A stretch of DNA of 64,000 nt from Mogibacterium diversum (GCF_938028775.1 NZ_CALIZG010000024.1:129672-193671), one strand, 5' to 3'. Numbered from the stretch's first letter, positions 1-64,000 are shown. A program made the numbers and translations. The notes: generated by a model not told the origin, from the sequence alone.

Positions 1-673
1 TACATTTTTCATATCGCTCTTCTTAGTTCTATTTTTTGTGATCGGACTATACCGTAATAGAGACGTACTCGCCCCACCAAAGCTTGATCGCGGAGTAATT
101 TTCATCGATCCTGGTCATGGTGGACATGACCCAGGTTCTCAAACCAAGTCTCGAAAAGAAAAAGACGATACGCTTCGTATAGCACTACAAATAAAAAAAG
201 AACTTAACAAGAAAAATTTTAAGGTCTACCTAACTCGTGAGAATGATAGCTTTACCGAGAGGATTAAAATTGGAAAAATGGCTAACAGAAAAAAAGCCAA
301 GCTTATGGTCTCAATTCATAGAAACAAAGCCGGAGATCCTAGAGCTCAAGGTGTAGAGGTCTTTCTTCCAAAGGATGATAATCCCAAAAGCCGATATCTC
401 GGCAAACAGATTATGAAGCAGCTGCACGATGAAGGCTTTGCGAAAAGACGCGTGCGTTCAGGAACACTCGTTAGCGAAAACAACGAGTACGACGAACTCA
501 GTATCAATAAAATGCCTTCTTGCCTAGTTGAGATTGGTTTTATCAGCAATAAGCACGATAACAAGTTATTTGACAAGAACTTGAAAGGGAATGCAAAAGC
601 CGTAGCAGATGCGATTGAAAAGACTTATTCTCATTACTACGAGAAAGATAAGAAGTCTAAGAAAGACAAATAG
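1..673 (+). CDS. N-acetylmuramoyl-L-alanine amidase, CwlD-like (5' end outside the window)
   Basis: The reading frame is open from position 2 through a hydrophobic stretch (FFISLFLVLFF). The Amidase_3 motif IFIDPGHGGHDPG is present, and the C-terminal tail is Lys-rich. The listed ORF begins at an internal GTG at 38. Confidence 0.75.
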   Translation, partial: TFFISLFLVLFFVIGLYRNRDVLAPPKLDRGVIFIDPGHGGHDPGSQTKSRKEKDDTLRIALQIKKELNKKNFKVYLTRENDSFTERIKIGKMANRKKAKLMVSIHRNKAGDPRAQGVEVFLPKDDNPKSRYLGKQIMKQLHDEGFAKRRVRSGTLVSENNEYDELSINKMPSCLVEIGFISNKHDNKLFDKNLKGNAKAVADAIEKTYSHYYEKDKKSKKDK

Positions 674-678
674 AAAGC

Positions 679-715
679 AAAGAACTCGATTCTGCTGAAT
701 CGAGTTCTTTTTTAT
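679..715. terminator. Bidirectional intrinsic terminator shared by the convergent amidase and proC genes
   Basis: A perfect 14-bp inverted repeat AAAGAACTCGATTC / GAATCGAGTTCTTT with a 4-nt loop, followed by a T6 run on the plus strand and an A/T-rich flank on the minus strand. Confidence 0.7.
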
Positions 716-781
716 GCAACGATATTCTACGCATCTATATGTCAATGTTAGTACCAGCTAGATATTTTTGTGAATCGAGCT

Positions 782-1585
782 CTAACCTCTCATAGCCGCT
801 GATTTCTCTGTAGCTGCATTGGCACCTTCGATTACTGCGCTTCTGAAGTTGTTTGCTTCGAGTGTACGAACAGCCGCGATAGTAGTTCCTGCTGGTGAGC
901 ACACCATATCCTTAAGTTCACCCGGATGCTTGCCAGTTTCCATAACCATCTTAGCCGCACCATATACTGTCTGTGCAGCGAATTCATAGGCCTGTCTTCT
1001 AGGCATGCCTCCAACCACTGCCGCATCAGCAAGAGCCTCTATGAATAGGAATACGTAAGCTGGTCCACTGCCACTAATTCCAGTGACTACGTCAAATAGA
1101 TTTTCTGGTATAATTTCAGCCTTTCCAAAGGCAGACAGGATACTAAGAGTAGTCTTAGTTTCTTCTTCACTTACGAACTCATTTGGGCAAGCTGCCGACA
1201 TGCCTTCACCAACCTGAGCTGGTGTATTTGGCATTACGCGAACGAGTTTTACGTTTTTGTCACCGAAAGCTTTACCAAGATAGTCTAGTGTCACACCTGC
1301 TCCAATCGAGATGAACACGTGATTTTCCTTTACATGATCCTTTATTCCCTCGATTACCGGTGCATAATACTGCGGTTTTACAGTTAAGAATACGTAGTCA
1401 CATTTTTCAAGTACATCTAGATTATTGTCTGTAACCTCTACTCCATTCTGTTCCTTAGTTTTAGTTCTTCCAAACTCAGTTGGATCTGCACCGATGATAT
1501 CTTCAGGTTTGCAGACTCCAGCGCTGATGATACCTCCCATCATCGCATTCGCCATAACCCCTGTGCCTATAAAGCCTATTTTCAT
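782..1585 (-). CDS. proC: Pyrroline-5-carboxylate reductase
   Basis: 267 aa with an N-terminal Rossmann motif (MKIGFIGTGVMA); length and architecture match P5C reductase. It lies immediately downstream of the glycyl radical enzyme. Confidence 0.85.
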   Translation of the reverse strand: MKIGFIGTGVMANAMMGGIISAGVCKPEDIIGADPTEFGRTKTKEQNGVEVTDNNLDVLEKCDYVFLTVKPQYYAPVIEGIKDHVKENHVFISIGAGVTLDYLGKAFGDKNVKLVRVMPNTPAQVGEGMSAACPNEFVSEEETKTTLSILSAFGKAEIIPENLFDVVTGISGSGPAYVFLFIEALADAAVVGGMPRRQAYEFAAQTVYGAAKMVMETGKHPGELKDMVCSPAGTTIAAVRTLEANNFRSAVIEGANAATEKSAAMRG

Positions 1586-1631
1586 TTCTGCCTCCTAACG
1601 CACGCAAATACTATAAGTAAAGTGATATTAG

Positions 1632-1661
1632 CTGGATTGGCGCAGTCTCACGCCAATCCAG
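1632..1661. terminator. Stem-loop between hypD and proC, candidate attenuator or weak terminator
   Basis: A perfect 11-bp inverted repeat CTGGATTGGCG / CGCCAATCCAG with an 8-nt loop. Both flanks are only moderately U-rich. Confidence 0.3.
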
Positions 1662-1751
1662 TTAAGGTGTAATTATTTAGAATACACTGCGCATAGTCGC
1701 TTCATGTATTTATTATACATCGAAATTGCTTCTATACACGGTTTATCCCTC

Positions 1752-4127
1752 TTAGCTGAAGGATTGCTCAGTTCTATTGATAATCTCATCCTGAAGCGGC
1801 TTATCGAGGTTACGGAAGAAGTCGCTGTATCCAGCTACTCTTACGATTAGATCCTTGTATTCCTCAGGATTCTTCTGCGCCTCGATTAAAGTTGCTCTAT
1901 CTATAATATTGAACTGAATGTGGTGTCCATCCATAGCGAAGTATGAACGAACAAGGTCAGCCATGTGAGCTAGTCCCTCTTCACCAGCCACTACATCAGG
2001 TGTAAACTTCTGGTTTAGAAGAGTACCACTTGTTGCGAGGTGATCCATCTTAGCGCAGGACTTGATTACAGCTGTAGGACCGTTTACATCGGCAGCCTTC
2101 TCTGGTGAAATTCCCTCAGATACTGGTTTATGTGCCTTACGTCCATTTGGAGTTGCAAGGATAACATCACCGAAGTATACGTGGCAGGTCGTAGGCAGCA
2201 TGTCGATTCCGTACTTTCCGCCCTTCATATTTGGTCTGCCAACGATTGTATCGTGATATAGGTCAAAGATCTGCTTCATAACATCATCAGCATAGTCATC
2301 ATCATTTCCGTACTTAGGAGTCTTCTCAGTTACGAGGCTATAGATATAGTCGTATCCTTCAAAGTTGTGCTCCATAGCTTCGATGAGCTCGTCCATAGTG
2401 AAGTTCTTCTCATCAAATACATTATACTTAACAGATGTTAGGCAGTCTGTAACTGTTCCGATTCCCACACCCTGGATGTAGTTTGTGTTGTAGCGAGCAC
2501 CACCAGCATTGTAGTCCTTAGCATTTGAGATACAATCGTTAGTTACTACAGAAAGTAGAGGTGCTGGCATGAACTCAGCATAGATTCTCTCAATGATGTT
2601 GTTACCGTATATCTTGATGTTTACGAAGTACTCTAGCTGCTTCTTAAATGCATCCCATAACTCCTCGTAGTTCTTAAAATCCTTAGCATAACCTAGCTTT
2701 AGACCTAGCTGCTTGCCAGACACCTGATCATATCCGTTGAACAGTGTCATCTGGAATATCTTAGGAATGTTCATATAACCTGTAAGGATATATGCTTCAC
2801 TTCCCCATGCTCCAGTCTCAACACATCCAGAAGAACCGCCGCGACGAGCATCTTCGAGTGTCTTCCCTGCATTTATCAGCTCCATAATCTGAGCTTCTGT
2901 ATTATAGAATGCTGGCTGTCCCCAACCCTTTCTTGAAATCTCACAAGCTCTCCTTAGGAATCTCTGAGGAGTCTTCTTACTGATTGTTACGTTTGAGTTA
3001 GGCTGTACAAGCTTCATATCATCCATGCAGTCAAGGATTAGATAGCTAACTGCGTTAACACCGTTCTCTCCAGTTGGCGTAACTCCACCAGTGTTGATGT
3101 TAGCGAAGTCTGTGTATGTTGCGCTCTCCTTGAGTGTAATTCCTACCTTTACTGGAGCTGGCTGATTATAGAACTTAACCCATAGGCACTCTAGAAGCTC
3201 AAGAGCTTTCTCATCATCGAGTATGCCCGCTTCAGTATCTGCTTCATAGTACTTGATGAGGTGCTGGTCCATTCTGCCAGGGCTGAATGCATCCCATGGA
3301 TTGAGCTCAGTTGTAACTGCCAGGTGTGTAAACCAGTATAGCTGGATTGCCTGCCAGTAAGTCTGTGGTGCGTGTGCAGGAACGACTTCGAGGTTCTTAG
3401 CAATCTGCAAAATCTCAGCCTTTCTAACTTGATTTGTCTCTGCTTCAGCCTTCTCGAGCGCTAGCTTGTGGTATCTCTCACCGAGGATGATTACTGCGTC
3501 GCAGCAGATATCCATAGCCTTTAGTTCTTCGTTCTTATCATAAGCTTCAGGATCGTTCATCCAATCTAGCTTATCCATCGTTTCCTTAATTTTAGCCTTA
3601 TAATCCATGTATCCAGTAGTGAATACCTGCTCTCCACCGCAAGTGTGTCCAGGACCTCTCTGCTCCATAAACTCTGTGAATACACCTGCTTCGTAGCACT
3701 CATGCCACTCTGGCGTCATCGATGCTAGGATTTTCTCTCGGATAGTTCTGCCTTCCCAGAATGGGATGATTTCCTTCTTCTGAAGCTCTCTATCTTCTAC
3801 TGTAGTGTGGAATGAAACGAGCTTTCTGTCGCTCATTACAATCATATCTTCTTCACTGTGGCAGCATAGTTCAGGAAATGTAGGTGACGCCTGAGGGTCC
3901 TTACCTTTCTCACCAACGATAAGCTCTCCATCTCCAAAGTAAAGCGTCTTCTTGGAGAAATACTCTTTGAGAACCATAGCTCTCATTACAGGGATTGAAT
4001 ACTTTCCATCGTTCTCTCTGTAGAAGTCTGTCTCAATCTTAGCTCTTTCGAGATCGATGTGTACCGGTGTATTTACACTTATATCTCTTAACTTCTGAAT
4101 CCTCTCATTCATACCATGTGTTGCCAT
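1752..4127 (-). CDS. hypD: Glycyl radical enzyme, trans-4-hydroxy-L-proline dehydratase-like
   Basis: 791 aa in the PFL-like fold. The C-terminus carries the glycyl radical motif (IVRVAGYSDFF) and there is a GCVETG active-site loop. It is flanked by a dedicated activase and proC, which is the genomic signature of HypD. Confidence 0.65.
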   Translation of the reverse strand: MATHGMNERIQKLRDISVNTPVHIDLERAKIETDFYRENDGKYSIPVMRAMVLKEYFSKKTLYFGDGELIVGEKGKDPQASPTFPELCCHSEEDMIVMSDRKLVSFHTTVEDRELQKKEIIPFWEGRTIREKILASMTPEWHECYEAGVFTEFMEQRGPGHTCGGEQVFTTGYMDYKAKIKETMDKLDWMNDPEAYDKNEELKAMDICCDAVIILGERYHKLALEKAEAETNQVRKAEILQIAKNLEVVPAHAPQTYWQAIQLYWFTHLAVTTELNPWDAFSPGRMDQHLIKYYEADTEAGILDDEKALELLECLWVKFYNQPAPVKVGITLKESATYTDFANINTGGVTPTGENGVNAVSYLILDCMDDMKLVQPNSNVTISKKTPQRFLRRACEISRKGWGQPAFYNTEAQIMELINAGKTLEDARRGGSSGCVETGAWGSEAYILTGYMNIPKIFQMTLFNGYDQVSGKQLGLKLGYAKDFKNYEELWDAFKKQLEYFVNIKIYGNNIIERIYAEFMPAPLLSVVTNDCISNAKDYNAGGARYNTNYIQGVGIGTVTDCLTSVKYNVFDEKNFTMDELIEAMEHNFEGYDYIYSLVTEKTPKYGNDDDYADDVMKQIFDLYHDTIVGRPNMKGGKYGIDMLPTTCHVYFGDVILATPNGRKAHKPVSEGISPEKAADVNGPTAVIKSCAKMDHLATSGTLLNQKFTPDVVAGEEGLAHMADLVRSYFAMDGHHIQFNIIDRATLIEAQKNPEEYKDLIVRVAGYSDFFRNLDKPLQDEIINRTEQSFS

Positions 4128-4129
4128 TG

Positions 4130-5038
4130 CTATCCTCCTATCTTGGTGTTAATAAAACCAGCTTTTATAAATAGTTCAGCGAACTTTTCCATCTCTTCCT
4201 TGAAAGGTGCATGCAGTTCACGACCCTCATACACCATTCCAATCTTCGAATACTTCGGAACACCTGCGTCGTGATAAGGTAAAAGGTTGATTTTAGCAGG
4301 ATGTATTCCGTTATCTTGCAGGAATTTTATAGTATCCTGCATGTTTTTCTCATTACCATTAACTTCTTTGATAACCGGGATTCTTACGTAGATCCTTGCT
4401 CCGTCCTTAGAAAGTCTTGCGAGATTGCCTAGTATCTTCTCGTTGCTAACTCCAGTGTATTTCTTATGGAGTTCATCATCCATGCACTTGAGATCGTATA
4501 AGAACGTATCTGTGTATGGAAGGATTTTGCTTAGTCTCTCATATGGAACATATCCGCATGTATCGATAAAAAGCGAAATCCCATTGCGTTTTAGTTCCTT
4601 AGCTATAGCGAGCAGATATTCTATATCCATCATCATCACTTCGCCGCCTGAGAGTGTTACGCCACCTCCCGACTCTTCGTAGAACATGAGATCTTTCATC
4701 AGCTCTTTTACAAGTGCCTTTGGTTCGTAATCTTTGCCCATTACCCTTCTAGCAGAGCTTGGACACATCTTGCCGCACTTGTCGCAGCGATTGCATTTGT
4801 TAGAATCCGTAAATGCCTTTCCGTTTACGATACTGATTGCTTCAGCGTGACAAGCTCCTATGCAGGAACCGCACCCTACGCACTTCTCGCTGTCGAACTC
4901 AACCTCTGGATTGTAGCACTGTGTCTCCGGATTATGACACCAAGTGCAGTGAAGCGGACAGCCTTTAAAGAATACGGTAGTTCTGATGCCGTCTCCGTCA
5001 TGTATTGAAAACTTCTGGATGTTAGTAATTGCTTTCAT
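4130..5038 (-). CDS. Glycyl-radical enzyme activating enzyme (radical SAM)
   Basis: 302 aa with a CPLHCTWCHNPE (CxxxCxxC) motif and two ferredoxin-like Cys clusters. It sits directly upstream of the glycyl radical enzyme on the same strand. Confidence 0.85.
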   Translation of the reverse strand: MKAITNIQKFSIHDGDGIRTTVFFKGCPLHCTWCHNPETQCYNPEVEFDSEKCVGCGSCIGACHAEAISIVNGKAFTDSNKCNRCDKCGKMCPSSARRVMGKDYEPKALVKELMKDLMFYEESGGGVTLSGGEVMMMDIEYLLAIAKELKRNGISLFIDTCGYVPYERLSKILPYTDTFLYDLKCMDDELHKKYTGVSNEKILGNLARLSKDGARIYVRIPVIKEVNGNEKNMQDTIKFLQDNGIHPAKINLLPYHDAGVPKYSKIGMVYEGRELHAPFKEEMEKFAELFIKAGFINTKIGG

Positions 5039-5261
5039 GTCTCAATCACCCTTTAATATTTTTTAGACTGCGTTCTAAATTTAATATAACCATATCATTG
5101 TGATAAAACCTTGTCAATCTGTTTTGTTAATTATTTTTCGGAATTTTGCAAAAAAAGATGGATACATTCCACTTGATAAAATCATGTTTGAATATATCCC
5201 TTGTTTATTTATACCACCTTTATAAAAATAAGTGGCATACTATCCTTATTAATCTATAATT

Positions 5262-5393
5262 CTAGTTGATTTCTATACTGTCCAGTGCTTCATGTAGGCT
5301 CTTCAACTCTAGATAGTTTCGCACTACAAATACTAGACATACTATATTAACAAGTAAAAGTACACATAAAACAATTTTTCGCTTGGTGCTCAT
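5262..5393 (-). CDS. Small single-pass membrane protein, cassette A 'z' (43 aa)
   Basis: Not in the ORF track because it is shorter than 60 aa. An ATG is preceded by a strong AAGGGAGG Shine-Dalgarno. The product MSTKRKIVLCVLLLVNIVCLVFVVRNYLELKSLHEALDSIEIN is a paralog of the product of 7847..7978. Confidence 0.5.
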   Translation of the reverse strand: MSTKRKIVLCVLLLVNIVCLVFVVRNYLELKSLHEALDSIEIN

Positions 5394-5441
5394 TTTCTTA
5401 AACCTCCCTTTTATCAAAATTCAATCTGCACACAATATTAG

Positions 5442-5861
5442 TTAGTACTCCCACTGATATCCTGCCTCTGTCATATCCTTACAAATTTTATCTCTAATAT
5501 CCGAGGGGCTATGTTGCTCTTTAATTTTGTTTTTAGCACGATAATCCTTTTGAAATTCAATCAGATCCTTCGCTTTATTACCTGTCTCCTTAATTGATAT
5601 ATCATACCCTTCACTATTAAGGTATTCTACAATTGCATTTGTGTTATGACCCTTTTTGATACTATAAGTGGCGTCGTCATCGATTATATCAAAATCTACT
5701 AGTTTACAATCAACAACTCTCAAGTTCATACTTATTTTCATTTGAATTAACCACTTTAAATTAGCTATCCCAATGTTTATTTTATACGTAGAATAACATG
5801 AAAAGAGAGATACCAATATAGAAACTAATACAATTATATTGAACCTATTTTTTTTATCCAT
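5442..5861 (-). CDS. N-terminally anchored small protein, family Y (copy 1)
   Basis: 139 aa with an N-terminal TM/signal-anchor and the motifs GHNTNAIVEYLNSEGY and C-terminal EAGYQWEY. It is paralogous to the products of 8029..8451, 6194..6619 and 6763..7194. Confidence 0.6.
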   Translation of the reverse strand: MDKKNRFNIIVLVSILVSLFSCYSTYKINIGIANLKWLIQMKISMNLRVVDCKLVDFDIIDDDATYSIKKGHNTNAIVEYLNSEGYDISIKETGNKAKDLIEFQKDYRAKNKIKEQHSPSDIRDKICKDMTEAGYQWEY

Positions 5862-6216
5862 TTATATCCCCCATTATTAATTGATTCTTAATTTCATCTC
5901 TAACTTCCACAGTTGAATATAGTCCTACATGCTCACCACATTCTCTTAAAGTTTCAATATTATCTTTCATTGAGCCTTTTAATGGATAGTCTTTATTATC
6001 CACATATATCATAATCGCTTCTGTATTTGGTTCAAGTCTTATGACGCACTTATCATTAACCTGAGTGACGTATGAATCTGTTGTTGCTAATTCAACTTTA
6101 ATCATAAAGTTATACATAGAGAGCTGAAGTGATGACATATTTTTCTTCTCGGTATCTGCAAACAGCCCAATCGCTTCCACAGAGATTACTTTTTTAGTAT
6201 CCGTAGTCCCAACCAT
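5854..6216 (-). CDS. Small cytoplasmic protein, family X (copy 1)
   Basis: 120 aa sharing the block TTDSYVTQVNDKCVI with the product of 8439..8744. Its stop overlaps the Shine-Dalgarno and start of the downstream Y gene. Confidence 0.55.
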   Translation of the reverse strand: MVGTTDTKKVISVEAIGLFADTEKKNMSSLQLSMYNFMIKVELATTDSYVTQVNDKCVIRLEPNTEAIMIYVDNKDYPLKGSMKDNIETLRECGEHVGLYSTVEVRDEIKNQLIMGDING

Positions 6217-6619
6217 ACCCTTTCTTTTTCATATCATCTATTATTGTCAGGTGACACTCATAAGCATTATGAACTTTTAAATTCATTTTGTCGCAATAAT
6301 CGTCAATCATCTTTATAATTTTCTTTCTGTTCCTTTGAGCTTCTGTATTATCTACACAATCTTCAAATTTAACTTTTGTTTTCTCAATTTCCTCATATGT
6401 GACCAAATACCCTTCATCATTAAGATATCTTATGATTACATCTGTATTTCTTCCTTTTTGCCAAGTAAGTATATTATTTTTTTTAGTAGTATCTAAATCA
6501 AAAACACGGCTAATTTTAAAATTTTCATTTTTCCATTCTTCCTTTAATTTTTCGCTTTGTTTTTTGTGTGCCCCATACTCTTTTACAATTATTACTGAAG
6601 AAGCACATACACTTATCAA
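6194..6619 (-). CDS. Family Y paralog (copy 2), probable 5' frameshift or alternative start
   Basis: Carries the GRNTDVIIRYLNDEGY motif and a C-terminal GYGWDYGY. An ATG at 6653 followed by an A5 run is out of frame by 1 nt. Removing one A yields a canonical signal peptide MKTKIIFIILILISVCASS. Confidence 0.55.
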   Translation of the reverse strand: MISVCASSVIIVKEYGAHKKQSEKLKEEWKNENFKISRVFDLDTTKKNNILTWQKGRNTDVIIRYLNDEGYLVTYEEIEKTKVKFEDCVDNTEAQRNRKKIIKMIDDYCDKMNLKVHNAYECHLTIIDDMKKKGYGWDYGY

Positions 6620-6762
6620 AATTAGTATTATAAAAATAATCTTAGTTTTTCATCAGAATCCACACTTTCCTCAACAAGTATTAATTTATTATTTTGATTA
6701 CCCATATTTTCACCTATATTTTCGTATAGGTTTATAAATAATAAATTAACCTTGTATAAAAT

Positions 6763-7194
6763 TTATTTTGTCTGCCAATCTAACTGAGAAACCAGATAGT
6801 CTTGTAAAGCACCATTCCCAATATCTCCTAAACTCTCGACTTCTTTATACTTTTTTATAGCTTCAAAAATCTTTTTTCTACTTTCTAACGCCTTATTGTT
6901 TCCTTTTATATCGCTATAGAAAACTTTTGCACTTTGTATTTCTTGAAATGTTATTATGCAACCTTTTTTGTTAAATTCCTCTATAACAGTATCTGTGTTT
7001 CTACCTTTGCTCCAATTGTCATTCTCATCAACTTCCAGATCAAAAACGAGTTTCATCTCGGCATTTTTTCTTATTACGTTTAGCTCTTCCTTTTTATATT
7101 GGTCATGATAGTGTTTTGCTGCAAATGTAAAAAAAATTGAACTTACTACTACTAAAACTATAATATTATTTTTCTTTTTCTTTAATGCATCCAT
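6763..7194 (-). CDS. Family Y paralog (copy 3)
   Basis: 143 aa with an N-terminal TM (IIVLVVVSSIFFTFAA) and the GRNTDTVIEEFNKKGC motif. Confidence 0.55.
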   Translation of the reverse strand: MDALKKKKNNIIVLVVVSSIFFTFAAKHYHDQYKKEELNVIRKNAEMKLVFDLEVDENDNWSKGRNTDTVIEEFNKKGCIITFQEIQSAKVFYSDIKGNNKALESRKKIFEAIKKYKEVESLGDIGNGALQDYLVSQLDWQTK

Positions 7195-7268
7195 GGCTTA
7201 GCATCCCTTCATGCAATTTTTTCTTTAATATAATATTGTAGTGCACCCATACCGATATCTCCCGTCTT

Positions 7269-7532
7269 TTATATTTTTTTATACTTATCTATTACTTCAC
7301 TGACTTTATCCTGGGAATAAACTATATCATTCACTGTTATATTGCTGCCTGTAGAATTATTAATATGTTCTATTATCATTTGTGTATTCTTACATTTTAC
7401 AAATTTTGTATTGAATTCAGCAACATTAGAGGATTCAATCATATGCAAATCAAAAATAACACTATTTTCAATTTCCCTGCATCTATCATAGGCGCGTTCT
7501 GTTGTAATGTTATCATTACATTTATCAATCAA
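7269..7532 (-). CDS. Small hypothetical protein (87 aa, no signal peptide)
   Basis: An ORF within the AT-rich island on the same strand as the neighbouring island genes; no recognisable domain. Confidence 0.4.
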   Translation of the reverse strand: MIDKCNDNITTERAYDRCREIENSVIFDLHMIESSNVAEFNTKFVKCKNTQMIIEHINNSTGSNITVNDIVYSQDKVSEVIDKYKKI

Positions 7533-7846
7533 TGTTTCATCATACTTGGAAATATTAGTACCTTTGAAGCCCCACCTTCTGCGTGCTAAAGGCTTTTCTC
7601 TAAAATTTTCATATATATACTATATTTGGCTTCTCCTACAAGCTTCTTTTTATTATATTTGAGATATCATATATTTCTTTTATAGTATCATTATCGACTT
7701 TTATTTTATCCTCTACTTGAATTAATGCAGTACTAAAAAACGACGGATATATCCTCATTCATAAATAATGTTTGAATATATCCCTTACTAATTTTTTGCC
7801 ATCATTCTAAAAAGGAATATTGTACTATCCTTATTAAGCTTAGATC

Positions 7847-7978
7847 CTATTTGATTTTTAAACTGTCTAATACTCTCTCAGCAGTCTGCAATTCTAGATA
7901 CTGATGCACCATAACTGTTATACATATTACATTTACTAGCAAAAACAGACATAACAATATCTTTTGTTTCCTATCCAT
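7847..7978 (-). CDS. Small single-pass membrane protein, cassette B 'z' (43 aa from the internal ATG; the ORF-track start is at 8041)
   Basis: MDRKQKILLCLFLLVNVICITVMVHQYLELQTAERVLDSLKIK is a paralog of the product of 5262..5393. A GGGAG Shine-Dalgarno lies upstream of the internal ATG. Confidence 0.5.
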   Translation of the reverse strand: MDRKQKILLCLFLLVNVICITVMVHQYLELQTAERVLDSLKIK

Positions 7979-8028
7979 TCTTCTAATGCTCCCATCCAGA
8001 AATAACAAGTGACTATCCATATTGCCAC

Positions 8029-8451
8029 TCAATAAATCCACTGATATCCTGCTTCTGTCATATCCTCACGTATCTTATCTCTAATATATAACCATTTATC
8101 CATTCCCTTTATATTTTTTTTAGAACGATAATATTTTTGAAAGTCAATCAGCTGTTTTGCTTTATTATTTTTTTCTTTAATTGATATGTGATAACCTTCA
8201 CTGTTTAGATATTTTATAATCTCATTAGTGTTACGTCCCGTTTTTACACTGTAGATGATCTCTCCATTGATTATTTCAAACTCTGAAACTTGACAGTCAA
8301 GGCTCAATAAATACATATTCATGTCTAATTTGATTAAGAGTTTTATATTAAATATAGCATTACTCATTCTAAGTATGGAGTAGCACGAATAAATGGATAC
8401 AAATATCGAAACTAATACAATTAAAGTAAATCTTTTATTTAATCTATCCAC
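8029..8451 (-). CDS. Family Y paralog (copy 4, cassette B)
   Basis: 140 aa with a GTG start preceded by AAGGAGG. Carries the GRNTNEIIKYLNSEGY motif and a C-terminal EAGYQWIY. Close paralog of the product of 5442..5861. Confidence 0.6.
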   Translation of the reverse strand: MDRLNKRFTLIVLVSIFVSIYSCYSILRMSNAIFNIKLLIKLDMNMYLLSLDCQVSEFEIINGEIIYSVKTGRNTNEIIKYLNSEGYHISIKEKNNKAKQLIDFQKYYRSKKNIKGMDKWLYIRDKIREDMTEAGYQWIY

Positions 8452-8744
8452 TTGTAGCCTCCTTCGCTAAGCTCTTTTATAATACATTCGTCATTAACCT
8501 GCGTAATATATGAATCAGTTGTTTTTGTCACTTCAATTCTTGTTAAATTTGTTGCAAGAGTTCTATTTTTATAACTATTATTCATATCCTCAGCAAAATC
8601 CATAACGACAGATAGACCTGGTATAGGAATAAAATCTTGAGCAACATCAATTCCTATCCTTGCCATTGATCGTTTTAATATAAAGTTATTCTCATTTATA
8701 TAATTTTTCGATGCCCTTGTATGATATTGTACTACCCCCATCAA
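8439..8744 (-). CDS. Family X paralog (copy 2, cassette B)
   Basis: 101 aa with the shared block TTDSYITQVNDECII and a C-terminal GGYKWID. TTG/ATG start. Confidence 0.5.
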   Translation of the reverse strand: MMGVVQYHTRASKNYINENNFILKRSMARIGIDVAQDFIPIPGLSVVMDFAEDMNNSYKNRTLATNLTRIEVTKTTDSYITQVNDECIIKELSEGGYKWID

Positions 8745-8947
8745 TACCTTTTCCGAAAGTATGCACTATAATGTCTTTTGTAAAGTTTACTGCTCTAGTC
8801 GAACTATGAGCAACACCATTTTCATATTCCCAAGCTCCATATTCATATCTATAGGTATGAATATGGATTGAATATCCATTATGGTATTTAGCTTGTCCGA
8901 TTCAGATTTTTTTCATAACTATCGTCTATACTTATATTCTTACTCAT
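8745..8947 (-). pseudogene. Gene remnant: short ORF with a strong ribosome-binding site, followed by a start-less open frame
   Basis: AAAGGAGAGAGT-ATG gives MSKNISIDDSYEKNLNRTS and then a stop just after an A7 run. In the +1 frame there is a 66-codon open stretch (IGQAKYHNGYSIHIHTYRYEYGAWEYENGVAHSSTRAVNFTKDIIVHTFGKGIDGG…) with no start codon. Confidence 0.35.
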
Positions 8948-8997
8948 ACTCTCTCCTTTACGATACCACGTCTTATATCAAATAAATGCAAGTCTAG

Positions 8998-9095
8998 TAA
9001 TTGTAATATAGTGTTTAAGTAACACCGTTCATTTAAACTCTTAATGCATAATTACAATTACTTTATCATAATATGCAATCTAATTGTATTAATTA
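8998..9095. promoter_or_regulatory. Candidate operator/promoter region of the island operon: three copies of a TAATTGTA(A/T)T motif, including a 10-bp inverted repeat
   Basis: TAATTGTAAT at 8998-9007 is inverted to ATTACAATTA at 9051-9060, and TAATTGTATTAATTA occurs at 9081-9095. These lie in a 300-bp AT-rich non-coding stretch between the TetR terminator and the first island gene. Confidence 0.3.
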
Positions 9096-9183
9096 TATAT
9101 TTTTAAATAACAGAGCATATAAAATCCTATATAAAATTTAACTATTCGATTTTTGATTCCATTACATCAAACCATATATTACA

Positions 9184-9210
9184 TAAAAATGACGCCTAAA
9201 AAGGCGTCTT
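9184..9210 (-). terminator. Intrinsic terminator of the TetR gene
   Basis: GACGCC-TAAAAA-GGCGTC hairpin followed on the minus strand by ATTTTTAT. Confidence 0.6.
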
Positions 9211-9264
9211 CAAAACATCTATTGTTTACTAACTTTAATAAGTTTACTATTTAAAAACTAGATA

Positions 9265-9861
9265 TTATTTCACCCTAAACTCCCCAAAGAATAGTGGCAT
9301 ATACTTCTTGCTATATTCAGCTAGCGAAAATGCACCATTCTTCATGCACCAGTCAGAAACGAGTGCACGCTCAAGTATTACGTAATTATTAACAAGTTCA
9401 GGAACACTGAATTCTATAGTTATCTCCCCGTTTTCCTGTCCTCGCTTGAGCAATTCACCGAGGAGCTTAAAATAATATCTGTCCTTGTCGAGCAGCTTAC
9501 TAGCAGCAGTATTGGTTAGCTGACTTGCATACATATTGCCTAGAAGCTCATGATCGATATGCTTCTCAATAAACGTATGAGTTTCAAAATTGAGGATCAT
9601 CAGCGTATCAAACACACTAGTGTCCGCTGGGATTCCCTTCATAATTTCTCTATACTTGTTATCGAAAACAGTAGCGAGCGTATCAAGCAAACTCTCTTTC
9701 CCTTTAAAGTAATAGTAAAAAGAGCCTCTCGCCACCTGCGCTTTCTCGATGATGTCGTTCATCGTTGTTGCTTCGTAGCCCTTTTCTTCGAATAGTTCCC
9801 ACGACACTTCTATAATTCGTTCTTTGAGACTTTGTTTCTTTCCCATATTCCTTCCTTTCAT
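9265..9861 (-). CDS. TetR/AcrR family transcriptional regulator
   Basis: 198 aa with an N-terminal TetR helix-turn-helix (TTMNDIIEKAQVARGSFYYYFKGKESLL). Confidence 0.85.
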   Translation of the reverse strand: MKGRNMGKKQSLKERIIEVSWELFEEKGYEATTMNDIIEKAQVARGSFYYYFKGKESLLDTLATVFDNKYREIMKGIPADTSVFDTLMILNFETHTFIEKHIDHELLGNMYASQLTNTAASKLLDKDRYYFKLLGELLKRGQENGEITIEFSVPELVNNYVILERALVSDWCMKNGAFSLAEYSKKYMPLFFGEFRVK

Positions 9862-9992
9862 TTTAACCCGCGTATATTCTACTCGATTTTACACAATCGG
9901 TAAAGGGGATTTGCCACGAATTTCATATAATACAAAAGGTATTTCTTATATGAAAAGGCTCGGATACATCCGAGCCTTTGTAGTTTCTAGTA

Positions 9993-11192
9993 TTAATTTG
10001 TATAGTTATCAAAATAGCCCTGAATGTGTACTACAGGAGTTCCCTTATCACCAGAACCACTTGTTAGGTCGCAAAGAGAACCGATGAGGTCAGTCAGTCT
10101 ACGAGGTGTAGTTCCCTCTGTCTCCATCTTGCCAACAAGGTTGTCATCCTTCTCCTTGATTCTAGCAGAAATAGCCTCCCTTAGTGCCTCTCCGCTTAAG
10201 TCTTTAAAATCATTATCCGCTAAGTACTTGAGCTTAAGTTCATTAGGTGTACCCTCGAGTCCAGGTGTGTATGCTGGTGATACTACAGGGTCTGCGAGCT
10301 CCCAAATCTTACCAACCGGATCCTTAAATGCTCCGTCACCATATACTAGGACCTCTACACACTTACCTGTTTTATCGAGTATTGACCTCTGGATACCTAG
10401 TACAACATCTTCGCAGCTCTCAGGGAAAAGTTTCACGCTGTCTTCTGTACTCTTGTTGGAGCCAAGAAGTCCGTACTTGCTGTTGAAGCCACTGCCATCA
10501 ACTGGAGCATTTAGAATCTCATCCATACCAAGCACTGTTGCACCAGCGTCCTTTAGTATGCGGCGAGTTCTCTTCCTAGTGTGAATGTCACAGTTAATAA
10601 CTTTGTCGGTGTAGTTCAAAATCTCTGTCGCATGATTAGCAAGAACAATCTCCACTTCAGCGCCAGCTGCTTCTATAACCTCTCCGTAGTACGCGAGGTA
10701 ATCTACTCCTGTAAATGGATGCTTATTTTCTCCGAAAAGTTCACGGTACTCCTCAAGAGACATAACCTTTGAATAAGGATCAATTCCTGCCTCATCAAGC
10801 TGATCCTCTGTTAAAAGCTGATTACCCACTTCATCTCTTGGGAATGAAAGCATCAAAACTATTTTCTTAGCAGCCATCGATATACCGCGTAGACAAATCG
10901 CAAATCTATTTCTCGATAGAATTGGGAAAATTACTCCAATCGTATCACTTCCAAGCTTAGCCTTAACGTCCTTTGCAATTGCCCCAACGCTAGCGTAGTT
11001 GCCTTGACTTCTAGCAACTACCGATTCTGTTACAGCAACAATGTCTCTGTCCCTGATTTCATACCCTTCAGCCTCTGCAGCTTCAAGTACAGAGTTAACC
11101 ACAACACTTGAGATATCATCGCCTTCACGAATAATAGGACATCTAATTCCTCTTGATATCGTGCCTACTTTTCTTTCCATTGTCATCTCCAT
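9993..11192 (-). CDS. CofE-like (F420-0:gamma-glutamyl ligase family fold) protein, function uncertain
   Basis: 399 aa. The N-terminus (ISRGIRCPIIREGDDI…DRDIVAVTESVVARSQGNY) resembles PF01996. A C-terminal extension of about 150 aa has no assignment. Confidence 0.4.
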   Translation of the reverse strand: MEMTMERKVGTISRGIRCPIIREGDDISSVVVNSVLEAAEAEGYEIRDRDIVAVTESVVARSQGNYASVGAIAKDVKAKLGSDTIGVIFPILSRNRFAICLRGISMAAKKIVLMLSFPRDEVGNQLLTEDQLDEAGIDPYSKVMSLEEYRELFGENKHPFTGVDYLAYYGEVIEAAGAEVEIVLANHATEILNYTDKVINCDIHTRKRTRRILKDAGATVLGMDEILNAPVDGSGFNSKYGLLGSNKSTEDSVKLFPESCEDVVLGIQRSILDKTGKCVEVLVYGDGAFKDPVGKIWELADPVVSPAYTPGLEGTPNELKLKYLADNDFKDLSGEALREAISARIKEKDDNLVGKMETEGTTPRRLTDLIGSLCDLTSGSGDKGTPVVHIQGYFDNYTN

Positions 11193-11420
11193 CTATCTAG
11201 GTATTCTAGATTTCATTATTTCTCATATATAGCTTATCTGTTAAACACTTAAATTTCAATAATTAATAAAAGATTTGGAAAAATTATCATTAATGTTGGC
11301 TTTCTTAATCATTTATAAGCCAAATTTACGAACTTTTTTACCAAATAAGCGTGATAAAATACGGGAACTGTAATGAATTCTAATATAATTTATACACACT
11401 CATCGCTAGATATTTTCATA

Positions 11421-11462
11421 AAAATACCCGCCAACAGGTAAGGTCGTTAGCGGGTTTTCTGA
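11421..11462. terminator. Bidirectional intrinsic terminator downstream of the GltD-like gene
   Basis: Arms ACCCGCCAAC / GTTAGCGGGT pair 9 of 10 with a 10-nt loop. An A5 run lies on the left and TTTTCT on the right. Confidence 0.55.
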
Positions 11463-11549
11463 ACAATCTTATACATCAGCATGTACTCAATTATCCATAA
11501 GTATGAGGTAATGTATCTATATGTAGGTTCTTTCGAACCTGGACATAGC

Positions 11550-12953
11550 TTATTTATTAGCCTTAAGCTTCTCATCTATCGCTGCTGCTGCAGTCTTTCC
11601 AGCACCCATAGCTAGGATTACAGTAGCCGCACCAGTTACAGCGTCTCCTCCTGCATATACGTATTCTTTGCTCGACTCCATAGTAGCCTCATCAACTATG
11701 ATTCCGCCCCAGCTCTGTGTATCAAGCCCTGGAGTCGTCGCTCTAAGCAGAGGATTTGGACTTGTTCCTACAGAGATAATAACCGAATCAACATCGATGA
11801 CATAGTTTGAACCCTCGATAGGAACTGGCCTACGTCTTCCAGATGCATCTGGCTCTCCTAGCTCCTGCTCAACAACTTCAATACCTGTTACATGTCCATT
11901 CTCATCTCCGAGTATCTTAGACGGATTATTGAGGAACTTGAAGATAATTCCTTCTTCCTTAGCGTGATGAACCTCCTCAAGTCTAGCTGGGCACTCTGCT
12001 TCGCTTCTTCTGTATACGATATACACCTCGTCAGCGCCTAGTCTCTTCGCAGTCCTTGCAGCATCCATAGCTACATTTCCTGCTCCTACTACAGCTACCT
12101 TCTTACCAACCTTAACAGGTGTAGGAACCTCTGGGAACTTAAAGGACTTCATAAGATTAACTCTTGTGAGGAACTCATTAGCCGAATAAACACCGAGAAG
12201 ATTCTCTCCAGGGATGTTAAGGAACTTAGGTAATCCTGCTCCACTTCCAATAAATACAGCCTTATATCCATCAGCCATTAGTTCATCAACGGTAATCGAC
12301 TTACCTACAATGACATTTGTATCAATTTTTACACCGAGTTTCTCAACATTTTCAATTTCCTTTGCCACTAATGACTTAGGAAGTCTAAATTCAGGAATAC
12401 CGTATACTAGCACCCCGCCTGGCTTATGAAGCGCTTCGAATACAGTTACTTCATAACCTCTTCTAGCAAGCTCTCCTGCACAAGTTATTCCGGAAGGGCC
12501 ACAGCCGATAACTGCAACCTTAATTCCATTCTTTTCACCAACTGGTTCAGATGCATCACCTTTAGCCATATGGTAGTCTGCAACGAATCTTTCCATACGG
12601 CCGATTCCAACTGGTTCTCCCTTGATACCACGAACGCACCTACCCTCGCACTGATCCTCCTGTGGACATACTCGTCCGCAAATTGCTGGAAGTGCATTCT
12701 CTCTTGTGATAACTTCATATGCTGCATCGAAGTCACCTTCTGCAACCTTCTCTATAAACTCTGGAATTGGAACATTTACAGGACATCCACCTACACAAGG
12801 CTTGTGCTTGCAATGTAGACATCTCTGAGCTTCTTCTATAGCCATCTCTGGAGTATATCCAAGTGCAACTTCATCAAAGTTTCTATTTCTTACGTTAGGA
12901 TCCTGTTCAGGCATCTTGACCTTCTCAAGACTCATATTTCTATTAATAGCCAT
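11550..12953 (-). CDS. GltD-family NADPH-dependent oxidoreductase (NfnB/SudA-like large subunit)
   Basis: 467 aa with N-terminal Cys clusters (CLHCKHKPCVGGCP, CGRVCP) and two dinucleotide-binding GxGxxG motifs (IGCGPSG, VVGAGNVAMD). Confidence 0.8.
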   Translation of the reverse strand: MAINRNMSLEKVKMPEQDPNVRNRNFDEVALGYTPEMAIEEAQRCLHCKHKPCVGGCPVNVPIPEFIEKVAEGDFDAAYEVITRENALPAICGRVCPQEDQCEGRCVRGIKGEPVGIGRMERFVADYHMAKGDASEPVGEKNGIKVAVIGCGPSGITCAGELARRGYEVTVFEALHKPGGVLVYGIPEFRLPKSLVAKEIENVEKLGVKIDTNVIVGKSITVDELMADGYKAVFIGSGAGLPKFLNIPGENLLGVYSANEFLTRVNLMKSFKFPEVPTPVKVGKKVAVVGAGNVAMDAARTAKRLGADEVYIVYRRSEAECPARLEEVHHAKEEGIIFKFLNNPSKILGDENGHVTGIEVVEQELGEPDASGRRRPVPIEGSNYVIDVDSVIISVGTSPNPLLRATTPGLDTQSWGGIIVDEATMESSKEYVYAGGDAVTGAATVILAMGAGKTAAAAIDEKLKANK

Positions 12954-12954
12954 C

Positions 12955-13791
12955 TTAACCCCTTCCTATCTTACATGCGTGGTCGTTCATCTCCTTCTCC
13001 TTATCCTTGAAGAAGTTCTGACGCTCCATGCATTCCTTGAAATCTACTTTAAATCCATCAAAGTCTGGTCCGTCAACACATGCGAACTTCATCTCACCGT
13101 CAACTGTTACACGACAGCATCCGCACATACCTGTACCATCAATCATAAGAGGGTTAAGCGAAACCATTGTATGAAGACCTGCTGGCTTGGTCACATTAAC
13201 TACACCATTCATCATGCCTAGCGACCCTATAGCAATGCATTCTTCGTATTCTTCGCCTTTATCTAGAAGCTCCTGAAGCACAACTGTAACAAAGCCTTTT
13301 TCTCCGTATGAACCATCATCTGTACAGACATAAATGTTGTCACAGAATTCTCTAAACTGCTCCTCAAGAATTACAAATTCCTTAGATCTTCCGCCCAGAA
13401 TAACATCCACCTTAACGCCCATCTCCGCTAATTTCTTAAGCTGAGGATAAATTGGTGCAGCACCGAGCCCTCCAGCAACGCCGATGATCTTTTTGTCGGT
13501 ATATTTAAGAGGTGATGGGACACCTAGCGGTCCAACAAAGTCCTCAATATAATCCCCTTCTTCTTTGGTTGCTAACAGATTTGAGGAATATCCAACCTTC
13601 TGATATATGATTGTAACAGTTTCCTTATCTCTGTCGAAATCGGCAATCGTGAGAGGAATCCTCTCTCCATCCTCATCAACTCTGAGAATGATGAACTGAC
13701 CTGCCTCACACTTTCTAGCGACAAATGGGGCATGAATCTCCATAAGTCCAAGTGCCGGGTTCAAGATTTTTTTACTAACTATCTTGTACAT
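12955..13791 (-). CDS. Ferredoxin-NADP+ reductase-like small subunit (NfnA/SudB/PyrK-like)
   Basis: 278 aa in the FAD/NAD-binding PyrK fold with a C-terminal Cys cluster (CGCCRV…CVDGP). It abuts the GltD-like gene at a 2-nt spacing. Confidence 0.75.
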   Translation of the reverse strand: MYKIVSKKILNPALGLMEIHAPFVARKCEAGQFIILRVDEDGERIPLTIADFDRDKETVTIIYQKVGYSSNLLATKEEGDYIEDFVGPLGVPSPLKYTDKKIIGVAGGLGAAPIYPQLKKLAEMGVKVDVILGGRSKEFVILEEQFREFCDNIYVCTDDGSYGEKGFVTVVLQELLDKGEEYEECIAIGSLGMMNGVVNVTKPAGLHTMVSLNPLMIDGTGMCGCCRVTVDGEMKFACVDGPDFDGFKVDFKECMERQNFFKDKEKEMNDHACKIGRG

Positions 13792-14042
13792 TTTTCCTCC
13801 ATATTAAAAAAGTTAATACGACTATAGTTATATAAAATAGTTTATATGTGTCTTAAGTCATTCGCACGAAAAAAATAAATAATATTAAAAGCCCTACTAA
13901 TAAAGCCTTACATATATTTATACTACTCACATCTAATAGTGTCAACATAAATAAAAATTGGTTGAATATATTTTATCATAGCTTCACGCTAGTTTTCAAC
14001 CAATTTTCACTAATTTTAATTCAATTCTTTATACAAGTTAAT

Positions 14043-15080
14043 TTATAGATTGTAACGCAGGATCGATTCGTTGAGGTGATTTTTCATCGCCTTCGCGGCT
14101 TCATCAGGGTCATGTGACATGATCGCCTCATAAAGGTTTTTATGCTCCACGAGAACTGCAGATATCTGCTTCGGCTCAACCATACCTGTACCACTTACTC
14201 TCTGCAAGAAGTTTCTGATTGTTCTGAGCATAGATATAATTATTGGATTGTCCGAACATTCTGCAATGCAAGTATGGAAATCGATGTCTTCATCCAGCGT
14301 TTCCTTGAGAGCAACTTGTACATTATCCGTGGTATCATAACTAGCAAATGTATGCTCCATCTTATTATAGATATCGGTTAATCTGTTTAGCTTGACCTGA
14401 TTTTCGCATTGTGCGGCAAGTTCAGCTGATTTAATTTCAAGAATAGTTCTTACCGTTAAGATACTATCAACTTGATCCCCATCAAGAAATAGGGACCAAG
14501 ATAATGGGATAGAGAAGAAGTTAGTTTCACGACTAGAAATATAAGTTCCTTGCCCTAGTCTGATATCAATCATTCCAAGCACGTCAAGCACCTTTAGGGA
14601 TTCTCTAACTGCTGATCTCCCTACACCTAACTTCCTAGCTAGCTCTCTATCAGATTCAATCTGATCTCCACGCTTAAGCCTACCTTCGAGCATTTCATCA
14701 GCAAAATACATAGTAAGCCTATTCACTAGCTTGCTAATACTGCCCTTCTTTTCTATACCTCGCACCAATTCTTCGTTATCCTTATGCTCAGCAAGATATT
14801 TTTCTATCTCCTTGATAAATTCATCCGTGCTCAGCGAGAATAACATCGTATCGATTTGGAGCTTTGTACATACTGAGCTAACAACCTCATTGACACGCTC
14901 TCCTCCCCTTGATTCTAGGTTGGAGAGTGTGGCAATGCTCATCGATGGTTTATTGTCGCTATTTGATAAAAAGTAATCTATAAATTCCTTTTGTGTCATC
15001 TTTAGCGCACGTCTCAGTTGTCTAATGTTTTTCCTTTTGAAGGCAGAATTATATCTACCATCCACCATAGCTTTCACCAT
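14043..15080 (-). CDS. Transcriptional regulator with two HTH domains (XRE-type plus GntR/FadR with an FCD domain)
   Basis: Residues 20-75 resemble an XRE helix-turn-helix (LRRALKMTQKEFIDYF). A GntR HTH follows (ESDRELARKLGVGRSAVRESLKVLDVLGMIDIRLGQGTYI), then an all-helical FCD-like C-terminus. Confidence 0.7.
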   Translation of the reverse strand: MVKAMVDGRYNSAFKRKNIRQLRRALKMTQKEFIDYFLSNSDNKPSMSIATLSNLESRGGERVNEVVSSVCTKLQIDTMLFSLSTDEFIKEIEKYLAEHKDNEELVRGIEKKGSISKLVNRLTMYFADEMLEGRLKRGDQIESDRELARKLGVGRSAVRESLKVLDVLGMIDIRLGQGTYISSRETNFFSIPLSWSLFLDGDQVDSILTVRTILEIKSAELAAQCENQVKLNRLTDIYNKMEHTFASYDTTDNVQVALKETLDEDIDFHTCIAECSDNPIIISMLRTIRNFLQRVSGTGMVEPKQISAVLVEHKNLYEAIMSHDPDEAAKAMKNHLNESILRYNL

Positions 15081-15092
15081 CCATTATTAATA

Positions 15093-16334
15093 TTACTTGT
15101 TCAATAAATCTGCAATTAGGTCCGTCATCAGTACCGAAGCTTTAGCAAGGTCGCTATATCTGCTGAATTCAACTGGTGTGTGACTTCTTCCATCCCTACT
15201 AGGCACAAACACCATTACAGTAGGTAGCTGCTGACCAATTTCAAGGGAATCATGACCTGCTCCACTTGGCATTCTCATATACGAGAAACCATGTGTTTTA
15301 CACGAGGTCTCAAGCTTATCAAGCATGCTCTTGCTCAATTCAACTGGTGTGATAACAAGCTTTGTATCAATCTTAAATGATCCGCCCATTATCTTGCACT
15401 CACGTGTTAATGCTGCTTTAATCCTATTTGCAATATCATTTATATTGTCATTGTTCATCGAACGAATGTCAACAGTAAATTCAACCTCTTCAGCTACGAT
15501 ATTCATTCCACCATTGGGAACCTTAATCAGTCCAACAGTTGCAACAGTTCCGTCCGCTTTTTCTCTAGCCCAATCAGCAATCTTGGATATTACCTTTGCT
15601 GCTGCATCTGCTGCATCAAGCCTCATATCCATCGGTGTTGTGCCAGCATGGTCAGCTCTTCCATACACTTTAACCATGTATCTCTGAATACCAACAATTC
15701 CAGTAACTAATCCGATTTCAATATTTTTTTGATCCAGTACTGGTCCCTGCTCAATATGTGCCTCTACGAAGTTTCCAATTGATCCTTCTGGCCATGCAGC
15801 ATCCTCAACCTTATCAGGATCAAGTCCATATTCTCTCATTGCCTCAGCTATAGTGACACCGTTTATATCGGAGAACTGTCTAGTGTATTCTGCATTTCTA
15901 TGTCCTAGAATAGCTCCTGAACCAAAGTAGCCGGTACCAAACCTCATTCCTTCTTCATCCATGAAACCGATTACAACAAGATCTCTCTTGTGTTCAAGTC
16001 CCATCTCAACAATCTGTCTTGCAACCTCCAAAGAGCACACAACTCCACCGATACCATCATAGTTTCCACCATGAAGCACTGAATCAATATGTGATCCTGT
16101 CATTACACAAGGAAGCGCTTGGTCTGTTCCTCTAAGAATTCCGTATATATTACCAGCAGCATCTTCCTTTACCTCTAGACCTATTTCTTCCATTTCTTTT
16201 CTGAGATAATCAACTGCTTCTCGAGTCTCTTTTGTAAACGGAAGTCTAGTGCATCCTGCGTCAGGTGTGGAAGTATATCTTTTTAGATGCTCTAGATTCT
16301 GAGCAATTCTTCCTGTGACCATTTCAATTTCCAT
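15093..16334 (-). CDS. allC: M20-family amidase, allantoate amidohydrolase / N-carbamoyl-amino-acid hydrolase type
   Basis: 413 aa with the family motif MTGSHIDSVLHGGNYDGIGG. It sits within an allantoin-pathway cluster. Confidence 0.75.
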   Translation of the reverse strand: MEIEMVTGRIAQNLEHLKRYTSTPDAGCTRLPFTKETREAVDYLRKEMEEIGLEVKEDAAGNIYGILRGTDQALPCVMTGSHIDSVLHGGNYDGIGGVVCSLEVARQIVEMGLEHKRDLVVIGFMDEEGMRFGTGYFGSGAILGHRNAEYTRQFSDINGVTIAEAMREYGLDPDKVEDAAWPEGSIGNFVEAHIEQGPVLDQKNIEIGLVTGIVGIQRYMVKVYGRADHAGTTPMDMRLDAADAAAKVISKIADWAREKADGTVATVGLIKVPNGGMNIVAEEVEFTVDIRSMNNDNINDIANRIKAALTRECKIMGGSFKIDTKLVITPVELSKSMLDKLETSCKTHGFSYMRMPSGAGHDSLEIGQQLPTVMVFVPSRDGRSHTPVEFSRYSDLAKASVLMTDLIADLLNK

Positions 16335-16336
16335 CT

Positions 16337-16567
16337 TTAATCCTCCTTTTTACTCCGCTTATCGAGTATAAAAACTTTTATAGGCGAGATTAAGACTGCA
16401 ACGATTACTACAATCAGCCCGAAATTCTCGACCGTCTCAGAATTCATCTTAATTCCAAATAGTATTATTATAAAGCTTAACATTGCAAGTATAAAACCTA
16501 TAGTCAATGCACCCGCCTTTGTCTTCCAGAAATTTGTTTTATCCATATCACACCTCCTATATTCCAA
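16337..16567 (-). CDS. Small membrane protein with 2 TM segments (76 aa)
   Basis: Two hydrophobic segments. Its start overlaps the end of the upstream permease by 11 nt. Confidence 0.4.
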   Translation of the reverse strand: MEYRRCDMDKTNFWKTKAGALTIGFILAMLSFIIILFGIKMNSETVENFGLIVVIVAVLISPIKVFILDKRSKKED

Positions 16568-18167
16568 ATACTGCGAACAAGAAAGCGCCGATTAATATCG
16601 TTGCTGGAATTGTTATAGCGAGTAGAATCTTTAGCACTTCACCCTCTTTGCCGAGAATGTTAGCTGTAGTCGTGCCTAAAATAATTTTACTTGGACTAAC
16701 TGCAGCACCAATAGCACCACCCGCAGTCTGAGCACCGAGTACGCCGGAAGTAGAAACATGCAGTAGATTAGCAGTAGTAACTTGGAATCCGCCAAATAAT
16801 ATATTTGAGCTCATGTTGCTAGCCGTCATAAATGTTCCGAGAAGACCAACAAACGGAGCAAGTAGTAGGTACTTGCTTCCGAGTACATTTGCAATTCCCT
16901 GCGATAGAACTATTGTCTGACCAGTGCCACCCATAATCTTCGACATTATTACAAGTCCGATTACAGCCATACCTGAAGGCATTGTCATTGAGATAGAGTT
17001 TGCAAAGGCAGTCTTTATGCCCCCCTCCTTTATCCAACCCTTCTTCTTATAGTAAATGAGCGCTATTATGGCTGCGAGGAAAAGAAACATGCTAGCCTGT
17101 GTAAATATCGCAATTGGCGAATAATTGTCACTGCTCATGTTTACAATTCCGTACCCCGTACGTGTTTCGGGAACTGTGATACCTATTTTAAAATGTCCAA
17201 GAGCTTCATTAACAGGCTTTATAGCTAGAACTGCAATCGTCATAGCTGATAAAAGCAAATATGGAAGAAATGCCTGAAATAGTGTCATGTCAGGAATTTC
17301 ACCTTCAGCTTTGTCGCTTCTTTCTGTTCTGTCCATGATTGAAGACTCTTCGATTTTCCAATCAGTATTATAGAGCTTCATCCTACCGAGAAGCATAACT
17401 ATAACAAGAGCTAAAACCGCAGGAATAAAGTTACTCAGCGTCGTATTAATCTGACTCAAAACTAGCTGTCCGCCTCCTCCAACAAGTGTCAGAATAAGAA
17501 CAGCGGGAAATGCCTTGCGAACAGCTCTTCCTTTACCATAGAACCAGCAAATAATAACACCTGTAACAAGATTCCACGCTAATAGAAATACCGCTGCCCA
17601 AAAAGCTGCCTTAAAATACTCATCACTTCCAGCTTTAATTCCAGCAGAATCAGCAAGTGCATCCCACGCTGCTCCCAATGTACCAAAGGTATTTCCCCAT
17701 GCTTGACCTAGAAGCGAGATTGCAACAGCATATATCGGTCTTACACCTATTCCTATTAATAGCGGTGCTCCAACTGCAACCGGAACCCCAAATCCAGTAA
17801 TTCCTTGTAAGAAACTTACAAACACCCAACCGAGAGCTAATATCAGCAGTAGCTCATTTGGGATGAGTTTGCTAAGCTCATTTTTTATTACTAGAAAAGC
17901 GTTCGCTTCTTGACCTGCTTGATATAGTAATATCGCGGTCCAGATGATTAAGAGTATTACCAAAGAACTCCATACACCTTTTGCACTCTCAACGGCAATA
18001 AGATTGGCTGGCGCTTTGTAAAACGTCATTGCAGATACAATTGTTACAATCAATCCAACTGGAGCAGCTTCAGTAGCACCCCAGCGGAATTTGATCATTA
18101 ATACGATTAATACGATGATTGGCAAGATAGCCATGCCCCACATCGCAAAATTAACAGGTATGTTCAT
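16557..18167 (-). CDS. LctP-family permease (lactate/glycolate permease family)
   Basis: 536 aa and polytopic. The block GWVFVSFLQGITGFGVPVAVGAPLLIGIGVRPIYAVAISLL matches the conserved LldP/GlcA core. Confidence 0.7.
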   Translation of the reverse strand: MNIPVNFAMWGMAILPIIVLIVLMIKFRWGATEAAPVGLIVTIVSAMTFYKAPANLIAVESAKGVWSSLVILLIIWTAILLYQAGQEANAFLVIKNELSKLIPNELLLILALGWVFVSFLQGITGFGVPVAVGAPLLIGIGVRPIYAVAISLLGQAWGNTFGTLGAAWDALADSAGIKAGSDEYFKAAFWAAVFLLAWNLVTGVIICWFYGKGRAVRKAFPAVLILTLVGGGGQLVLSQINTTLSNFIPAVLALVIVMLLGRMKLYNTDWKIEESSIMDRTERSDKAEGEIPDMTLFQAFLPYLLLSAMTIAVLAIKPVNEALGHFKIGITVPETRTGYGIVNMSSDNYSPIAIFTQASMFLFLAAIIALIYYKKKGWIKEGGIKTAFANSISMTMPSGMAVIGLVIMSKIMGGTGQTIVLSQGIANVLGSKYLLLAPFVGLLGTFMTASNMSSNILFGGFQVTTANLLHVSTSGVLGAQTAGGAIGAAVSPSKIILGTTTANILGKEGEVLKILLAITIPATILIGAFLFAVFGI

Positions 18168-18219
18168 TTTCTTAATAACTCCTATGAATTATACGGACAA
18201 TTATTTTATGCGGGATGAA

Positions 18220-19152
18220 TTATTTGTGAATAACCGTTCCCGTCTCTCCGTTTATACCTTCTTTAGCTTTCTCTAGCAGTGTGATAAGCGCATTTCTGCC
18301 TTCTCCAGATTCTGCAAAGCGGATAGCCGCTTCAACCTTAGGTAGCATTGAACCTTTTGCAAACTGCTCCTCAGCAATGTACTGATTAGCCTTATCAATT
18401 GAAAGATCCGATAACCACTCCTGGTTCTCCTTGCCGAAGTTGATGGCAACCTTTTCTACAGCTGTAAGGATTACGAGATAATCAGCCCCAATCTCTCTTG
18501 CAAGAAGACTCGAAGCGTTATCTTTATCTATTACAGCCTCTGCTCCAACAAGTTTACCACCTTCATCAAATACTGGAATTCCGCCACCTCCACAAGTGAT
18601 TACAACATGACCTGCTTCAGCAAGTGTTTTGATAGTTCCTAGCTCGCAGATTCTTAATGGCATTGGTGATGCAACCACCTTGCGGTAACCTCTGCCAGAG
18701 TCTTCAACTACTGAGACACCCTGTGCAACAATCTTGTCTGCTTCTTCCTTAGTCATAAAGCTTCCAATCGGTTTAGTTGGATTCTTAAATGCTTCATCAG
18801 CAGGATCAACGAGTGTCTGTGAGATAATCGATGATACCTTCTTATCCATTCCTCTCTTCTTTAGCTCGTATTTTATTGCGTTCTGAAGGTCGATTGCAAT
18901 GTATCCCTGTGACATAGCAACACTTGTAGGTAGCGGAACCGCACCATATCCATGGTGTGTAGCTGCAAGAGCATCCATTGCATTCTGAATCATTCCAACC
19001 TGAGGTCCATTCCCGTGTGTGACTATCAGGTCATGACCTTCAGCAATCAAATCAACGATTACTTTCGCAGTATGAGCAACAGCTTCACGCTGCTCATCAA
19101 CTGTGTTACCGAGTGCGTTTCCGCCTAGTGCGATGACAATCTTCTTTGCCAT
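18220..19152 (-). CDS. arcC: Carbamate kinase
   Basis: 310 aa with N-terminal MAKKIVIALGGNALG in the amino-acid kinase fold. Length and motifs are typical of ArcC/YbcF. Confidence 0.85.
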   Translation of the reverse strand: MAKKIVIALGGNALGNTVDEQREAVAHTAKVIVDLIAEGHDLIVTHGNGPQVGMIQNAMDALAATHHGYGAVPLPTSVAMSQGYIAIDLQNAIKYELKKRGMDKKVSSIISQTLVDPADEAFKNPTKPIGSFMTKEEADKIVAQGVSVVEDSGRGYRKVVASPMPLRICELGTIKTLAEAGHVVITCGGGGIPVFDEGGKLVGAEAVIDKDNASSLLAREIGADYLVILTAVEKVAINFGKENQEWLSDLSIDKANQYIAEEQFAKGSMLPKVEAAIRFAESGEGRNALITLLEKAKEGINGETGTVIHK

Positions 19153-19243
19153 ATTTATATCCCCCTTGATATCGTCTAATAATAGTAACGACCTGATTTC
19201 TCAGGCCGCTACGTTGTTTTGTCTTATAAGATTTCTATACGTT

Positions 19244-22200
19244 CTAGAAACCAAGCTTCTTTGCATACGCAAGAACTGCTTTTTCAAATGCCTCAATTGG
19301 TGGGTGCACTGTTCCGGCACCGATCTGACCAAATCCAGCAATCTTGTGAGCAATACCTGTATTGATTACAGGAGTGATTCCCTTCTCAACAACAAGTCTT
19401 GCGTCTATTCCTAGGCAAGTACCAGTGAAATTCCAATTTGGAATTATGTAATTAGGGTTTCTATCGATTGTGATCTCCGTCATCTCATTTGATGTATTTA
19501 GAGCATCCTCGTATCCACCAGCACCAACAAATCTTGTTACAGCTGGTGCAGCAATCATAGCCATACCACCAACTCCAACAGTTTCTGTAATAGCACTATC
19601 ACCGATATCTGGGCAAGCATCTTCACCGTCATATCCTGTAAAGTAGAGTCCTTGAGGTGTATTAACTGGTCCAGTGAACCACTCATCTCCCATACCTGCG
19701 ATACGGATTCCGAAATTTACACCATTTCTGCACATTGCAGTTACTACAGTTCCTTCTGTAAGTCTTCTAGCTCCATCCATGATTGACTTTCCTGTAGCCA
19801 TCATTATATTGAGGAAGAACTGATCTGTATCAGACAGGAACTTGATTACCTGAGACTTTTCATCCTCTGGCATATCCATATCAGTTATTATCGGTGCCAT
19901 TTCCTTTAGGAAGCATAGAGAAGCAGCGATATTTCTCTGGTGGAATTCATCACCCATAGCAATCGCTTTAGCAATTAATGGATTAACATTCAGTCCACCT
20001 TCGATGCTTCTTATAGCTCTTCCGAGTGTTGGACCTAGAACATCTCTCATCCATCTTAGTCTGTTTACAACCTCTTCTGAGTATGCACCGAATCTAAGAA
20101 CCTTTCCTATTCCTTCATTCATCTGGCAGTATGCATAATTACCGTCAGTTTCATTCTGAACTACGAATACTGGCATATGCTGAGTAGTAATTCCTCCCAT
20201 AGGACCTACTGCATTACAGTGGTGACAAGGGATGAACTTAATTTCTCCAGACTCAAGGAGCTTACGAGCATCAGCTTCGTTGTCTGCCCACTCTTCGAAC
20301 AATACTGCACCTACACAAGATCCCTGTACTGTAGCAGGCATATCCTTATACTCAATAGGAGGACCGGCGTGAAGAATAACTCTTCCATTGTTCTCGTTGA
20401 GCTCAGGGATAACCGTCATAGCTGGAACATTATCCTTCAGAACTGGCTGTGCAGCTACAACCTTAGCGATAACCTTGCGGTTTGCTTCGTCGATATCAAA
20501 CCCTTCGTAGTTTCTGAGGAAGTTAAGAGCTTTAATGAGCTCAATATTTCCTCCTGCTGGTGGCATCCAGTCATACTGAACTACATCGCATCCGAACTTA
20601 GCTGTAACTTCTGCAAAGCTCTTAAGACCGATGTTAATTACCTTTGGCTTGTGTGAAAGCATCGATAAAAGCTTTTCTGAAGGCTCAGCCGGAGTAAATT
20701 CCTTTACTTCCTTAGGTCTTGTTTCCTTTGGCTCCTCAGTGAATTTATATCCTACAGCTTCGATAGCCGTCTCAACAGCTAGCTTATTAGTCTCTGCAAC
20801 AATTACACCTGCATCCTGAAGCTTCTTAACAGATTCGTCATAACCCTGATAATCATTTCTTGTTCCGCAAACCTCAGCGACGAAGAATATCTCTCTATTC
20901 TGAGCTTTAGCCTTATTCTTTAGCGTCTCGACAGCTGGAATAAGGGCGCCAGCCATATCGTCATGAGAACCATATCCTAAAACAACGTCAAATAGGATTA
21001 CACCTGTGCTAGGATCGTCCATAGCCTCTTCCATGCATTCCACTCTCTTTGTAGGATCAATCATAGGATGTGGCTTACCCTGAGTATACATGTCATCACC
21101 TAGGTCGATTACAACGTGACCGTCGTGATTTAGCTTAAATCCATCTGCATGCGTATTATCAGTAATCTTAAGGGCATCCTTAATCATCATAGCGGCCTCA
21201 CCTGCCAATGTACCGCCGGAGTAATACGCTTTGATTGTCTTCTTATCTTCAGGGTTGAAGAACTTAGACCTGTCGCAATCAACAGTCCCTTCGGCCACTT
21301 TCTGACCTCTTACTAGGCTGACTGCAAGACGAGCACACTCATCAAGTGTATAAGTCTGATACAGACCTTCTTCATAATACTCTGGCTTCTCACCTAGGAA
21401 TAGGCAAACTACAGGTTTGCTGTAAACGCTAAGTCTTGCGGCAATCTTATCTCTTACTGACTTTGCAGGTGGTTTTGAGATAACTACGAGCACCTTAACT
21501 GTCTGATCCTTTTCCATAGCGTCGATGACATCCATCATAGTGGTACCACCAACTTCTTCAGAGAGGTCACGTCCACCGGTACCGATAGCATTTGTTACAC
21601 CTTCACCCAGTCTATCGATAATAGTTGTGAGCTCCTGAATACCCGTTCCTGAAGCACCAATGATGCCGATTGAACCAGGATTTACAGTGTTTGTGAATGC
21701 AATTGGCACACTCTGAATGATTCCAGTTCCACAGTCTGGACCCATTACCACGAGCCCTTTTTCGTGAGCCTTATCCTTGATTTTCTTCTCATCCTCAATC
21801 GTTACATTGTCAGAGAACATGAATACATTCATACCCTCGTCGAGAGCTCTATCTGCCTCAAGTGCAGCGTAAGCTCCTGGAATGGAGATTACTGCTAGGT
21901 TAGCATCTGGCATCTGCTTAAGCGCCTGATCCCAGCTCTTTGCTGATTTATTTCCTTCGCTTTTTTTATCAGCATTTGCTTCCTTTGCGAAGTACTCGTC
22001 AACCTTATCCATAAGCGCATCGAGCACGCTCTCTTCTGTTACATCAGCAACAACTACCATATCGTTGGCAGTTGCATTCATTAGCTCTTCAGTCTCAAGT
22101 CCACTCTGCTTAAAAATGTCCTTGTTAGCTGGAGTTGCCATCATGATGGATGCCTTGTTTACACCATCAACCGTTGAAACCGCATTGGTAAGTAGCATCA

Positions 22201-22249
22201 GGGTAACAGAATCATGATAACTTCCTGCTTTTACAATTGTCTTTAGCAT
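19244..22249 (-). CDS. FdrA–YlbE (DUF1116) fusion protein; oxamate carbamoyltransferase subunits AllF+AllG fused
   Basis: 1001 aa. The N-terminal half resembles FdrA/succinyl-CoA synthetase alpha (MMATPANK, CoA-binding and ligase-CoA folds). The C-terminal roughly 420 aa are DUF1116-like. E. coli FdrA (555 aa) plus YlbE (419 aa) total about 974 aa. Confidence 0.65.
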   Translation of the reverse strand: MLKTIVKAGSYHDSVTLMLLTNAVSTVDGVNKASIMMATPANKDIFKQSGLETEELMNATANDMVVVADVTEESVLDALMDKVDEYFAKEANADKKSEGNKSAKSWDQALKQMPDANLAVISIPGAYAALEADRALDEGMNVFMFSDNVTIEDEKKIKDKAHEKGLVVMGPDCGTGIIQSVPIAFTNTVNPGSIGIIGASGTGIQELTTIIDRLGEGVTNAIGTGGRDLSEEVGGTTMMDVIDAMEKDQTVKVLVVISKPPAKSVRDKIAARLSVYSKPVVCLFLGEKPEYYEEGLYQTYTLDECARLAVSLVRGQKVAEGTVDCDRSKFFNPEDKKTIKAYYSGGTLAGEAAMMIKDALKITDNTHADGFKLNHDGHVVIDLGDDMYTQGKPHPMIDPTKRVECMEEAMDDPSTGVILFDVVLGYGSHDDMAGALIPAVETLKNKAKAQNREIFFVAEVCGTRNDYQGYDESVKKLQDAGVIVAETNKLAVETAIEAVGYKFTEEPKETRPKEVKEFTPAEPSEKLLSMLSHKPKVINIGLKSFAEVTAKFGCDVVQYDWMPPAGGNIELIKALNFLRNYEGFDIDEANRKVIAKVVAAQPVLKDNVPAMTVIPELNENNGRVILHAGPPIEYKDMPATVQGSCVGAVLFEEWADNEADARKLLESGEIKFIPCHHCNAVGPMGGITTQHMPVFVVQNETDGNYAYCQMNEGIGKVLRFGAYSEEVVNRLRWMRDVLGPTLGRAIRSIEGGLNVNPLIAKAIAMGDEFHQRNIAASLCFLKEMAPIITDMDMPEDEKSQVIKFLSDTDQFFLNIMMATGKSIMDGARRLTEGTVVTAMCRNGVNFGIRIAGMGDEWFTGPVNTPQGLYFTGYDGEDACPDIGDSAITETVGVGGMAMIAAPAVTRFVGAGGYEDALNTSNEMTEITIDRNPNYIIPNWNFTGTCLGIDARLVVEKGITPVINTGIAHKIAGFGQIGAGTVHPPIEAFEKAVLAYAKKLGF

Positions 22250-22268
22250 TTATTCTCTCCCTTTTATA

Positions 22269-23321
22269 TTAGTCAGCAAATCTATTCTTGTGATCATATC
22301 TATTGAAGTGAACCGGTTCACCCTTTAGATACTCGACTAGTTCATCTGCAACATCTAAACCACCTGTTGCATAAGCCTTTTCCATTCTATTCTTAGCTCT
22401 CTCACCAGGGAAGTTTACCTTATCAAATCCTGGAGCAGGCTTCATTGTATCAAGTTCGTCTAAGCACTGACTCATAGCCTTCTTGAAGGCCTCTGCACCA
22501 ACAAATCTCTCTGGGTCAATTACGATATGCATCTGTCCAAGTCTTCTGCCCTCTGAAAGATCATGATACATGGAGCTAACATGACCACCGAATGGTACAC
22601 CAAGAAGAATTCCAGAGAAGACATCTACGAGCATCATGAGTCCATACCCCTTAGCTCCAGCAATAGGGTTAAGAGCATTAACCTTATGTGGGTCTGTTAC
22701 AGGAGCACCATTCTCATCTACCGCCCAATCTGCAGGAATTTCCTCATGCTTAGATCTCTTATCTAAAATCTTTCCCCAAGCCTGAACTGTAGTAGCCATA
22801 TCGAATACTACCTTTCTATCATCGGCGGTTGGAGCTGCAAATGACATAGGGTTTGTTCCGTAATATGGTTCAGCACCACCGTAAGGAACTGCCATAGGAT
22901 CTGACTGGCAGAACGAAATTGCTAGTAGCCCTTCATCCGCAGCCATCTCGGTGTAGTAACCAATGGATCCTGAGTGTGACAGGTTTGCCATTCCCACAAC
23001 AGCGATTCCATTCTTCTTAGCCATTTCAATAGCTTTTTCCATGCCTACCTTAGCAACAGTAAAACCTATTCCATTATCTCCATCAAGAATTCCAGAGCAT
23101 GGTCCAGTTTCCTTCCAAGTCATGTTTGGCTCAACCGTGATTCCACCTTTAGCAATTCTCTCACTATAATACTCAACTCTTACGGCACCGTGAGAATAGT
23201 AACCTCTTTCATGAGCCCAAGTAAGGATTTCTGCTGCAGTCTCAGCGTCATCAGCATGTAGTCCCGCCTGCATGAGCTTATCTTTCATCAGGCCCTTTAG
23301 TTCTTCTCTAGATAATTTCAC
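22269..23321 (-). CDS. allD: Ureidoglycolate dehydrogenase (Ldh_2 family)
   Basis: The core blocks GYYSHGAVRVEYY, GTNPMSFAAP and DMATTVQAWGKILD match AllD closely. The likely start is a GTG at 23321 preceded by GGAGG; the ORF-track start is at 23351. Confidence 0.8.
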   Translation of the reverse strand: MKLSREELKGLMKDKLMQAGLHADDAETAAEILTWAHERGYYSHGAVRVEYYSERIAKGGITVEPNMTWKETGPCSGILDGDNGIGFTVAKVGMEKAIEMAKKNGIAVVGMANLSHSGSIGYYTEMAADEGLLAISFCQSDPMAVPYGGAEPYYGTNPMSFAAPTADDRKVVFDMATTVQAWGKILDKRSKHEEIPADWAVDENGAPVTDPHKVNALNPIAGAKGYGLMMLVDVFSGILLGVPFGGHVSSMYHDLSEGRRLGQMHIVIDPERFVGAEAFKKAMSQCLDELDTMKPAPGFDKVNFPGERAKNRMEKAYATGGLDVADELVEYLKGEPVHFNRYDHKNRFAD

Positions 23322-23359
23322 TTTTTTTCCTCCATGAACCTGTATATACAAATTCTATC

Positions 23360-23397
23360 TATAAAAACAGGTCCGCATCTATGACGCGAACCTGTTA
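23360..23397 (-). terminator. Candidate internal attenuator/terminator between allE and allD
   Basis: An imperfect hairpin ACAGGTTCGCG…GCGGACCTGT on the minus strand followed by TTTTTAT. Confidence 0.35.
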
Positions 23398-23423
23398 CCA
23401 ACAATTCTTAATATTGCTTAAAC

Positions 23424-24209
23424 TTACAGCTCAACGTCTCTGTTGCAATCCTTTGAGTAGATGTAGATAAAGTCTTCAGTACCTACACCGTAGCAAGCCT
23501 GTGGTACGTATGAATCCATGAATACATAGTCACCCTTCTGTAGAGGAACCCACTCATCATCTAGTACGTACATTCCCTTGCCCTGTAGGAAGTATGCGCC
23601 ATGCTCCTGAATGTGAGTTTCGATATATCCATGGCATGCACCTGGAGCAAATTTCAGCACGTGCATGTTCATATCAAATCCTAGATCCTCTGCAGCTGGA
23701 AGGAAGTCTTTGCTCTGACAGTTCGTCATGCCCTCGTAATCCTTCCAAGGTGTATCGTTAATATTTGCAACAACTGTGTAAGCTTCTTTTCCAGGAAGTG
23801 GATTGTATCTTCTTCTGTAGATATAAACGAAAGCGTCCTTGTCGCTATTGTTTACGAAACTGAATGGCTTATCTGCTGGCGAATAAATGTAACCACCTTC
23901 TGTTAAATCAGCTTCTTTATCAGCATTCTTTACTGTAAGCTCTCCACTAATTACATATAGAAAAGATTCGATTCCGTCTCCACCAATCTTGTCGTTCTTT
24001 CCGCCTGGGTGAACTGTTGAAATATAATCAGCAAATGATGCGCCCATAGCGGGTGAACCTAGAATAGTTGTATCGCAGTTCTCGTAGCCCGGAATAACGT
24101 TCTTAACGATGCCGTCTGGCTCAAGAATAGTGTACTTACCCTTCTTATAAACAGATCTTGTCGAAAGCAGTGTCTCTCTGTAACCGGTATTATTGTTTAA
24201 ATAACTCAT
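23424..24209 (-). CDS. allE: (S)-ureidoglycine aminohydrolase (bicupin)
   Basis: 261 aa, near-colinear with E. coli AllE/YlbA (LGFDMNMH, APGA-HGYIETH-QEHGAY, SKDCNRDVE). Confidence 0.85.
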   Translation of the reverse strand: MSYLNNNTGYRETLLSTRSVYKKGKYTILEPDGIVKNVIPGYENCDTTILGSPAMGASFADYISTVHPGGKNDKIGGDGIESFLYVISGELTVKNADKEADLTEGGYIYSPADKPFSFVNNSDKDAFVYIYRRRYNPLPGKEAYTVVANINDTPWKDYEGMTNCQSKDFLPAAEDLGFDMNMHVLKFAPGACHGYIETHIQEHGAYFLQGKGMYVLDDEWVPLQKGDYVFMDSYVPQACYGVGTEDFIYIYSKDCNRDVEL

Positions 24210-24562
24210 GAAGTTTACCTCTCTTCCTCATGTTTAATAATAATAGACTTTTAACTTGGCGAAACTTATCAACCAATTTTCTATAACAATTTAATCATCT
24301 TTCAACCTTTTTTTCAAGTGTTAGTTTGAAATTTTATGTTCTAAATATCGACCTTATTGCTTTTTTGAATTTTATCTGATAGTGTTATATCATTCTATAC
24401 GATTTCATTGTATTTATCATGTATTTTCAAGCTTTTTAAGATATATTTATTTTGCATATTTTATAATTCAATGATATTTAAATATACAATATCTATTTAT
24501 ATTCATTAATTTATAATTCATTGGTTAGATAATTTTTATTTTTAACATAAAAATTTTTTTGG

Positions 24563-25441
24563 ATGGCAAGCGAAGGAGTTATTAAAATTATGTTAAATGT
24601 TAAGAATATTACGGTTTCAAAAGAAAACAGTATTAACTCGTCAAGAAGATTCACTCTTTATTCCCCTAGCGATTCTACTCTACGCGCTTTAATCGTATAC
24701 ATACACGGCGGCGGACTGCTATGCGGTAATGCGAAGGATTTACCAGAATTACATAAAGAGAGATTGACAGACGAGGGTTACGCAATTTTAGCTATTGATT
24801 ATCCTCTTGCCCCGCAGGTGAAGATTGATGCTATTCTAGAAGACATAATTGATTCTATAAATAATTGTTTTAAGCTAACTGAACTTAGAAGCAATCTCCC
24901 ATTATTTGTCTGGGGGCGATCTGCAGGCGCTTACCTCGCATTGCTCGCATCTGCTAGCGATAAGCTCCACCTTAAATTGAACGGAATAATTTCGTACTAC
25001 GGTTATGGATTTCTATGTGACAGCTGGTATGACACGCCAAGCCCATACTATATGAACCTTCCTATTGTCGAAGAAGCCTCTACAAAGATTCACGATAAAG
25101 AAATCGTATATCGAGGGGATATAGCTAACTATTTCAGCACATATATATACGCAAGGCAGACTGGAAAATGGAAAGACTTGATCTACGAGGGCCGCGATAA
25201 ATATTTCTTTTTGTTATACACGTTAAGAGCCGTAGATAGTCTTCCAGCGCCTTTATTTGCTGCACATAGTGCAGGTGACACAGATGTTCCATATAGCGAA
25301 TTCATCGCCTTATGTAATAAATATCATCCGGATAAATTCATTGCCTCTATACCTGAACATGACTTCGACAGGAATACGAATGAACCTGAGACAGTTGAAC
25401 TTCTTAATAAGACTATTTCATTTGTATCAAATAATATTTAA
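24563..25441 (+). CDS. Alpha/beta-hydrolase fold esterase (HSL-like HGGG family)
   Basis: 292 aa with an oxyanion-hole motif (YIHGGGLLCGN) and a nucleophile elbow (GRSAGAY). The gene and its flanks are markedly AT-rich. Confidence 0.7.
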   Translation: MASEGVIKIMLNVKNITVSKENSINSSRRFTLYSPSDSTLRALIVYIHGGGLLCGNAKDLPELHKERLTDEGYAILAIDYPLAPQVKIDAILEDIIDSINNCFKLTELRSNLPLFVWGRSAGAYLALLASASDKLHLKLNGIISYYGYGFLCDSWYDTPSPYYMNLPIVEEASTKIHDKEIVYRGDIANYFSTYIYARQTGKWKDLIYEGRDKYFFLLYTLRAVDSLPAPLFAAHSAGDTDVPYSEFIALCNKYHPDKFIASIPEHDFDRNTNEPETVELLNKTISFVSNNI

Positions 25442-25478
25442 ATATAATTAGATACTATGAGGGATTCCGTATGAAATT

Positions 25479-25943
25479 TCATCGGAATCTTCTCATAATA
25501 TATTTTAACTTTGGTTTCTCAATTATTTTCTCTATTATAAACCCTTGTTTTTCATATAGGTTCTTAGCAACTTTATTAGAATCAAAAACTGATAAGGTAA
25601 TGCTATTAACGTCTTTATTACCGAAAATGTATTTTAGAAATTCTTTTAATGCCATTGAACCTAAGCCCATACCTGTTTTTTCAGGATTTATTACAAACCT
25701 ACCGATGTGGATACTATCTATACTTGACCTTATTTCTTGTATTATCCCGACAAACTCATCATCATTGAAAATTGAAAAAACATTTTCAAGTTTTCTTATT
25801 TTGTCACAATCAAGCGGATAAGATACCTTGTTCCCCATCCATTGTTCTTGAAAATCCTTTCCCTTATCATTAGACCATTCACATAAAGACAATGCATTAG
25901 TATCATTTATGCCTTTTTCAATTAAGATATTCATACAACTCAA
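25479..25943 (-). CDS. GNAT family N-acetyltransferase
   Basis: 154 aa with an acetyl-CoA binding motif (RFVINPEKTGMGLGSMALKEF). It lies 19 nt downstream of the SIR2 gene on the same strand. Confidence 0.7.
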   Translation of the reverse strand: MSCMNILIEKGINDTNALSLCEWSNDKGKDFQEQWMGNKVSYPLDCDKIRKLENVFSIFNDDEFVGIIQEIRSSIDSIHIGRFVINPEKTGMGLGSMALKEFLKYIFGNKDVNSITLSVFDSNKVAKNLYEKQGFIIEKIIEKPKLKYIMRRFR

Positions 25944-25961
25944 ATTCTCCTAAGCTATTGA

Positions 25962-26957
25962 TTAGAACTGCAGTATTGTTTCAAGCACATCACCGATATC
26001 ACTGCTTATACAAATGCTTCTCTCTTCAAGTTCTGATGGGCAGAAAGCCTCACCGTAATTGACACACGCATAAGTTGAGTTATTATTCGTAATCGCCATC
26101 TGCCAGAATGGGAACTTTATTATCACCGGTGTGTTTGCACCGACACCTAGCTCGAGAAATAGCACATTCATGTTCTCGTGTCTGCGCAGGAAATCCGAAT
26201 ATCTTGCCGAAGCATCTCGCCAGCCACCATCTTCGACGAAAGTCCCATCAGCTCTAAGGTTATTTGTTACTGGTCCTCCTGTGGTTGGCATAACAGGAAT
26301 TAGTTCAGAAGGTATCTGCATCTTGATTGACTTATCACTAGGAACATCGAATTCGCCAGAATCATCGCGTATAAATCCCTGTGCCTCCATAGCTCTATTG
26401 ACCCAGACTTCGTTGTCAAAGGTAATGCCATCCTTACCATCCTCACTTTGGAACAGCCCGAAGTCCCCCTGTGTATAGAATAGTCTCTTTTTATCAAAAC
26501 CTGCCCGCTGGAACTGATGATCAACATTCGTAGTTACTACAAAATAATCTTTTCCATTAACAACCTTAAGTAAATTTTCATAGACAGGCTTAGGAGCCTT
26601 TATATATCTATTATAATAAATTGCCCTTGCCCACCATGCCCAGCGAGTTTCATCGTTAGGAAATGGAAAAAAGCCGCCTGAATATATATCGGTTATTCCA
26701 TACTCCTCTGCAAAATCAAAAAAATATCTTTCAAATCGTTCGCCGCTATACGTAAAACCCGCCGATGTTGAAAGTCCTGCCCCTGCTCCGATGATTACAG
26801 CATCGGCTGCATCCATAGCCACCACCAGCTTTTCCGTTCTTTCTTGAATAGAGCCTTCACCATAAACCATCTGGCCATTGAGGTAGCTCATAACCGCCTG
26901 CCCTCTCTTTATGCTCTCTATATATCCATTAGGTCTATCTCTAAATAAGTCTCTCAT
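25962..26957 (-). CDS. SIR2/sirtuin-fold protein, class-M (SirTM)-like
   Basis: 331 aa with a Rossmann NAD motif (VIIGAGAGLSTSAGFTYSG) and a TTNVDHQFQRAG block matching the sirtuin TQNIDxLHxxAG. There is no Zn-ribbon Cys4. It overlaps the upstream macrodomain gene by 17 nt. Confidence 0.65.
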   Translation of the reverse strand: MRDLFRDRPNGYIESIKRGQAVMSYLNGQMVYGEGSIQERTEKLVVAMDAADAVIIGAGAGLSTSAGFTYSGERFERYFFDFAEEYGITDIYSGGFFPFPNDETRWAWWARAIYYNRYIKAPKPVYENLLKVVNGKDYFVVTTNVDHQFQRAGFDKKRLFYTQGDFGLFQSEDGKDGITFDNEVWVNRAMEAQGFIRDDSGEFDVPSDKSIKMQIPSELIPVMPTTGGPVTNNLRADGTFVEDGGWRDASARYSDFLRRHENMNVLFLELGVGANTPVIIKFPFWQMAITNNNSTYACVNYGEAFCPSELEERSICISSDIGDVLETILQF

Positions 26958-27744
26958 AATACCCTCTATCTTCGTCCTTAAATACGTTAAATATCACTCT
27001 GTCCATAACCCCTGGGTGTTCCGAGAGCCAGCTTCTTACAGTACTAACTGCAATTTCTGCAGCGCGCTCATTAGGAAAATGGAATACCCCTGTCGAGATA
27101 CAGCAAAACGCTACTGTCTTTAAACTGTTTTCCATGCACATATTTAGTGTGTTGATATAGCAATTTGCAAGGTCTTGCTCAAGTTCATGAGTAAGGCTGA
27201 ACTGGACGATAGGTCCAACAACATGAATAACTTTCTTCGCCGGCAAGTTATATCCGTCTGTAAGCATGGGGATTCCCGTTGGCTGCTCATAGTCAGGTCC
27301 AAACTTGGCTCTTAGCCGGTTCATATGCCTATTACATTCCTCTCTAAGCTGTACTCCTGCGTATGTATGAATGCAGTTATCTATACAAGTATGCATAGGG
27401 ATAAAACAGCCTAGCATCTGTGAGTTGGCAGCATTTACTATTGCATCTACAGACAGCCTAGTAATGTCCCCTTGCCAGATTGAGAGACATTCGCTTCTAA
27501 TAGGAATATCATTTACTTCAATAATTCCATGCTCATCTGCCAAACCTTTTAAATATTCATCTTGAACTCTCAAAATTAAACCGTCGATGTGACGAGGGCT
27601 GCGGATGTTCATAAGCGAACGAAGAAGTCGCCTTTTTCCAACAACGTCCCCTGGCGTTTGCAAATCCTTATAATCTATAGAATCTGCTTTAAATTGCTCA
27701 ACTAGAAAATCTAACCTCTCAGCTTGTGTCATCTTTTCATTCAT
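26941..27744 (-). CDS. Macrodomain protein (ADP-ribose binding/hydrolase) with a 95-aa N-terminal extension
   Basis: The macro signature GDITRLSVDAIVNAANSQMLG is present, within a 267-aa protein. Confidence 0.75.
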   Translation of the reverse strand: MNEKMTQAERLDFLVEQFKADSIDYKDLQTPGDVVGKRRLLRSLMNIRSPRHIDGLILRVQDEYLKGLADEHGIIEVNDIPIRSECLSIWQGDITRLSVDAIVNAANSQMLGCFIPMHTCIDNCIHTYAGVQLREECNRHMNRLRAKFGPDYEQPTGIPMLTDGYNLPAKKVIHVVGPIVQFSLTHELEQDLANCYINTLNMCMENSLKTVAFCCISTGVFHFPNERAAEIAVSTVRSWLSEHPGVMDRVIFNVFKDEDRGYYERLI

Positions 27745-27774
27745 ATCTTTTCCCCGCTTTCACAACTTAAAGAT

Positions 27775-27780
27775 ATTATA
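27775..27780 (-). promoter_or_regulatory. Extended -10 box (TGGTATAAT) for the macro–SIR2–GNAT operon
   Basis: The minus strand reads TTGTTTTGGTATAATATC immediately after the upstream terminator, about 30 nt before the macro ATG. Confidence 0.4.
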
Positions 27781-27789
27781 CCAAAACAA

Positions 27790-27824
27790 AAGCCCATTCA
27801 CTAAATATTTGAGTGAATGGGCTT
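27790..27824 (-). terminator. Intrinsic terminator of the NCS1 permease gene
   Basis: A perfect 13-bp stem AAGCCCATTCACT / AGTGAATGGGCTT followed on the minus strand by TTTGTTTTGG. Confidence 0.7.
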
Positions 27825-27887
27825 GATGCATTTTAGTCTATCTTAGGAAAAGTTATTCGCAAATCCCGTAATATGATCGCTACTCGT

Positions 27888-29258
27888 TTATTTCTCGAGT
27901 GTAGTTCCTTTTCTGAAGTTCTCACAAGACTTCATATTCTTCATTAGCAGGTAATAGATAATCCCTGTAGGAATCGTAGCTGTGAAGAACGAAAGGTCAA
28001 CCTTGTAGAGTCCGATTGCCGCACCTACTACAGTTGCAATGATAGCCGCCATGTTTACACCAGCTTTTGACCCATTTGGATCATATAGATCGTCTAGCTG
28101 TTCCTTAGTGAAGTTTCTCTTGTGGAGAATGAAGTAGTCAACAATAAGGATAGCGAAGATTGGAGCGAAGAACGCCGAATAAATCTTAACGAATAGCGAT
28201 AGACCTGCTGCAGAGCTATCATTAGTTAGGATCCATGGGCAAGTTGCTACTGCAAGGATTCCGATTAGGATTACAGCAGTTCTGTGCTTCATCTTAAATG
28301 TATCCATGAATACGTATGCTGGTGGAATTACGTTGCTTGCAAGGTTTGTCGAAAGCTGTGCAAATATGATAAATGCCAGCGTAACAACTAGTACAATCTT
28401 ATTATCTACCATCTCCGCAAATGCGTTGATTGGATTTGCAATTCCAGTAGCTGTCGAGGCCATAGCACCGATAATTCCAAGCATAACTGTCGCTGGAACC
28501 ATAGCCATGAAATACGAGAAGCCTCTTACAGGTGCGCTGTATCCTTGCTTCATCTCACGAGAATAGTCCGATGCATTGAGCATTACTGTAGTTGAGTTTC
28601 CAAAGAAAGCAATTACAGAAGCAACAAATGGAAGTCCCCATGTACCGCTCTTATGCATTAGGTTAGCAGAAATAGCATCCCACTGAGTTGTGAGGCATAT
28701 GTAAAGCAGATAGAACATTGCAATTACAATTACTGTTCCGCCGATATTTCCGACCCACTTTGCACCCTTGAATCCCTTGATTGAGAGCAGAATCTGCACA
28801 ATCTGGAAGAGGATGAAGAATAGCCAGATATTATCATAGTGGAATAATAGTTTCGAAATATTGTTGATAGCAGCTCCACCTAGCCACGTCTGGTAGCCAT
28901 ACCATACGATAGCCGGAAGACCTCTTATCATAGATGGAAGTACATTCCCCTTAGTACCATATGCACTCTTGAGATGAATGGAATATGGTGCTCCAGTCTT
29001 ATAACCGAACTGGTCATTCATAGCTATTCCAACTACTAGGATCGTTGAGCCAAGCAGCACTGCTAGGAACAGCTGTATTAAATTGAGACCTGTCTCCATC
29101 TGAGCGGATCCCATTGCCAGAGTTCCTATTGAGATACAGCCACCGAGCCAAAGCATAGTGTTCGAGCCCCAGCTCATGGTACGTTTCTCCCACGGAATCG
29201 GTTTGATGCTCTCACCCTCATTATTAGGGGTATTTACGTTCTTGTTTTCTGTACTCAT
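27888..29258 (-). CDS. NCS1-family permease (allantoin/hydantoin/pyrimidine type), copy 1
   Basis: 456 aa with 12 TM segments in the nucleobase-cation-symporter-1 topology. Paired with a cyclic amidohydrolase. Confidence 0.7.
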   Translation of the reverse strand: MSTENKNVNTPNNEGESIKPIPWEKRTMSWGSNTMLWLGGCISIGTLAMGSAQMETGLNLIQLFLAVLLGSTILVVGIAMNDQFGYKTGAPYSIHLKSAYGTKGNVLPSMIRGLPAIVWYGYQTWLGGAAINNISKLLFHYDNIWLFFILFQIVQILLSIKGFKGAKWVGNIGGTVIVIAMFYLLYICLTTQWDAISANLMHKSGTWGLPFVASVIAFFGNSTTVMLNASDYSREMKQGYSAPVRGFSYFMAMVPATVMLGIIGAMASTATGIANPINAFAEMVDNKIVLVVTLAFIIFAQLSTNLASNVIPPAYVFMDTFKMKHRTAVILIGILAVATCPWILTNDSSAAGLSLFVKIYSAFFAPIFAILIVDYFILHKRNFTKEQLDDLYDPNGSKAGVNMAAIIATVVGAAIGLYKVDLSFFTATIPTGIIYYLLMKNMKSCENFRKGTTLEK

Positions 29259-29286
29259 ATTGTTCTCCCTTAATTATTTAGCACCT

Positions 29287-30690
29287 TTATCTAACTGGTG
29301 TTACATACTTTCCAAAGCCCTTAGCTTCTTCTACATACATACCATCCTTAGCGACAACGCGGCCACGGATAACTGTGCAGGTTGGTGCACCCTTTCCTTC
29401 CAACCCGTCGAAGCAAGTTACATGTCCCTTTGTGAAGAGCTTTTCCTGCTCAACCTTCCAAGGCTTTTCTGGATCAAGAATTACCGCATCAGCATCAAAC
29501 CCAATTTCAAATGCACCCTTCTGTCCATAGAAACCGAATACCTTTGCCGGATTATAGTCCATAACCTTAGCTATTAGGCTTGGGCACAGCTTCTTCTGAT
29601 GCACTACCATATCGAACATCATAGGAAGGAAGAATTGGATAGCATTGAGTCCGCCCCATGCCTGCCAAATGTCTCTCGACTCATTATCCTTTTCCTCGTC
29701 CGCTGCTGGTGAGTGGTCACTACCAACGCATGATAAAGTTCCATCGAGTACATAATCCCAAAGCTTTTCTACGTCTTCCTTAGTCCTTAGAGGTGGTGTG
29801 CACTTAGCTGGTCCGCCTTTTTCAAACACGAAATCTTCTGAGAAGCCTAGGTAGTGAGGGCACGTCTCAGCTGTTATTGGCAGCCCTTCGTACTGAGCCT
29901 CCTTAACGACCTGTGCAACCATAGGATGACTTACGTGACAGATATGCACTCTACCGCCAGTCGCTCTAGCCATGTCTATTACATTCTTAGTAGCTACATA
30001 TTCTGTCCATACATCGTGAGAATCGAGGAAAGCTCTAATTTTCTCTTGTCTTGAAAGACCAGTCATAGCCTTGGCCTTCTTTTCTCTCTCGAGAACCTGT
30101 CCGTATTCTTCGCAGTGGAATCCACACAGTGCCTTGTATGGCTTTAGAATCTCAAGAGCTTCACGAACATTACCCATATTCACGGTTGGAAAAAGTGGTC
30201 CGTTAGGGCATGTGAATCCCTTAAATGCAGCTACACCAGCCTTCTCAAGATCCTCAAGATCAGCAAGATTGTTGTGAACTGAATATGGATCATCATCGAA
30301 GTCTCCTACAATTCCACCCCATAGACCGAAATCGATGTATGAATGTTTAGTAACCTTACTCATCTTGAGATCAAAGACTTCCTTGTTCATGAGCGATGGG
30401 TCATTGTTAAGAGGCATGTCGATAAGAGTTGTACAGCCTGCAACGGCAGCAGCTCTCGAACCAGTCTCGAAATCTTCTCTATAATCGAATCCAGGCTCGT
30501 TTAGATGAGCATGGCAATCTATGATTCCCGGATATACTAGGTTTCCCTCTGCATCGATAACTTCTGTAGCTTCAGCTTCTGTTCCTGGAGCTAGGAATGC
30601 AGCGTACTTGCCGTCTTTTACAGCAATATCTGCTTCATAGACACGGTCTGGTGTAACCAGTTTACCGTTCTTGATAATTAGATCATACAT
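29287..30690 (-). CDS. Cyclic amidohydrolase (allantoinase/hydantoinase/dihydropyrimidinase family), copy 1
   Basis: 467 aa with a metal-binding motif (IDCHAHLNEPG) in the TIM-barrel amidohydrolase family. Confidence 0.75.
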   Translation of the reverse strand: MYDLIIKNGKLVTPDRVYEADIAVKDGKYAAFLAPGTEAEATEVIDAEGNLVYPGIIDCHAHLNEPGFDYREDFETGSRAAAVAGCTTLIDMPLNNDPSLMNKEVFDLKMSKVTKHSYIDFGLWGGIVGDFDDDPYSVHNNLADLEDLEKAGVAAFKGFTCPNGPLFPTVNMGNVREALEILKPYKALCGFHCEEYGQVLEREKKAKAMTGLSRQEKIRAFLDSHDVWTEYVATKNVIDMARATGGRVHICHVSHPMVAQVVKEAQYEGLPITAETCPHYLGFSEDFVFEKGGPAKCTPPLRTKEDVEKLWDYVLDGTLSCVGSDHSPAADEEKDNESRDIWQAWGGLNAIQFFLPMMFDMVVHQKKLCPSLIAKVMDYNPAKVFGFYGQKGAFEIGFDADAVILDPEKPWKVEQEKLFTKGHVTCFDGLEGKGAPTCTVIRGRVVAKDGMYVEEAKGFGKYVTPVR

Positions 30691-30789
30691 GTCTAATCCT
30701 CCTTATTATGAGCGGAGAGAGATGCTTATCACACCTCTCCGCTTCTTTATAGAATGAATGATTAAATAAAATTCTAACTGAATTTGTTA

Positions 30790-32151
30790 TTAGTCTTCAA
30801 AGATTGTTCCAGTTCTGAAATTCTTAGAAGATGGCATGTGCTTCATCAGTAGATAGTAAACAACACCTGTTGGGATGAGGCTGACATACCACGATAGGTC
30901 TACAACGAATACTGATACGAGGGCTCCAACAGCGATTGAAATTATAGCTGCCCAGTTGATTCCCTTGAAAGGTCCCTGCTTGTCGTAAAGAGTATTGATA
31001 TCAAGTGTGCTCTTACGAAGGAAGTAGTAATCTATAACCATTACAGCAAAGATAGGTCCTAGGAATGCGGAGTATACCTTTGTGAAAAGAGATAGTCCTG
31101 CAGCTGAGTCAGCAGTAACGAGCTTCCAAGGCATAACGCATACTGATAGTATACCAACGAGCACTGTCGCATGTGACCACTTCATTTTGAAGGACTCCAT
31201 CAAAACATATGCTGGTGGAACTATATTGTTGAGCACGTTAGTTGTAACCTGTGCAAATGCGATAAACAGCAGCGTAATAACTGTAAGGAACTTGCTTCCC
31301 ATAGTTGTTGAGAATACGACTACAGGATCTGAATTCCCTGTTGCTGCAGTAACGAGAAGTCCGATGAGTCCCATGAACAGTGTTACTGGCAGGATAGCGA
31401 TTGTATAAATCGAACCAGTCTTAACTGGCCTTATATCCTCCTTTAGGTTTCTCGAATAATCTGATGCATTGATGATCATTGTCGAGTAGATTCCGAGGAA
31501 TGAAGTTGTCGCAGCCCAGAAAGGCATACCCCATGTACCCTTAACATTTGCAAACGATGCGCTGATATCTACAGCGAACTTAGTCTTTACAACGTATAGC
31601 ATGTATGCGAGGATTGCCACGATGAATACGCAAGAGAAGTTCTCAAGCCATTTGATACCGTGGAATCCTTTGATAGCGAGACCAACCTGCAGCAGTGTGA
31701 AGAGACCAAATACAACCGGGAGGTTATCGAATCCCCACAGAATCTTGAAGCAGCTGTTGATAGCACCAGCTCCAACCCATGACTGGAATCCAAACCACAC
31801 GATAGCCGGAAGACCTCTAAGAACTCCTGGAATCTTTACACCAGTTGTACCGAAGCTTGATCTTAGCTGAACAACATATGGCATACCGTACTTATGTCCT
31901 GCATTACCGATAAGCACTAGCGCTATTGCAATTACAAGGCATCCGATTGTCATAGCTAGAATAGCCTGCGCTATTGTAAGTGTGCCTATGAGTGCTGATC
32001 CCATCGAGAATGTACCGATGGATACACAACCACCTAGAAATGATGCTGTGTAAGATAGCGATCCCATGATTCGACTCTTTGTCGGCTGTAGGTCCTCATT
32101 GACTCCGACAACAAGATTCGGATCAAGTGTTTTGTTATCTACAATACTCAT
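30790..32151 (-). CDS. NCS1-family permease, copy 2
   Basis: 453 aa, paralogous to the product of 27888..29258. Confidence 0.7.
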   Translation of the reverse strand: MSIVDNKTLDPNLVVGVNEDLQPTKSRIMGSLSYTASFLGGCVSIGTFSMGSALIGTLTIAQAILAMTIGCLVIAIALVLIGNAGHKYGMPYVVQLRSSFGTTGVKIPGVLRGLPAIVWFGFQSWVGAGAINSCFKILWGFDNLPVVFGLFTLLQVGLAIKGFHGIKWLENFSCVFIVAILAYMLYVVKTKFAVDISASFANVKGTWGMPFWAATTSFLGIYSTMIINASDYSRNLKEDIRPVKTGSIYTIAILPVTLFMGLIGLLVTAATGNSDPVVVFSTTMGSKFLTVITLLFIAFAQVTTNVLNNIVPPAYVLMESFKMKWSHATVLVGILSVCVMPWKLVTADSAAGLSLFTKVYSAFLGPIFAVMVIDYYFLRKSTLDINTLYDKQGPFKGINWAAIISIAVGALVSVFVVDLSWYVSLIPTGVVYYLLMKHMPSSKNFRTGTIFED

Positions 32152-32187
32152 TAAAATATTCTCCTTTAATTTTTCAAATAATTTCGT

Positions 32188-33561
32188 TTAAAATAGTCGC
32201 TTAACCAGTTCGCCTGTACCCTTCTGTCCAACAAGCTTACCGTCTTCTGCCATTAGCTCCCCTCTTACGAAAGTAGCTACAGGTAGACCCTTACCTTTCA
32301 TTCCTGCAAATGCAGAAATCTTATTTACATAGTATAGAGAATCTGCTGTAATCTCCCATTCTCTCTCAGGGTCAATTATTACAATATCAGCGTCAAAGCC
32401 AACTTTAATATCACCCTTCTTTCCATAAATGTGGAATGCTTCAGCAGGCAGCTTAGCCCATGAGTTAGCAAGGACACGTGGGTCAACTCCGCGCTTAACA
32501 ACTCCTTCAGAGTAAATCGCTTGAACGCAACTCTGAATGCCACTTATTCCACCCCATACGTCAAATACATTCTCTATCTTCTGTCCTAGGATTTCATTGA
32601 ACTTCTCATCATATGTACAAGGCGAATGATCTGATGCTAGCCCGGCGAAAACACCTGCTTCTACACACATCCACATGCCTTCAACATCTGCCTTCGTCCT
32701 GAGCGGAGGAGCGCACTTGAAAAGTGGTCCATTCTCTAACACATCGTCTTCTGTAAATGACAGGTAATGTCCACATGTCTCTGCAGAAACCTGATATCCT
32801 TCACACTGCGCCTCATACACCTTCTCAGCAGCTGCTGGATGGCTTACGTGACAGATGTGTGCACGGCATTCAAGCTCCTTAGCAATTTCTACTACAGTTT
32901 CTGTTGCTACGATTTCAGATGCTGGAGTTCTTGAGTCGAGGAAACCTCTCCATGTGAGATTACCAGCTTCCTTTTGTGCCTTTTCCCCTTCTTTAATCAT
33001 CGCAAAATCTTCGCAGTGGAATCCAGCCATGCCGCCAAATTCCTTGATAATTTTCATAGCCTGATACGCCTGCCCATATGTTAGCGGTGAATAGTCAGGT
33101 GATACTGGTCCTAGGAATGATTTAAAAGCGATTACTCCTCGCTCATCGAGGCCCTTTAGCTGATCAAGGTTACCAGGTACAAGTCCTCCCCAGAATGCAA
33201 AATCTGAATACGCATTAGGCTGAACCTTTGCTAGTTTAGCATCAAAAATCTCAGGTGTGGTGAGTGCTGGTTCATTCTGAAGTGGCATATCGATAATAGT
33301 CGTATATCCACCAACTACAGCTGCTGCAGTTCCGTGTTCATAGTCTTCTCTCCACTCGTATCCTGGATCATTAAGATGTGCGTGAGTATCAATAGCTCCA
33401 GGAAAAACCTGCTTGCCAGCTGCATCAATTACTTTAACCGCTTCAGGTTCATCACCCTTTGCTAGGATGGCTGCAATCTTGCCATCTTTGACAGCAATAT
33501 TTGCATCCTGAACTAAATCAGGTGTAACTACCTGTCCGTTCTTAATTAATAAATCATACAT
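32188..33561 (-). CDS. Cyclic amidohydrolase (allantoinase/hydantoinase family), copy 2
   Basis: 457 aa with IDTHAHLNDPG; paralogous to the product of 29287..30690. Confidence 0.75.
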   Translation of the reverse strand: MYDLLIKNGQVVTPDLVQDANIAVKDGKIAAILAKGDEPEAVKVIDAAGKQVFPGAIDTHAHLNDPGYEWREDYEHGTAAAVVGGYTTIIDMPLQNEPALTTPEIFDAKLAKVQPNAYSDFAFWGGLVPGNLDQLKGLDERGVIAFKSFLGPVSPDYSPLTYGQAYQAMKIIKEFGGMAGFHCEDFAMIKEGEKAQKEAGNLTWRGFLDSRTPASEIVATETVVEIAKELECRAHICHVSHPAAAEKVYEAQCEGYQVSAETCGHYLSFTEDDVLENGPLFKCAPPLRTKADVEGMWMCVEAGVFAGLASDHSPCTYDEKFNEILGQKIENVFDVWGGISGIQSCVQAIYSEGVVKRGVDPRVLANSWAKLPAEAFHIYGKKGDIKVGFDADIVIIDPEREWEITADSLYYVNKISAFAGMKGKGLPVATFVRGELMAEDGKLVGQKGTGELVKRLF

Positions 33562-33849
33562 ATAATCCCCTCCCTATAGCCTTTTAGACCATAAATGTGA
33601 AGTCGTTAATTAAATTGATTAGGTACACTCACTTATTAAAAAATGTGGTCAACCAATTTCAATGTTTCTATGGATATATACTACATTAGTAGCTAAAAAT
33701 CTTCAATATCATTATATATTTAAATACGGATTGATTGTTTTTTTTTAATTAAAATTTTTTATTGTTTTTTAAAGTTGTATGTTCAAACTAAAATATTTTT
33801 TAGTTTTTGATATAATAGTGTTAATAATTCCAAATCGAGGGTAGTAAAG

Positions 33850-34788
33850 ATGGACATATTGCAAACATCTATTTACACAATAAAAACTTTCAATAGACTG
33901 AAATCAGCTAAACTTAGACCGAACATAGACCTGTACGTTCATTCAATATATGAACGCACTATAAATCTAATGCTCGATGGTCAGCTTATAGCACTGCAGA
34001 TTGCCGATTCCCCAGTTTCTCCTATAAGCATCATTTTGCCATTGGACGAAACGGGTTTAGGCAGACTAAAAATAAAATCTAATAGTCCCATATCAATAGA
34101 TGGTACAAATTTATTAATAGGGAAAAATATCATTTCACTAGATCATGCATATGATGTTTATGATGATACACTCTACGAGCATAACTTTTCAACGTCATTA
34201 AAGGATGTGGTGTGGCAGCTTATCGTAGCCTCTGATAGGGACGGCTTTTCAACCCTCATAAAATCACAAAACACTCCAGATGATATTGCGCTTTCATATG
34301 CCAAAAAAAAACTAATTGATGCCGAATCGATATGTAGCATCATGACGTATGGAAATTTAGCCGAGGAACCCACTAAATCGAATCAGCTTAATAAATTGTG
34401 TAATTCACTATCCGGTCTTATAGGCGTTGGCACTGGCCTTACACCTGGCGGTGACGACTTTATGACGGGGGTACTTTCAACATTTAAAGCACTTCCGCAA
34501 TGCTTTAACCATAAACTGATCTCCTCTCTATCTAACTCAATATGCAGTAGACGGAACAATACGAACGAGATAAGTAGCGCTTTTATAGACTGTGCATTAC
34601 GAGGTCAATTTAGTAAAGCAATCATAGATCTATATGATTCAATATGCTTAGATAATGTACAGTTATCGGATATTGGACAAGAAACTTTAGATAATTTGTT
34701 AGACAGTTTTCTAGATATAGGTCATACATCTGGCATAGATACGTTAACCGGAATATATTGGAGCATGACACATCTTTCTAAAATTTAA
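33850..34788 (+). CDS. DUF2877 / YlbF-family protein (AllH-like oxamate carbamoyltransferase subunit)
   Basis: 312 aa with a GVGTGLTPGGDDFMTG motif. It is divergent from the allantoinase genes. Confidence 0.6.
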   Translation: MDILQTSIYTIKTFNRLKSAKLRPNIDLYVHSIYERTINLMLDGQLIALQIADSPVSPISIILPLDETGLGRLKIKSNSPISIDGTNLLIGKNIISLDHAYDVYDDTLYEHNFSTSLKDVVWQLIVASDRDGFSTLIKSQNTPDDIALSYAKKKLIDAESICSIMTYGNLAEEPTKSNQLNKLCNSLSGLIGVGTGLTPGGDDFMTGVLSTFKALPQCFNHKLISSLSNSICSRRNNTNEISSAFIDCALRGQFSKAIIDLYDSICLDNVQLSDIGQETLDNLLDSFLDIGHTSGIDTLTGIYWSMTHLSKI

Positions 34789-34901
34789 TATTCCATCAGC
34801 TGTTGAAACGAAGGTATTTTTTTAAATATTTAATTATGTTTCAACCACTTTTTAATTTTATGGTATAATGTGCATATCTGAGACGAAAGGAAGTATTTGA
34901 A

Positions 34902-35429
34902 ATGAGTCTACTAACAACAATGCAGAAGAGACGCAGTGTTCGTAAGTATAACACCGAACCTGTTACAGAGAAGGAATTAAACGATATTATTTCAGCAGCC
35001 CTGCTCGCTCCAAATGGTAAAGGACTTAGACCTTGGGAATTTGTAGTTGTCAGAGAAAAGGATACTCTTAGAGAATTGATGAACTGCCGTAAGGGAGGCG
35101 CAAAGATGCTCGAGACGGCTAATGTTGCCATTGCGGTTTATTCTGATTCAGATAAGACAGATACATATACAGAGGATAGCTCAATTGCCATGACTCACAT
35201 GCTGCTCGAAGCAGCCGATCTTGGCTTGGGCGCAGTTTGGCTTCAGATTAGGCTACGTCCTTCAAACGAGGAGGGTGTTACAGCTGAAGAATTTGTAAAT
35301 GCAAGACTAAACCCACCTAAGAACATGCAGGTGGAAGCTTTACTAGTACTAGGTCATATTAATGAACAGCCTAAGGCTCATGAACTACCAAATTTTCCTT
35401 CAGATAAGGTTCATAACGAAAAATGGTAA
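34902..35429 (+). CDS. Nitroreductase family protein
   Basis: 175 aa with N-terminal RRSVRKY…LLAPNGKGLRPWEF, typical of the NfsB/FRase fold. Confidence 0.8.
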   Translation: MSLLTTMQKRRSVRKYNTEPVTEKELNDIISAALLAPNGKGLRPWEFVVVREKDTLRELMNCRKGGAKMLETANVAIAVYSDSDKTDTYTEDSSIAMTHMLLEAADLGLGAVWLQIRLRPSNEEGVTAEEFVNARLNPPKNMQVEALLVLGHINEQPKAHELPNFPSDKVHNEKW

Positions 35430-35466
35430 ATTACATAGCCTAACAAAAAATACAAACCATAGATTT

Positions 35467-35507
35467 AAAAGAGCAACACTTTCAACAATTGAATGCGTTG
35501 CTCTTTT
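35467..35507. terminator. Bidirectional terminator between the convergent nitroreductase and lipoprotein genes
   Basis: AAAAGAGCAAC…GTTGCTCTTTT hairpin, with A/T runs on both sides. Confidence 0.6.
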
Positions 35508-35521
35508 ATATATTCATCGGA

Positions 35522-36313
35522 TTAATGCATCTCGAAGGAGAAAGGTAATTCAAGTTCATTACCTTCATTATCAGCGCCTTCTAATGTAAATTTGAATGGA
35601 AGATTTGAATCTATCCTCTTGAATATGATCACTCCAGATATGCTCGATCCAGCCTTGATATTTTTTTGCATATGAACATCGTCATAAAGATAATTTTCTA
35701 AGTAAGACTCATAATCATTGCCGTCTTGACTAAGTATGCTTTGGTCTGGATATATTTCGATATTTTTCTTAGTACCATTCTTAACCTTAATGTAAACTCT
35801 CGTCTCATCGCTTGTTAAGTCAACCTTTTGAACGGTAGCTGAAACGCCCTTAACCTTAACATCATATCCAATATCCAGAGTCTCCTCTGCTGGAATAGCA
35901 TCAGTTGATTTTATCTTTTGAATCTTTTTTGCTTCGAGTTTAACAGCCGTCATTTCTGTCGATTCCTCATCAACGACCTGCGCTTTGCCAAGGACTTTAC
36001 CCTTTACTTTTATATATTCGCCATCTTCGTACTTGACCTTATTGTCGGATACAACTACAACTGTTGGGTGCTCATGCTTGGCGAAGTCCTCATATCCCTG
36101 CAGATGAATCTCACCGTGGACTTTATCTACGGCAACAATCTGCATTGTTAATTCTTTTATCGTCTTGCCCTTAAACTCGTCAGGGTGTGCATAAAGTTCT
36201 TTAAGCTTTGCTTTGCTAAAAGAAGACGAGCAAGCTGACATAGAAAGACTAATCCCTAATGCTAGCATTAGGGTAAAAAATATCTTAATTGAATGTCTTT
36301 TTGACATAGACAT
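35522..36313 (-). CDS. Putative lipoprotein (beta-rich extracellular domain)
   Basis: A signal peptide with a lipobox-like sequence (LSMSAC), 263 aa. Confidence 0.55.
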   Translation of the reverse strand: MSMSKRHSIKIFFTLMLALGISLSMSACSSSFSKAKLKELYAHPDEFKGKTIKELTMQIVAVDKVHGEIHLQGYEDFAKHEHPTVVVVSDNKVKYEDGEYIKVKGKVLGKAQVVDEESTEMTAVKLEAKKIQKIKSTDAIPAEETLDIGYDVKVKGVSATVQKVDLTSDETRVYIKVKNGTKKNIEIYPDQSILSQDGNDYESYLENYLYDDVHMQKNIKAGSSISGVIIFKRIDSNLPFKFTLEGADNEGNELELPFSFEMH

Positions 36314-36365
36314 ATATTCCTCCTGCGGAGCATGGAGCTCCGGCTAAAAAGTTTATTTTGCTTTA

Positions 36366-37316
36366 TTACAGCATTTTTCTAATCTGTTTTCCATCCATCC
36401 ATGATGTTATGTTCTCAAATACCATCTCTGCACGTCTATCGATGGATTCCCTCGTATCAAAGCCCACATGAGGTGTACAAACTAGGTTAGGCGCACCAAT
36501 AAGCGGATGATCTTTAGGGAGCGGAGGATCCTTCTCGAATACATCTATTCCAGCTTTAATCCTGCCCTCTCTAAGCGCCTTCGCTAATGCTTCTGTCTCA
36601 ATAACAGGGCCTCTTGCTGTGTTCACGAGTATTGCTCCTTGTTTCATAGCAGCAATTTCTTTTTCCCCAATTAAGCCTTTAGTTTCCGGTGTCAAAGGAG
36701 TGTGAATCGAAATAATATCTGCGTTCGCCATGACATCGATGAGTGGCATATACTCGAGTCCAAGAGCCTTAGCTGCAGTTTTCTCACTTCTATTAAAACC
36801 AATAAGTTTACAGCCAAATGCCTTAAAAATAGCAGCAGTTCTAATGCCGATTGCACCTGTACCTATTATTCCGACAACCTTACCTGCAAGCTCTCTGCCT
36901 GCGAGGCTGCCTTTACCAAGTCCATTTTGAACGGCTTCGTTGCATATGGTAATATTTCTCAAACAGTCCAAAGTCAACCCTATTGCTAGCTCCGCCACCG
37001 CGTCATCACAGTATCCGCCTGTATTGGATATAAGTACTCCTTTTTCTCTGCAAGCTTCAATGTCCACATGATCTATCCCTACAAATGCAACTGAGACGAG
37101 TTTAAGATTCTCGTCTGCTCTAATGACCTCTCCAGGAAGTGGATGATTTGCTATTATAAGAACCTCTGCATCTTCAGCGCGTTTTATTAGCTCGCTTGTA
37201 TCAGTAGTCACAGTATCGTATGACTTAAACGTATGACCTTGTTCTGTCAGTGTACTCGATAGTCTCTTCAAGGTGTCCTCGGAAATACCTAGTGGCTCCA
37301 TAAGAATAATCTTCAT
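36366..37316 (-). CDS. D-isomer-specific 2-hydroxyacid dehydrogenase (glyoxylate/hydroxypyruvate reductase type)
   Basis: 316 aa with an NAD motif (GIIGTGAIGIRTA) and the catalytic domain order typical of the family. Confidence 0.8.
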   Translation of the reverse strand: MKIILMEPLGISEDTLKRLSSTLTEQGHTFKSYDTVTTDTSELIKRAEDAEVLIIANHPLPGEVIRADENLKLVSVAFVGIDHVDIEACREKGVLISNTGGYCDDAVAELAIGLTLDCLRNITICNEAVQNGLGKGSLAGRELAGKVVGIIGTGAIGIRTAAIFKAFGCKLIGFNRSEKTAAKALGLEYMPLIDVMANADIISIHTPLTPETKGLIGEKEIAAMKQGAILVNTARGPVIETEALAKALREGRIKAGIDVFEKDPPLPKDHPLIGAPNLVCTPHVGFDTRESIDRRAEMVFENITSWMDGKQIRKML

Positions 37317-37460
37317 TTTATTAGTCCCCCTTGTAAATTATCTAATGTTGACTTTTATTATAGCACAATGACAGCCAATCACATTATGAAAAAATATGAT
37401 TGGCTGTCAGGTAGGTAGTATTAAGTTACGTAAAATCTTATTCCATTTTCTTAAGTGTAT

Positions 37461-38519
37461 TTAAATATTTGATAAACTCTTTGAAAGTCTTTCTAATCTA
37501 AAATCATTTTGTTTTTCAACAATATCAATCCATTCTTCAGAAAATATAGTAGCTCCATGCAAAGCACCAATAATAGCACCTACAATTGTTGATATAGCGC
37601 ATGTCTCATCACCGATATTTACAGCATCAAAGATAGCCTGAATCGGGTTATTTTTTCGTGCAATCACCAAACCAATTGCAGTAGGTACTGTTTCTGCAAT
37701 CTCTGGACCACAACCAATAATATCACGCAATTCGTCTACTGCTACATCTGAGTTGTAATTTTTCAAGGCAATCTGCTGTGCAATTTTTATTCTTTTATAA
37801 ATAGATGGACCTGGATAATCATTTACCATATCATCGTCTAAAGCTAACTGATATCCCTTTTGTGCACCATATAAGGATTTCTGTACTACACTGAACACTG
37901 TTGATTGCTCTTGGAATGCTTCTGCTATTGCTGTTGCTACTGCACAAGCCCCAGAAATACTTAGCCTGTCATCATGCGAAGTCATCGTAATTGTTTTTGT
38001 GTTTAATATTACATCATTAATCTGCTCGTTATTAATTATCCCAGTTGCAATTGCCTTGCACGCAGCACCATTAGACGATAGTGCATAGAAATGCCCTTTG
38101 AATAATTTATTCCCTAAATGACCTGATGTAGACCAGAAGTCAGTGCTATCTCTCATATTTAATAGATTTACTACTTTTCTTGTAGTCATGCCTGCAAACT
38201 GTTCAAAATATTCACTTTTGCCCCATTTTATTAATGCATTAACAGCTACATCGTTATCGATTACACCTTCATTCTCTATAATTTCCTCTAATAAATAATA
38301 TGGTATGCTAAAGGCATCTGTAACCTGACCTAAAGCTCTCCCTCGAGCTGCAGTGTCATCATCCGGTTTTATAAAATTATGAACTAAACCACCATATATT
38401 TTCATTATTTCAGAGCGACTTTTTCCATCTGTAGAGGAAGCAAGAGCATCGCCTATTGAAGCACCGCAAAGAGTGGAATATATTTTATATTCTCTATTAC
38501 TAAAAGCTTTCTCATCCAT
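37461..38519 (-). CDS. ADP-ribosylglycohydrolase (ARH/DraG) family protein, copy 2
   Basis: 352 aa with an N-terminal GASIGDALAS motif (PF03747 signature GxxxGDAxG). Confidence 0.7.
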   Translation of the reverse strand: MDEKAFSNREYKIYSTLCGASIGDALASSTDGKSRSEIMKIYGGLVHNFIKPDDDTAARGRALGQVTDAFSIPYYLLEEIIENEGVIDNDVAVNALIKWGKSEYFEQFAGMTTRKVVNLLNMRDSTDFWSTSGHLGNKLFKGHFYALSSNGAACKAIATGIINNEQINDVILNTKTITMTSHDDRLSISGACAVATAIAEAFQEQSTVFSVVQKSLYGAQKGYQLALDDDMVNDYPGPSIYKRIKIAQQIALKNYNSDVAVDELRDIIGCGPEIAETVPTAIGLVIARKNNPIQAIFDAVNIGDETCAISTIVGAIIGALHGATIFSEEWIDIVEKQNDFRLERLSKSLSNI

Positions 38520-38522
38520 TTG

Positions 38523-39542
38523 TTAGTGCTCCTTTCTCAACTGAAGACTATATATATCATTGGCCAAGCCTTTTATGTCGAGTTTGTTAACATTTTCCAT
38601 CGTAGAAATAAAATGATTTGGAAAACTAGAATCACCATTAAGTGCTCCAACTATTCCACCTACAATAGTAGCTATAGTATCGGTATCGTACCCTATGCTC
38701 GCCGCTTCACTAATCGATCTCATCGAATCGCCTGAACAAGCAGCGATTATTCCAAAAGCTGTAGGAACAGTCTCTGATACGTGTAGACCTGTTCCAATGA
38801 TATCAGCTATGTTACAAATACGCTCATCTATACTACCAGTTCCAAATCCAATATCCACCGCCATCTTTATGCGATTTACAACTGATGGTCCAGCAACGTT
38901 ATTACTATGTGCTTTACCTATCTTTTCACCTTCTTTAGCTCCATAGATCCCGGCATCTATAACATCGTATAAATTCGAATCCTCTCTAACCGCCTCGCTA
39001 ACTGCAGCTGCCACTGCACACGCACCTGAAATAGCTAAATTATTATTATGCGTTACAGATGCTACTATAACAGCATCCTTAATTGCATTATCCGTATTAG
39101 CAGCGTTGATTAACCCTATTGGTGATATTCGCATTGCGGCGCCATTTGTAGCTTGTCTTGCTTTATTTTTTATCCCTTCTGAAAGCTGTACTTCTTCACC
39201 TGCAAATCTTTTAATTGCAAGTCTTGTTGTCGGTCCTGCAAAACGGTCAAAAAAAACAGCATGTTTCGACCATTCGACAAGCGCATTTTGAACTATTTCT
39301 TCATTTACTACTCCTGCATTATCAACAATTTCTTTTGCAACAAAATACGCAGAACTAAAATCGTCTGTAAATCCACCAGCTTGATTTCCTGCACCAAAAG
39401 TATCATTAGGTGGCTTAATAAACTCGGTTACTTTACCTCCAAATGTATCAATTATTTGATTTGATGACCTTGCTTCAGTTGCTGCTCCCATTGCATCACC
39501 AGTAGCAGCTCCAATAAGGCATCCTAATATTTTATTGTACAT
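38523..39542 (-). CDS. ADP-ribosylglycohydrolase family protein, copy 1
   Basis: 339 aa with LIGAATGDAMGAATE. It lies 3 nt upstream of its tandem paralog. Confidence 0.7.
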   Translation of the reverse strand: MYNKILGCLIGAATGDAMGAATEARSSNQIIDTFGGKVTEFIKPPNDTFGAGNQAGGFTDDFSSAYFVAKEIVDNAGVVNEEIVQNALVEWSKHAVFFDRFAGPTTRLAIKRFAGEEVQLSEGIKNKARQATNGAAMRISPIGLINAANTDNAIKDAVIVASVTHNNNLAISGACAVAAAVSEAVREDSNLYDVIDAGIYGAKEGEKIGKAHSNNVAGPSVVNRIKMAVDIGFGTGSIDERICNIADIIGTGLHVSETVPTAFGIIAACSGDSMRSISEAASIGYDTDTIATIVGGIVGALNGDSSFPNHFISTMENVNKLDIKGLANDIYSLQLRKEH

Positions 39543-39603
39543 GCACTTATCTCCTTTTACTTAAAAGGGAAATACTGTTACAGTATTTCCCTAGGTGATT
39601 TTT

Positions 39604-40656
39604 TTATTTCCAGTCTTCCATCTTTGAAATATTATCTTTTGAAACTAATATTATTGGAATGCTACTATCAAGTGTTGATACATCTTGTCCTTGTGATGCT
39701 TTAAGCATTGCAAGGACTGTTCTTCTTCCTCCAAGATAAGGAGACATTGCTACAGATGCATCTAATTCACCTTTTTTTATAGAAGCTTTAGCTTGAGATG
39801 TAAAGTCATTTCCAACTACAACAACTTTCTTTTTCAGCTTGAGTTCTTTTAGTGCTTTAATAACACCCATTGCCATATCATCATTTCCACACGTAATTCC
39901 AACAATATCAGGATGCGCTTGCATAATCGATTTTGTTGCATCATATGCTTTCTGCTGATCAAAGTCGCATTGTTGTACTGCAACTACTTCCATTCCCTTT
40001 GATTCGAATACCTCTTTTGCACCATCTCGTCTGCCGTCTGACTGCGTAGCGCCTTCTGTACCAGCAATTATTGCTACTTTTCCCTTATTTTTCTTTTTCT
40101 TAGCTACAAACTTACCAGCCTGAACACCTTGCTCGTGGAAGTCCATCTTTAGCTGACAATCGATATGTGCTCCTGCAAGCTTTAGAGCATCCTTGTTCAA
40201 AGTTGTTCCACTTAGAATAACTTTTACACCGCTCTTATTCGCAGCAACTACACCATTAATTAGATTGTTTTCAGATAGTGGAGATACTGCAATAGCATCA
40301 TAATCTTTCGAGATCATCGTATTCATTATGTTCAGCTGACCAGCAAAATCTGTGTCATTATCTGTCGCCTGAATGTCGATTTTTACGCCATACTCTTTAG
40401 CAGTAGCTTCCGCACCCTTCTTATTTGTCTGCCAAAACTCGTTTGATAGGGAACTAAGAATTACACCTAGTTTTTCACCATTTTTCTTCTTAGGTAGTGG
40501 CGCCATACTCTTATCAAGTTCTGCTTGCGCCTTCGTAAACTCTGTGTCCTTTTTGCTGCTAGATTCATCACTTTTCTTTTCGTTACAACCTGATAAAAGT
40601 GTCGTACCGAAAGCAATTACTACTATCAGTGATAATGAGATAAATTTTTTTCGCAT
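39604..40656 (-). CDS. ABC transporter substrate-binding lipoprotein (PBP1 ribose/sugar type)
   Basis: 350 aa with a lipobox (LLSGC) and the type-1 periplasmic-binding fold. Confidence 0.7.
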   Translation of the reverse strand: MRKKFISLSLIVVIAFGTTLLSGCNEKKSDESSSKKDTEFTKAQAELDKSMAPLPKKKNGEKLGVILSSLSNEFWQTNKKGAEATAKEYGVKIDIQATDNDTDFAGQLNIMNTMISKDYDAIAVSPLSENNLINGVVAANKSGVKVILSGTTLNKDALKLAGAHIDCQLKMDFHEQGVQAGKFVAKKKKNKGKVAIIAGTEGATQSDGRRDGAKEVFESKGMEVVAVQQCDFDQQKAYDATKSIMQAHPDIVGITCGNDDMAMGVIKALKELKLKKKVVVVGNDFTSQAKASIKKGELDASVAMSPYLGGRRTVLAMLKASQGQDVSTLDSSIPIILVSKDNISKMEDWK

Positions 40657-40693
40657 TTCATAACCTCCTAAAGTGTCAATAAGTATTTTATGC

Positions 40694-41644
40694 TTAAAGG
40701 GTTTGATTTAAAGAACCCTCAATAGCCATAACTTCATCATACGATGCTATACTGCGCGGTCCATATTTCGTGCATTTTATTGCAGCAGATGCACTTGCAA
40801 ATTTTAGTGAATCGGAGATAGAATTACCTTTGTCATATAATGAATACAATAACCCACCTATAAAACAATCTCCTGCCCCCGTTGTATCTACAACATTGAC
40901 ATCGTACGAATCAACCTTAATAAAGCTTTGACCATCAAACCAAATCGCCCCTTCTGAACCAAGTGTACATACCACACCATCATCAGGTTTATATATTTCA
41001 TATACAGTCTTAACTGCATCGATCGGATCAAACTCACAACTTCTGGCAATCTCAAGAATTGCATCCTTACCACCAATTATCATCGATGATAATGACAGAA
41101 CTTCATGAATCATTTCTTCACTTGCACCACATAATGGCATAAATGACGGTACAGCTTGCATATTCATAACAATCTTACAATTTCTCTTATGTGCCTCTCT
41201 TGCCAAAAATAGTGAAACTTTGGGCGAGAACATATCTGTAAAATAAATATCTATTCTGTCAAGAATATTATCAGGAAGCTCGCTTGGTTCAAAACTAGGA
41301 AGACAATCTCCCATATTTGCAAATATTGTATGCCTTCCATCTGGCGTCGTAACAATATATGTATGAGTTGTTATTCCACCTTCTTTTGTATAAATATACT
41401 TTTTGTTTACTCCATCTTCTACAAGACTACTTTTAAATAAATCTCCTATTTCATCTGTTCCAACCTTTCCAACTTGATATGTATCCATACCAAACCCAGC
41501 AGCTGAAACACAAACATTTGCCGAACTCCCACCTGGAAATATCTCCTCTTTATTAATAAGAGCGAACCCATCATTTATTGGCAAATCACTACTATTTAGA
41601 ACTACATCCATGGCAATGCTTCCAGAAGATAAAATCGTTGTCAT
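40694..41644 (-). CDS. PfkB-family carbohydrate/nucleoside kinase (ribokinase or pseudouridine-kinase like)
   Basis: 316 aa with N-terminal GGSSANV and the C-terminal anion hole DTTGAGDCFIGG. Confidence 0.8.
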   Translation of the reverse strand: MTTILSSGSIAMDVVLNSSDLPINDGFALINKEEIFPGGSSANVCVSAAGFGMDTYQVGKVGTDEIGDLFKSSLVEDGVNKKYIYTKEGGITTHTYIVTTPDGRHTIFANMGDCLPSFEPSELPDNILDRIDIYFTDMFSPKVSLFLAREAHKRNCKIVMNMQAVPSFMPLCGASEEMIHEVLSLSSMIIGGKDAILEIARSCEFDPIDAVKTVYEIYKPDDGVVCTLGSEGAIWFDGQSFIKVDSYDVNVVDTTGAGDCFIGGLLYSLYDKGNSISDSLKFASASAAIKCTKYGPRSIASYDEVMAIEGSLNQTL

Positions 41645-42601
41645 CTATACTTCCCTCCGTTTAATTTTGTCTCTACTTGATATCAAAACTGAAACAACAA
41701 TTATCACTCCAGTTATAATTTCCTGATAATGAGTTGAAATTGATAGCAAGGTTAAACCATCACTAATTATATTTAGAATTAAACAAGCAATAAAAGGACC
41801 AATTATGTTACCTTTACCACCCTCTAAAACTGTTCCACCAAGAATCACCGCGGCAATTGCATCCATTTCATACCCTGTGCCGGCAAGTGGTTCTGCTGAA
41901 TCTAATCTCCCCATAACTACTACACCTGCTACAGCAGCTAAAAGACCTGAAAATGCAAAAACCCAAAGTTTATATTTCTTTGAATTCACACCCATACGAC
42001 TAAGTGCTACTTCATTTGCACCTAAAAACAAGCAATAATTTCCATATTTAGTTTCTGCAAGAATGAATCCTGAAATAACAACTGTAATTAATGCTAGCAA
42101 AATTGGGAAATTAATTGGTCCAATATCACCAGCACCTATAAATCCATATAGTTTACCAAATCCATATAGAGTCTTTGAGTTCATTACAAGCAGAATTATC
42201 CCTCTTAAAACAGTCATGGAGCACAGCGTAACAATAAACGAATTAATTTTTACATATGCGACAAGCCACCCATTTATTAATCCTATTAATAAACCTGTGA
42301 TCAGCCCCGCAAATATGCACAACCAATCTGGTATTCCTACATAATATAAGTTAGACATAACCATACCAGTAAAACCTATTGTAGCGCCCACCGAAAGGTC
42401 TATATTTCCAGATATGATAATAAATGTCATACCAATCACTAAGAATATGAAAAGCGACGATTGATTTAAAACATTTTTAAAATTTGTCATAGTCAAGAAA
42501 TAAGGCGAAAGACATGACATCACCAATATAAGGAATATCGTTATCAATATTAGTAAAGCATCGTATGACATTAAAATTTTATAACAGTCTAATTTTTTCA
42601 T
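41645..42601 (-). CDS. ABC transporter permease (RbsC-like)
   Basis: 318 aa, polytopic. It overlaps the ATPase gene by 4 nt. Confidence 0.75.
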   Translation of the reverse strand: MKKLDCYKILMSYDALLILITIFLILVMSCLSPYFLTMTNFKNVLNQSSLFIFLVIGMTFIIISGNIDLSVGATIGFTGMVMSNLYYVGIPDWLCIFAGLITGLLIGLINGWLVAYVKINSFIVTLCSMTVLRGIILLVMNSKTLYGFGKLYGFIGAGDIGPINFPILLALITVVISGFILAETKYGNYCLFLGANEVALSRMGVNSKKYKLWVFAFSGLLAAVAGVVVMGRLDSAEPLAGTGYEMDAIAAVILGGTVLEGGKGNIIGPFIACLILNIISDGLTLLSISTHYQEIITGVIIVVSVLISSRDKIKRREV

Positions 42602-43440
42602 ATTTCGTTTCTCTTATTCGCATTATTATAAATATCAGCCGAGGTTAGCACCTCTACAACCTCTTTCATTGAGATATCTTCAACTTTTTCTTCGAGCAGA
42701 GCACATCCATGACGTAGTACAACTATTCGATCTGCAACCTGGAAGACCTGCATAAGATTATGAGATATCATTATTACTGTAAAACCTTCATCTGCTAAAT
42801 GTCTAATTAATTCAAGAGTCCTATTTGATTCATTGATTCCCATCGCCGCTGTTGGCTCGTCAAAAATTAGGATATTCCCACCTCTATTAACAAGCCTAGC
42901 AACTGCAACACCTTGCCTTTGTCCTCCACTGAGGTTCCCAACATTAACCTTCGTATCCGGTATATTTATCTTAAGACGTTTGAGAAGCTCATTAGTCTGC
43001 CTGTGCATTGCTTTTTTATCAAGTAAACCATGTTTTGTTATTTCACTGCCTAAGAAAATATTGGAAGCAACATCCATCGAATCACCTAAAGCTAAGTCCT
43101 GATAAACAGTAGATATTCCAAGTTCAAATGCTTCTCTTACATTTAAGTGAGAGTACTTTTTTCCATCAATTTCTATTATTCCACTATCGGGTCTAAGAAC
43201 CCCAGATAATATCTTTATCAAGGTGGACTTTCCTGCACCATTATCTCCAACTAGGGCAAGGACTTCTCCATTGAATGCTTCCAGCGAAACATTATCTAGA
43301 GCAATAATATGATTAAAATGTTTGGAAATATTACTTAATTTAATATTCGACTTCATATAAAAAACCAAAATTCCCCATTCTCTACATACATAAAACACAG
43401 GTCTGAAATAACTAGTTTTCTGAAAATAAACTTTCTGCAA
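42598..43440 (-). CDS. ABC transporter ATP-binding protein (single ABC domain)
   Basis: Walker A (GDNGAGKST), signature (LSGGQRQ) and Walker B (ILIFDEPT). Confidence 0.8.
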   Translation of the reverse strand: MQKVYFQKTSYFRPVFYVCREWGILVFYMKSNIKLSNISKHFNHIIALDNVSLEAFNGEVLALVGDNGAGKSTLIKILSGVLRPDSGIIEIDGKKYSHLNVREAFELGISTVYQDLALGDSMDVASNIFLGSEITKHGLLDKKAMHRQTNELLKRLKINIPDTKVNVGNLSGGQRQGVAVARLVNRGGNILIFDEPTAAMGINESNRTLELIRHLADEGFTVIMISHNLMQVFQVADRIVVLRHGCALLEEKVEDISMKEVVEVLTSADIYNNANKRNEI

Positions 43441-44194
43441 TAATTACGTTTTTTAAAATAGACTCTAACTGCAGCTTTGAAGATGCTCCATTTGTTGATC
43501 TATCTATAAATTCATTAACTGCTGGATGGAAACTTTTTCCCATTCGAGCTTCTTGCTTACCAAACTCTATTGCTTCCTCAAGAATGTGATTATCTATGAT
43601 TCTCTTCTCTGGTGGAATCTGGACTAATAAAAGATTGGATTTATTGTAGACAAACGAGTGTTCATTGAACTCACCATCTAAAGGATAATGGTTACTATTA
43701 AAAATATAACCATTACATTCTTTTGATTTATAGCCCAAAACTTCTATGTCGTGCTGATAAAGCCAAGTAAAGCTACCATCATAGTCCATCATATCCTTGA
43801 TAGCTGTTGCGATAAGCATGGTTTTTTTCTCCGCAATAACATCAAAATCGGAACTTCTACGTCTAATAGGAGCGTCTCCAATACCACCAATACCACAGCT
43901 TACGGCAGCTGGAATACCATGCAAAATGCAAATTCTCATCGTAGCTGCAGCAGTCAGTGCCGCATCTTCTTCCCCACACAAATATTGACTTAGATTTTTA
44001 TCATCAGCTCTATTAAAAACCAATTTAGAACGAAACTTTATAAATTCATCTATACCACCTATTTTGAGCGTGCCTTTTTCTATCCAGGCAAAGTTCGCAT
44101 TTGTTTTTTTGAAAGCTACTGCAATTTCATCATCCGATATCGATGAAAGTCCATGACATAATAAACATGTTTCAACTAGAAAATTTATTTTCAT
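43412..44194 (-). CDS. Divergent PsuG-like protein (pseudouridine-5'-phosphate glycosidase / IndA family)
   Basis: 260 aa. The blocks LVETCLLCHGLS, GIPAAVSCGIGGIG and TNGASSKLQLESILKNVIIAESL align with conserved PsuG blocks (ESTIISHGMP, ATGGIGGVHRG, TGGDSLKSNIQLVFNNAILASEIA). It is about 50 aa shorter than canonical PsuG. Confidence 0.5.
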   Translation of the reverse strand: MKINFLVETCLLCHGLSSISDDEIAVAFKKTNANFAWIEKGTLKIGGIDEFIKFRSKLVFNRADDKNLSQYLCGEEDAALTAAATMRICILHGIPAAVSCGIGGIGDAPIRRRSSDFDVIAEKKTMLIATAIKDMMDYDGSFTWLYQHDIEVLGYKSKECNGYIFNSNHYPLDGEFNEHSFVYNKSNLLLVQIPPEKRIIDNHILEEAIEFGKQEARMGKSFHPAVNEFIDRSTNGASSKLQLESILKNVIIAESLFSEN

Positions 44195-44512
44195 ATCTTT
44201 AAATTAAATAATTCATATTTTAGCTAAAAACGTCCCTTATCCCCTTATATATTTCATTATAGCTAGTGACAAATTTATAGTTAAATTGCAAAACACTATA
44301 CATCTTGTGAAATTATAGGCAATTTTTATATGCTTTTGCAGTTAGTTCACTTTACAACTTATTAAGGAGAATGCATTATAATGCTATAATCAACAGCTAA
44401 ATTTTTCTACATAATATAGTCTATTGTGCACAATTGATTTTCGTGTTAAAATCCCGTATATCATACTAATTCATCACATTAATTAACTTAAATATAGAAT
44501 TTGGAGTAATTC

Positions 44513-44698
44513 ATGAAGGACAAACTGATTTGTGGATGTGTCAGAGTGTATCGCTCGGACATTGAAAAAGCCATCTTAAATGGAGCACATACATATACAG
44601 AGATTCAAGAGGAAACAGGAGCGGGCACTAGCTGTGGAAACTGTAGACCTCTTGTAGAAAAAATTATTCGCGAAACCATTTCTGGACTTGATGAGTAG
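44513..44698 (+). CDS. BFD-like [2Fe-2S]-binding domain protein
   Basis: 61 aa with two Cys pairs (CGC…CGNC) in the Fer2_BFD arrangement. Confidence 0.7.
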   Translation: MKDKLICGCVRVYRSDIEKAILNGAHTYTEIQEETGAGTSCGNCRPLVEKIIRETISGLDE

Positions 44699-44831
44699 TT
44701 ATGATCTTAACCTAAGTGCCATTTATAAATGAAATATATTTAAGCACACATGTAAATGTTGGGCATGGCATGGAATTAAACGGTTAATGCAGCTCATATT
44801 TCGTATAACACCACATTATATAAAATTTAAG

Positions 44832-44877
44832 AAAGCACAACCACCTAACACCTGTTAAGTGGTTGTGCTTTCTTTTT
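44832..44877. terminator. Bidirectional terminator between the convergent BFD-like and surface-protein genes
   Basis: A 13-bp stem AAAGCACAACCAC / GTGGTTGTGCTTT followed by CTTTTT. Confidence 0.7.
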
Positions 44878-44885
44878 AGACGATT

Positions 44886-45773
44886 TTACTTACTAAGTTT
44901 AAACTTCTTTTTCATTAGAATTAGCATGACACTAGCTACCGAGAGACCAAGCAGTCCCGAGTAAAATTCAATACCTGTATTGTCGGATGTCTTTGGTGCG
45001 ATTCTACTACTAGCTTTTTTCGCCTTAGAAATCCCAGGTCTAGATGGAACACGTGACTTTGAGACCTTAGGTTTTGGCGTTTCCTGAACCTGAGGTGTAG
45101 TTGGAGCTGGCTCTGCATACTTAGTGTAGACGTACGTACGAATGTCGGAAGTATCCGGGAGTGTATTTTTAAAGACATAAGCGATCTTGCCACCTGCATC
45201 GTATATATACTGATCTGCATCGAGGAATCCAAAGGTCCCTGCCTCTTTTACGGTGTTGCCATCTTCATCGATGTATCTGGTCACTTTTGCCATTGGCTGT
45301 TCAGTCAATATAGTAACATTAGGAACAGCTCCAGTAACCGTTAGACCAAGAAATATAACGCGTCTTTTTACGGGTTTAAATACCTCTACTCCATTTTCTA
45401 CAGTTCGATACCTAATTGTCTGTGTAGCAACCCTGTATTCTCCATATTTACCACCTGCCCAAGGTATAACTGTAGCTGCTGCCTGTTCTGAGTCTGGATT
45501 ATTAGCATCTGGATTGACAATATCCGAGTGGTTAGATTTCCAGGAATTAATATAGTCGGTCATATCCTGTCCTGTCAGGGTATATGAACCTGTATACGTT
45601 ATGTTCTCATCGACAGCCGTTGCTCCTGAAGCAATATTCCCCTCCGCAAAAGTCTCGTCGATATCGAAAATTAATACAAGCTGCACGGTAATAAGCAGAA
45701 TTAAAAGAACCAAAAAAACACGCCTATATTTTGATGACTTTGTAATTTCATATTTCACAATCTTGCCTTTCAT
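44886..45773 (-). CDS. Cell-surface protein with an N-terminal signal-anchor, a Pro/Thr/Lys-rich linker and a C-terminal hydrophobic segment plus basic tail (sortase-substrate-like, non-canonical motif)
   Basis: The C-terminus reads IAPKTSDNTGIEFYSGLLGLSVASVMLILMKKKFKLSK. An upstream linker reads AEPAPTTPQVQETPKPKVSKSRVPSRPG. Confidence 0.55.
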   Translation of the reverse strand: MKGKIVKYEITKSSKYRRVFLVLLILLITVQLVLIFDIDETFAEGNIASGATAVDENITYTGSYTLTGQDMTDYINSWKSNHSDIVNPDANNPDSEQAAATVIPWAGGKYGEYRVATQTIRYRTVENGVEVFKPVKRRVIFLGLTVTGAVPNVTILTEQPMAKVTRYIDEDGNTVKEAGTFGFLDADQYIYDAGGKIAYVFKNTLPDTSDIRTYVYTKYAEPAPTTPQVQETPKPKVSKSRVPSRPGISKAKKASSRIAPKTSDNTGIEFYSGLLGLSVASVMLILMKKKFKLSK

Positions 45774-45881
45774 AATACATTCCTTCTCTTATTCTTTTTT
45801 TCAGTAAACAATCAGATTATTCGTATTGTATCAGATTTAATTTTGTAAAACAACCCGTCTAACCCCTATATAAATTTACAC

Positions 45882-45916
45882 AAAAAACCCTCCTCGCAGG
45901 TTATCCGGCAAAGAGG
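45882..45916 (-). terminator. Probable terminator of the pyr operon
   Basis: The minus strand reads CCCTCTTTGCCGGATAACCTGCGAGGAGGG followed by TTTTTT. The stem is imperfect. Confidence 0.4.
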
Positions 45917-45971
45917 GCAAATACATTGTCTGTAGATTTTCCTAAATAAATAAAATACAATTTGAATCCCA

Positions 45972-46403
45972 TTAAAGCTTGATACTGCCACGATGAACAG
46001 TATCACAATATTCGCATCTATATATGTGATTTTCAGCGTCATCAAGGCGGAATCTATGTTCAATTCCTCTCTCAGTAGAGGTAATGCAACGAGGATTCTT
46101 ACACTGAATAACATTTGTAAGTCGCTCTGGCAGCTTCATATGCTTCTTACTATGGAGTTTACTATCCTTGATTATATTGACTGTAATATTAGGATCTACA
46201 AAGCCTATTAAATCAAAATCCAAATCGATAATTTGATCAATCTTGATTATATCCTTCTTTCCATATTTACCACTTTTAGCATTCTGGATAATAGCTATAC
46301 TACAATCTAGTTTATCAAGTCTCAGCAGATTATATATGGCCAGAGATTTTCCTGCATCAATATGATCAAGAACTATTCCGGTTGTTACTCCATCAATATT
46401 CAT
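45972..46403 (-). CDS. pyrI: Aspartate carbamoyltransferase regulatory subunit
   Basis: 143 aa with a C-terminal Zn domain (CKNPRC…CEYC). Confidence 0.85.
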   Translation of the reverse strand: MNIDGVTTGIVLDHIDAGKSLAIYNLLRLDKLDCSIAIIQNAKSGKYGKKDIIKIDQIIDLDFDLIGFVDPNITVNIIKDSKLHSKKHMKLPERLTNVIQCKNPRCITSTERGIEHRFRLDDAENHIYRCEYCDTVHRGSIKL

Positions 46404-47332
46404 TAATTCAGACCTCCTTCGATACCCAAAAGCATGAGAATTAACGCCATTCTCGCGTATCTTCCGTTCTTAACCTGATCAAAGTATTTAGCTCTAGGAT
46501 CCTTATCTACCTCTACGGAAATTTCATTAACCCTTGGCAGTGGGTGCATGATTACTAAATCATCCTTAGCATATTCTAGCTTTTGTTCATCTAATATGTA
46601 AGTATCCTTGAGTCTAACGTAATCCTCTTCATTAAAGAATCTCTCCTTCTGCACTCTAGTCATATAGAGTACGTCTAGTTCAGGGAGCGCCTCTTCTAGG
46701 GATGTCGTCTCAACCCACTTAATGCCGGCATCATCCATGGCATCTTTATTATACGAAGGGAGCTTTAGTTCGTCAGGAGATATGAGCACAATCTCAATCC
46801 CCTTATATCGCAAAAGCGCCAAGATGAGCGAGTGCACTGTTCTACCGAATTTAAGGTCACCACAAAATCCCACCTTTAAATCTGCTAAACGCCCTTTGTT
46901 ACGAAGTATCGTGAGTAGATCAGTTAGTGTCTGAGATGGATGTAAATGACCACCATCACCTGCGTTGATAACTGGTACGTCGCATGAGTTAGCAGCTACA
47001 AGTGCTGCTCCTTCCTTAGGATGCCTCATAGCGATTATATCGGCAAAGCATTCCATAACTCTCGTCGTATCGCTTACCGTCTCCCCTTTAGAGGCTGACG
47101 ATGAGTTAGCATCAGAGAACCCAACCACATTACCTCCAAGTCCATACATTGCAGATTCGAAGCTGAGCCTCGTACGTGTACTTGGTTCATAGAACAATGT
47201 CGCCAGGGTCTTATGAGCGCACTTATCCTGGTATTTTTCAGGTGATTCAATTATATCGCTTGCAAGCGCTAACAGACGGTCTAGCTCATCTAGGTCGAGA
47301 TCTGTAATGTTAATTAAATCTCTCTTAGCCAT
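46403..47332 (-). CDS. pyrB: Aspartate carbamoyltransferase catalytic subunit
   Basis: 309 aa with the STRTR motif ([12 protein letters not shown]) and the HPLP motif. Confidence 0.9.
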
Positions 47333-47940
47333 TCAATTATTCCCTTTCCTTCTTCACTTGTTACGTAATTTTCAGCAACAGCAGTATCTATGAGTTCACT
47401 TATTGTGCATAGACTTAATTTTTCGACATTTGCATCTTGGAAATTCTTATCAGCCTTCGCAGTTTCATATGTAAAGATACTAATAACCGCGAGCACTTCT
47501 GCCCCCGCCTCACGAAGCGCTTCAACTACCTCGATCGATGATCCACCCGTAGAGATGAGATCTTCTACAACTACTACCTTATCTCCTTTTTCAAGCTTTC
47601 CCTCAATTCTATTGTTTCTGCCATGTGATTTGGAGCTTCCCCTTACATACCCCATAGGCTTCCCTAGTATGTGGGCGGAAATGGCTGCATGAGCAATTCC
47701 GGCTGTGCTCGTACCCATTACTACATCACACTCAGGAAATTTCTCATCGATTACTCTAGCCATCTCGTGCTCGATAACATCTCTCACCTTAGGTGCAGTG
47801 AGTGTAAGTCTATTATCACAGTAAATAGGGCTCTTGATACCGCTTGCCCATGTAAAAGGATCATTTGGGCTTAGGAATACCGCTTTTATGCCGAGTAATC
47901 CCTCTGCAATCTGCTTTGATTTGCTCGCTAAATTAATCAT
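47314..47940 (-). CDS. pyrE: Orotate phosphoribosyltransferase
   Basis: PRPP-binding motif [13 protein letters not shown]. The likely start is MINLASK; the ORF-track start is at 47985. Confidence 0.85.
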
Positions 47941-48640
47941 TGTTAATCTCCTCCATACAAGTTTTATATGCTTTAACAGGATCATCTGCTTTCGTTATGC
48001 TCCTGCCAATTACAAGATAATTTGATCCCATTTCCTTTGCTCGCCCAGGGGTTGCAACCCTACTCTGATCACCCTTCGCGTCTCCAAGGAGTCTGATTCC
48101 AGGCGTTACTGTAAGAAATTCCTTCGAAGTCCCCTCATGTATTTCTTCCGACTCCCAAGCCGAGCATACTACTCCGTCTAGCCCTGCCGCTTGTGCATTC
48201 CTCGCATATGCCAGCACTATATCCTTGAGGTTGCCATCAATCCTGAGTTCTCTATTCATAGTCTCCTGATCTGTAGATGTAAGCTGAGTAACCGCTATAA
48301 TCTCAGGCCTAATGCCCCCAGATGAGCCTTCTTCGAGGCCCTCTACAGCTGCCTTCATCATCTTGATTCCACCAGCTGCGTGGACGTTAACCATGTCAGC
48401 CCCTACAGAGGCGAGGACTTTCATAGCACTCTTAACTGTATTTGGTATATCGTGCAGTTTAAGATCTAAGAAAACCCTATGTCCTCTAGCTTTAATCTCT
48501 TTTACAATTGAGGGACCTTCGCCATAGAAGAGTTCCATACCAACCTTTACATATAGTTTCTCATTTTCAAATTTATCGAGAAATGAAAGTGCTTTCTCTC
48601 CACTTGGAAAATCTAATGCTATTATTATCTCTGGTTTCAT
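47933..48640 (-). CDS. pyrF: Orotidine-5'-phosphate decarboxylase
   Basis: 235 aa with IIIALDF…DLKLHDIPNT. Confidence 0.85.
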   Translation of the reverse strand: MKPEIIIALDFPSGEKALSFLDKFENEKLYVKVGMELFYGEGPSIVKEIKARGHRVFLDLKLHDIPNTVKSAMKVLASVGADMVNVHAAGGIKMMKAAVEGLEEGSSGGIRPEIIAVTQLTSTDQETMNRELRIDGNLKDIVLAYARNAQAAGLDGVVCSAWESEEIHEGTSKEFLTVTPGIRLLGDAKGDQSRVATPGRAKEMGSNYLVIGRSITKADDPVKAYKTCMEEINND

Positions 48641-49555
48641 CTATATTACTCCTCTAATTTCATCCAAATTCTTGATTCCGAGCTCTTCCATCCTAGGCTG
48701 TAGCTCACTGATTATGCGTGGCATTGTCCATGGATCGATAAGGTTTGCAGAACCAATCTCTATCGCTGTTGCTCCAGCCATTATCATCTCTAGCACGTCA
48801 TCAACACTCTGAATACCGCCAATGCCAATGATTGGAAGCTTTACTGCATGAAATACCTCATTTACCATGCGTTGGGCAATCGGTCTAATAGCTGGTCCAG
48901 ATAGACCCGCATATTTCATCGCGGTAACAGTTGTTCTCGTTCTGAGGTCGATTCGCATAGCTTTGAAATTGTTGATCAAGCTGATTCCATCTGCACCTCC
49001 TGCTTCAGAGGCCTTTGCAATCTCTGAAATATCGGTTACATTTGGAGTAAGCTTCATAAATATCGGCAGTTTCGTAACATCTCTGACGGCTCTAGTTATT
49101 CTCTCAGCCATACTTGGAGCAGCTCCAAATGCCGATCCGCCATGCTCCACATTAGGGCAGCTAATATTCACCTCAAGTATATCGGCATAACCCGACGCAT
49201 CAAGCTTTGACGCTACCTCAGCAAACTCAGAAATGCTAAATCCGCTGATATTTACAATCAGTGGACCTTGATAGATCTCTTTTAACGCAGGTAAATCCTC
49301 ATCGATTACACGATCTATTCCAGGGTTCTGTAACCCTATAGAGTTAAGCATGCCACTCGTACATTCAGCGATTCTAGGAAGATTATTTCCATACCTCAGT
49401 TCAGCAGTTGCACTCTTCGTCACAACAGCACCTAAGACATTTAAATCGAATAACTCTCTATACTCCTGCCCGTAGCCAAATGTCCCACTTGCTGGCATAA
49501 CCGGATTCTTGAGTTCAATTCCCGCCAGATTAACCTTGGTTAAAGGCTTTCCCAT
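48641..49555 (-). CDS. pyrD: Dihydroorotate dehydrogenase 1B catalytic subunit
   Basis: 304 aa with N-terminal PVMPASGTFGYG in an FMN TIM barrel. Confidence 0.85.
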   Translation of the reverse strand: MGKPLTKVNLAGIELKNPVMPASGTFGYGQEYRELFDLNVLGAVVTKSATAELRYGNNLPRIAECTSGMLNSIGLQNPGIDRVIDEDLPALKEIYQGPLIVNISGFSISEFAEVASKLDASGYADILEVNISCPNVEHGGSAFGAAPSMAERITRAVRDVTKLPIFMKLTPNVTDISEIAKASEAGGADGISLINNFKAMRIDLRTRTTVTAMKYAGLSGPAIRPIAQRMVNEVFHAVKLPIIGIGGIQSVDDVLEMIMAGATAIEIGSANLIDPWTMPRIISELQPRMEELGIKNLDEIRGVI

Positions 49556-50271
49556 CTTAGCACCTCCTTATCAAAAACCGGTCCTTCCTTACAGACTCTC
49601 TGACTTCCATCTACCGTTCTTATGGAGCATCCCATACATGCTCCAAATCCGCATCCCATGCGAGCTTCGAGGCTGAACTGCCCGCGCTCCACCTTATGAT
49701 CTAGAGCACGAAGCATCGGCAGAGGACCGCAAGCACATGCATATTCACACTTGTCAAAAGCATCTGTCACAAATCCCTTCTGTCCATATGAGCCATCAGC
49801 AGTCATAACCGTTATATCATCTGAAAAATGTTCAAAGTCTTCGAGCATAAACATCTCATCTGCAGAATTATAGCCTAGCACCATCTTACAGGATTTTCCC
49901 GCCATAACCATCGCTTTAAGTAATCCAAGCATCGGCGGAATTCCGATTCCACCACCGATTAAATATGCACCATCTGGGATTTTATCGAGATCGTAACCAT
50001 TTCCTAGACCTGTAATTCCCTTTACATAGTCTCCAGGCTCCATCCTGCTCATGATATCTGTCCCTTCACCAACGACTTTGTAGATTAGAGTGTATCTGCT
50101 GCTATCGTAGCTGCTAACCGAAATTGGTCTCCTCAGAAATTTGTCTGGAACTTCAACCATCGCAAACTGACCTGGTCTTGTAAATTCAGACTTCGGTGTC
50201 TCGAGAGTCATCCGGTAAATGCCTTCAGCGAGTTTTTTATTCTCAAGTATTTCGCTTCTTAGGTCCCTCAT
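49540..50271 (-). CDS. pyrK: Dihydroorotate dehydrogenase electron-transfer subunit
   Basis: 243 aa in the FAD/NAD fold with a C-terminal 2Fe-2S Cys cluster (CGFGACMGC). Confidence 0.8.
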   Translation of the reverse strand: MRDLRSEILENKKLAEGIYRMTLETPKSEFTRPGQFAMVEVPDKFLRRPISVSSYDSSRYTLIYKVVGEGTDIMSRMEPGDYVKGITGLGNGYDLDKIPDGAYLIGGGIGIPPMLGLLKAMVMAGKSCKMVLGYNSADEMFMLEDFEHFSDDITVMTADGSYGQKGFVTDAFDKCEYACACGPLPMLRALDHKVERGQFSLEARMGCGFGACMGCSIRTVDGSQRVCKEGPVFDKEVLRWESL

Positions 50272-50272
50272 A

Positions 50273-51511
50273 TTATTTCTCCAAATTCTCGTAAACTATC
50301 TTACCATTCATAACTGTGAGCTCCACTAGTCCGTTAAGCATGTGCCCATCAAAAGGAGTGCACTTTCCTAATGAGAGGAATTTTGATGCATCTAGCTTGT
50401 AATCTTTATCTAAATTAACCACAGTAAATCCATTTTGCTCAAGACCAAATCTCTCCCTTGGTGTTACTGACATCAGTTTAACTAAGTGCTCAAGTGATAT
50501 GATACCGGTCTTAACCAGATACGTGTAAAGAGCCGAAAAAGCACACTCAAGCCCAGTGATTCCGTTTGGACTCTTCAGAAAGCCCCTACTCTTCTCCTCA
50601 GCACTATGAGGTGCGTGGTCTGTTGCTATCATATCTACAGTGCCATCTAGAATTCCCTCTATAAGAGCATTCTTATCAGCTATATCCTTAATCGGAGGAT
50701 TCATCTTGAACCTGCCACCAAGCTCTGGCCATCTGTTAATAAATGCATTTAAATAATCCGTATCAAACACGAGGTAATGAGGTGCCGTTTCACATGTGAC
50801 GTCTACACCGCTCTTCTTGGCATCTCTAATCACTTCAACGCTCTCTTTGCAGGAGATGTGGCATACATGGTATCCAGCACCAGTCTCATCTGCGAGTTTT
50901 AGATCTCTCTCTATCTGTTTCCATTCACTCTCTCTGACCTTGCCTTCCCTTAGCAGTGATTCATCTTCGCAATGAGCTACGATGAGTTTGCCAAGTTCTT
51001 TAGCCTGATACATTGCGTCGCGCATCAGCCCGTCTGCCTGCACACCTCGTCCATCATCAGAAAATGCACACACATGTGGCGCAAGAGCCTTCATATCTGA
51101 GAGCTCTCCTCTACCATTCTGTGACATAGTGATAGTTCCATAAGGAATCACCTCTATATCAGCATCCTTTTTGATCAAATCAAGCTGCACATTAAGTGCA
51201 TCAAGTGTAGATGGTGCTGGCTTCAAATTAGGCATAGTGCAAACAGTCGTATATCCTCCGTGTGCTGCAGCTTTACTTCCAGCACTAATTGTCTCTTTAT
51301 ATGACTGACCTGGTTCGCGAAAATGAACATGCACATCACAGAATGACGGCAAAATAAAAGAGTTATCAGCATCGATAACTCTTTCAAAATCAAAATCACT
51401 ACCGGTTTCGGATTCTAGACCGGCCTTCTCACGAGCATCAACTACAAACAATTCATTAGGTAAAAACTCTCCAGATTTGTAAATCTTTCCGCCTTTGATT
51501 GCAGTAGTCAT
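50273..51511 (-). CDS. pyrC: Dihydroorotase
   Basis: 412 aa with DVHVHFREPG in the amidohydrolase fold. It is the first gene of the pyr operon. Confidence 0.85.
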   Translation of the reverse strand: MTTAIKGGKIYKSGEFLPNELFVVDAREKAGLESETGSDFDFERVIDADNSFILPSFCDVHVHFREPGQSYKETISAGSKAAAHGGYTTVCTMPNLKPAPSTLDALNVQLDLIKKDADIEVIPYGTITMSQNGRGELSDMKALAPHVCAFSDDGRGVQADGLMRDAMYQAKELGKLIVAHCEDESLLREGKVRESEWKQIERDLKLADETGAGYHVCHISCKESVEVIRDAKKSGVDVTCETAPHYLVFDTDYLNAFINRWPELGGRFKMNPPIKDIADKNALIEGILDGTVDMIATDHAPHSAEEKSRGFLKSPNGITGLECAFSALYTYLVKTGIISLEHLVKLMSVTPRERFGLEQNGFTVVNLDKDYKLDASKFLSLGKCTPFDGHMLNGLVELTVMNGKIVYENLEK

Positions 51512-51658
51512 AGTCCCTCCAATTATATTAAACTCCCTAATAACTCTCGTTAATTACTATATGAAAGTATAACATTTTTGAAACGCACTATGTGAGAGGA
51601 ATGTTAAAATCCGCCGCAAAATTTTGTTATTAATATTGATAATTTTCTTATAGAAGAA

Positions 51659-52078
51659 TTACTCTTCTTCCGATGGTTCAAAGTCCTTAATCTCCGGTGG
51701 AAGCTCAAGTCCATTTTTCTCATAATAATCTACAAGTGCAGCCTTGATAGCCTCTTCAGCTAGTACTGAACAGTGTATCTTCCTTGATGGTAGACCATCA
51801 AGAGCTTCAACCACTGCCTTGTTAGATAGTTCAAGAGCTTCTTTGATGCTCTTGCCCTTGATAAGCTCAGTAGCCATTGAGCTAGATGCGATCGCTGACC
51901 CACATCCAAAGGTCTTGAATTTTACGTCTGTAATGATATCATTATCAATCTTTAGGTAAATTCTCATGATATCGCCACATGTTGGGTTTCCTACTTCACC
52001 AACTCCATCGGCATTTTCAATCTCGCCTACATTTCTTGGATGCTCAAAATGATCCATTACTTTTTCACTATATAACAT
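51659..52078 (-). CDS. nifU: Fe-S cluster assembly scaffold (IscU/NifU N-terminal type)
   Basis: 139 aa with three conserved Cys (CGD…FGCGSAIA…) and an N-terminal hydrophobic segment. Confidence 0.85.
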   Translation of the reverse strand: MLYSEKVMDHFEHPRNVGEIENADGVGEVGNPTCGDIMRIYLKIDNDIITDVKFKTFGCGSAIASSSMATELIKGKSIKEALELSNKAVVEALDGLPSRKIHCSVLAEEAIKAALVDYYEKNGLELPPEIKDFEPSEEE

Positions 52079-53258
52079 GTTCTCTCTCCCCCTTCTCTAG
52101 TTCATCCCAGAATGGTGATATTTTTCTATAGTGTTCAACAACTTGATGAACCTTTTCTATGATGTAGTCTACTTGCTCCTCTGTATTTTCCTCATTGAGA
52201 CTGAATCTAAGTGATCCGTGTGCTGCCTCAATAGGAACACCCATACCTATTAGAACGTGGCTTGGGTCGAGGGATTCACTTGTGCAAGCTGATCCAGATG
52301 AGCATTCGATGCCATACATATCAAGAGCCAATAGCAGCGACTCGCCCTCAACTCCTTCGAACGAGTAATTTACGTTACCAGGGAGTCGCTTTACAGGGTC
52401 TCCATTGAGCTGCGAATAAGGAATATCCGACAACCCTTTGATAAGTCTATCTCTAAGGGCAATTGTCTTTGCATTATTCTCTTCCATGTGCTCAATTCCA
52501 TCTTCAAGGGCAGCAGCAAGGGCAGCAATGCCTGGAACGTTAATCGTACCAGCTCTCTTACCTCTCTCCTGAGCTCCACCTTCAATTACGTTTATTAATC
52601 TGATACCATTTCTAGCATATAGAACTCCAACGCCCTTAGGTCCGTGGAATTTATGAGCTGATAATGATAGCATATCTATGTTCATCGCCTGAACATCTAT
52701 AGGTAGGTGTGCTGCAGCCTGAACGGCATCTGTGTGGAAGAGCACGCCCTTTTCGTGACACAGCTTTCCAATCTCAGCAATTGGCTGGACAGCTCCCATC
52801 TCGTTGTTAGCAAACATAATCGATACGAGTGCCGTATCCTCTCTGATTGCGTCCTCAACATCCTTAACGTCTACAATTCCATTTGGCTGTGGTTTTAGCA
52901 GCGTAACCTCGAAGCCCTCTTTTTCTAGCTTGCGAAGTGTATGAAGAATTGCATGATGCTCTATATTAAGAGAAATCAGATGCTTCTTACCCTTCTTAAC
53001 TAGCCCTCTAGCTGCAGAAATTAAAGCCTGGTTATCTGCTTCACTTCCACCTGAAGTAAAGTAAATCTCATTAGGCTTTGCAGCATTAAGCGCCTTAGCT
53101 ACTTTCTCTCTGGACTCATCCAGCTTCTCTTTAGCAATCTGTCCATCCGTATGAAGACTGTTAGGGTTGCCGTTATAATTCTTAAGGCAATCTAGCAGCG
53201 TATTGAGTGCGACATCGCTCAAATAAGTTGTTGCCGCATTATCTGCATATACTCTCAT
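52068..53258 (-). CDS. nifS: Cysteine desulfurase
   Basis: 396 aa, PLP class V (SAHKFHGPKGVG; active-site SSGSACTS). Confidence 0.85.
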   Translation of the reverse strand: MRVYADNAATTYLSDVALNTLLDCLKNYNGNPNSLHTDGQIAKEKLDESREKVAKALNAAKPNEIYFTSGGSEADNQALISAARGLVKKGKKHLISLNIEHHAILHTLRKLEKEGFEVTLLKPQPNGIVDVKDVEDAIREDTALVSIMFANNEMGAVQPIAEIGKLCHEKGVLFHTDAVQAAAHLPIDVQAMNIDMLSLSAHKFHGPKGVGVLYARNGIRLINVIEGGAQERGKRAGTINVPGIAALAAALEDGIEHMEENNAKTIALRDRLIKGLSDIPYSQLNGDPVKRLPGNVNYSFEGVEGESLLLALDMYGIECSSGSACTSESLDPSHVLIGMGVPIEAAHGSLRFSLNEENTEEQVDYIIEKVHQVVEHYRKISPFWDELEKGEREHVI

Positions 53259-53363
53259 GTATACCTCCCTACCAATAATTTAGTCATCTTAGTGCAGTTG
53301 TATTATAGTCCTTTAATCCCTACCTGGTCAATAGGAATTACTCTTGGATATAACTTAAAACAA

Positions 53364-53807
53364 TTATCTTGATGTGTCTTGATCTTGTATGAGCTTATCG
53401 ACATTACCAGTCATTAGATCTTGTAGCGTTATGTTATCAAGATACTCATCGATAACCTTGTCAAGGCCAATCCACAGTGGAAGTGTCACGCATGAATGCG
53501 CTCTACCGCAGCTAACCTCACCAGACTTTATACAATCTACTGGGGCAAGACTACCTTCCGTAATTCGAAGGATTTCACCGATATTGTAATCTTCAGGTGA
53601 TTTAATCAATCTGTAGCCACCGTTCTTACCTCGAAGGCTCCTCAGCATACCACCTTTGTTAAGCATCGATACGACATTCTCGAGATACTTCATCGATAGT
53701 TTCTGCCTATCTGATATATCTGCTAGAGATACGTAACCTCCATCATCGTGGTTAGCAAGATCAATCATGACCATCAGAGCGTAACGACCTTTTGTTGAAA
53801 CAATCAT
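53364..53807 (-). CDS. Rrf2-family transcriptional regulator (IscR/CymR-like)
   Basis: 147 aa with N-terminal STKGRYALMVMIDLA and three Cys in the C-terminal half. Confidence 0.8.
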   Translation of the reverse strand: MIVSTKGRYALMVMIDLANHDDGGYVSLADISDRQKLSMKYLENVVSMLNKGGMLRSLRGKNGGYRLIKSPEDYNIGEILRITEGSLAPVDCIKSGEVSCGRAHSCVTLPLWIGLDKVIDEYLDNITLQDLMTGNVDKLIQDQDTSR

Positions 53808-54025
53808 GGCTCTTCCTTTCTTTGATATCTTGCGTGTTCATTTCTTACAATTGAAGAATAACACATTGCGTACAACCAATCAAGCATTTTCCTATTATTC
53901 ATATAGGAATTTGGTGTATTAAAAAATGAGCAAAATATTTCGCTGGATTTTTTCAACTTTGATTAATTCAACTCGCAATTTTGCTCATTATATTTTACTG
54001 TTTGCATTTATGTCTCAACATCCGT

Positions 54026-55786
54026 TTATAACTGGTACATGCGATACATATTTGCATATATACCGTCCTTCGCCATGAGCTCGTCGTGTGTTCCTTCTTC
54101 CGCAATTCCATCCTGATTTAACACGATGATTCGGTCTGCACTCTTAATTGTAGTTAATCTGTGCGCAATTGTGATAGTTGTTCTTCCTTTCGACAAATCT
54201 GCTAGCGACCGCTGCACCAGCTTCTCGCTTTCATTGTCCAGAGCTGATGTAGCTTCATCGAGAATGAGGATTGGTGGGTTCTTGAGGAATACCCTTGCAA
54301 TGCTAATACGCTGCTTCTGACCACCTGACAGCTTCATACCTCGCTCACCGACACTCGTATTATATCCGTCAGACATCTCTCTTATGAATTCGTCAGCTCC
54401 GGCGAGTTTTGCGGCCTGTTCAATCTCTTCCATTGTCGCTCCCGGTTTTCCATAAGCTATATTACCTGCAATAGTATCAGAGAATAGATATACATCCTGC
54501 TGAACCATTCCTATATGCGATCTGAGTGACTTACATGTCAGCTGCCTAATATCGTAACCATCTACTTTGATGCTTCCCTCCGAAACCTCATAAAATCTTG
54601 GAATAAGGTTGCAAAATGTCGTCTTTCCTGCTCCTGATGGCCCTACCAAAGCGAGGTTTTCTCCAGGTTTAATACTCAGGTTGATCTTATTGAGTATTTC
54701 CTCGCTGTCACTATATCTAAATGTAACATCGTTGAATTCAATTGCACCTTTGATATCCTCTAAATCGATGGCATCAGGGGCATCATCGATTTCTATAGGC
54801 TCATCCATAACTTCGATAAATCTCTCAATCCCTGTCATTCCACGCTGAAACTGCTCAGTGAACTCTACAATTCTTCGAACTGCTTCTAGTAGCACCCCTA
54901 TATACATCATAAATGCTACGAAGTCACCTGTGGTAATCCTTCCGTTCTTAAGTTCAAATGATCCAACAAGGATTACGACTATATACATTAAGCCATCGAA
55001 GGTACGTGTAACACTGCGGAACCCTGCCATCGCCTTATACCCTATGGCCTTTACACCCAGGAATCTCGAATTATCTACATCGAATCTAGCCTGCTCAAAT
55101 TCTTCATTTGCAAATGATTTTGAAACCTTTATCCCGAGAAGGCTATCTTCCACATGTGAATTGATTTCTCCGAGACCACTTCGCTGCATCTTGAAAGCAC
55201 GTCTCATCTTTTTCCTAAAAGTATATGTTGCAGCAATCATGATAGGAATAATTGCGAACATAAGCACAGTTAGCAGAACATCTATTCTCACCAAGAGTAC
55301 AAAACCCAGAATGATCTTTATCGATGCTATCCAGTATTCCTCTGGACAGTGGTGCGCAAACTCTGTTATATCAAATAAATCACTCGTAATTCTAGATATC
55401 AGCTGACCTGTTTTATTTTCACTATAATATGAATAAGATAGGTTCTGACACTTCTCATATAGGTCACGCCTCATGTCAGTTTCTATCTTTGCACCCATCA
55501 CGTGCCCGGTATTTTGCATATAGTAATTTGCCACCACGTCAACCGCTCTTAGGCATAGATAGATTCCTACAATCTTTACTATCAAATCTGCTGTAAAAGC
55601 AGCGATATCAGTAGCTACAACATTGCTTATATATCTGATTAACAGAGGCAGAACTATATCGCTTACCGTAGTAAACGAAGCACAGATTAGATCAAAGATC
55701 AGTATCCCTTTATACGGCTTAAAGTATGGTGCAAACCTGCGAATGAGGTAGCTAGATGACATAACTTTATCCTTAGACTCTCCCAT
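54026..55786 (-). CDS. ABC exporter, fused permease-ATPase (MsbA/multidrug type)
   Basis: 586 aa with six N-terminal TM segments and a C-terminal ABC domain (Walker A GPSGAGKTT, signature LSGGQKQR). Confidence 0.85.
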   Translation of the reverse strand: MGESKDKVMSSSYLIRRFAPYFKPYKGILIFDLICASFTTVSDIVLPLLIRYISNVVATDIAAFTADLIVKIVGIYLCLRAVDVVANYYMQNTGHVMGAKIETDMRRDLYEKCQNLSYSYYSENKTGQLISRITSDLFDITEFAHHCPEEYWIASIKIILGFVLLVRIDVLLTVLMFAIIPIMIAATYTFRKKMRRAFKMQRSGLGEINSHVEDSLLGIKVSKSFANEEFEQARFDVDNSRFLGVKAIGYKAMAGFRSVTRTFDGLMYIVVILVGSFELKNGRITTGDFVAFMMYIGVLLEAVRRIVEFTEQFQRGMTGIERFIEVMDEPIEIDDAPDAIDLEDIKGAIEFNDVTFRYSDSEEILNKINLSIKPGENLALVGPSGAGKTTFCNLIPRFYEVSEGSIKVDGYDIRQLTCKSLRSHIGMVQQDVYLFSDTIAGNIAYGKPGATMEEIEQAAKLAGADEFIREMSDGYNTSVGERGMKLSGGQKQRISIARVFLKNPPILILDEATSALDNESEKLVQRSLADLSKGRTTITIAHRLTTIKSADRIIVLNQDGIAEEGTHDELMAKDGIYANMYRMYQL

Positions 55787-56032
55787 TTTTAAATTCCTTT
55801 CTTAAATAATCTCTATAAATCCCAACGCAAAAACGCAGACAGAAACTACCTGCGTATCTCTTTTATATAAATGTAAATTTATTATATCATATTTTCCCCG
55901 CATTTCTTGCAGTTGATTGCACGCAATTGGCGGTTGAATTTATATAATAATTAATAGTATTATAATCGTTAATACAATGTCATATGATAATTTTAATTGT
56001 ATTTAATAACTATCACTTGCAGGAGGTCCACT

Positions 56033-56932
56033 TTGAACCTATATAATAATCTATCACCACGCAAACAATATCTCGTCCATTATCTTGGCTGGATGCTCGC
56101 TGGAAATGTAATATTTGCATTTGGTGTGAATGTTATCATCACTCCGATGAATCTTTACAATGGTGGATTCACAGGGATGGCACAGCTCCTTAGACTTCTT
56201 TTTGTAAATGTTTTTCATATGCCCGAGATACCAGGTGTTGATATAGTTGGTATTCTCTACTTCTTGCTTAACCTGCCACTTCTTATAATCTCATACAAGG
56301 TGGTTAATAAAGAGTTTTGCATAACATCAGTTATATCAATTACTCTATGTTCTGTCGCACTCGGTGTGATACCAGTTCCTAAAACCCCGATATTTAACGA
56401 CTATCTAACTGCTTGTTTAATAGGCGGAGTCGTTGCCGGTACAGGCGCCGGAATGGTGCTCAGGGCAGGTAGCTCGCAGGGCGGTCAGGATATCATCGGA
56501 GTTATCGTATCGGTACTAAATCCGAATTACAGTGTTGGCAAGATAAGCATCATGATCAACATTGGAATTTATATAATCTGCCTATTCCTATTCAACATAG
56601 AAATTGTTGCTTACTCCTTGATATACACGACTATCCTCGCTATGTCACTAGACAGAGTTCACATTCAGAATATCAATATGCAGGTTATGATATTCACTAA
56701 GAAGCCTGGTGTTGAAGACGTTATAATGAGCGAACTAAGGAGAGGAGTTACAAACTGGAATGGAACCGGCGCATATACAAAGGAAGACTCTAATGTAATA
56801 GTTACTATTATTGCTAAATACGAGATAACAAAACTGCTCATGATTGTTAAGCAAGCTGATCCAGATGCGTTCGTCATTGTAAATGAAGGCGCCCAAATAT
56901 ACGGAAATTTCGAAAAGCGCCTGACTAAATAG
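56033..56932 (+). CDS. YitT-family membrane protein (DUF161 + DUF2179)
   Basis: A TTG start at 56033 preceded by AGGAGG at a 6-nt spacing; the ORF track begins earlier at 55997. Five TM segments plus a C-terminal DUF2179-like soluble domain. Confidence 0.75.
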   Translation: MNLYNNLSPRKQYLVHYLGWMLAGNVIFAFGVNVIITPMNLYNGGFTGMAQLLRLLFVNVFHMPEIPGVDIVGILYFLLNLPLLIISYKVVNKEFCITSVISITLCSVALGVIPVPKTPIFNDYLTACLIGGVVAGTGAGMVLRAGSSQGGQDIIGVIVSVLNPNYSVGKISIMINIGIYIICLFLFNIEIVAYSLIYTTILAMSLDRVHIQNINMQVMIFTKKPGVEDVIMSELRRGVTNWNGTGAYTKEDSNVIVTIIAKYEITKLLMIVKQADPDAFVIVNEGAQIYGNFEKRLTK

Positions 56933-56986
56933 CATTTATGCACTGTTACTAAGCAAGTTTTAAATAGTCACGGTAATATAGAAAAC

Positions 56987-57241
56987 CTAAAATCGGAGTG
57001 TGAATAATTCACACTCCGATACAGCCATTAACACTGTGAGAGATAGTGCATAGAACATGATATTGTAGTCTATATTAAGCGTAGTCTGTATAAGTCTAGC
57101 AATTCCTGAAATTCCGCCATAGGTTAACCCATTCGGAATCATTACTGCGACAATTCCGAAAGCTCCGATAGCACATGAAGAAATCACTATAACAATATCG
57201 AGCATCACCCTATTAATATTGGTTTTCTGAGCCTTTTTCAC
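56987..57241 (-). pseudogene. Truncated N-terminal remnant of a second YitT-family gene
   Basis: 84 aa matching only the first two TM helices of YitT proteins (LTYGGISGIARLIQ). It ends 54 nt before the convergent intact yitT, and its start overlaps the methyltransferase stop (ATGA). Confidence 0.5.
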
Positions 57242-58560
57242 TTTACCAAGTACTCCTTACCAAAAATATCAACAACAATATATGCCACATTACCACGAGA
57301 AATAAATTTTATATCATCATAATTGTCGGTTACGCTTATCTCAGCAGAGAACTCCCCATTATAATCAGGATCTATCATAATATAGTCTATAAGTGATTCG
57401 GGTGAACTCTTGCAAGCATTTTGTAGCAACTCCCTGTCCTTGTGCTGGACATATCCTATCTCTAGCTCCGGTCTGAAAGCCATGAGCTTCGCATGACAAA
57501 GCTTCTTACCATTCTCAAGCTCATCAGCTCTCTCTATTTTGATTATCGCATCTGCTCTGTAAGGGCGCTCTACTCCATTTCCATAGAAAAGATAGTTTGA
57601 CTCACATGCATCGAGCCTCTTCTTAGCAGTTCCAAGCGCTAGAGTTTCTACATCGCATCCAACCCAACATCTATCCATGCCATTGGCCGCTTTTAGAAAT
57701 GAACCAGAACCGCAGAAAAAATCTCCAACTAAATCGCCTTTTTCTGTACATGAGCTGAGAATTCGTTTCATCAGTTCTAAAGGCTTTTGAGTTGCGTAAC
57801 CATTTCTTTCGCTGGAGGTCCTGCCCACCATGTCAATACTCCAAACATCTTTCATATTAACGAGTGTATACCACCCATATTCGTCTTGATATTCTTTAAC
57901 CCCTTTAAATCGGTAAGGCTTGAAATCTCGATTATATGACTTCTCCTTAGGCACATTTAGTGAATACTTTTTCGACTTACTGTACATGAGAATCGTATCG
58001 TGTTTTCTTGAAAAATGTGTCTTTGCACTGCCTCCAGATTTATATTTCCATATAATTTCATTCCGCATGTTCTCGTAACCGAAAATTTCATCCATCGCGA
58101 GCTTAACGTAATGTGCTGAATGCCAGTCAAGATGAACCCAGATTAAGCCATCGTTCGCAAGAAGTCTCTTCATGATTACTAGTCTAGTAGTCATGTTTTC
58201 AACATATTGCTCTATGCTTCTGTCGAATGTATCATCATATGCGAGGTGTTTAACTTTATGTATCTTTCCATCACTGTCACATATTTCTACGGTTGCATCG
58301 TATTTCGATTTTGTAAAGAACGGAGGGTCAATATATATACACTTAAATTTACCCTCATATCCATTCTCTAGAAGCCATGACATAAACTCCATGTTATCGC
58401 CAAGCGCTAGAATATTATTGTCTAAATCAGAGTTAGCTTCATTAGCACGAAAACTGTCATACATATGTTTTTCCAAGACACTGAATGGCTTAGATAGCGT
58501 AACTTCTCCATGCTCTAATCCTTTAATTATGCTCTCTGCAATCCCTAAAACTTTGCTCAT
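57238..58560 (-). CDS. Site-specific DNA methyltransferase, beta-class N6-adenine/N4-cytosine (N6_N4_Mtase)
   Basis: Motif IV (IYIDPPFF) precedes motif I (DFFCGSGSF). The probable start is an ATG at 58560 preceded by AGAGGA. A C-terminal domain of about 120 aa has no assignment. No restriction or Res partner is adjacent. Confidence 0.75.
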   Translation of the reverse strand: MSKVLGIAESIIKGLEHGEVTLSKPFSVLEKHMYDSFRANEANSDLDNNILALGDNMEFMSWLLENGYEGKFKCIYIDPPFFTKSKYDATVEICDSDGKIHKVKHLAYDDTFDRSIEQYVENMTTRLVIMKRLLANDGLIWVHLDWHSAHYVKLAMDEIFGYENMRNEIIWKYKSGGSAKTHFSRKHDTILMYSKSKKYSLNVPKEKSYNRDFKPYRFKGVKEYQDEYGWYTLVNMKDVWSIDMVGRTSSERNGYATQKPLELMKRILSSCTEKGDLVGDFFCGSGSFLKAANGMDRCWVGCDVETLALGTAKKRLDACESNYLFYGNGVERPYRADAIIKIERADELENGKKLCHAKLMAFRPELEIGYVQHKDRELLQNACKSSPESLIDYIMIDPDYNGEFSAEISVTDNYDDIKFISRGNVAYIVVDIFGKEYLVK

Positions 58561-58671
58561 CTTAACCGTCCTCTTTAGCGACCATGTCATCAACTGATGA
58601 TTGGATATATCTGTTAATTATAAAACATTGATATTAATATGTCTATTTGAAGAGTTCAAAATAAACAATGC

Positions 58672-58710
58672 CCCGTGGTATGAGAATAGCGCCTGCATTC
58701 TCATACCACG
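58672..58710 (-). terminator. Intrinsic terminator of the dlt operon
   Basis: A perfect 15-bp stem CCGTGGTATGAGAAT / ATTCTCATACCACGG with a 9-nt loop, followed on the minus strand by a U-rich tract (TTGTTTATTTTG). Confidence 0.75.
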
Positions 58711-58868
58711 GAGCATTTAATAAATAGCAACATATTAAAAATTTTTAGAACTCAGCATATGTAAATGCCGGACTGCTGAGCATGCTCCCAAACAGTGAGA
58801 ACACATACAGCACAGCCATGAATATAAACATATAAAGAGTATATTTTAAAGATATCTTATTCTTAATT

Positions 58869-60029
58869 TTACTTATGAGCGAATTCTGCGACTTTTTCAT
58901 TAATCCTTACCCAACCTTCATTCCATGGATGAACCGCATCCGAAACAATATATTTGTTATAGCTATATTCTGTCATATTGGTGTAATCTGCACCGTATTC
59001 ATTAGCGAGCTTTTGAATCTTTTGACCAACAACTACACGCTTATCAGCAGTCATACCTGTATAGTCGTACCATCTACCATTTACAGGAAGTAGAATAAGT
59101 TTAACCTTAATATCATTAGCCTTAGCGATCTCGAGGAATGCTTTAAGATCGTTGTACTCTGGTGAAGTATTGTAGTTTTGATTCAAACGAACATCCTTCA
59201 TCTTAGGATATACCTGTCTAAACTTATTTCTCCACACACGATTGCTCATATAGAACGGATTATCCGCCTTGTATTCACTATCCCTATATGCCTCTTTCAA
59301 GAAACCATTCCAATTGAAATTATCTGGCGTGTACCTCTCAAAGTTCTGAGGTGTTTTTTTGTTCTTCATCATAAATCTCATTGCTGCCCCAACAGTGATT
59401 TTATCCTTGTCGAAAGCATGGCGTCTCTCGAATCCATATAGGAGATTTGATTCGTCATTAAGATTTACTTTATCAATCATGCGCGCCTTCATCTGTAGGC
59501 TCTTATTCTTAGATAGCAGATGCTCTGTTCTTCTTGCAACGTATTTTTTTGTCTTGAGCGGAACATTCTTGTTCTCCATAAATGCAAAGTATTCCGTCTC
59601 CGAAAACCTCAGAGCATAGTCATCTTTCTTAACACCTGAGTGTTTAAACCAGGTTGGTGAAACAAGCAATATAACTTTTTTACTCTTTAGATGTGGTTGA
59701 AGTGACCCAAGTGCAACAGTGTGGAACAGCGTCTGGTTAAACGGTCCTCCGACTGTAACGAGTTTAACATCTGTATCCTTGAAGAAGTTCGTTGGATGGT
59801 ACTGCGTCTTACGTCCATGTCTGAACTCAGATGAGCCGAGCATGAGCACCGAATCTTTTTCAAGATTTCGCGACAATGCATTATACGACAGATCTTTATA
59901 TGTGTTATACCAAGTTCCAAACTGCCCTGTGTTGTCTTTAAGATCATTATTAGCACATATGAAATGTACAACCACTGTGAACATCGCCAGCAGCACGAGA
60001 GCCGCTACAAACGAGTTTATCTTCTTCAT
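58869..60029 (-). CDS. dltD: D-alanyl-lipoteichoic acid biosynthesis protein DltD
   Basis: 386 aa with an N-terminal TM anchor and an SGNH-like body. It is the last gene after dltC. Confidence 0.8.
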   Translation of the reverse strand: MKKINSFVAALVLLAMFTVVVHFICANNDLKDNTGQFGTWYNTYKDLSYNALSRNLEKDSVLMLGSSEFRHGRKTQYHPTNFFKDTDVKLVTVGGPFNQTLFHTVALGSLQPHLKSKKVILLVSPTWFKHSGVKKDDYALRFSETEYFAFMENKNVPLKTKKYVARRTEHLLSKNKSLQMKARMIDKVNLNDESNLLYGFERRHAFDKDKITVGAAMRFMMKNKKTPQNFERYTPDNFNWNGFLKEAYRDSEYKADNPFYMSNRVWRNKFRQVYPKMKDVRLNQNYNTSPEYNDLKAFLEIAKANDIKVKLILLPVNGRWYDYTGMTADKRVVVGQKIQKLANEYGADYTNMTEYSYNKYIVSDAVHPWNEGWVRINEKVAEFAHK

Positions 60030-60047
60030 ATTATCTTCGTTCCTGTC

Positions 60048-60287
60048 TTATTCCCCTAGAATTCTTGCTGAAACTGTCTCTATAATCTTGTTTGGTGTAT
60101 CCATCTGTTCCCTTGTAAATTCAGATGGTGATAAAACAACTCCATACTCATCCTGAATATCTAACAAGAGGCTAACGTAATCGAGCGAATCAATTAAATC
60201 TTCCTCTAGCAAATTGATATCTGGGTTTTCCTTTACAATTTCATCTCCGCAAATGTTCTCAATGATGTCTAGTAGCTTATCTCTCAT
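60048..60287 (-). CDS. dltC: D-alanyl carrier protein
   Basis: 79 aa with a phosphopantetheine attachment motif (LIDSLDYVSL). Confidence 0.85.
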   Translation of the reverse strand: MRDKLLDIIENICGDEIVKENPDINLLEEDLIDSLDYVSLLLDIQDEYGVVLSPSEFTREQMDTPNKIIETVSARILGE

Positions 60288-60410
60288 GATAATTTCCTCC
60301 TAATTTTAGCTATGTTTTAAATATTTTTTTATTTTAATTATTATTGCGTATTCAGTGTTTCTGTTTTTTCTAATTCTTTAATTATGCGATCAAAATTTAT
60401 TTACACATAC

Positions 60411-61580
60411 CTAGCCTTGATTCGAAAGTAAGATCCCTAGTCTTCCGGAGAAGATGAAGAATCCGAACATAACGAGGTGAAGCGTAATTAACCAAGATAC
60501 TCCTATAAACCACTTATCTTTTTTATGCGCCTTATAGAATTTCGATTTCTTTTGGAATATCTCACATGCGGATAATAACACTCCATGATACAGACCGTAA
60601 ACGATGTAGTTAAGCTCAAGCCCATGCCATACACCCATGACGAACATGTTAATCATGAATGCGATTGAGGCAATCACAAGCTTGTTCTTAATCTTGCGAG
60701 TTCTAACTAGTGCCATTGTGATTCTAGAGAAAAGAAAATCTCTAAACCAGAACGACAGTGTCATATGCCAACGATTCCAAAATTCCTTGATGTCCTTACT
60801 CACAAACGGAGCGTTGAAGTTTTCAGGTGTTCTAACTCCAAATATATAGCTGGCTCCTATAGCCATATTGCTGTATCCGGCAAAATCAAAGAACAGGTAT
60901 ACCCCGTATATATAGAAGTAAATCGCTATCGAGTACCATGTCCCTCCAGTTCCAAAGTAATTCATAACCGTGTAGAAACATGCTGCAATTACCATCTTGT
61001 AAACCATGCCCTTGAGTATCTTGTATATGCCTTCTCCTAAAAGCTCTAGATACTCTTCTCTAGGAATGATTTTATCTATATCCTCGTCAAATCTTCTGCT
61101 TCTATCAATAGGACCAGATGTGATAGCGGGGAAAAACAGCAGTAGGTATATGAAGTTTGAGGTCTTAAAGTCTTTTATAACTCCATCATATATCTCGATT
61201 ACCATCTGAGTAGACTTGAACGTCATGTATGACAAGCCTAAAAATGCAAAGATATGGTGCTTATTACCAGTCAGACCCAGGATTTTATAAATTGTGAGCG
61301 GAGCTAAACTCGCTAACAAAAATATCCTATACTGCCATGTTACTCTACCCTTCTTAGTTCTTAGCTCAAGATATATACGTACAACTGCATATTCTATAAC
61401 CGTGTACAGCCCTAGATTGAAGAGAGCATTTAGATTGCTACCCATCGACAGCCATACGAACACAAATGTTACGAACATACCGTACCACTTAAGTGACTTC
61501 TCCCTGCAACCTAGATATATTGCAGGAATCGACAGACCCGCTAACCATATAAAGAAGCTATTGTCTGTAAAAAGCTGCAT
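60411..61580 (-). CDS. dltB: D-alanyl transfer protein DltB (MBOAT family)
   Basis: 389 aa, polytopic, with a conserved His in the C-terminal region (WNRWHMTLSFWFRDF). Confidence 0.85.
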   Translation of the reverse strand: MQLFTDNSFFIWLAGLSIPAIYLGCREKSLKWYGMFVTFVFVWLSMGSNLNALFNLGLYTVIEYAVVRIYLELRTKKGRVTWQYRIFLLASLAPLTIYKILGLTGNKHHIFAFLGLSYMTFKSTQMVIEIYDGVIKDFKTSNFIYLLLFFPAITSGPIDRSRRFDEDIDKIIPREEYLELLGEGIYKILKGMVYKMVIAACFYTVMNYFGTGGTWYSIAIYFYIYGVYLFFDFAGYSNMAIGASYIFGVRTPENFNAPFVSKDIKEFWNRWHMTLSFWFRDFLFSRITMALVRTRKIKNKLVIASIAFMINMFVMGVWHGLELNYIVYGLYHGVLLSACEIFQKKSKFYKAHKKDKWFIGVSWLITLHLVMFGFFIFSGRLGILLSNQG

Positions 61581-63098
61581 CTATACCAACTCCTCCAATT
61601 TCTTTCTATCTGCCTTACCGTTGTTAGTAAGTGGCATCTTGTCCATAAACTTTACACGCTTTGGGACCATGTAGCTAGGCAAAAATGATTTTAATGTTTC
61701 ACGCACATATTTTCTGCCACTATAGTCATCAGCGATGATATCCCCTTCTCTTACAACAAATGCTGTTAAGCTTTCAACCTTTCCCTCATGTCTCTTTGGA
61801 ATAACCGCCGCAGCTGCTACTCCTTCTATATTCGTAAGGTTAGACTCAATATCCCCAAGCTCTATTCTATATCCATGTAGCTTAACCTGATGGTCGATTC
61901 TGCCATCGCAGAATAGCATGCCTGACTCATCGTAGTGCCCTGTATCGCCTGTTCTATAAGCCCTAACCATTTCCTTAGGATTTTCACTTAGCGACCCGGC
62001 CTCAGCCATGAAGAAGACCTTATCAGTTCTCTCCTTGTCCTTATAGTATCCTGAGCTTACTGAATCTCCGACGATTATCATTTCGCTGTTCTCTGGATCG
62101 ATTCTAATCTCGGTTCCAGGCTTAGGAAGCCCGATAGGAAGTGCGCCTTCTCTAGCGATAACCTCATCTGTGATATCAACCTCTGTCACACATACGGTAG
62201 ATTCAGTAGGTCCATATGTATTAATTACCTTAGCATGTGGAAATCTCGCCCTTAGCTGCTTTGCCGTATCTTTTGTAAGAACCTCTCCGCAGAATAGGAA
62301 TGTCTTGATGCTTCCAAAATTCTCCTCGCTAAAATCAGCTTCTCCTAGGCACATATCCGAAAATGAAGGAGTAGATACCCAGTATTCGATATCTGATGAT
62401 GCAATATACTTTAGCATCTCCGGCATATCCTGCTGCAATCCCTTATCTAGCGCAACGATTGTCGATCCAGTTGCGAGACCAGTGTACAAATCCATTACAG
62501 ATAGGTCAAAAGAAAAAGGAGCTTGATTTAAAAATCTAGTAGCCTCCGGAATGCCTCCTGAAAGTGTAACTGACCATTTCAAGTAGTTATTAAGCGCATC
62601 AGCAGGAATTTTAACACCCTTAGGCTTTCCTGTGCTTCCAGATGTAAATATTATGTAATACGTCTCATCACCTGATACAGGCTCTTTATCATCATACGAG
62701 GTGTCGCTTTCAAGAATAGCATCGAGTTTTTCTCTGCCAACAACCTCGTACTTATCGTCTATATCGATCATCTCTTCGTGCTGGACGACTATTACAATCT
62801 CATTATCTATAGCTGATGCAATATCGCTCACCCTCTCTCTAGGGTTTCCTATATCCACTGGACAATACGCATGACCTGACCTCACGCATGCGAGAAAAGC
62901 AGCGAGCATATCCGGATGCTTATGTCCATAGACCATAATAGGTTCGCGATTTCCCTCTAGTCTATTCGATATGTAGCTAGCAAGTGCTGATGACTTTTTC
63001 CAAAGTTCGCCATATGTCATCTTGCCATCTCTCGAGCTAAACACCAAGCGATCAGGTGTTTCTATAGCAGTGCTCTTAATCTTTGCTATGATATCCAT
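61581..63098 (-). CDS. dltA: D-alanine--D-alanyl carrier protein ligase
   Basis: 505 aa adenylation domain (YIIFTSGSTGKPKGV, YRTGD). Confidence 0.85.
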   Translation of the reverse strand: MDIIAKIKSTAIETPDRLVFSSRDGKMTYGELWKKSSALASYISNRLEGNREPIMVYGHKHPDMLAAFLACVRSGHAYCPVDIGNPRERVSDIASAIDNEIVIVVQHEEMIDIDDKYEVVGREKLDAILESDTSYDDKEPVSGDETYYIIFTSGSTGKPKGVKIPADALNNYLKWSVTLSGGIPEATRFLNQAPFSFDLSVMDLYTGLATGSTIVALDKGLQQDMPEMLKYIASSDIEYWVSTPSFSDMCLGEADFSEENFGSIKTFLFCGEVLTKDTAKQLRARFPHAKVINTYGPTESTVCVTEVDITDEVIAREGALPIGLPKPGTEIRIDPENSEMIIVGDSVSSGYYKDKERTDKVFFMAEAGSLSENPKEMVRAYRTGDTGHYDESGMLFCDGRIDHQVKLHGYRIELGDIESNLTNIEGVAAAAVIPKRHEGKVESLTAFVVREGDIIADDYSGRKYVRETLKSFLPSYMVPKRVKFMDKMPLTNNGKADRKKLEELV

Positions 63099-63299
63099 AT
63101 CGTACCTCCATTACTCCTTTGTTATTATAAATTTTATATAAATCGCATTAAATGAGTGGGAAGAAATTATTAAATAAAAATTAAGATTGGAATTTCTTGG
63201 TTTTTATACTTATGCAATGCTTATTCTCATTAAAAAATGAGATGCAATACAGCATCCCATTTTTGATCAGCAATGTTTTAACGCTTTGCCAGCATCATT

Positions 63300-63911
63300 C
63301 TATTTCTTAACGATTTTAGCGTATAGAAGTTTCGATTCGAGATCTATTTCTTTGACGTGTTCACCAAGTGACTCCCCAGTTAACTTCTTGTACTCTGTCT
63401 CCGAATTAACGCCCTTCTCCTTGAGAATTCCCTTCTCAGCTTTTTCTATCTCGGTCTTACTTACTGATACCCGTTTTTTCTCTGCGATGGCATGGAGCAC
63501 TAGCTTAGCTTTCACATTCGCTTTTGCCATCTCTTCAACCTGTTTATCAAACTGGGGCTGTGTCAAATCCGCTTCTTTGAGATATTCAGTCATGGTCATA
63601 TCATATTCTTTGATGCGCTTCTTATACTGATTCTTAATGTTATTAATTTCTCTTGATAATTGAACCTTCGGGTATTTGATCACCCTTGTATTCTTAACAA
63701 GCGCTTGCCATTCTTGCTCCGTGAGCGTCTTCTCCTTTGGCATCCTGAATTCTACATACTTCTCTGAGTTAATGAGATCGTATCCTGTGTATCTGGTAAC
63801 AGTGAACATAAATAATGCGACATCTATGATGATAAAGATAAGTAATCCGATAAGAAGCTTCTGCTTACGAGTGTATCTCTTATGCGGGCTATTACCTTTA
63901 GATGACGACAT
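63300..63911 (-). CDS. Membrane-anchored protein with a SurA-N/trigger-factor-C-like helical domain (putative chaperone or foldase)
   Basis: An N-terminal TM (LLIGLLIFIIIDVALFMF) followed by a Lys/Glu-rich helical region. The ATG at 63911 has a GGAGG at a 9-nt spacing; the ORF-track start is at 63917. Confidence 0.4.
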   Translation of the reverse strand: MSSSKGNSPHKRYTRKQKLLIGLLIFIIIDVALFMFTVTRYTGYDLINSEKYVEFRMPKEKTLTEQEWQALVKNTRVIKYPKVQLSREINNIKNQYKKRIKEYDMTMTEYLKEADLTQPQFDKQVEEMAKANVKAKLVLHAIAEKKRVSVSKTEIEKAEKGILKEKGVNSETEYKKLTGESLGEHVKEIDLESKLLYAKIVKK

Positions 63912-64000
63912 CGTCACTTACCTCCTCATTGATCTTTTTAAACTTATCGCTATTTAATAGAGACTGTCCGCCGAGCTTGTAATCAGCCTCTACAGAGCCA
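63898..64000 (-). CDS. 3' end of an upstream gene (partial, product unknown)
   Basis: The frame is open from the window edge (…DYKLGGQSLLNSDKFKKINEEVSDDVVI) to a stop at 63898-63900. It overlaps the next gene's start. Confidence 0.35.
   Translation of the reverse strand, partial: GSVEADYKLGGQSLLNSDKFKKINEEVSDDVVI

Follow-up and report, generated by a model that had tools for sequence, protein, structure and literature searches.

What does an operon accomplish in which a PsuG-like protein, a sugar kinase and a pair of ARH-family proteins are encoded together with an ABC importer? The question is raised by seven genes, all on the minus strand, between positions 37461 and 44194 of the window (a stretch of 64,000 nucleotides of Mogibacterium diversum DNA, NZ_CALIZG010000024.1:129672-193671). 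Their ORFs, verified at these coordinates, encode a short PsuG-like protein, here PsuG-S (43412..44194, 260 aa; Indigoidine_A/PsuG, PF04227, a weak match at 1.7e-14 and 54 bits), an ABC ATPase with a single nucleotide-binding domain (NBD) (42598..43356, in an ORF extending to TTG 43440; ABC_tran, PF00005), an RbsC-like ABC permease (41645..42601; BPD_transp_2, PF02653, 5.5e-43), a ribokinase-derived PfkB kinase (40694..41644; PF00294), a lipoprotein substrate-binding protein (39604..40656; Peripla_BP_4, PF13407; lipoprotein signal LSGC) and two ARH paralogs, ARHa (38523..39542; ADP_ribosyl_GH, PF03747, 8.6e-55) and ARHb (37461..38519; PF03747, 4e-36). There is a 4-nt overlap between the permease gene and the stop of the ATPase gene. 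Pfam and the ORF check confirmed the families and coordinates assigned to all seven ORFs in an earlier interpretation of the same DNA (the sequence-only reading), but the kinase gene, which that reading had put between the importer genes on one side and the ARH genes on the other, lies between the permease and binding-protein genes. A literature search found no paper on this cluster and, to our knowledge, its combination of enzymes occurs in no characterised pathway. The answer we favour, and consider evenly balanced between right and wrong, is riboside utilisation, in which an unusual riboside is taken up, phosphorylated at its 5-position and cleaved to give ribose 5-phosphate.

The cluster is genuine and conserved in anaerobic Firmicutes. 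A six-gene block (ATPase, permease, PfkB kinase, binding protein, ARHa, ARHb) is constant in 29 lineages from genomes and metagenomes, with lineages counted at 90% ARHb identity, and its recurrence shows clustering far beyond chance. ARHb adjoins ARHa in every case, and the pair keeps its place beside the genes for the binding protein and kinase in every one of the 29 lineages. PsuG-S belongs to the same cluster in 16 of the 20 lineages with enough flanking DNA, or in 12 of 16 when the count is restricted to loci found through their ARH genes, so that the association of ARH, PfkB and PsuG-like genes noted from the single locus is real. PsuG-S also occurs with the importer, and with neither ARH nor kinase, in 44 species; the cluster is thus composed of two separable modules, and either PsuG-S is independent of the 5-phosphate or the kinase is encoded elsewhere in these species. 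The sequence-only reading had regarded orthologous operons devoid of ARH genes as damaging to its proposal, and the outcome is mixed: the ARH pair is kept in the 29 lineages and missing from the 44 species. The hosts in which PsuG-S, importer and kinase genes keep this company are gut, oral and digester anaerobes.

PsuG-S represents a discrete small subfamily of the PsuG/IndA fold, a family for which we know of a single catabolic substrate. Its AF2 model (pLDDT 94, pTM 0.92) best matched E. coli PsuG in Foldseek (4gik; 19-20% identity, TM 0.82), with AlnA and TM1464 next; the structural match and PF04227 together establish fold membership. It is, as had been noted, short and divergent (18-20% identity to PsuG and ~45 residues shorter). 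Members score at least 150 bits on a PsuG-S profile and canonical 300-aa PsuGs at most about 109, and a search of PsuG-S against NCBIfam models gave no match. In HMMER and MAFFT alignments, Glu8 and Lys133 correspond to E. coli Glu31 and Lys166 and are invariant in 75 homologs; Asp116, the counterpart of Asp149, is also invariant. Loss of all catalytic residues, which would have spoken against the sequence-only reading, is therefore not what we find. Of the Lys, Glu and Mn2+-ligand Asp that it had singled out for checking, Lys and Glu are kept, but the Mn2+ ligand Asp145 (At Asp164) aligns with Arg112 in the window's PsuG-S; the residue at this position is Glu in the importer-only clade, the loop varies among ARH-linked homologs, and the nearby Asp107 might substitute as the ligand. 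Read against the mechanism and residue roles established for PsuG (PMC10761123, PMC7722734), PsuG-S probably works through a Lys Schiff base, its target being a bond of the C-ribosyl or ring-opening type.

[quoted passage not shown] The PsuG fold with its Glu/Lys catalytic pair and the adjoining PfkB kinase are in keeping with this, NCBI labels PsuG-S homologs as pseudouridine-5'-phosphate glycosidase, and a pseudouridine synthase gene sits beside the cassette in two lineages (L067 and L090). Nevertheless, both nucleobase (uracil) determinants of PsuG (PMC10761123) are changed in PsuG-S, Thr130 (At Thr149) to Cys100 and Asn289 (At Asn308) to Gln242, and, conservative as these replacements are, His137 is deleted as well. 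The separation of canonical PsuGs from the PsuG-S profile and the missing NCBIfam PsuG match point the same way, the kinase scores 20.7 bits against the PsuK model PRK09850 (cutoff 540), and an invariably present ARH pair would be left without a role. We consequently regard pseudouridine catabolism as unlikely, and the PsuK/PsuG signature that the sequence-only reading saw here does not hold, given a ribokinase-like kinase and a PsuG-S so divergent, with altered uracil determinants.

The kinase resembles ribokinase most, with 6znx as its nearest solved structure (1e-24) and 118-123 bits against ribokinase-type models, below their cutoffs. It keeps D16 and N46 of RbsK, ligands of the 2-OH and 3-OH, and the catalytic Asp of the GAGD motif (D255), but not the full RbsK ligand set: F/Y stands where RbsK has E143, S where it has K43 and A where it has N14, all conserved in the 20 of 20 lineages aligned. 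Since E143 contacts the C1-OH, the anomeric hydroxyl, in RbsK (PMC12621476), the kinase's pattern of kept and lost residues suggests a ribokinase-derived riboside 5-kinase.

The importer is of the ribose (CUT2) type, with a BPD_transp_2 permease (236 bits against the ribose permease model, below the cutoff of 398) and a Peripla_BP_4 binding protein. Its ATPase (252-280 aa) aligns only with positions about 3-246 of the 492-513-residue YtfR, XylG, AraG and RbsA models and so lacks the tandem NBDs of RbsA, AlsA and XylG, in agreement with its earlier description as single-domain, unlike the duplicated RbsA. Its true start is probably ATG 43356, giving 252 aa; contigs of the same species have it called at 252 or 266 aa. 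The binding protein has the D-allose-binding protein 1rpj as its nearest solved match (4e-44) and scores 199 bits against the AlsB model (cutoff 335). Of the contacts to free sugar in AlsB/RbsB it keeps N13, F15, W16, an Arg, D(F/W)D, ND and a D, and is short of the full set by the Asp of AlsB 'LDE', now Gly/Ser, and the Gln of 'AQNP', now Met. It is an AlsB/RbsB-like protein in which one half of the pocket has been remodelled.

Loss of these Asp and Gln contacts, like the change of kinase E143 to F/Y, is expected for a glycoside ligand and not for a free sugar. Use of a free rare sugar (of the type of D-allose, D-ribose or D-psicose), with the importer acting like that of AlsB and the kinase like ribokinase, would account for the allose- and ribose-binding proteins and the ribokinases that top the respective matches. 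It would, however, have to do so with key free-sugar contacts gone from both proteins, with all NCBIfam scores far under the equivalog cutoffs, with no isomerase or epimerase and with three glycosidic-bond enzymes left functionless, and we judge it very unlikely.

The two ARH proteins, 36% identical to each other, differ in their metal sites. In ARHa, whose nearest structures are MJ1187 (1t5j) and ARH3, the metal-site and catalytic residues known from ARH3 have aligned counterparts in TDD (in TDDFSS), GYDTDT and the catalytic Glu (in ATEAR), so that the di-metal ligands and catalytic Glu of the family are all in place. ARHb has TDA for TDD, GDET(C/S/A) for GxDTDT and an insertion, W..GHLGNKLFKGHYYALSSNG, all invariant across seven lineages; it lacks the ARH di-metal set, yet is a member of the Pfam family. 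Judged by these motifs, it is an obligately paired paralog with a conserved deviant metal site. We know of no substrate for bacterial ARH-family proteins outside DraG-type regulation, E. coli YegU included.

The complete ARH3/DraG catalytic set of ARHa could also mean that the pair reverses protein ADP-ribosylation or processes ADP-ribose-derived metabolites, in the manner of DraG or ARH3, and merely lies beside a sugar operon. A macro-domain protein is encoded 10 kb away (26941-27744), and a terminator-like feature, a 12-bp hairpin followed by TTTTAA (39566..39592, minus strand), precedes ARHa. This hairpin, between the binding-protein gene and ARHa, is a probable leaky terminator or mRNA stabiliser: of 13 other lineages, 9 have a matching hairpin 3' of their binding-protein gene, but four (L097, L119, L123 and L128) have none and a gap of 15-38 nt between the binding-protein and ARH genes, which indicates co-transcription as the ancestral logic. 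Such short gaps, the location of the pair beside the binding-protein and kinase genes throughout, the lack of a linked ADP-ribosyltransferase and the low scores with the DraG and Tri1 models (57-59 bits; cutoffs 337 and 490) make a role in ADP-ribosylation highly improbable.

At the upstream end, a consensus scan gave a promoter-like site about 60 nt before the first gene (TTAACT-17-TATAAT, 10/12 matches; 44256..44284, minus strand), a candidate only, because such sites are no more frequent in the region than shuffled expectation. A 17-bp hairpin after ARHb (37369..37409, minus strand; fold energy -30.1 kcal/mol, z = -3.2), followed by a promoter-like extended -10, TGcTATAAT (37357-37365, minus strand), likely marks where the operon ends and a dehydrogenase unit begins. 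The 2-hydroxyacid dehydrogenase gene in question (36366-37316), 144 nt downstream of the seven genes, had been suggested as a possible further member; it adjoins the cluster only in Mogibacterium and, with the extended -10 of its own behind the hairpin, is not part of it. We also looked for a regulator or riboswitch that could name the ligand and found none.

From the gene families, their synteny, the active-site residues and the PsuG fold, we infer a substrate, an order of steps, a division of labour and products for riboside utilisation. The lipoprotein binding protein and the single-NBD ribose-type ABC importer would take up a 1-substituted D-ribofuranoside, nucleoside-like and with a largely apolar aglycone that is probably something other than plain uracil. 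The ribokinase-derived PfkB kinase would then phosphorylate its 5-OH, and the ribosyl bond or bonds would be cut by two chemically different catalysts: ARHa/ARHb, by metal-dependent hydrolysis of a ribosyl-N or ribosyl-O bond, and PsuG-S, whose Glu8/Lys133 Schiff-base pair would open the ribose ring and cut a C-ribosyl or glycosylamine-type bond. The products would be ribose 5-phosphate, which would enter central metabolism, and the free aglycone. In favour of this scheme, three unrelated scaffolds that recognise ribose or ribose 5-phosphate (ribokinase fold, ARHa and PsuG fold) come together in the operon, and it bears out, as a reading, the earlier broad proposal that an unusual ribosylated compound is imported and broken down. 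Against it, one ribosyl bond needs one cleaving enzyme and here both the ARH pair and PsuG-S are present; the terminator-like hairpin in the window separates the binding-protein gene from ARHa; and there remain the species that carry PsuG-S and importer with neither kinase nor ARH, and Arg112 at the Mn-ligand position.

Which riboside might this be? Characterised ARH enzymes (ARH1, ARH3, DraG) act on alpha-linked ribose that carries a 5''-phosphate, and the ARHa fold matches theirs. The pathway could accordingly serve salvage or catabolism of alpha-ribosides such as the lower-ligand nucleosides of cobamides, among them alpha-ribazole and its methoxy- or hydroxy-benzimidazole and phenolic analogs, with the kinase generating the 5'-phosphate and the ARH pair hydrolysing the alpha-ribosyl bond. 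An apolar aglycone suits the pockets of both kinase and binding protein, and genes linked to corrinoids are found repeatedly within the cassette or next to it (for an MtaA-like methyltransferase and a corrinoid protein, and in CobW/RACo operons that have cobalamin riboswitches). These riboswitches, however, precede the neighbouring methyltransferase operon and not the cassette, the window contains neither a cobalamin riboswitch nor a cob gene, PsuG-S would have no obvious role, and our literature search found no paper linking ARH enzymes with cobamides. Built mainly on chemical analogy, this alternative seems quite unlikely to us.

In relatives, the cassette frequently also encodes an MtaA-like methyltransferase and a double-cubane reductase. 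A more speculative version of riboside utilisation, which we hold to be possible though doubtful, is a new pathway of anaerobes that acts on an aromatic or heteroaromatic riboside, for instance a C-riboside or an alpha-riboside, and in which a small-molecule ARH heterodimer and the Schiff-base PsuG-like enzyme would work together on phosphoribosides. Processing of the aglycone would fall, in relatives, to a demethylase that depends on corrinoid and to a double-cubane reductase driven by ATP. The riboside could, for example, be a lower-ligand nucleoside of a cobamide, or a fragment of another cofactor or of a modified nucleoside. If correct, this version would provide the first physiological roles for bacterial YegU-like ARHs and possibly for double-cubane cluster proteins, whose function in the cell is unknown (PMC9351452) and for which the recurrent linkage is a lead. 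More generally, the operon gives the ARH and PsuG/IndA families an importer and a kinase of their own in many anaerobes and defines a purifiable, testable pathway for a ribosylated metabolite, with the binding protein as the direct way to find the ligand.

Among known systems, PsuK/PsuG (YeiC/YeiN in E. coli, PUKI/PUMY in Arabidopsis) follows the same logic, a PfkB kinase acting before a PsuG-fold enzyme that releases ribose 5-phosphate, and its PsuG shares with PsuG-S the fold, the Glu31/Lys166 pair and Asp149; it uses the PsuT transporter, whereas the cluster here has an ABC importer and two extra ARH genes. Orthology to this pathway was rejected, as kinase and PsuG-S both fail the curated PsuK and PsuG models. 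The E. coli yegTUV cluster, whose function is unknown (PMC10819704), likewise has genes for a transporter, an ARH-family protein (YegU) and a PfkB kinase (YegV). The alignment of YegU with ARHa is full-length (29% identity, 4e-38), but YegV aligns with the kinase over only 83 residues around the C-terminal ATP motif, and yegTUV has one ARH, an MFS (NHS-family) transporter and no PsuG-like gene in place of the ARH pair and ABC importer. With no YegT or YegV ortholog here, orthology was rejected too, and the likeness to yegTUV drawn in the sequence-only reading survives as a loose analogy through YegU. RbsABC-RbsK and AlsBAC-AlsK resemble the cluster in the folds of permease and binding protein, in the ribokinase scaffold and in half of the sugar contacts; the cluster differs in its single-NBD ATPase, in having neither RbsD nor an isomerase, and in the contacts absent from its binding protein (Asp and Gln) and kinase (E143, K43 and N14). 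The IndA-family C-glycosynthases (AlnA and SdmA-type) share the fold of PsuG-S (4ex8, TM 0.78) and perform Schiff-base chemistry on ribose 5-phosphate, but belong to actinomycete biosynthetic clusters, whereas PsuG-S is encoded beside an importer and kinase in anaerobes. Finally, ARH3, DraG and MJ1187 have the fold and the metal and catalytic residues of ARHa; what sets the pair described here apart is the context of ARHa, small-molecule import, and the altered metal site and insertion of ARHb, which are absent from ARH3.

ORF calling and Pfam searches identified seven closely spaced ORFs on the minus strand at 37461–44194, in agreement with the families and coordinates of the sequence-only reading. 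In transcription order these are PsuG-S (43412–44194), a short, 260-aa Indigoidine_A/PsuG-like protein matched with a Pfam E of only 1.7e-14; an ABC_tran ATPase; a BPD_transp_2 permease; a PfkB kinase; a Peripla_BP_4 binding protein; and the two ADP_ribosyl_GH paralogues ARHa (38523–39542) and ARHb (37461–38519). The kinase gene is thus flanked by those for the permease and the binding protein, and does not sit between importer and ARH genes as had been supposed. The ATPase was rightly described as single-domain, since it aligned only with the first half of tandem sugar ATPases with two nucleotide-binding domains, and its start is most likely the ATG at 43356, giving 252 aa. The binding protein has an LSGC lipoprotein signal. 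ARHa shares 92–94% identity with M. neglectum and M. diversum proteins, and the operon was found again, unaltered, in many metagenome contigs of human association.

Adjacent genes in the operon mostly overlap or are separated by a few nucleotides, and a candidate promoter-like site lies ~60 nt ahead of PsuG-S. Between the binding-protein gene and ARHa is a 12-bp hairpin with TTTTAA after it. Comparable hairpins follow the binding-protein gene in nine other lineages, but in four the gap at this point is just 15–38 nt; we read the hairpin before ARHa as a putative leaky terminator or stabiliser of a type common after binding-protein genes. Downstream of ARHb are a 17-bp hairpin (z = −3.2) and an extended −10 element, TGcTATAAT, and a 2-hydroxyacid dehydrogenase gene begins 144 nt beyond the operon. 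This gene had been considered a possible operon member but, because it adjoins the cluster in Mogibacterium only and has its own promoter-like site, it is a neighbour. An Rfam scan of the window and 14 related loci detected no riboswitch upstream of the cassette, the block ATPase–permease–PfkB–binding protein–ARHa–ARHb. Cobalamin riboswitches at L094:14503–14680 and L128:13270–13447, ahead of a CobW/URO-D/corrinoid protein/URO-D/RACo/URO-D operon (URO-D marking methyltransferases of that family), were rejected as cassette regulators, as they serve this separate methyltransferase operon just downstream of the cassette. An FMN riboswitch in an Acutalibacteraceae locus (L010:18790–18943), ~2 kb downstream of ARHb, probably governs the next gene and not the cassette.

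Two genes separate the pyr operon from PsuG-S (44513–45773): one on the plus strand for a 61-aa BFD-like [2Fe-2S] protein (44513–44698), and a 295-aa ORF (44886–45773) with no Pfam or NCBIfam match and with a strong 20-bp terminator hairpin (44830–44873) at its end. Downstream of the operon, a region of nitrogen-heterocycle catabolism (19244–34788) comprises an AllG/FdrA-like fusion (19244–22249), Ldh_2 (22269–23351), a cupin, two amidohydrolase and NCS1-permease pairs (27888–33561) and AllH (33850–34788), and resembles anaerobic allantoin/oxamate-type pathways. Two stretches of low G+C (6001–10000 and 24001–26000; 0.29–0.33 versus ~0.41 elsewhere) may be acquired DNA.

How widespread the association is was assessed from both sides. 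A PsuG-S census of one genome per GTDB species yielded 58 loci: 44 with ATPase–permease–binding protein–PsuG-S and neither kinase nor ARH (importer-only), ~10 with PsuG-S in other settings, and four with the kinase and ARH pair. In the other settings PsuG-S directly follows, for example, an ECF-transporter S-component (L031:9284–9949), an IU-type nucleoside hydrolase (L062:8102–9256) or a branched-chain-type ABC system (L048:5215–9787), which indicates that various uptake systems can supply one enzyme. The apparent rarity of ARH linkage (4/58) proved an artefact: the peptide patterns used were typical of the importer-only clade, so ARH-linked PsuG-S was under-sampled, as scanning with ARHb then revealed. 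That second census drew on ARHa homologues in Tissierella, a Lachnospiraceae and Dehalobacterium and on 63 metagenome loci (ARHb alignment), grouped at 90% ARHb identity into 29 lineages, all of which share the whole cassette. PsuG-S is in the cluster in 16 of the 20 adequately flanked lineages, usually directly 3′ of ARHb, and absent in four (present in 12/16 when only loci found through ARH are counted). The association is therefore common, with the window operon as one of its arrangements, and the cluster consists of two modules, each also able to exist apart; co-occurrence of ARH, PfkB and PsuG holds for most adequately flanked ARH cassettes and fails in the 44 importer-only loci.

PsuG-S forms a small, discrete family (~109 clusters at 50% identity with E ≤ 1e-30 among 1.84 billion representatives), whose full-length members score at least 150 bits against its profile, ordinary 300-residue PsuGs reaching ~109 bits at most. 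Its predicted structure is confident (pLDDT 94, pTM 0.92) and can be superposed on those of E. coli PsuG, Arabidopsis PUMY, AlnA and TM1464 with TM ~0.8 at 18–20% identity. HMMER and MAFFT alignments agreed on the key residues. The catalytic mechanism of PsuG was taken from PMC7722734. Relative to E. coli PsuG, Glu31, Lys166 and Asp149 are invariant as Glu8, Lys133 and Asp116, and Lys93 is matched by a basic residue, Arg or Lys. The uracil determinants Thr130 and Asn289 (PMC10761123) are changed to Cys and Gln, His137 is deleted, and the Mn ligand Asp145 is Arg112 in the window protein. Conservation of catalytic residues, raised as a check in the sequence-only reading, is thus borne out except at the metal site, a position occupied by a fixed GEELCPD loop in the importer-only clade and variable in ARH-linked PsuG-S. 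With Glu, Lys and Asp kept and the uracil determinants altered, the machinery for ring-opening Schiff-base cleavage is intact and the aglycone pocket unlike that for uracil. We consider pseudouridine proper an unlikely substrate. In a neighbour-joining tree, merely indicative because rooted on a long branch, ARH-linked PsuG-S formed a basal grade and importer-only PsuG-S a derived clade. Phosphate-binding Ser147 at first seemed kept in kinase-linked PsuG-S versus Cys in importer-only members, a distinction dropped when a larger alignment revealed Cys also in the gut ARH-linked clade.

The cassette kinase is nearest to ribokinases and retains D16, N46 and the catalytic Asp, with three RbsK ribose ligands replaced in 20/20 aligned lineages (E143 to F/Y, K43 to S, N14 to A); in human ribokinase the E143 equivalent touches the C1 hydroxyl (PMC12621476). 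The binding protein is nearest to the allose-binding protein (4e-44) and retains N13, F15, W16, Arg, D(F/W)D, ND and D. It has lost the pocket-closing Asp and Gln of AlsB/RbsB, whose places are taken by Gly/Ser and Met in ARH-type proteins and by Gly and Tyr/Thr in importer-only ones. Judged from these alignments, both proteins look like ribose binders opened on the anomeric side, an opening that would suit a riboside ligand. With free-sugar contacts lost in both proteins, a free rare sugar as substrate seems very improbable.

In ARHa the ARH3/DraG set is complete, with TDD, DTDT and the catalytic Glu all present. ARHb, 36% identical to it, has TDA and GDET(C/S/A) in place of TDD and DTDT plus a conserved insertion, invariant in seven lineages. 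The two genes are adjacent without exception, and we take the proteins to be an apparently obligate pair and, putatively, a heteromer. De-ADP-ribosylation, which the ARHa motifs would allow, is in the company of importer and kinase the least probable reading, to which we give very little weight. A 267-aa macro-domain protein, of a fold binding or hydrolysing ADP-ribose, is encoded ~10 kb from the ARH genes (26941–27744).

Relatives have extra partners. At least eight lineages (among them L055:12980–14110; L068:11095–12216; L069:3849–4931) have an MtaA/CmuA-like methyltransferase of the URO-D family within or adjoining the cassette, and in L115 the operon also has a corrinoid-binding protein (5401–6470 and 8732–9403 for the two), hinting at a methylated substrate. 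Alpha-ribosides such as cobamide lower-ligand nucleosides, which corrinoid-related neighbours bring to mind, are unlikely substrates. In five or more independent lineages (L055:3818–5743; L037:9611–10700; L097:11819–13794; L102:9397–11440; L042:4641–6086; L099:1–480), a double-cubane cluster protein (DCCP) with its ATP-dependent activase is within or directly adjoining the PsuG-S/ARH cluster, linkage being less tight in L001, L067 (NF040772, 535 bits) and L123; the physiological function of DCCP reductases is unknown (PMC9351452). As a lead only, such partners would fit an aglycone that carries a methyl group and resists reduction. A search of the window for DCCP, URO-D and corrinoid genes found none. 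One gut lineage has a glycyl radical enzyme (PFL-like and Gly_radical domains; L090:11830–14160) between PsuG-S and a URO-D gene.

In the best-supported pathway, a 1-substituted ribofuranoside would be taken up by the importer and phosphorylated on the 5-OH, and ribose 5-phosphate would be set free, the ARH pair acting on ribosyl-N or ribosyl-O bonds and PsuG-S on C-ribosyl or glycosylamine-type bonds. All component families are already known; our literature search found no paper that brings ARH, PfkB and PsuG-like genes together or describes PsuG-S as a subfamily, the ARHb subtype or the modified kinase, and there is a fair chance that the operon represents a new pathway. The suggested likeness to E. 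coli yegTUV, whose function is unknown (PMC10819704), does not amount to orthology, YegU being only 29% identical to ARHa and YegV not orthologous to the cassette kinase. Among known systems, we rate the operon as belonging with kinase-plus-glycosidase riboside salvage, as a variant of it.
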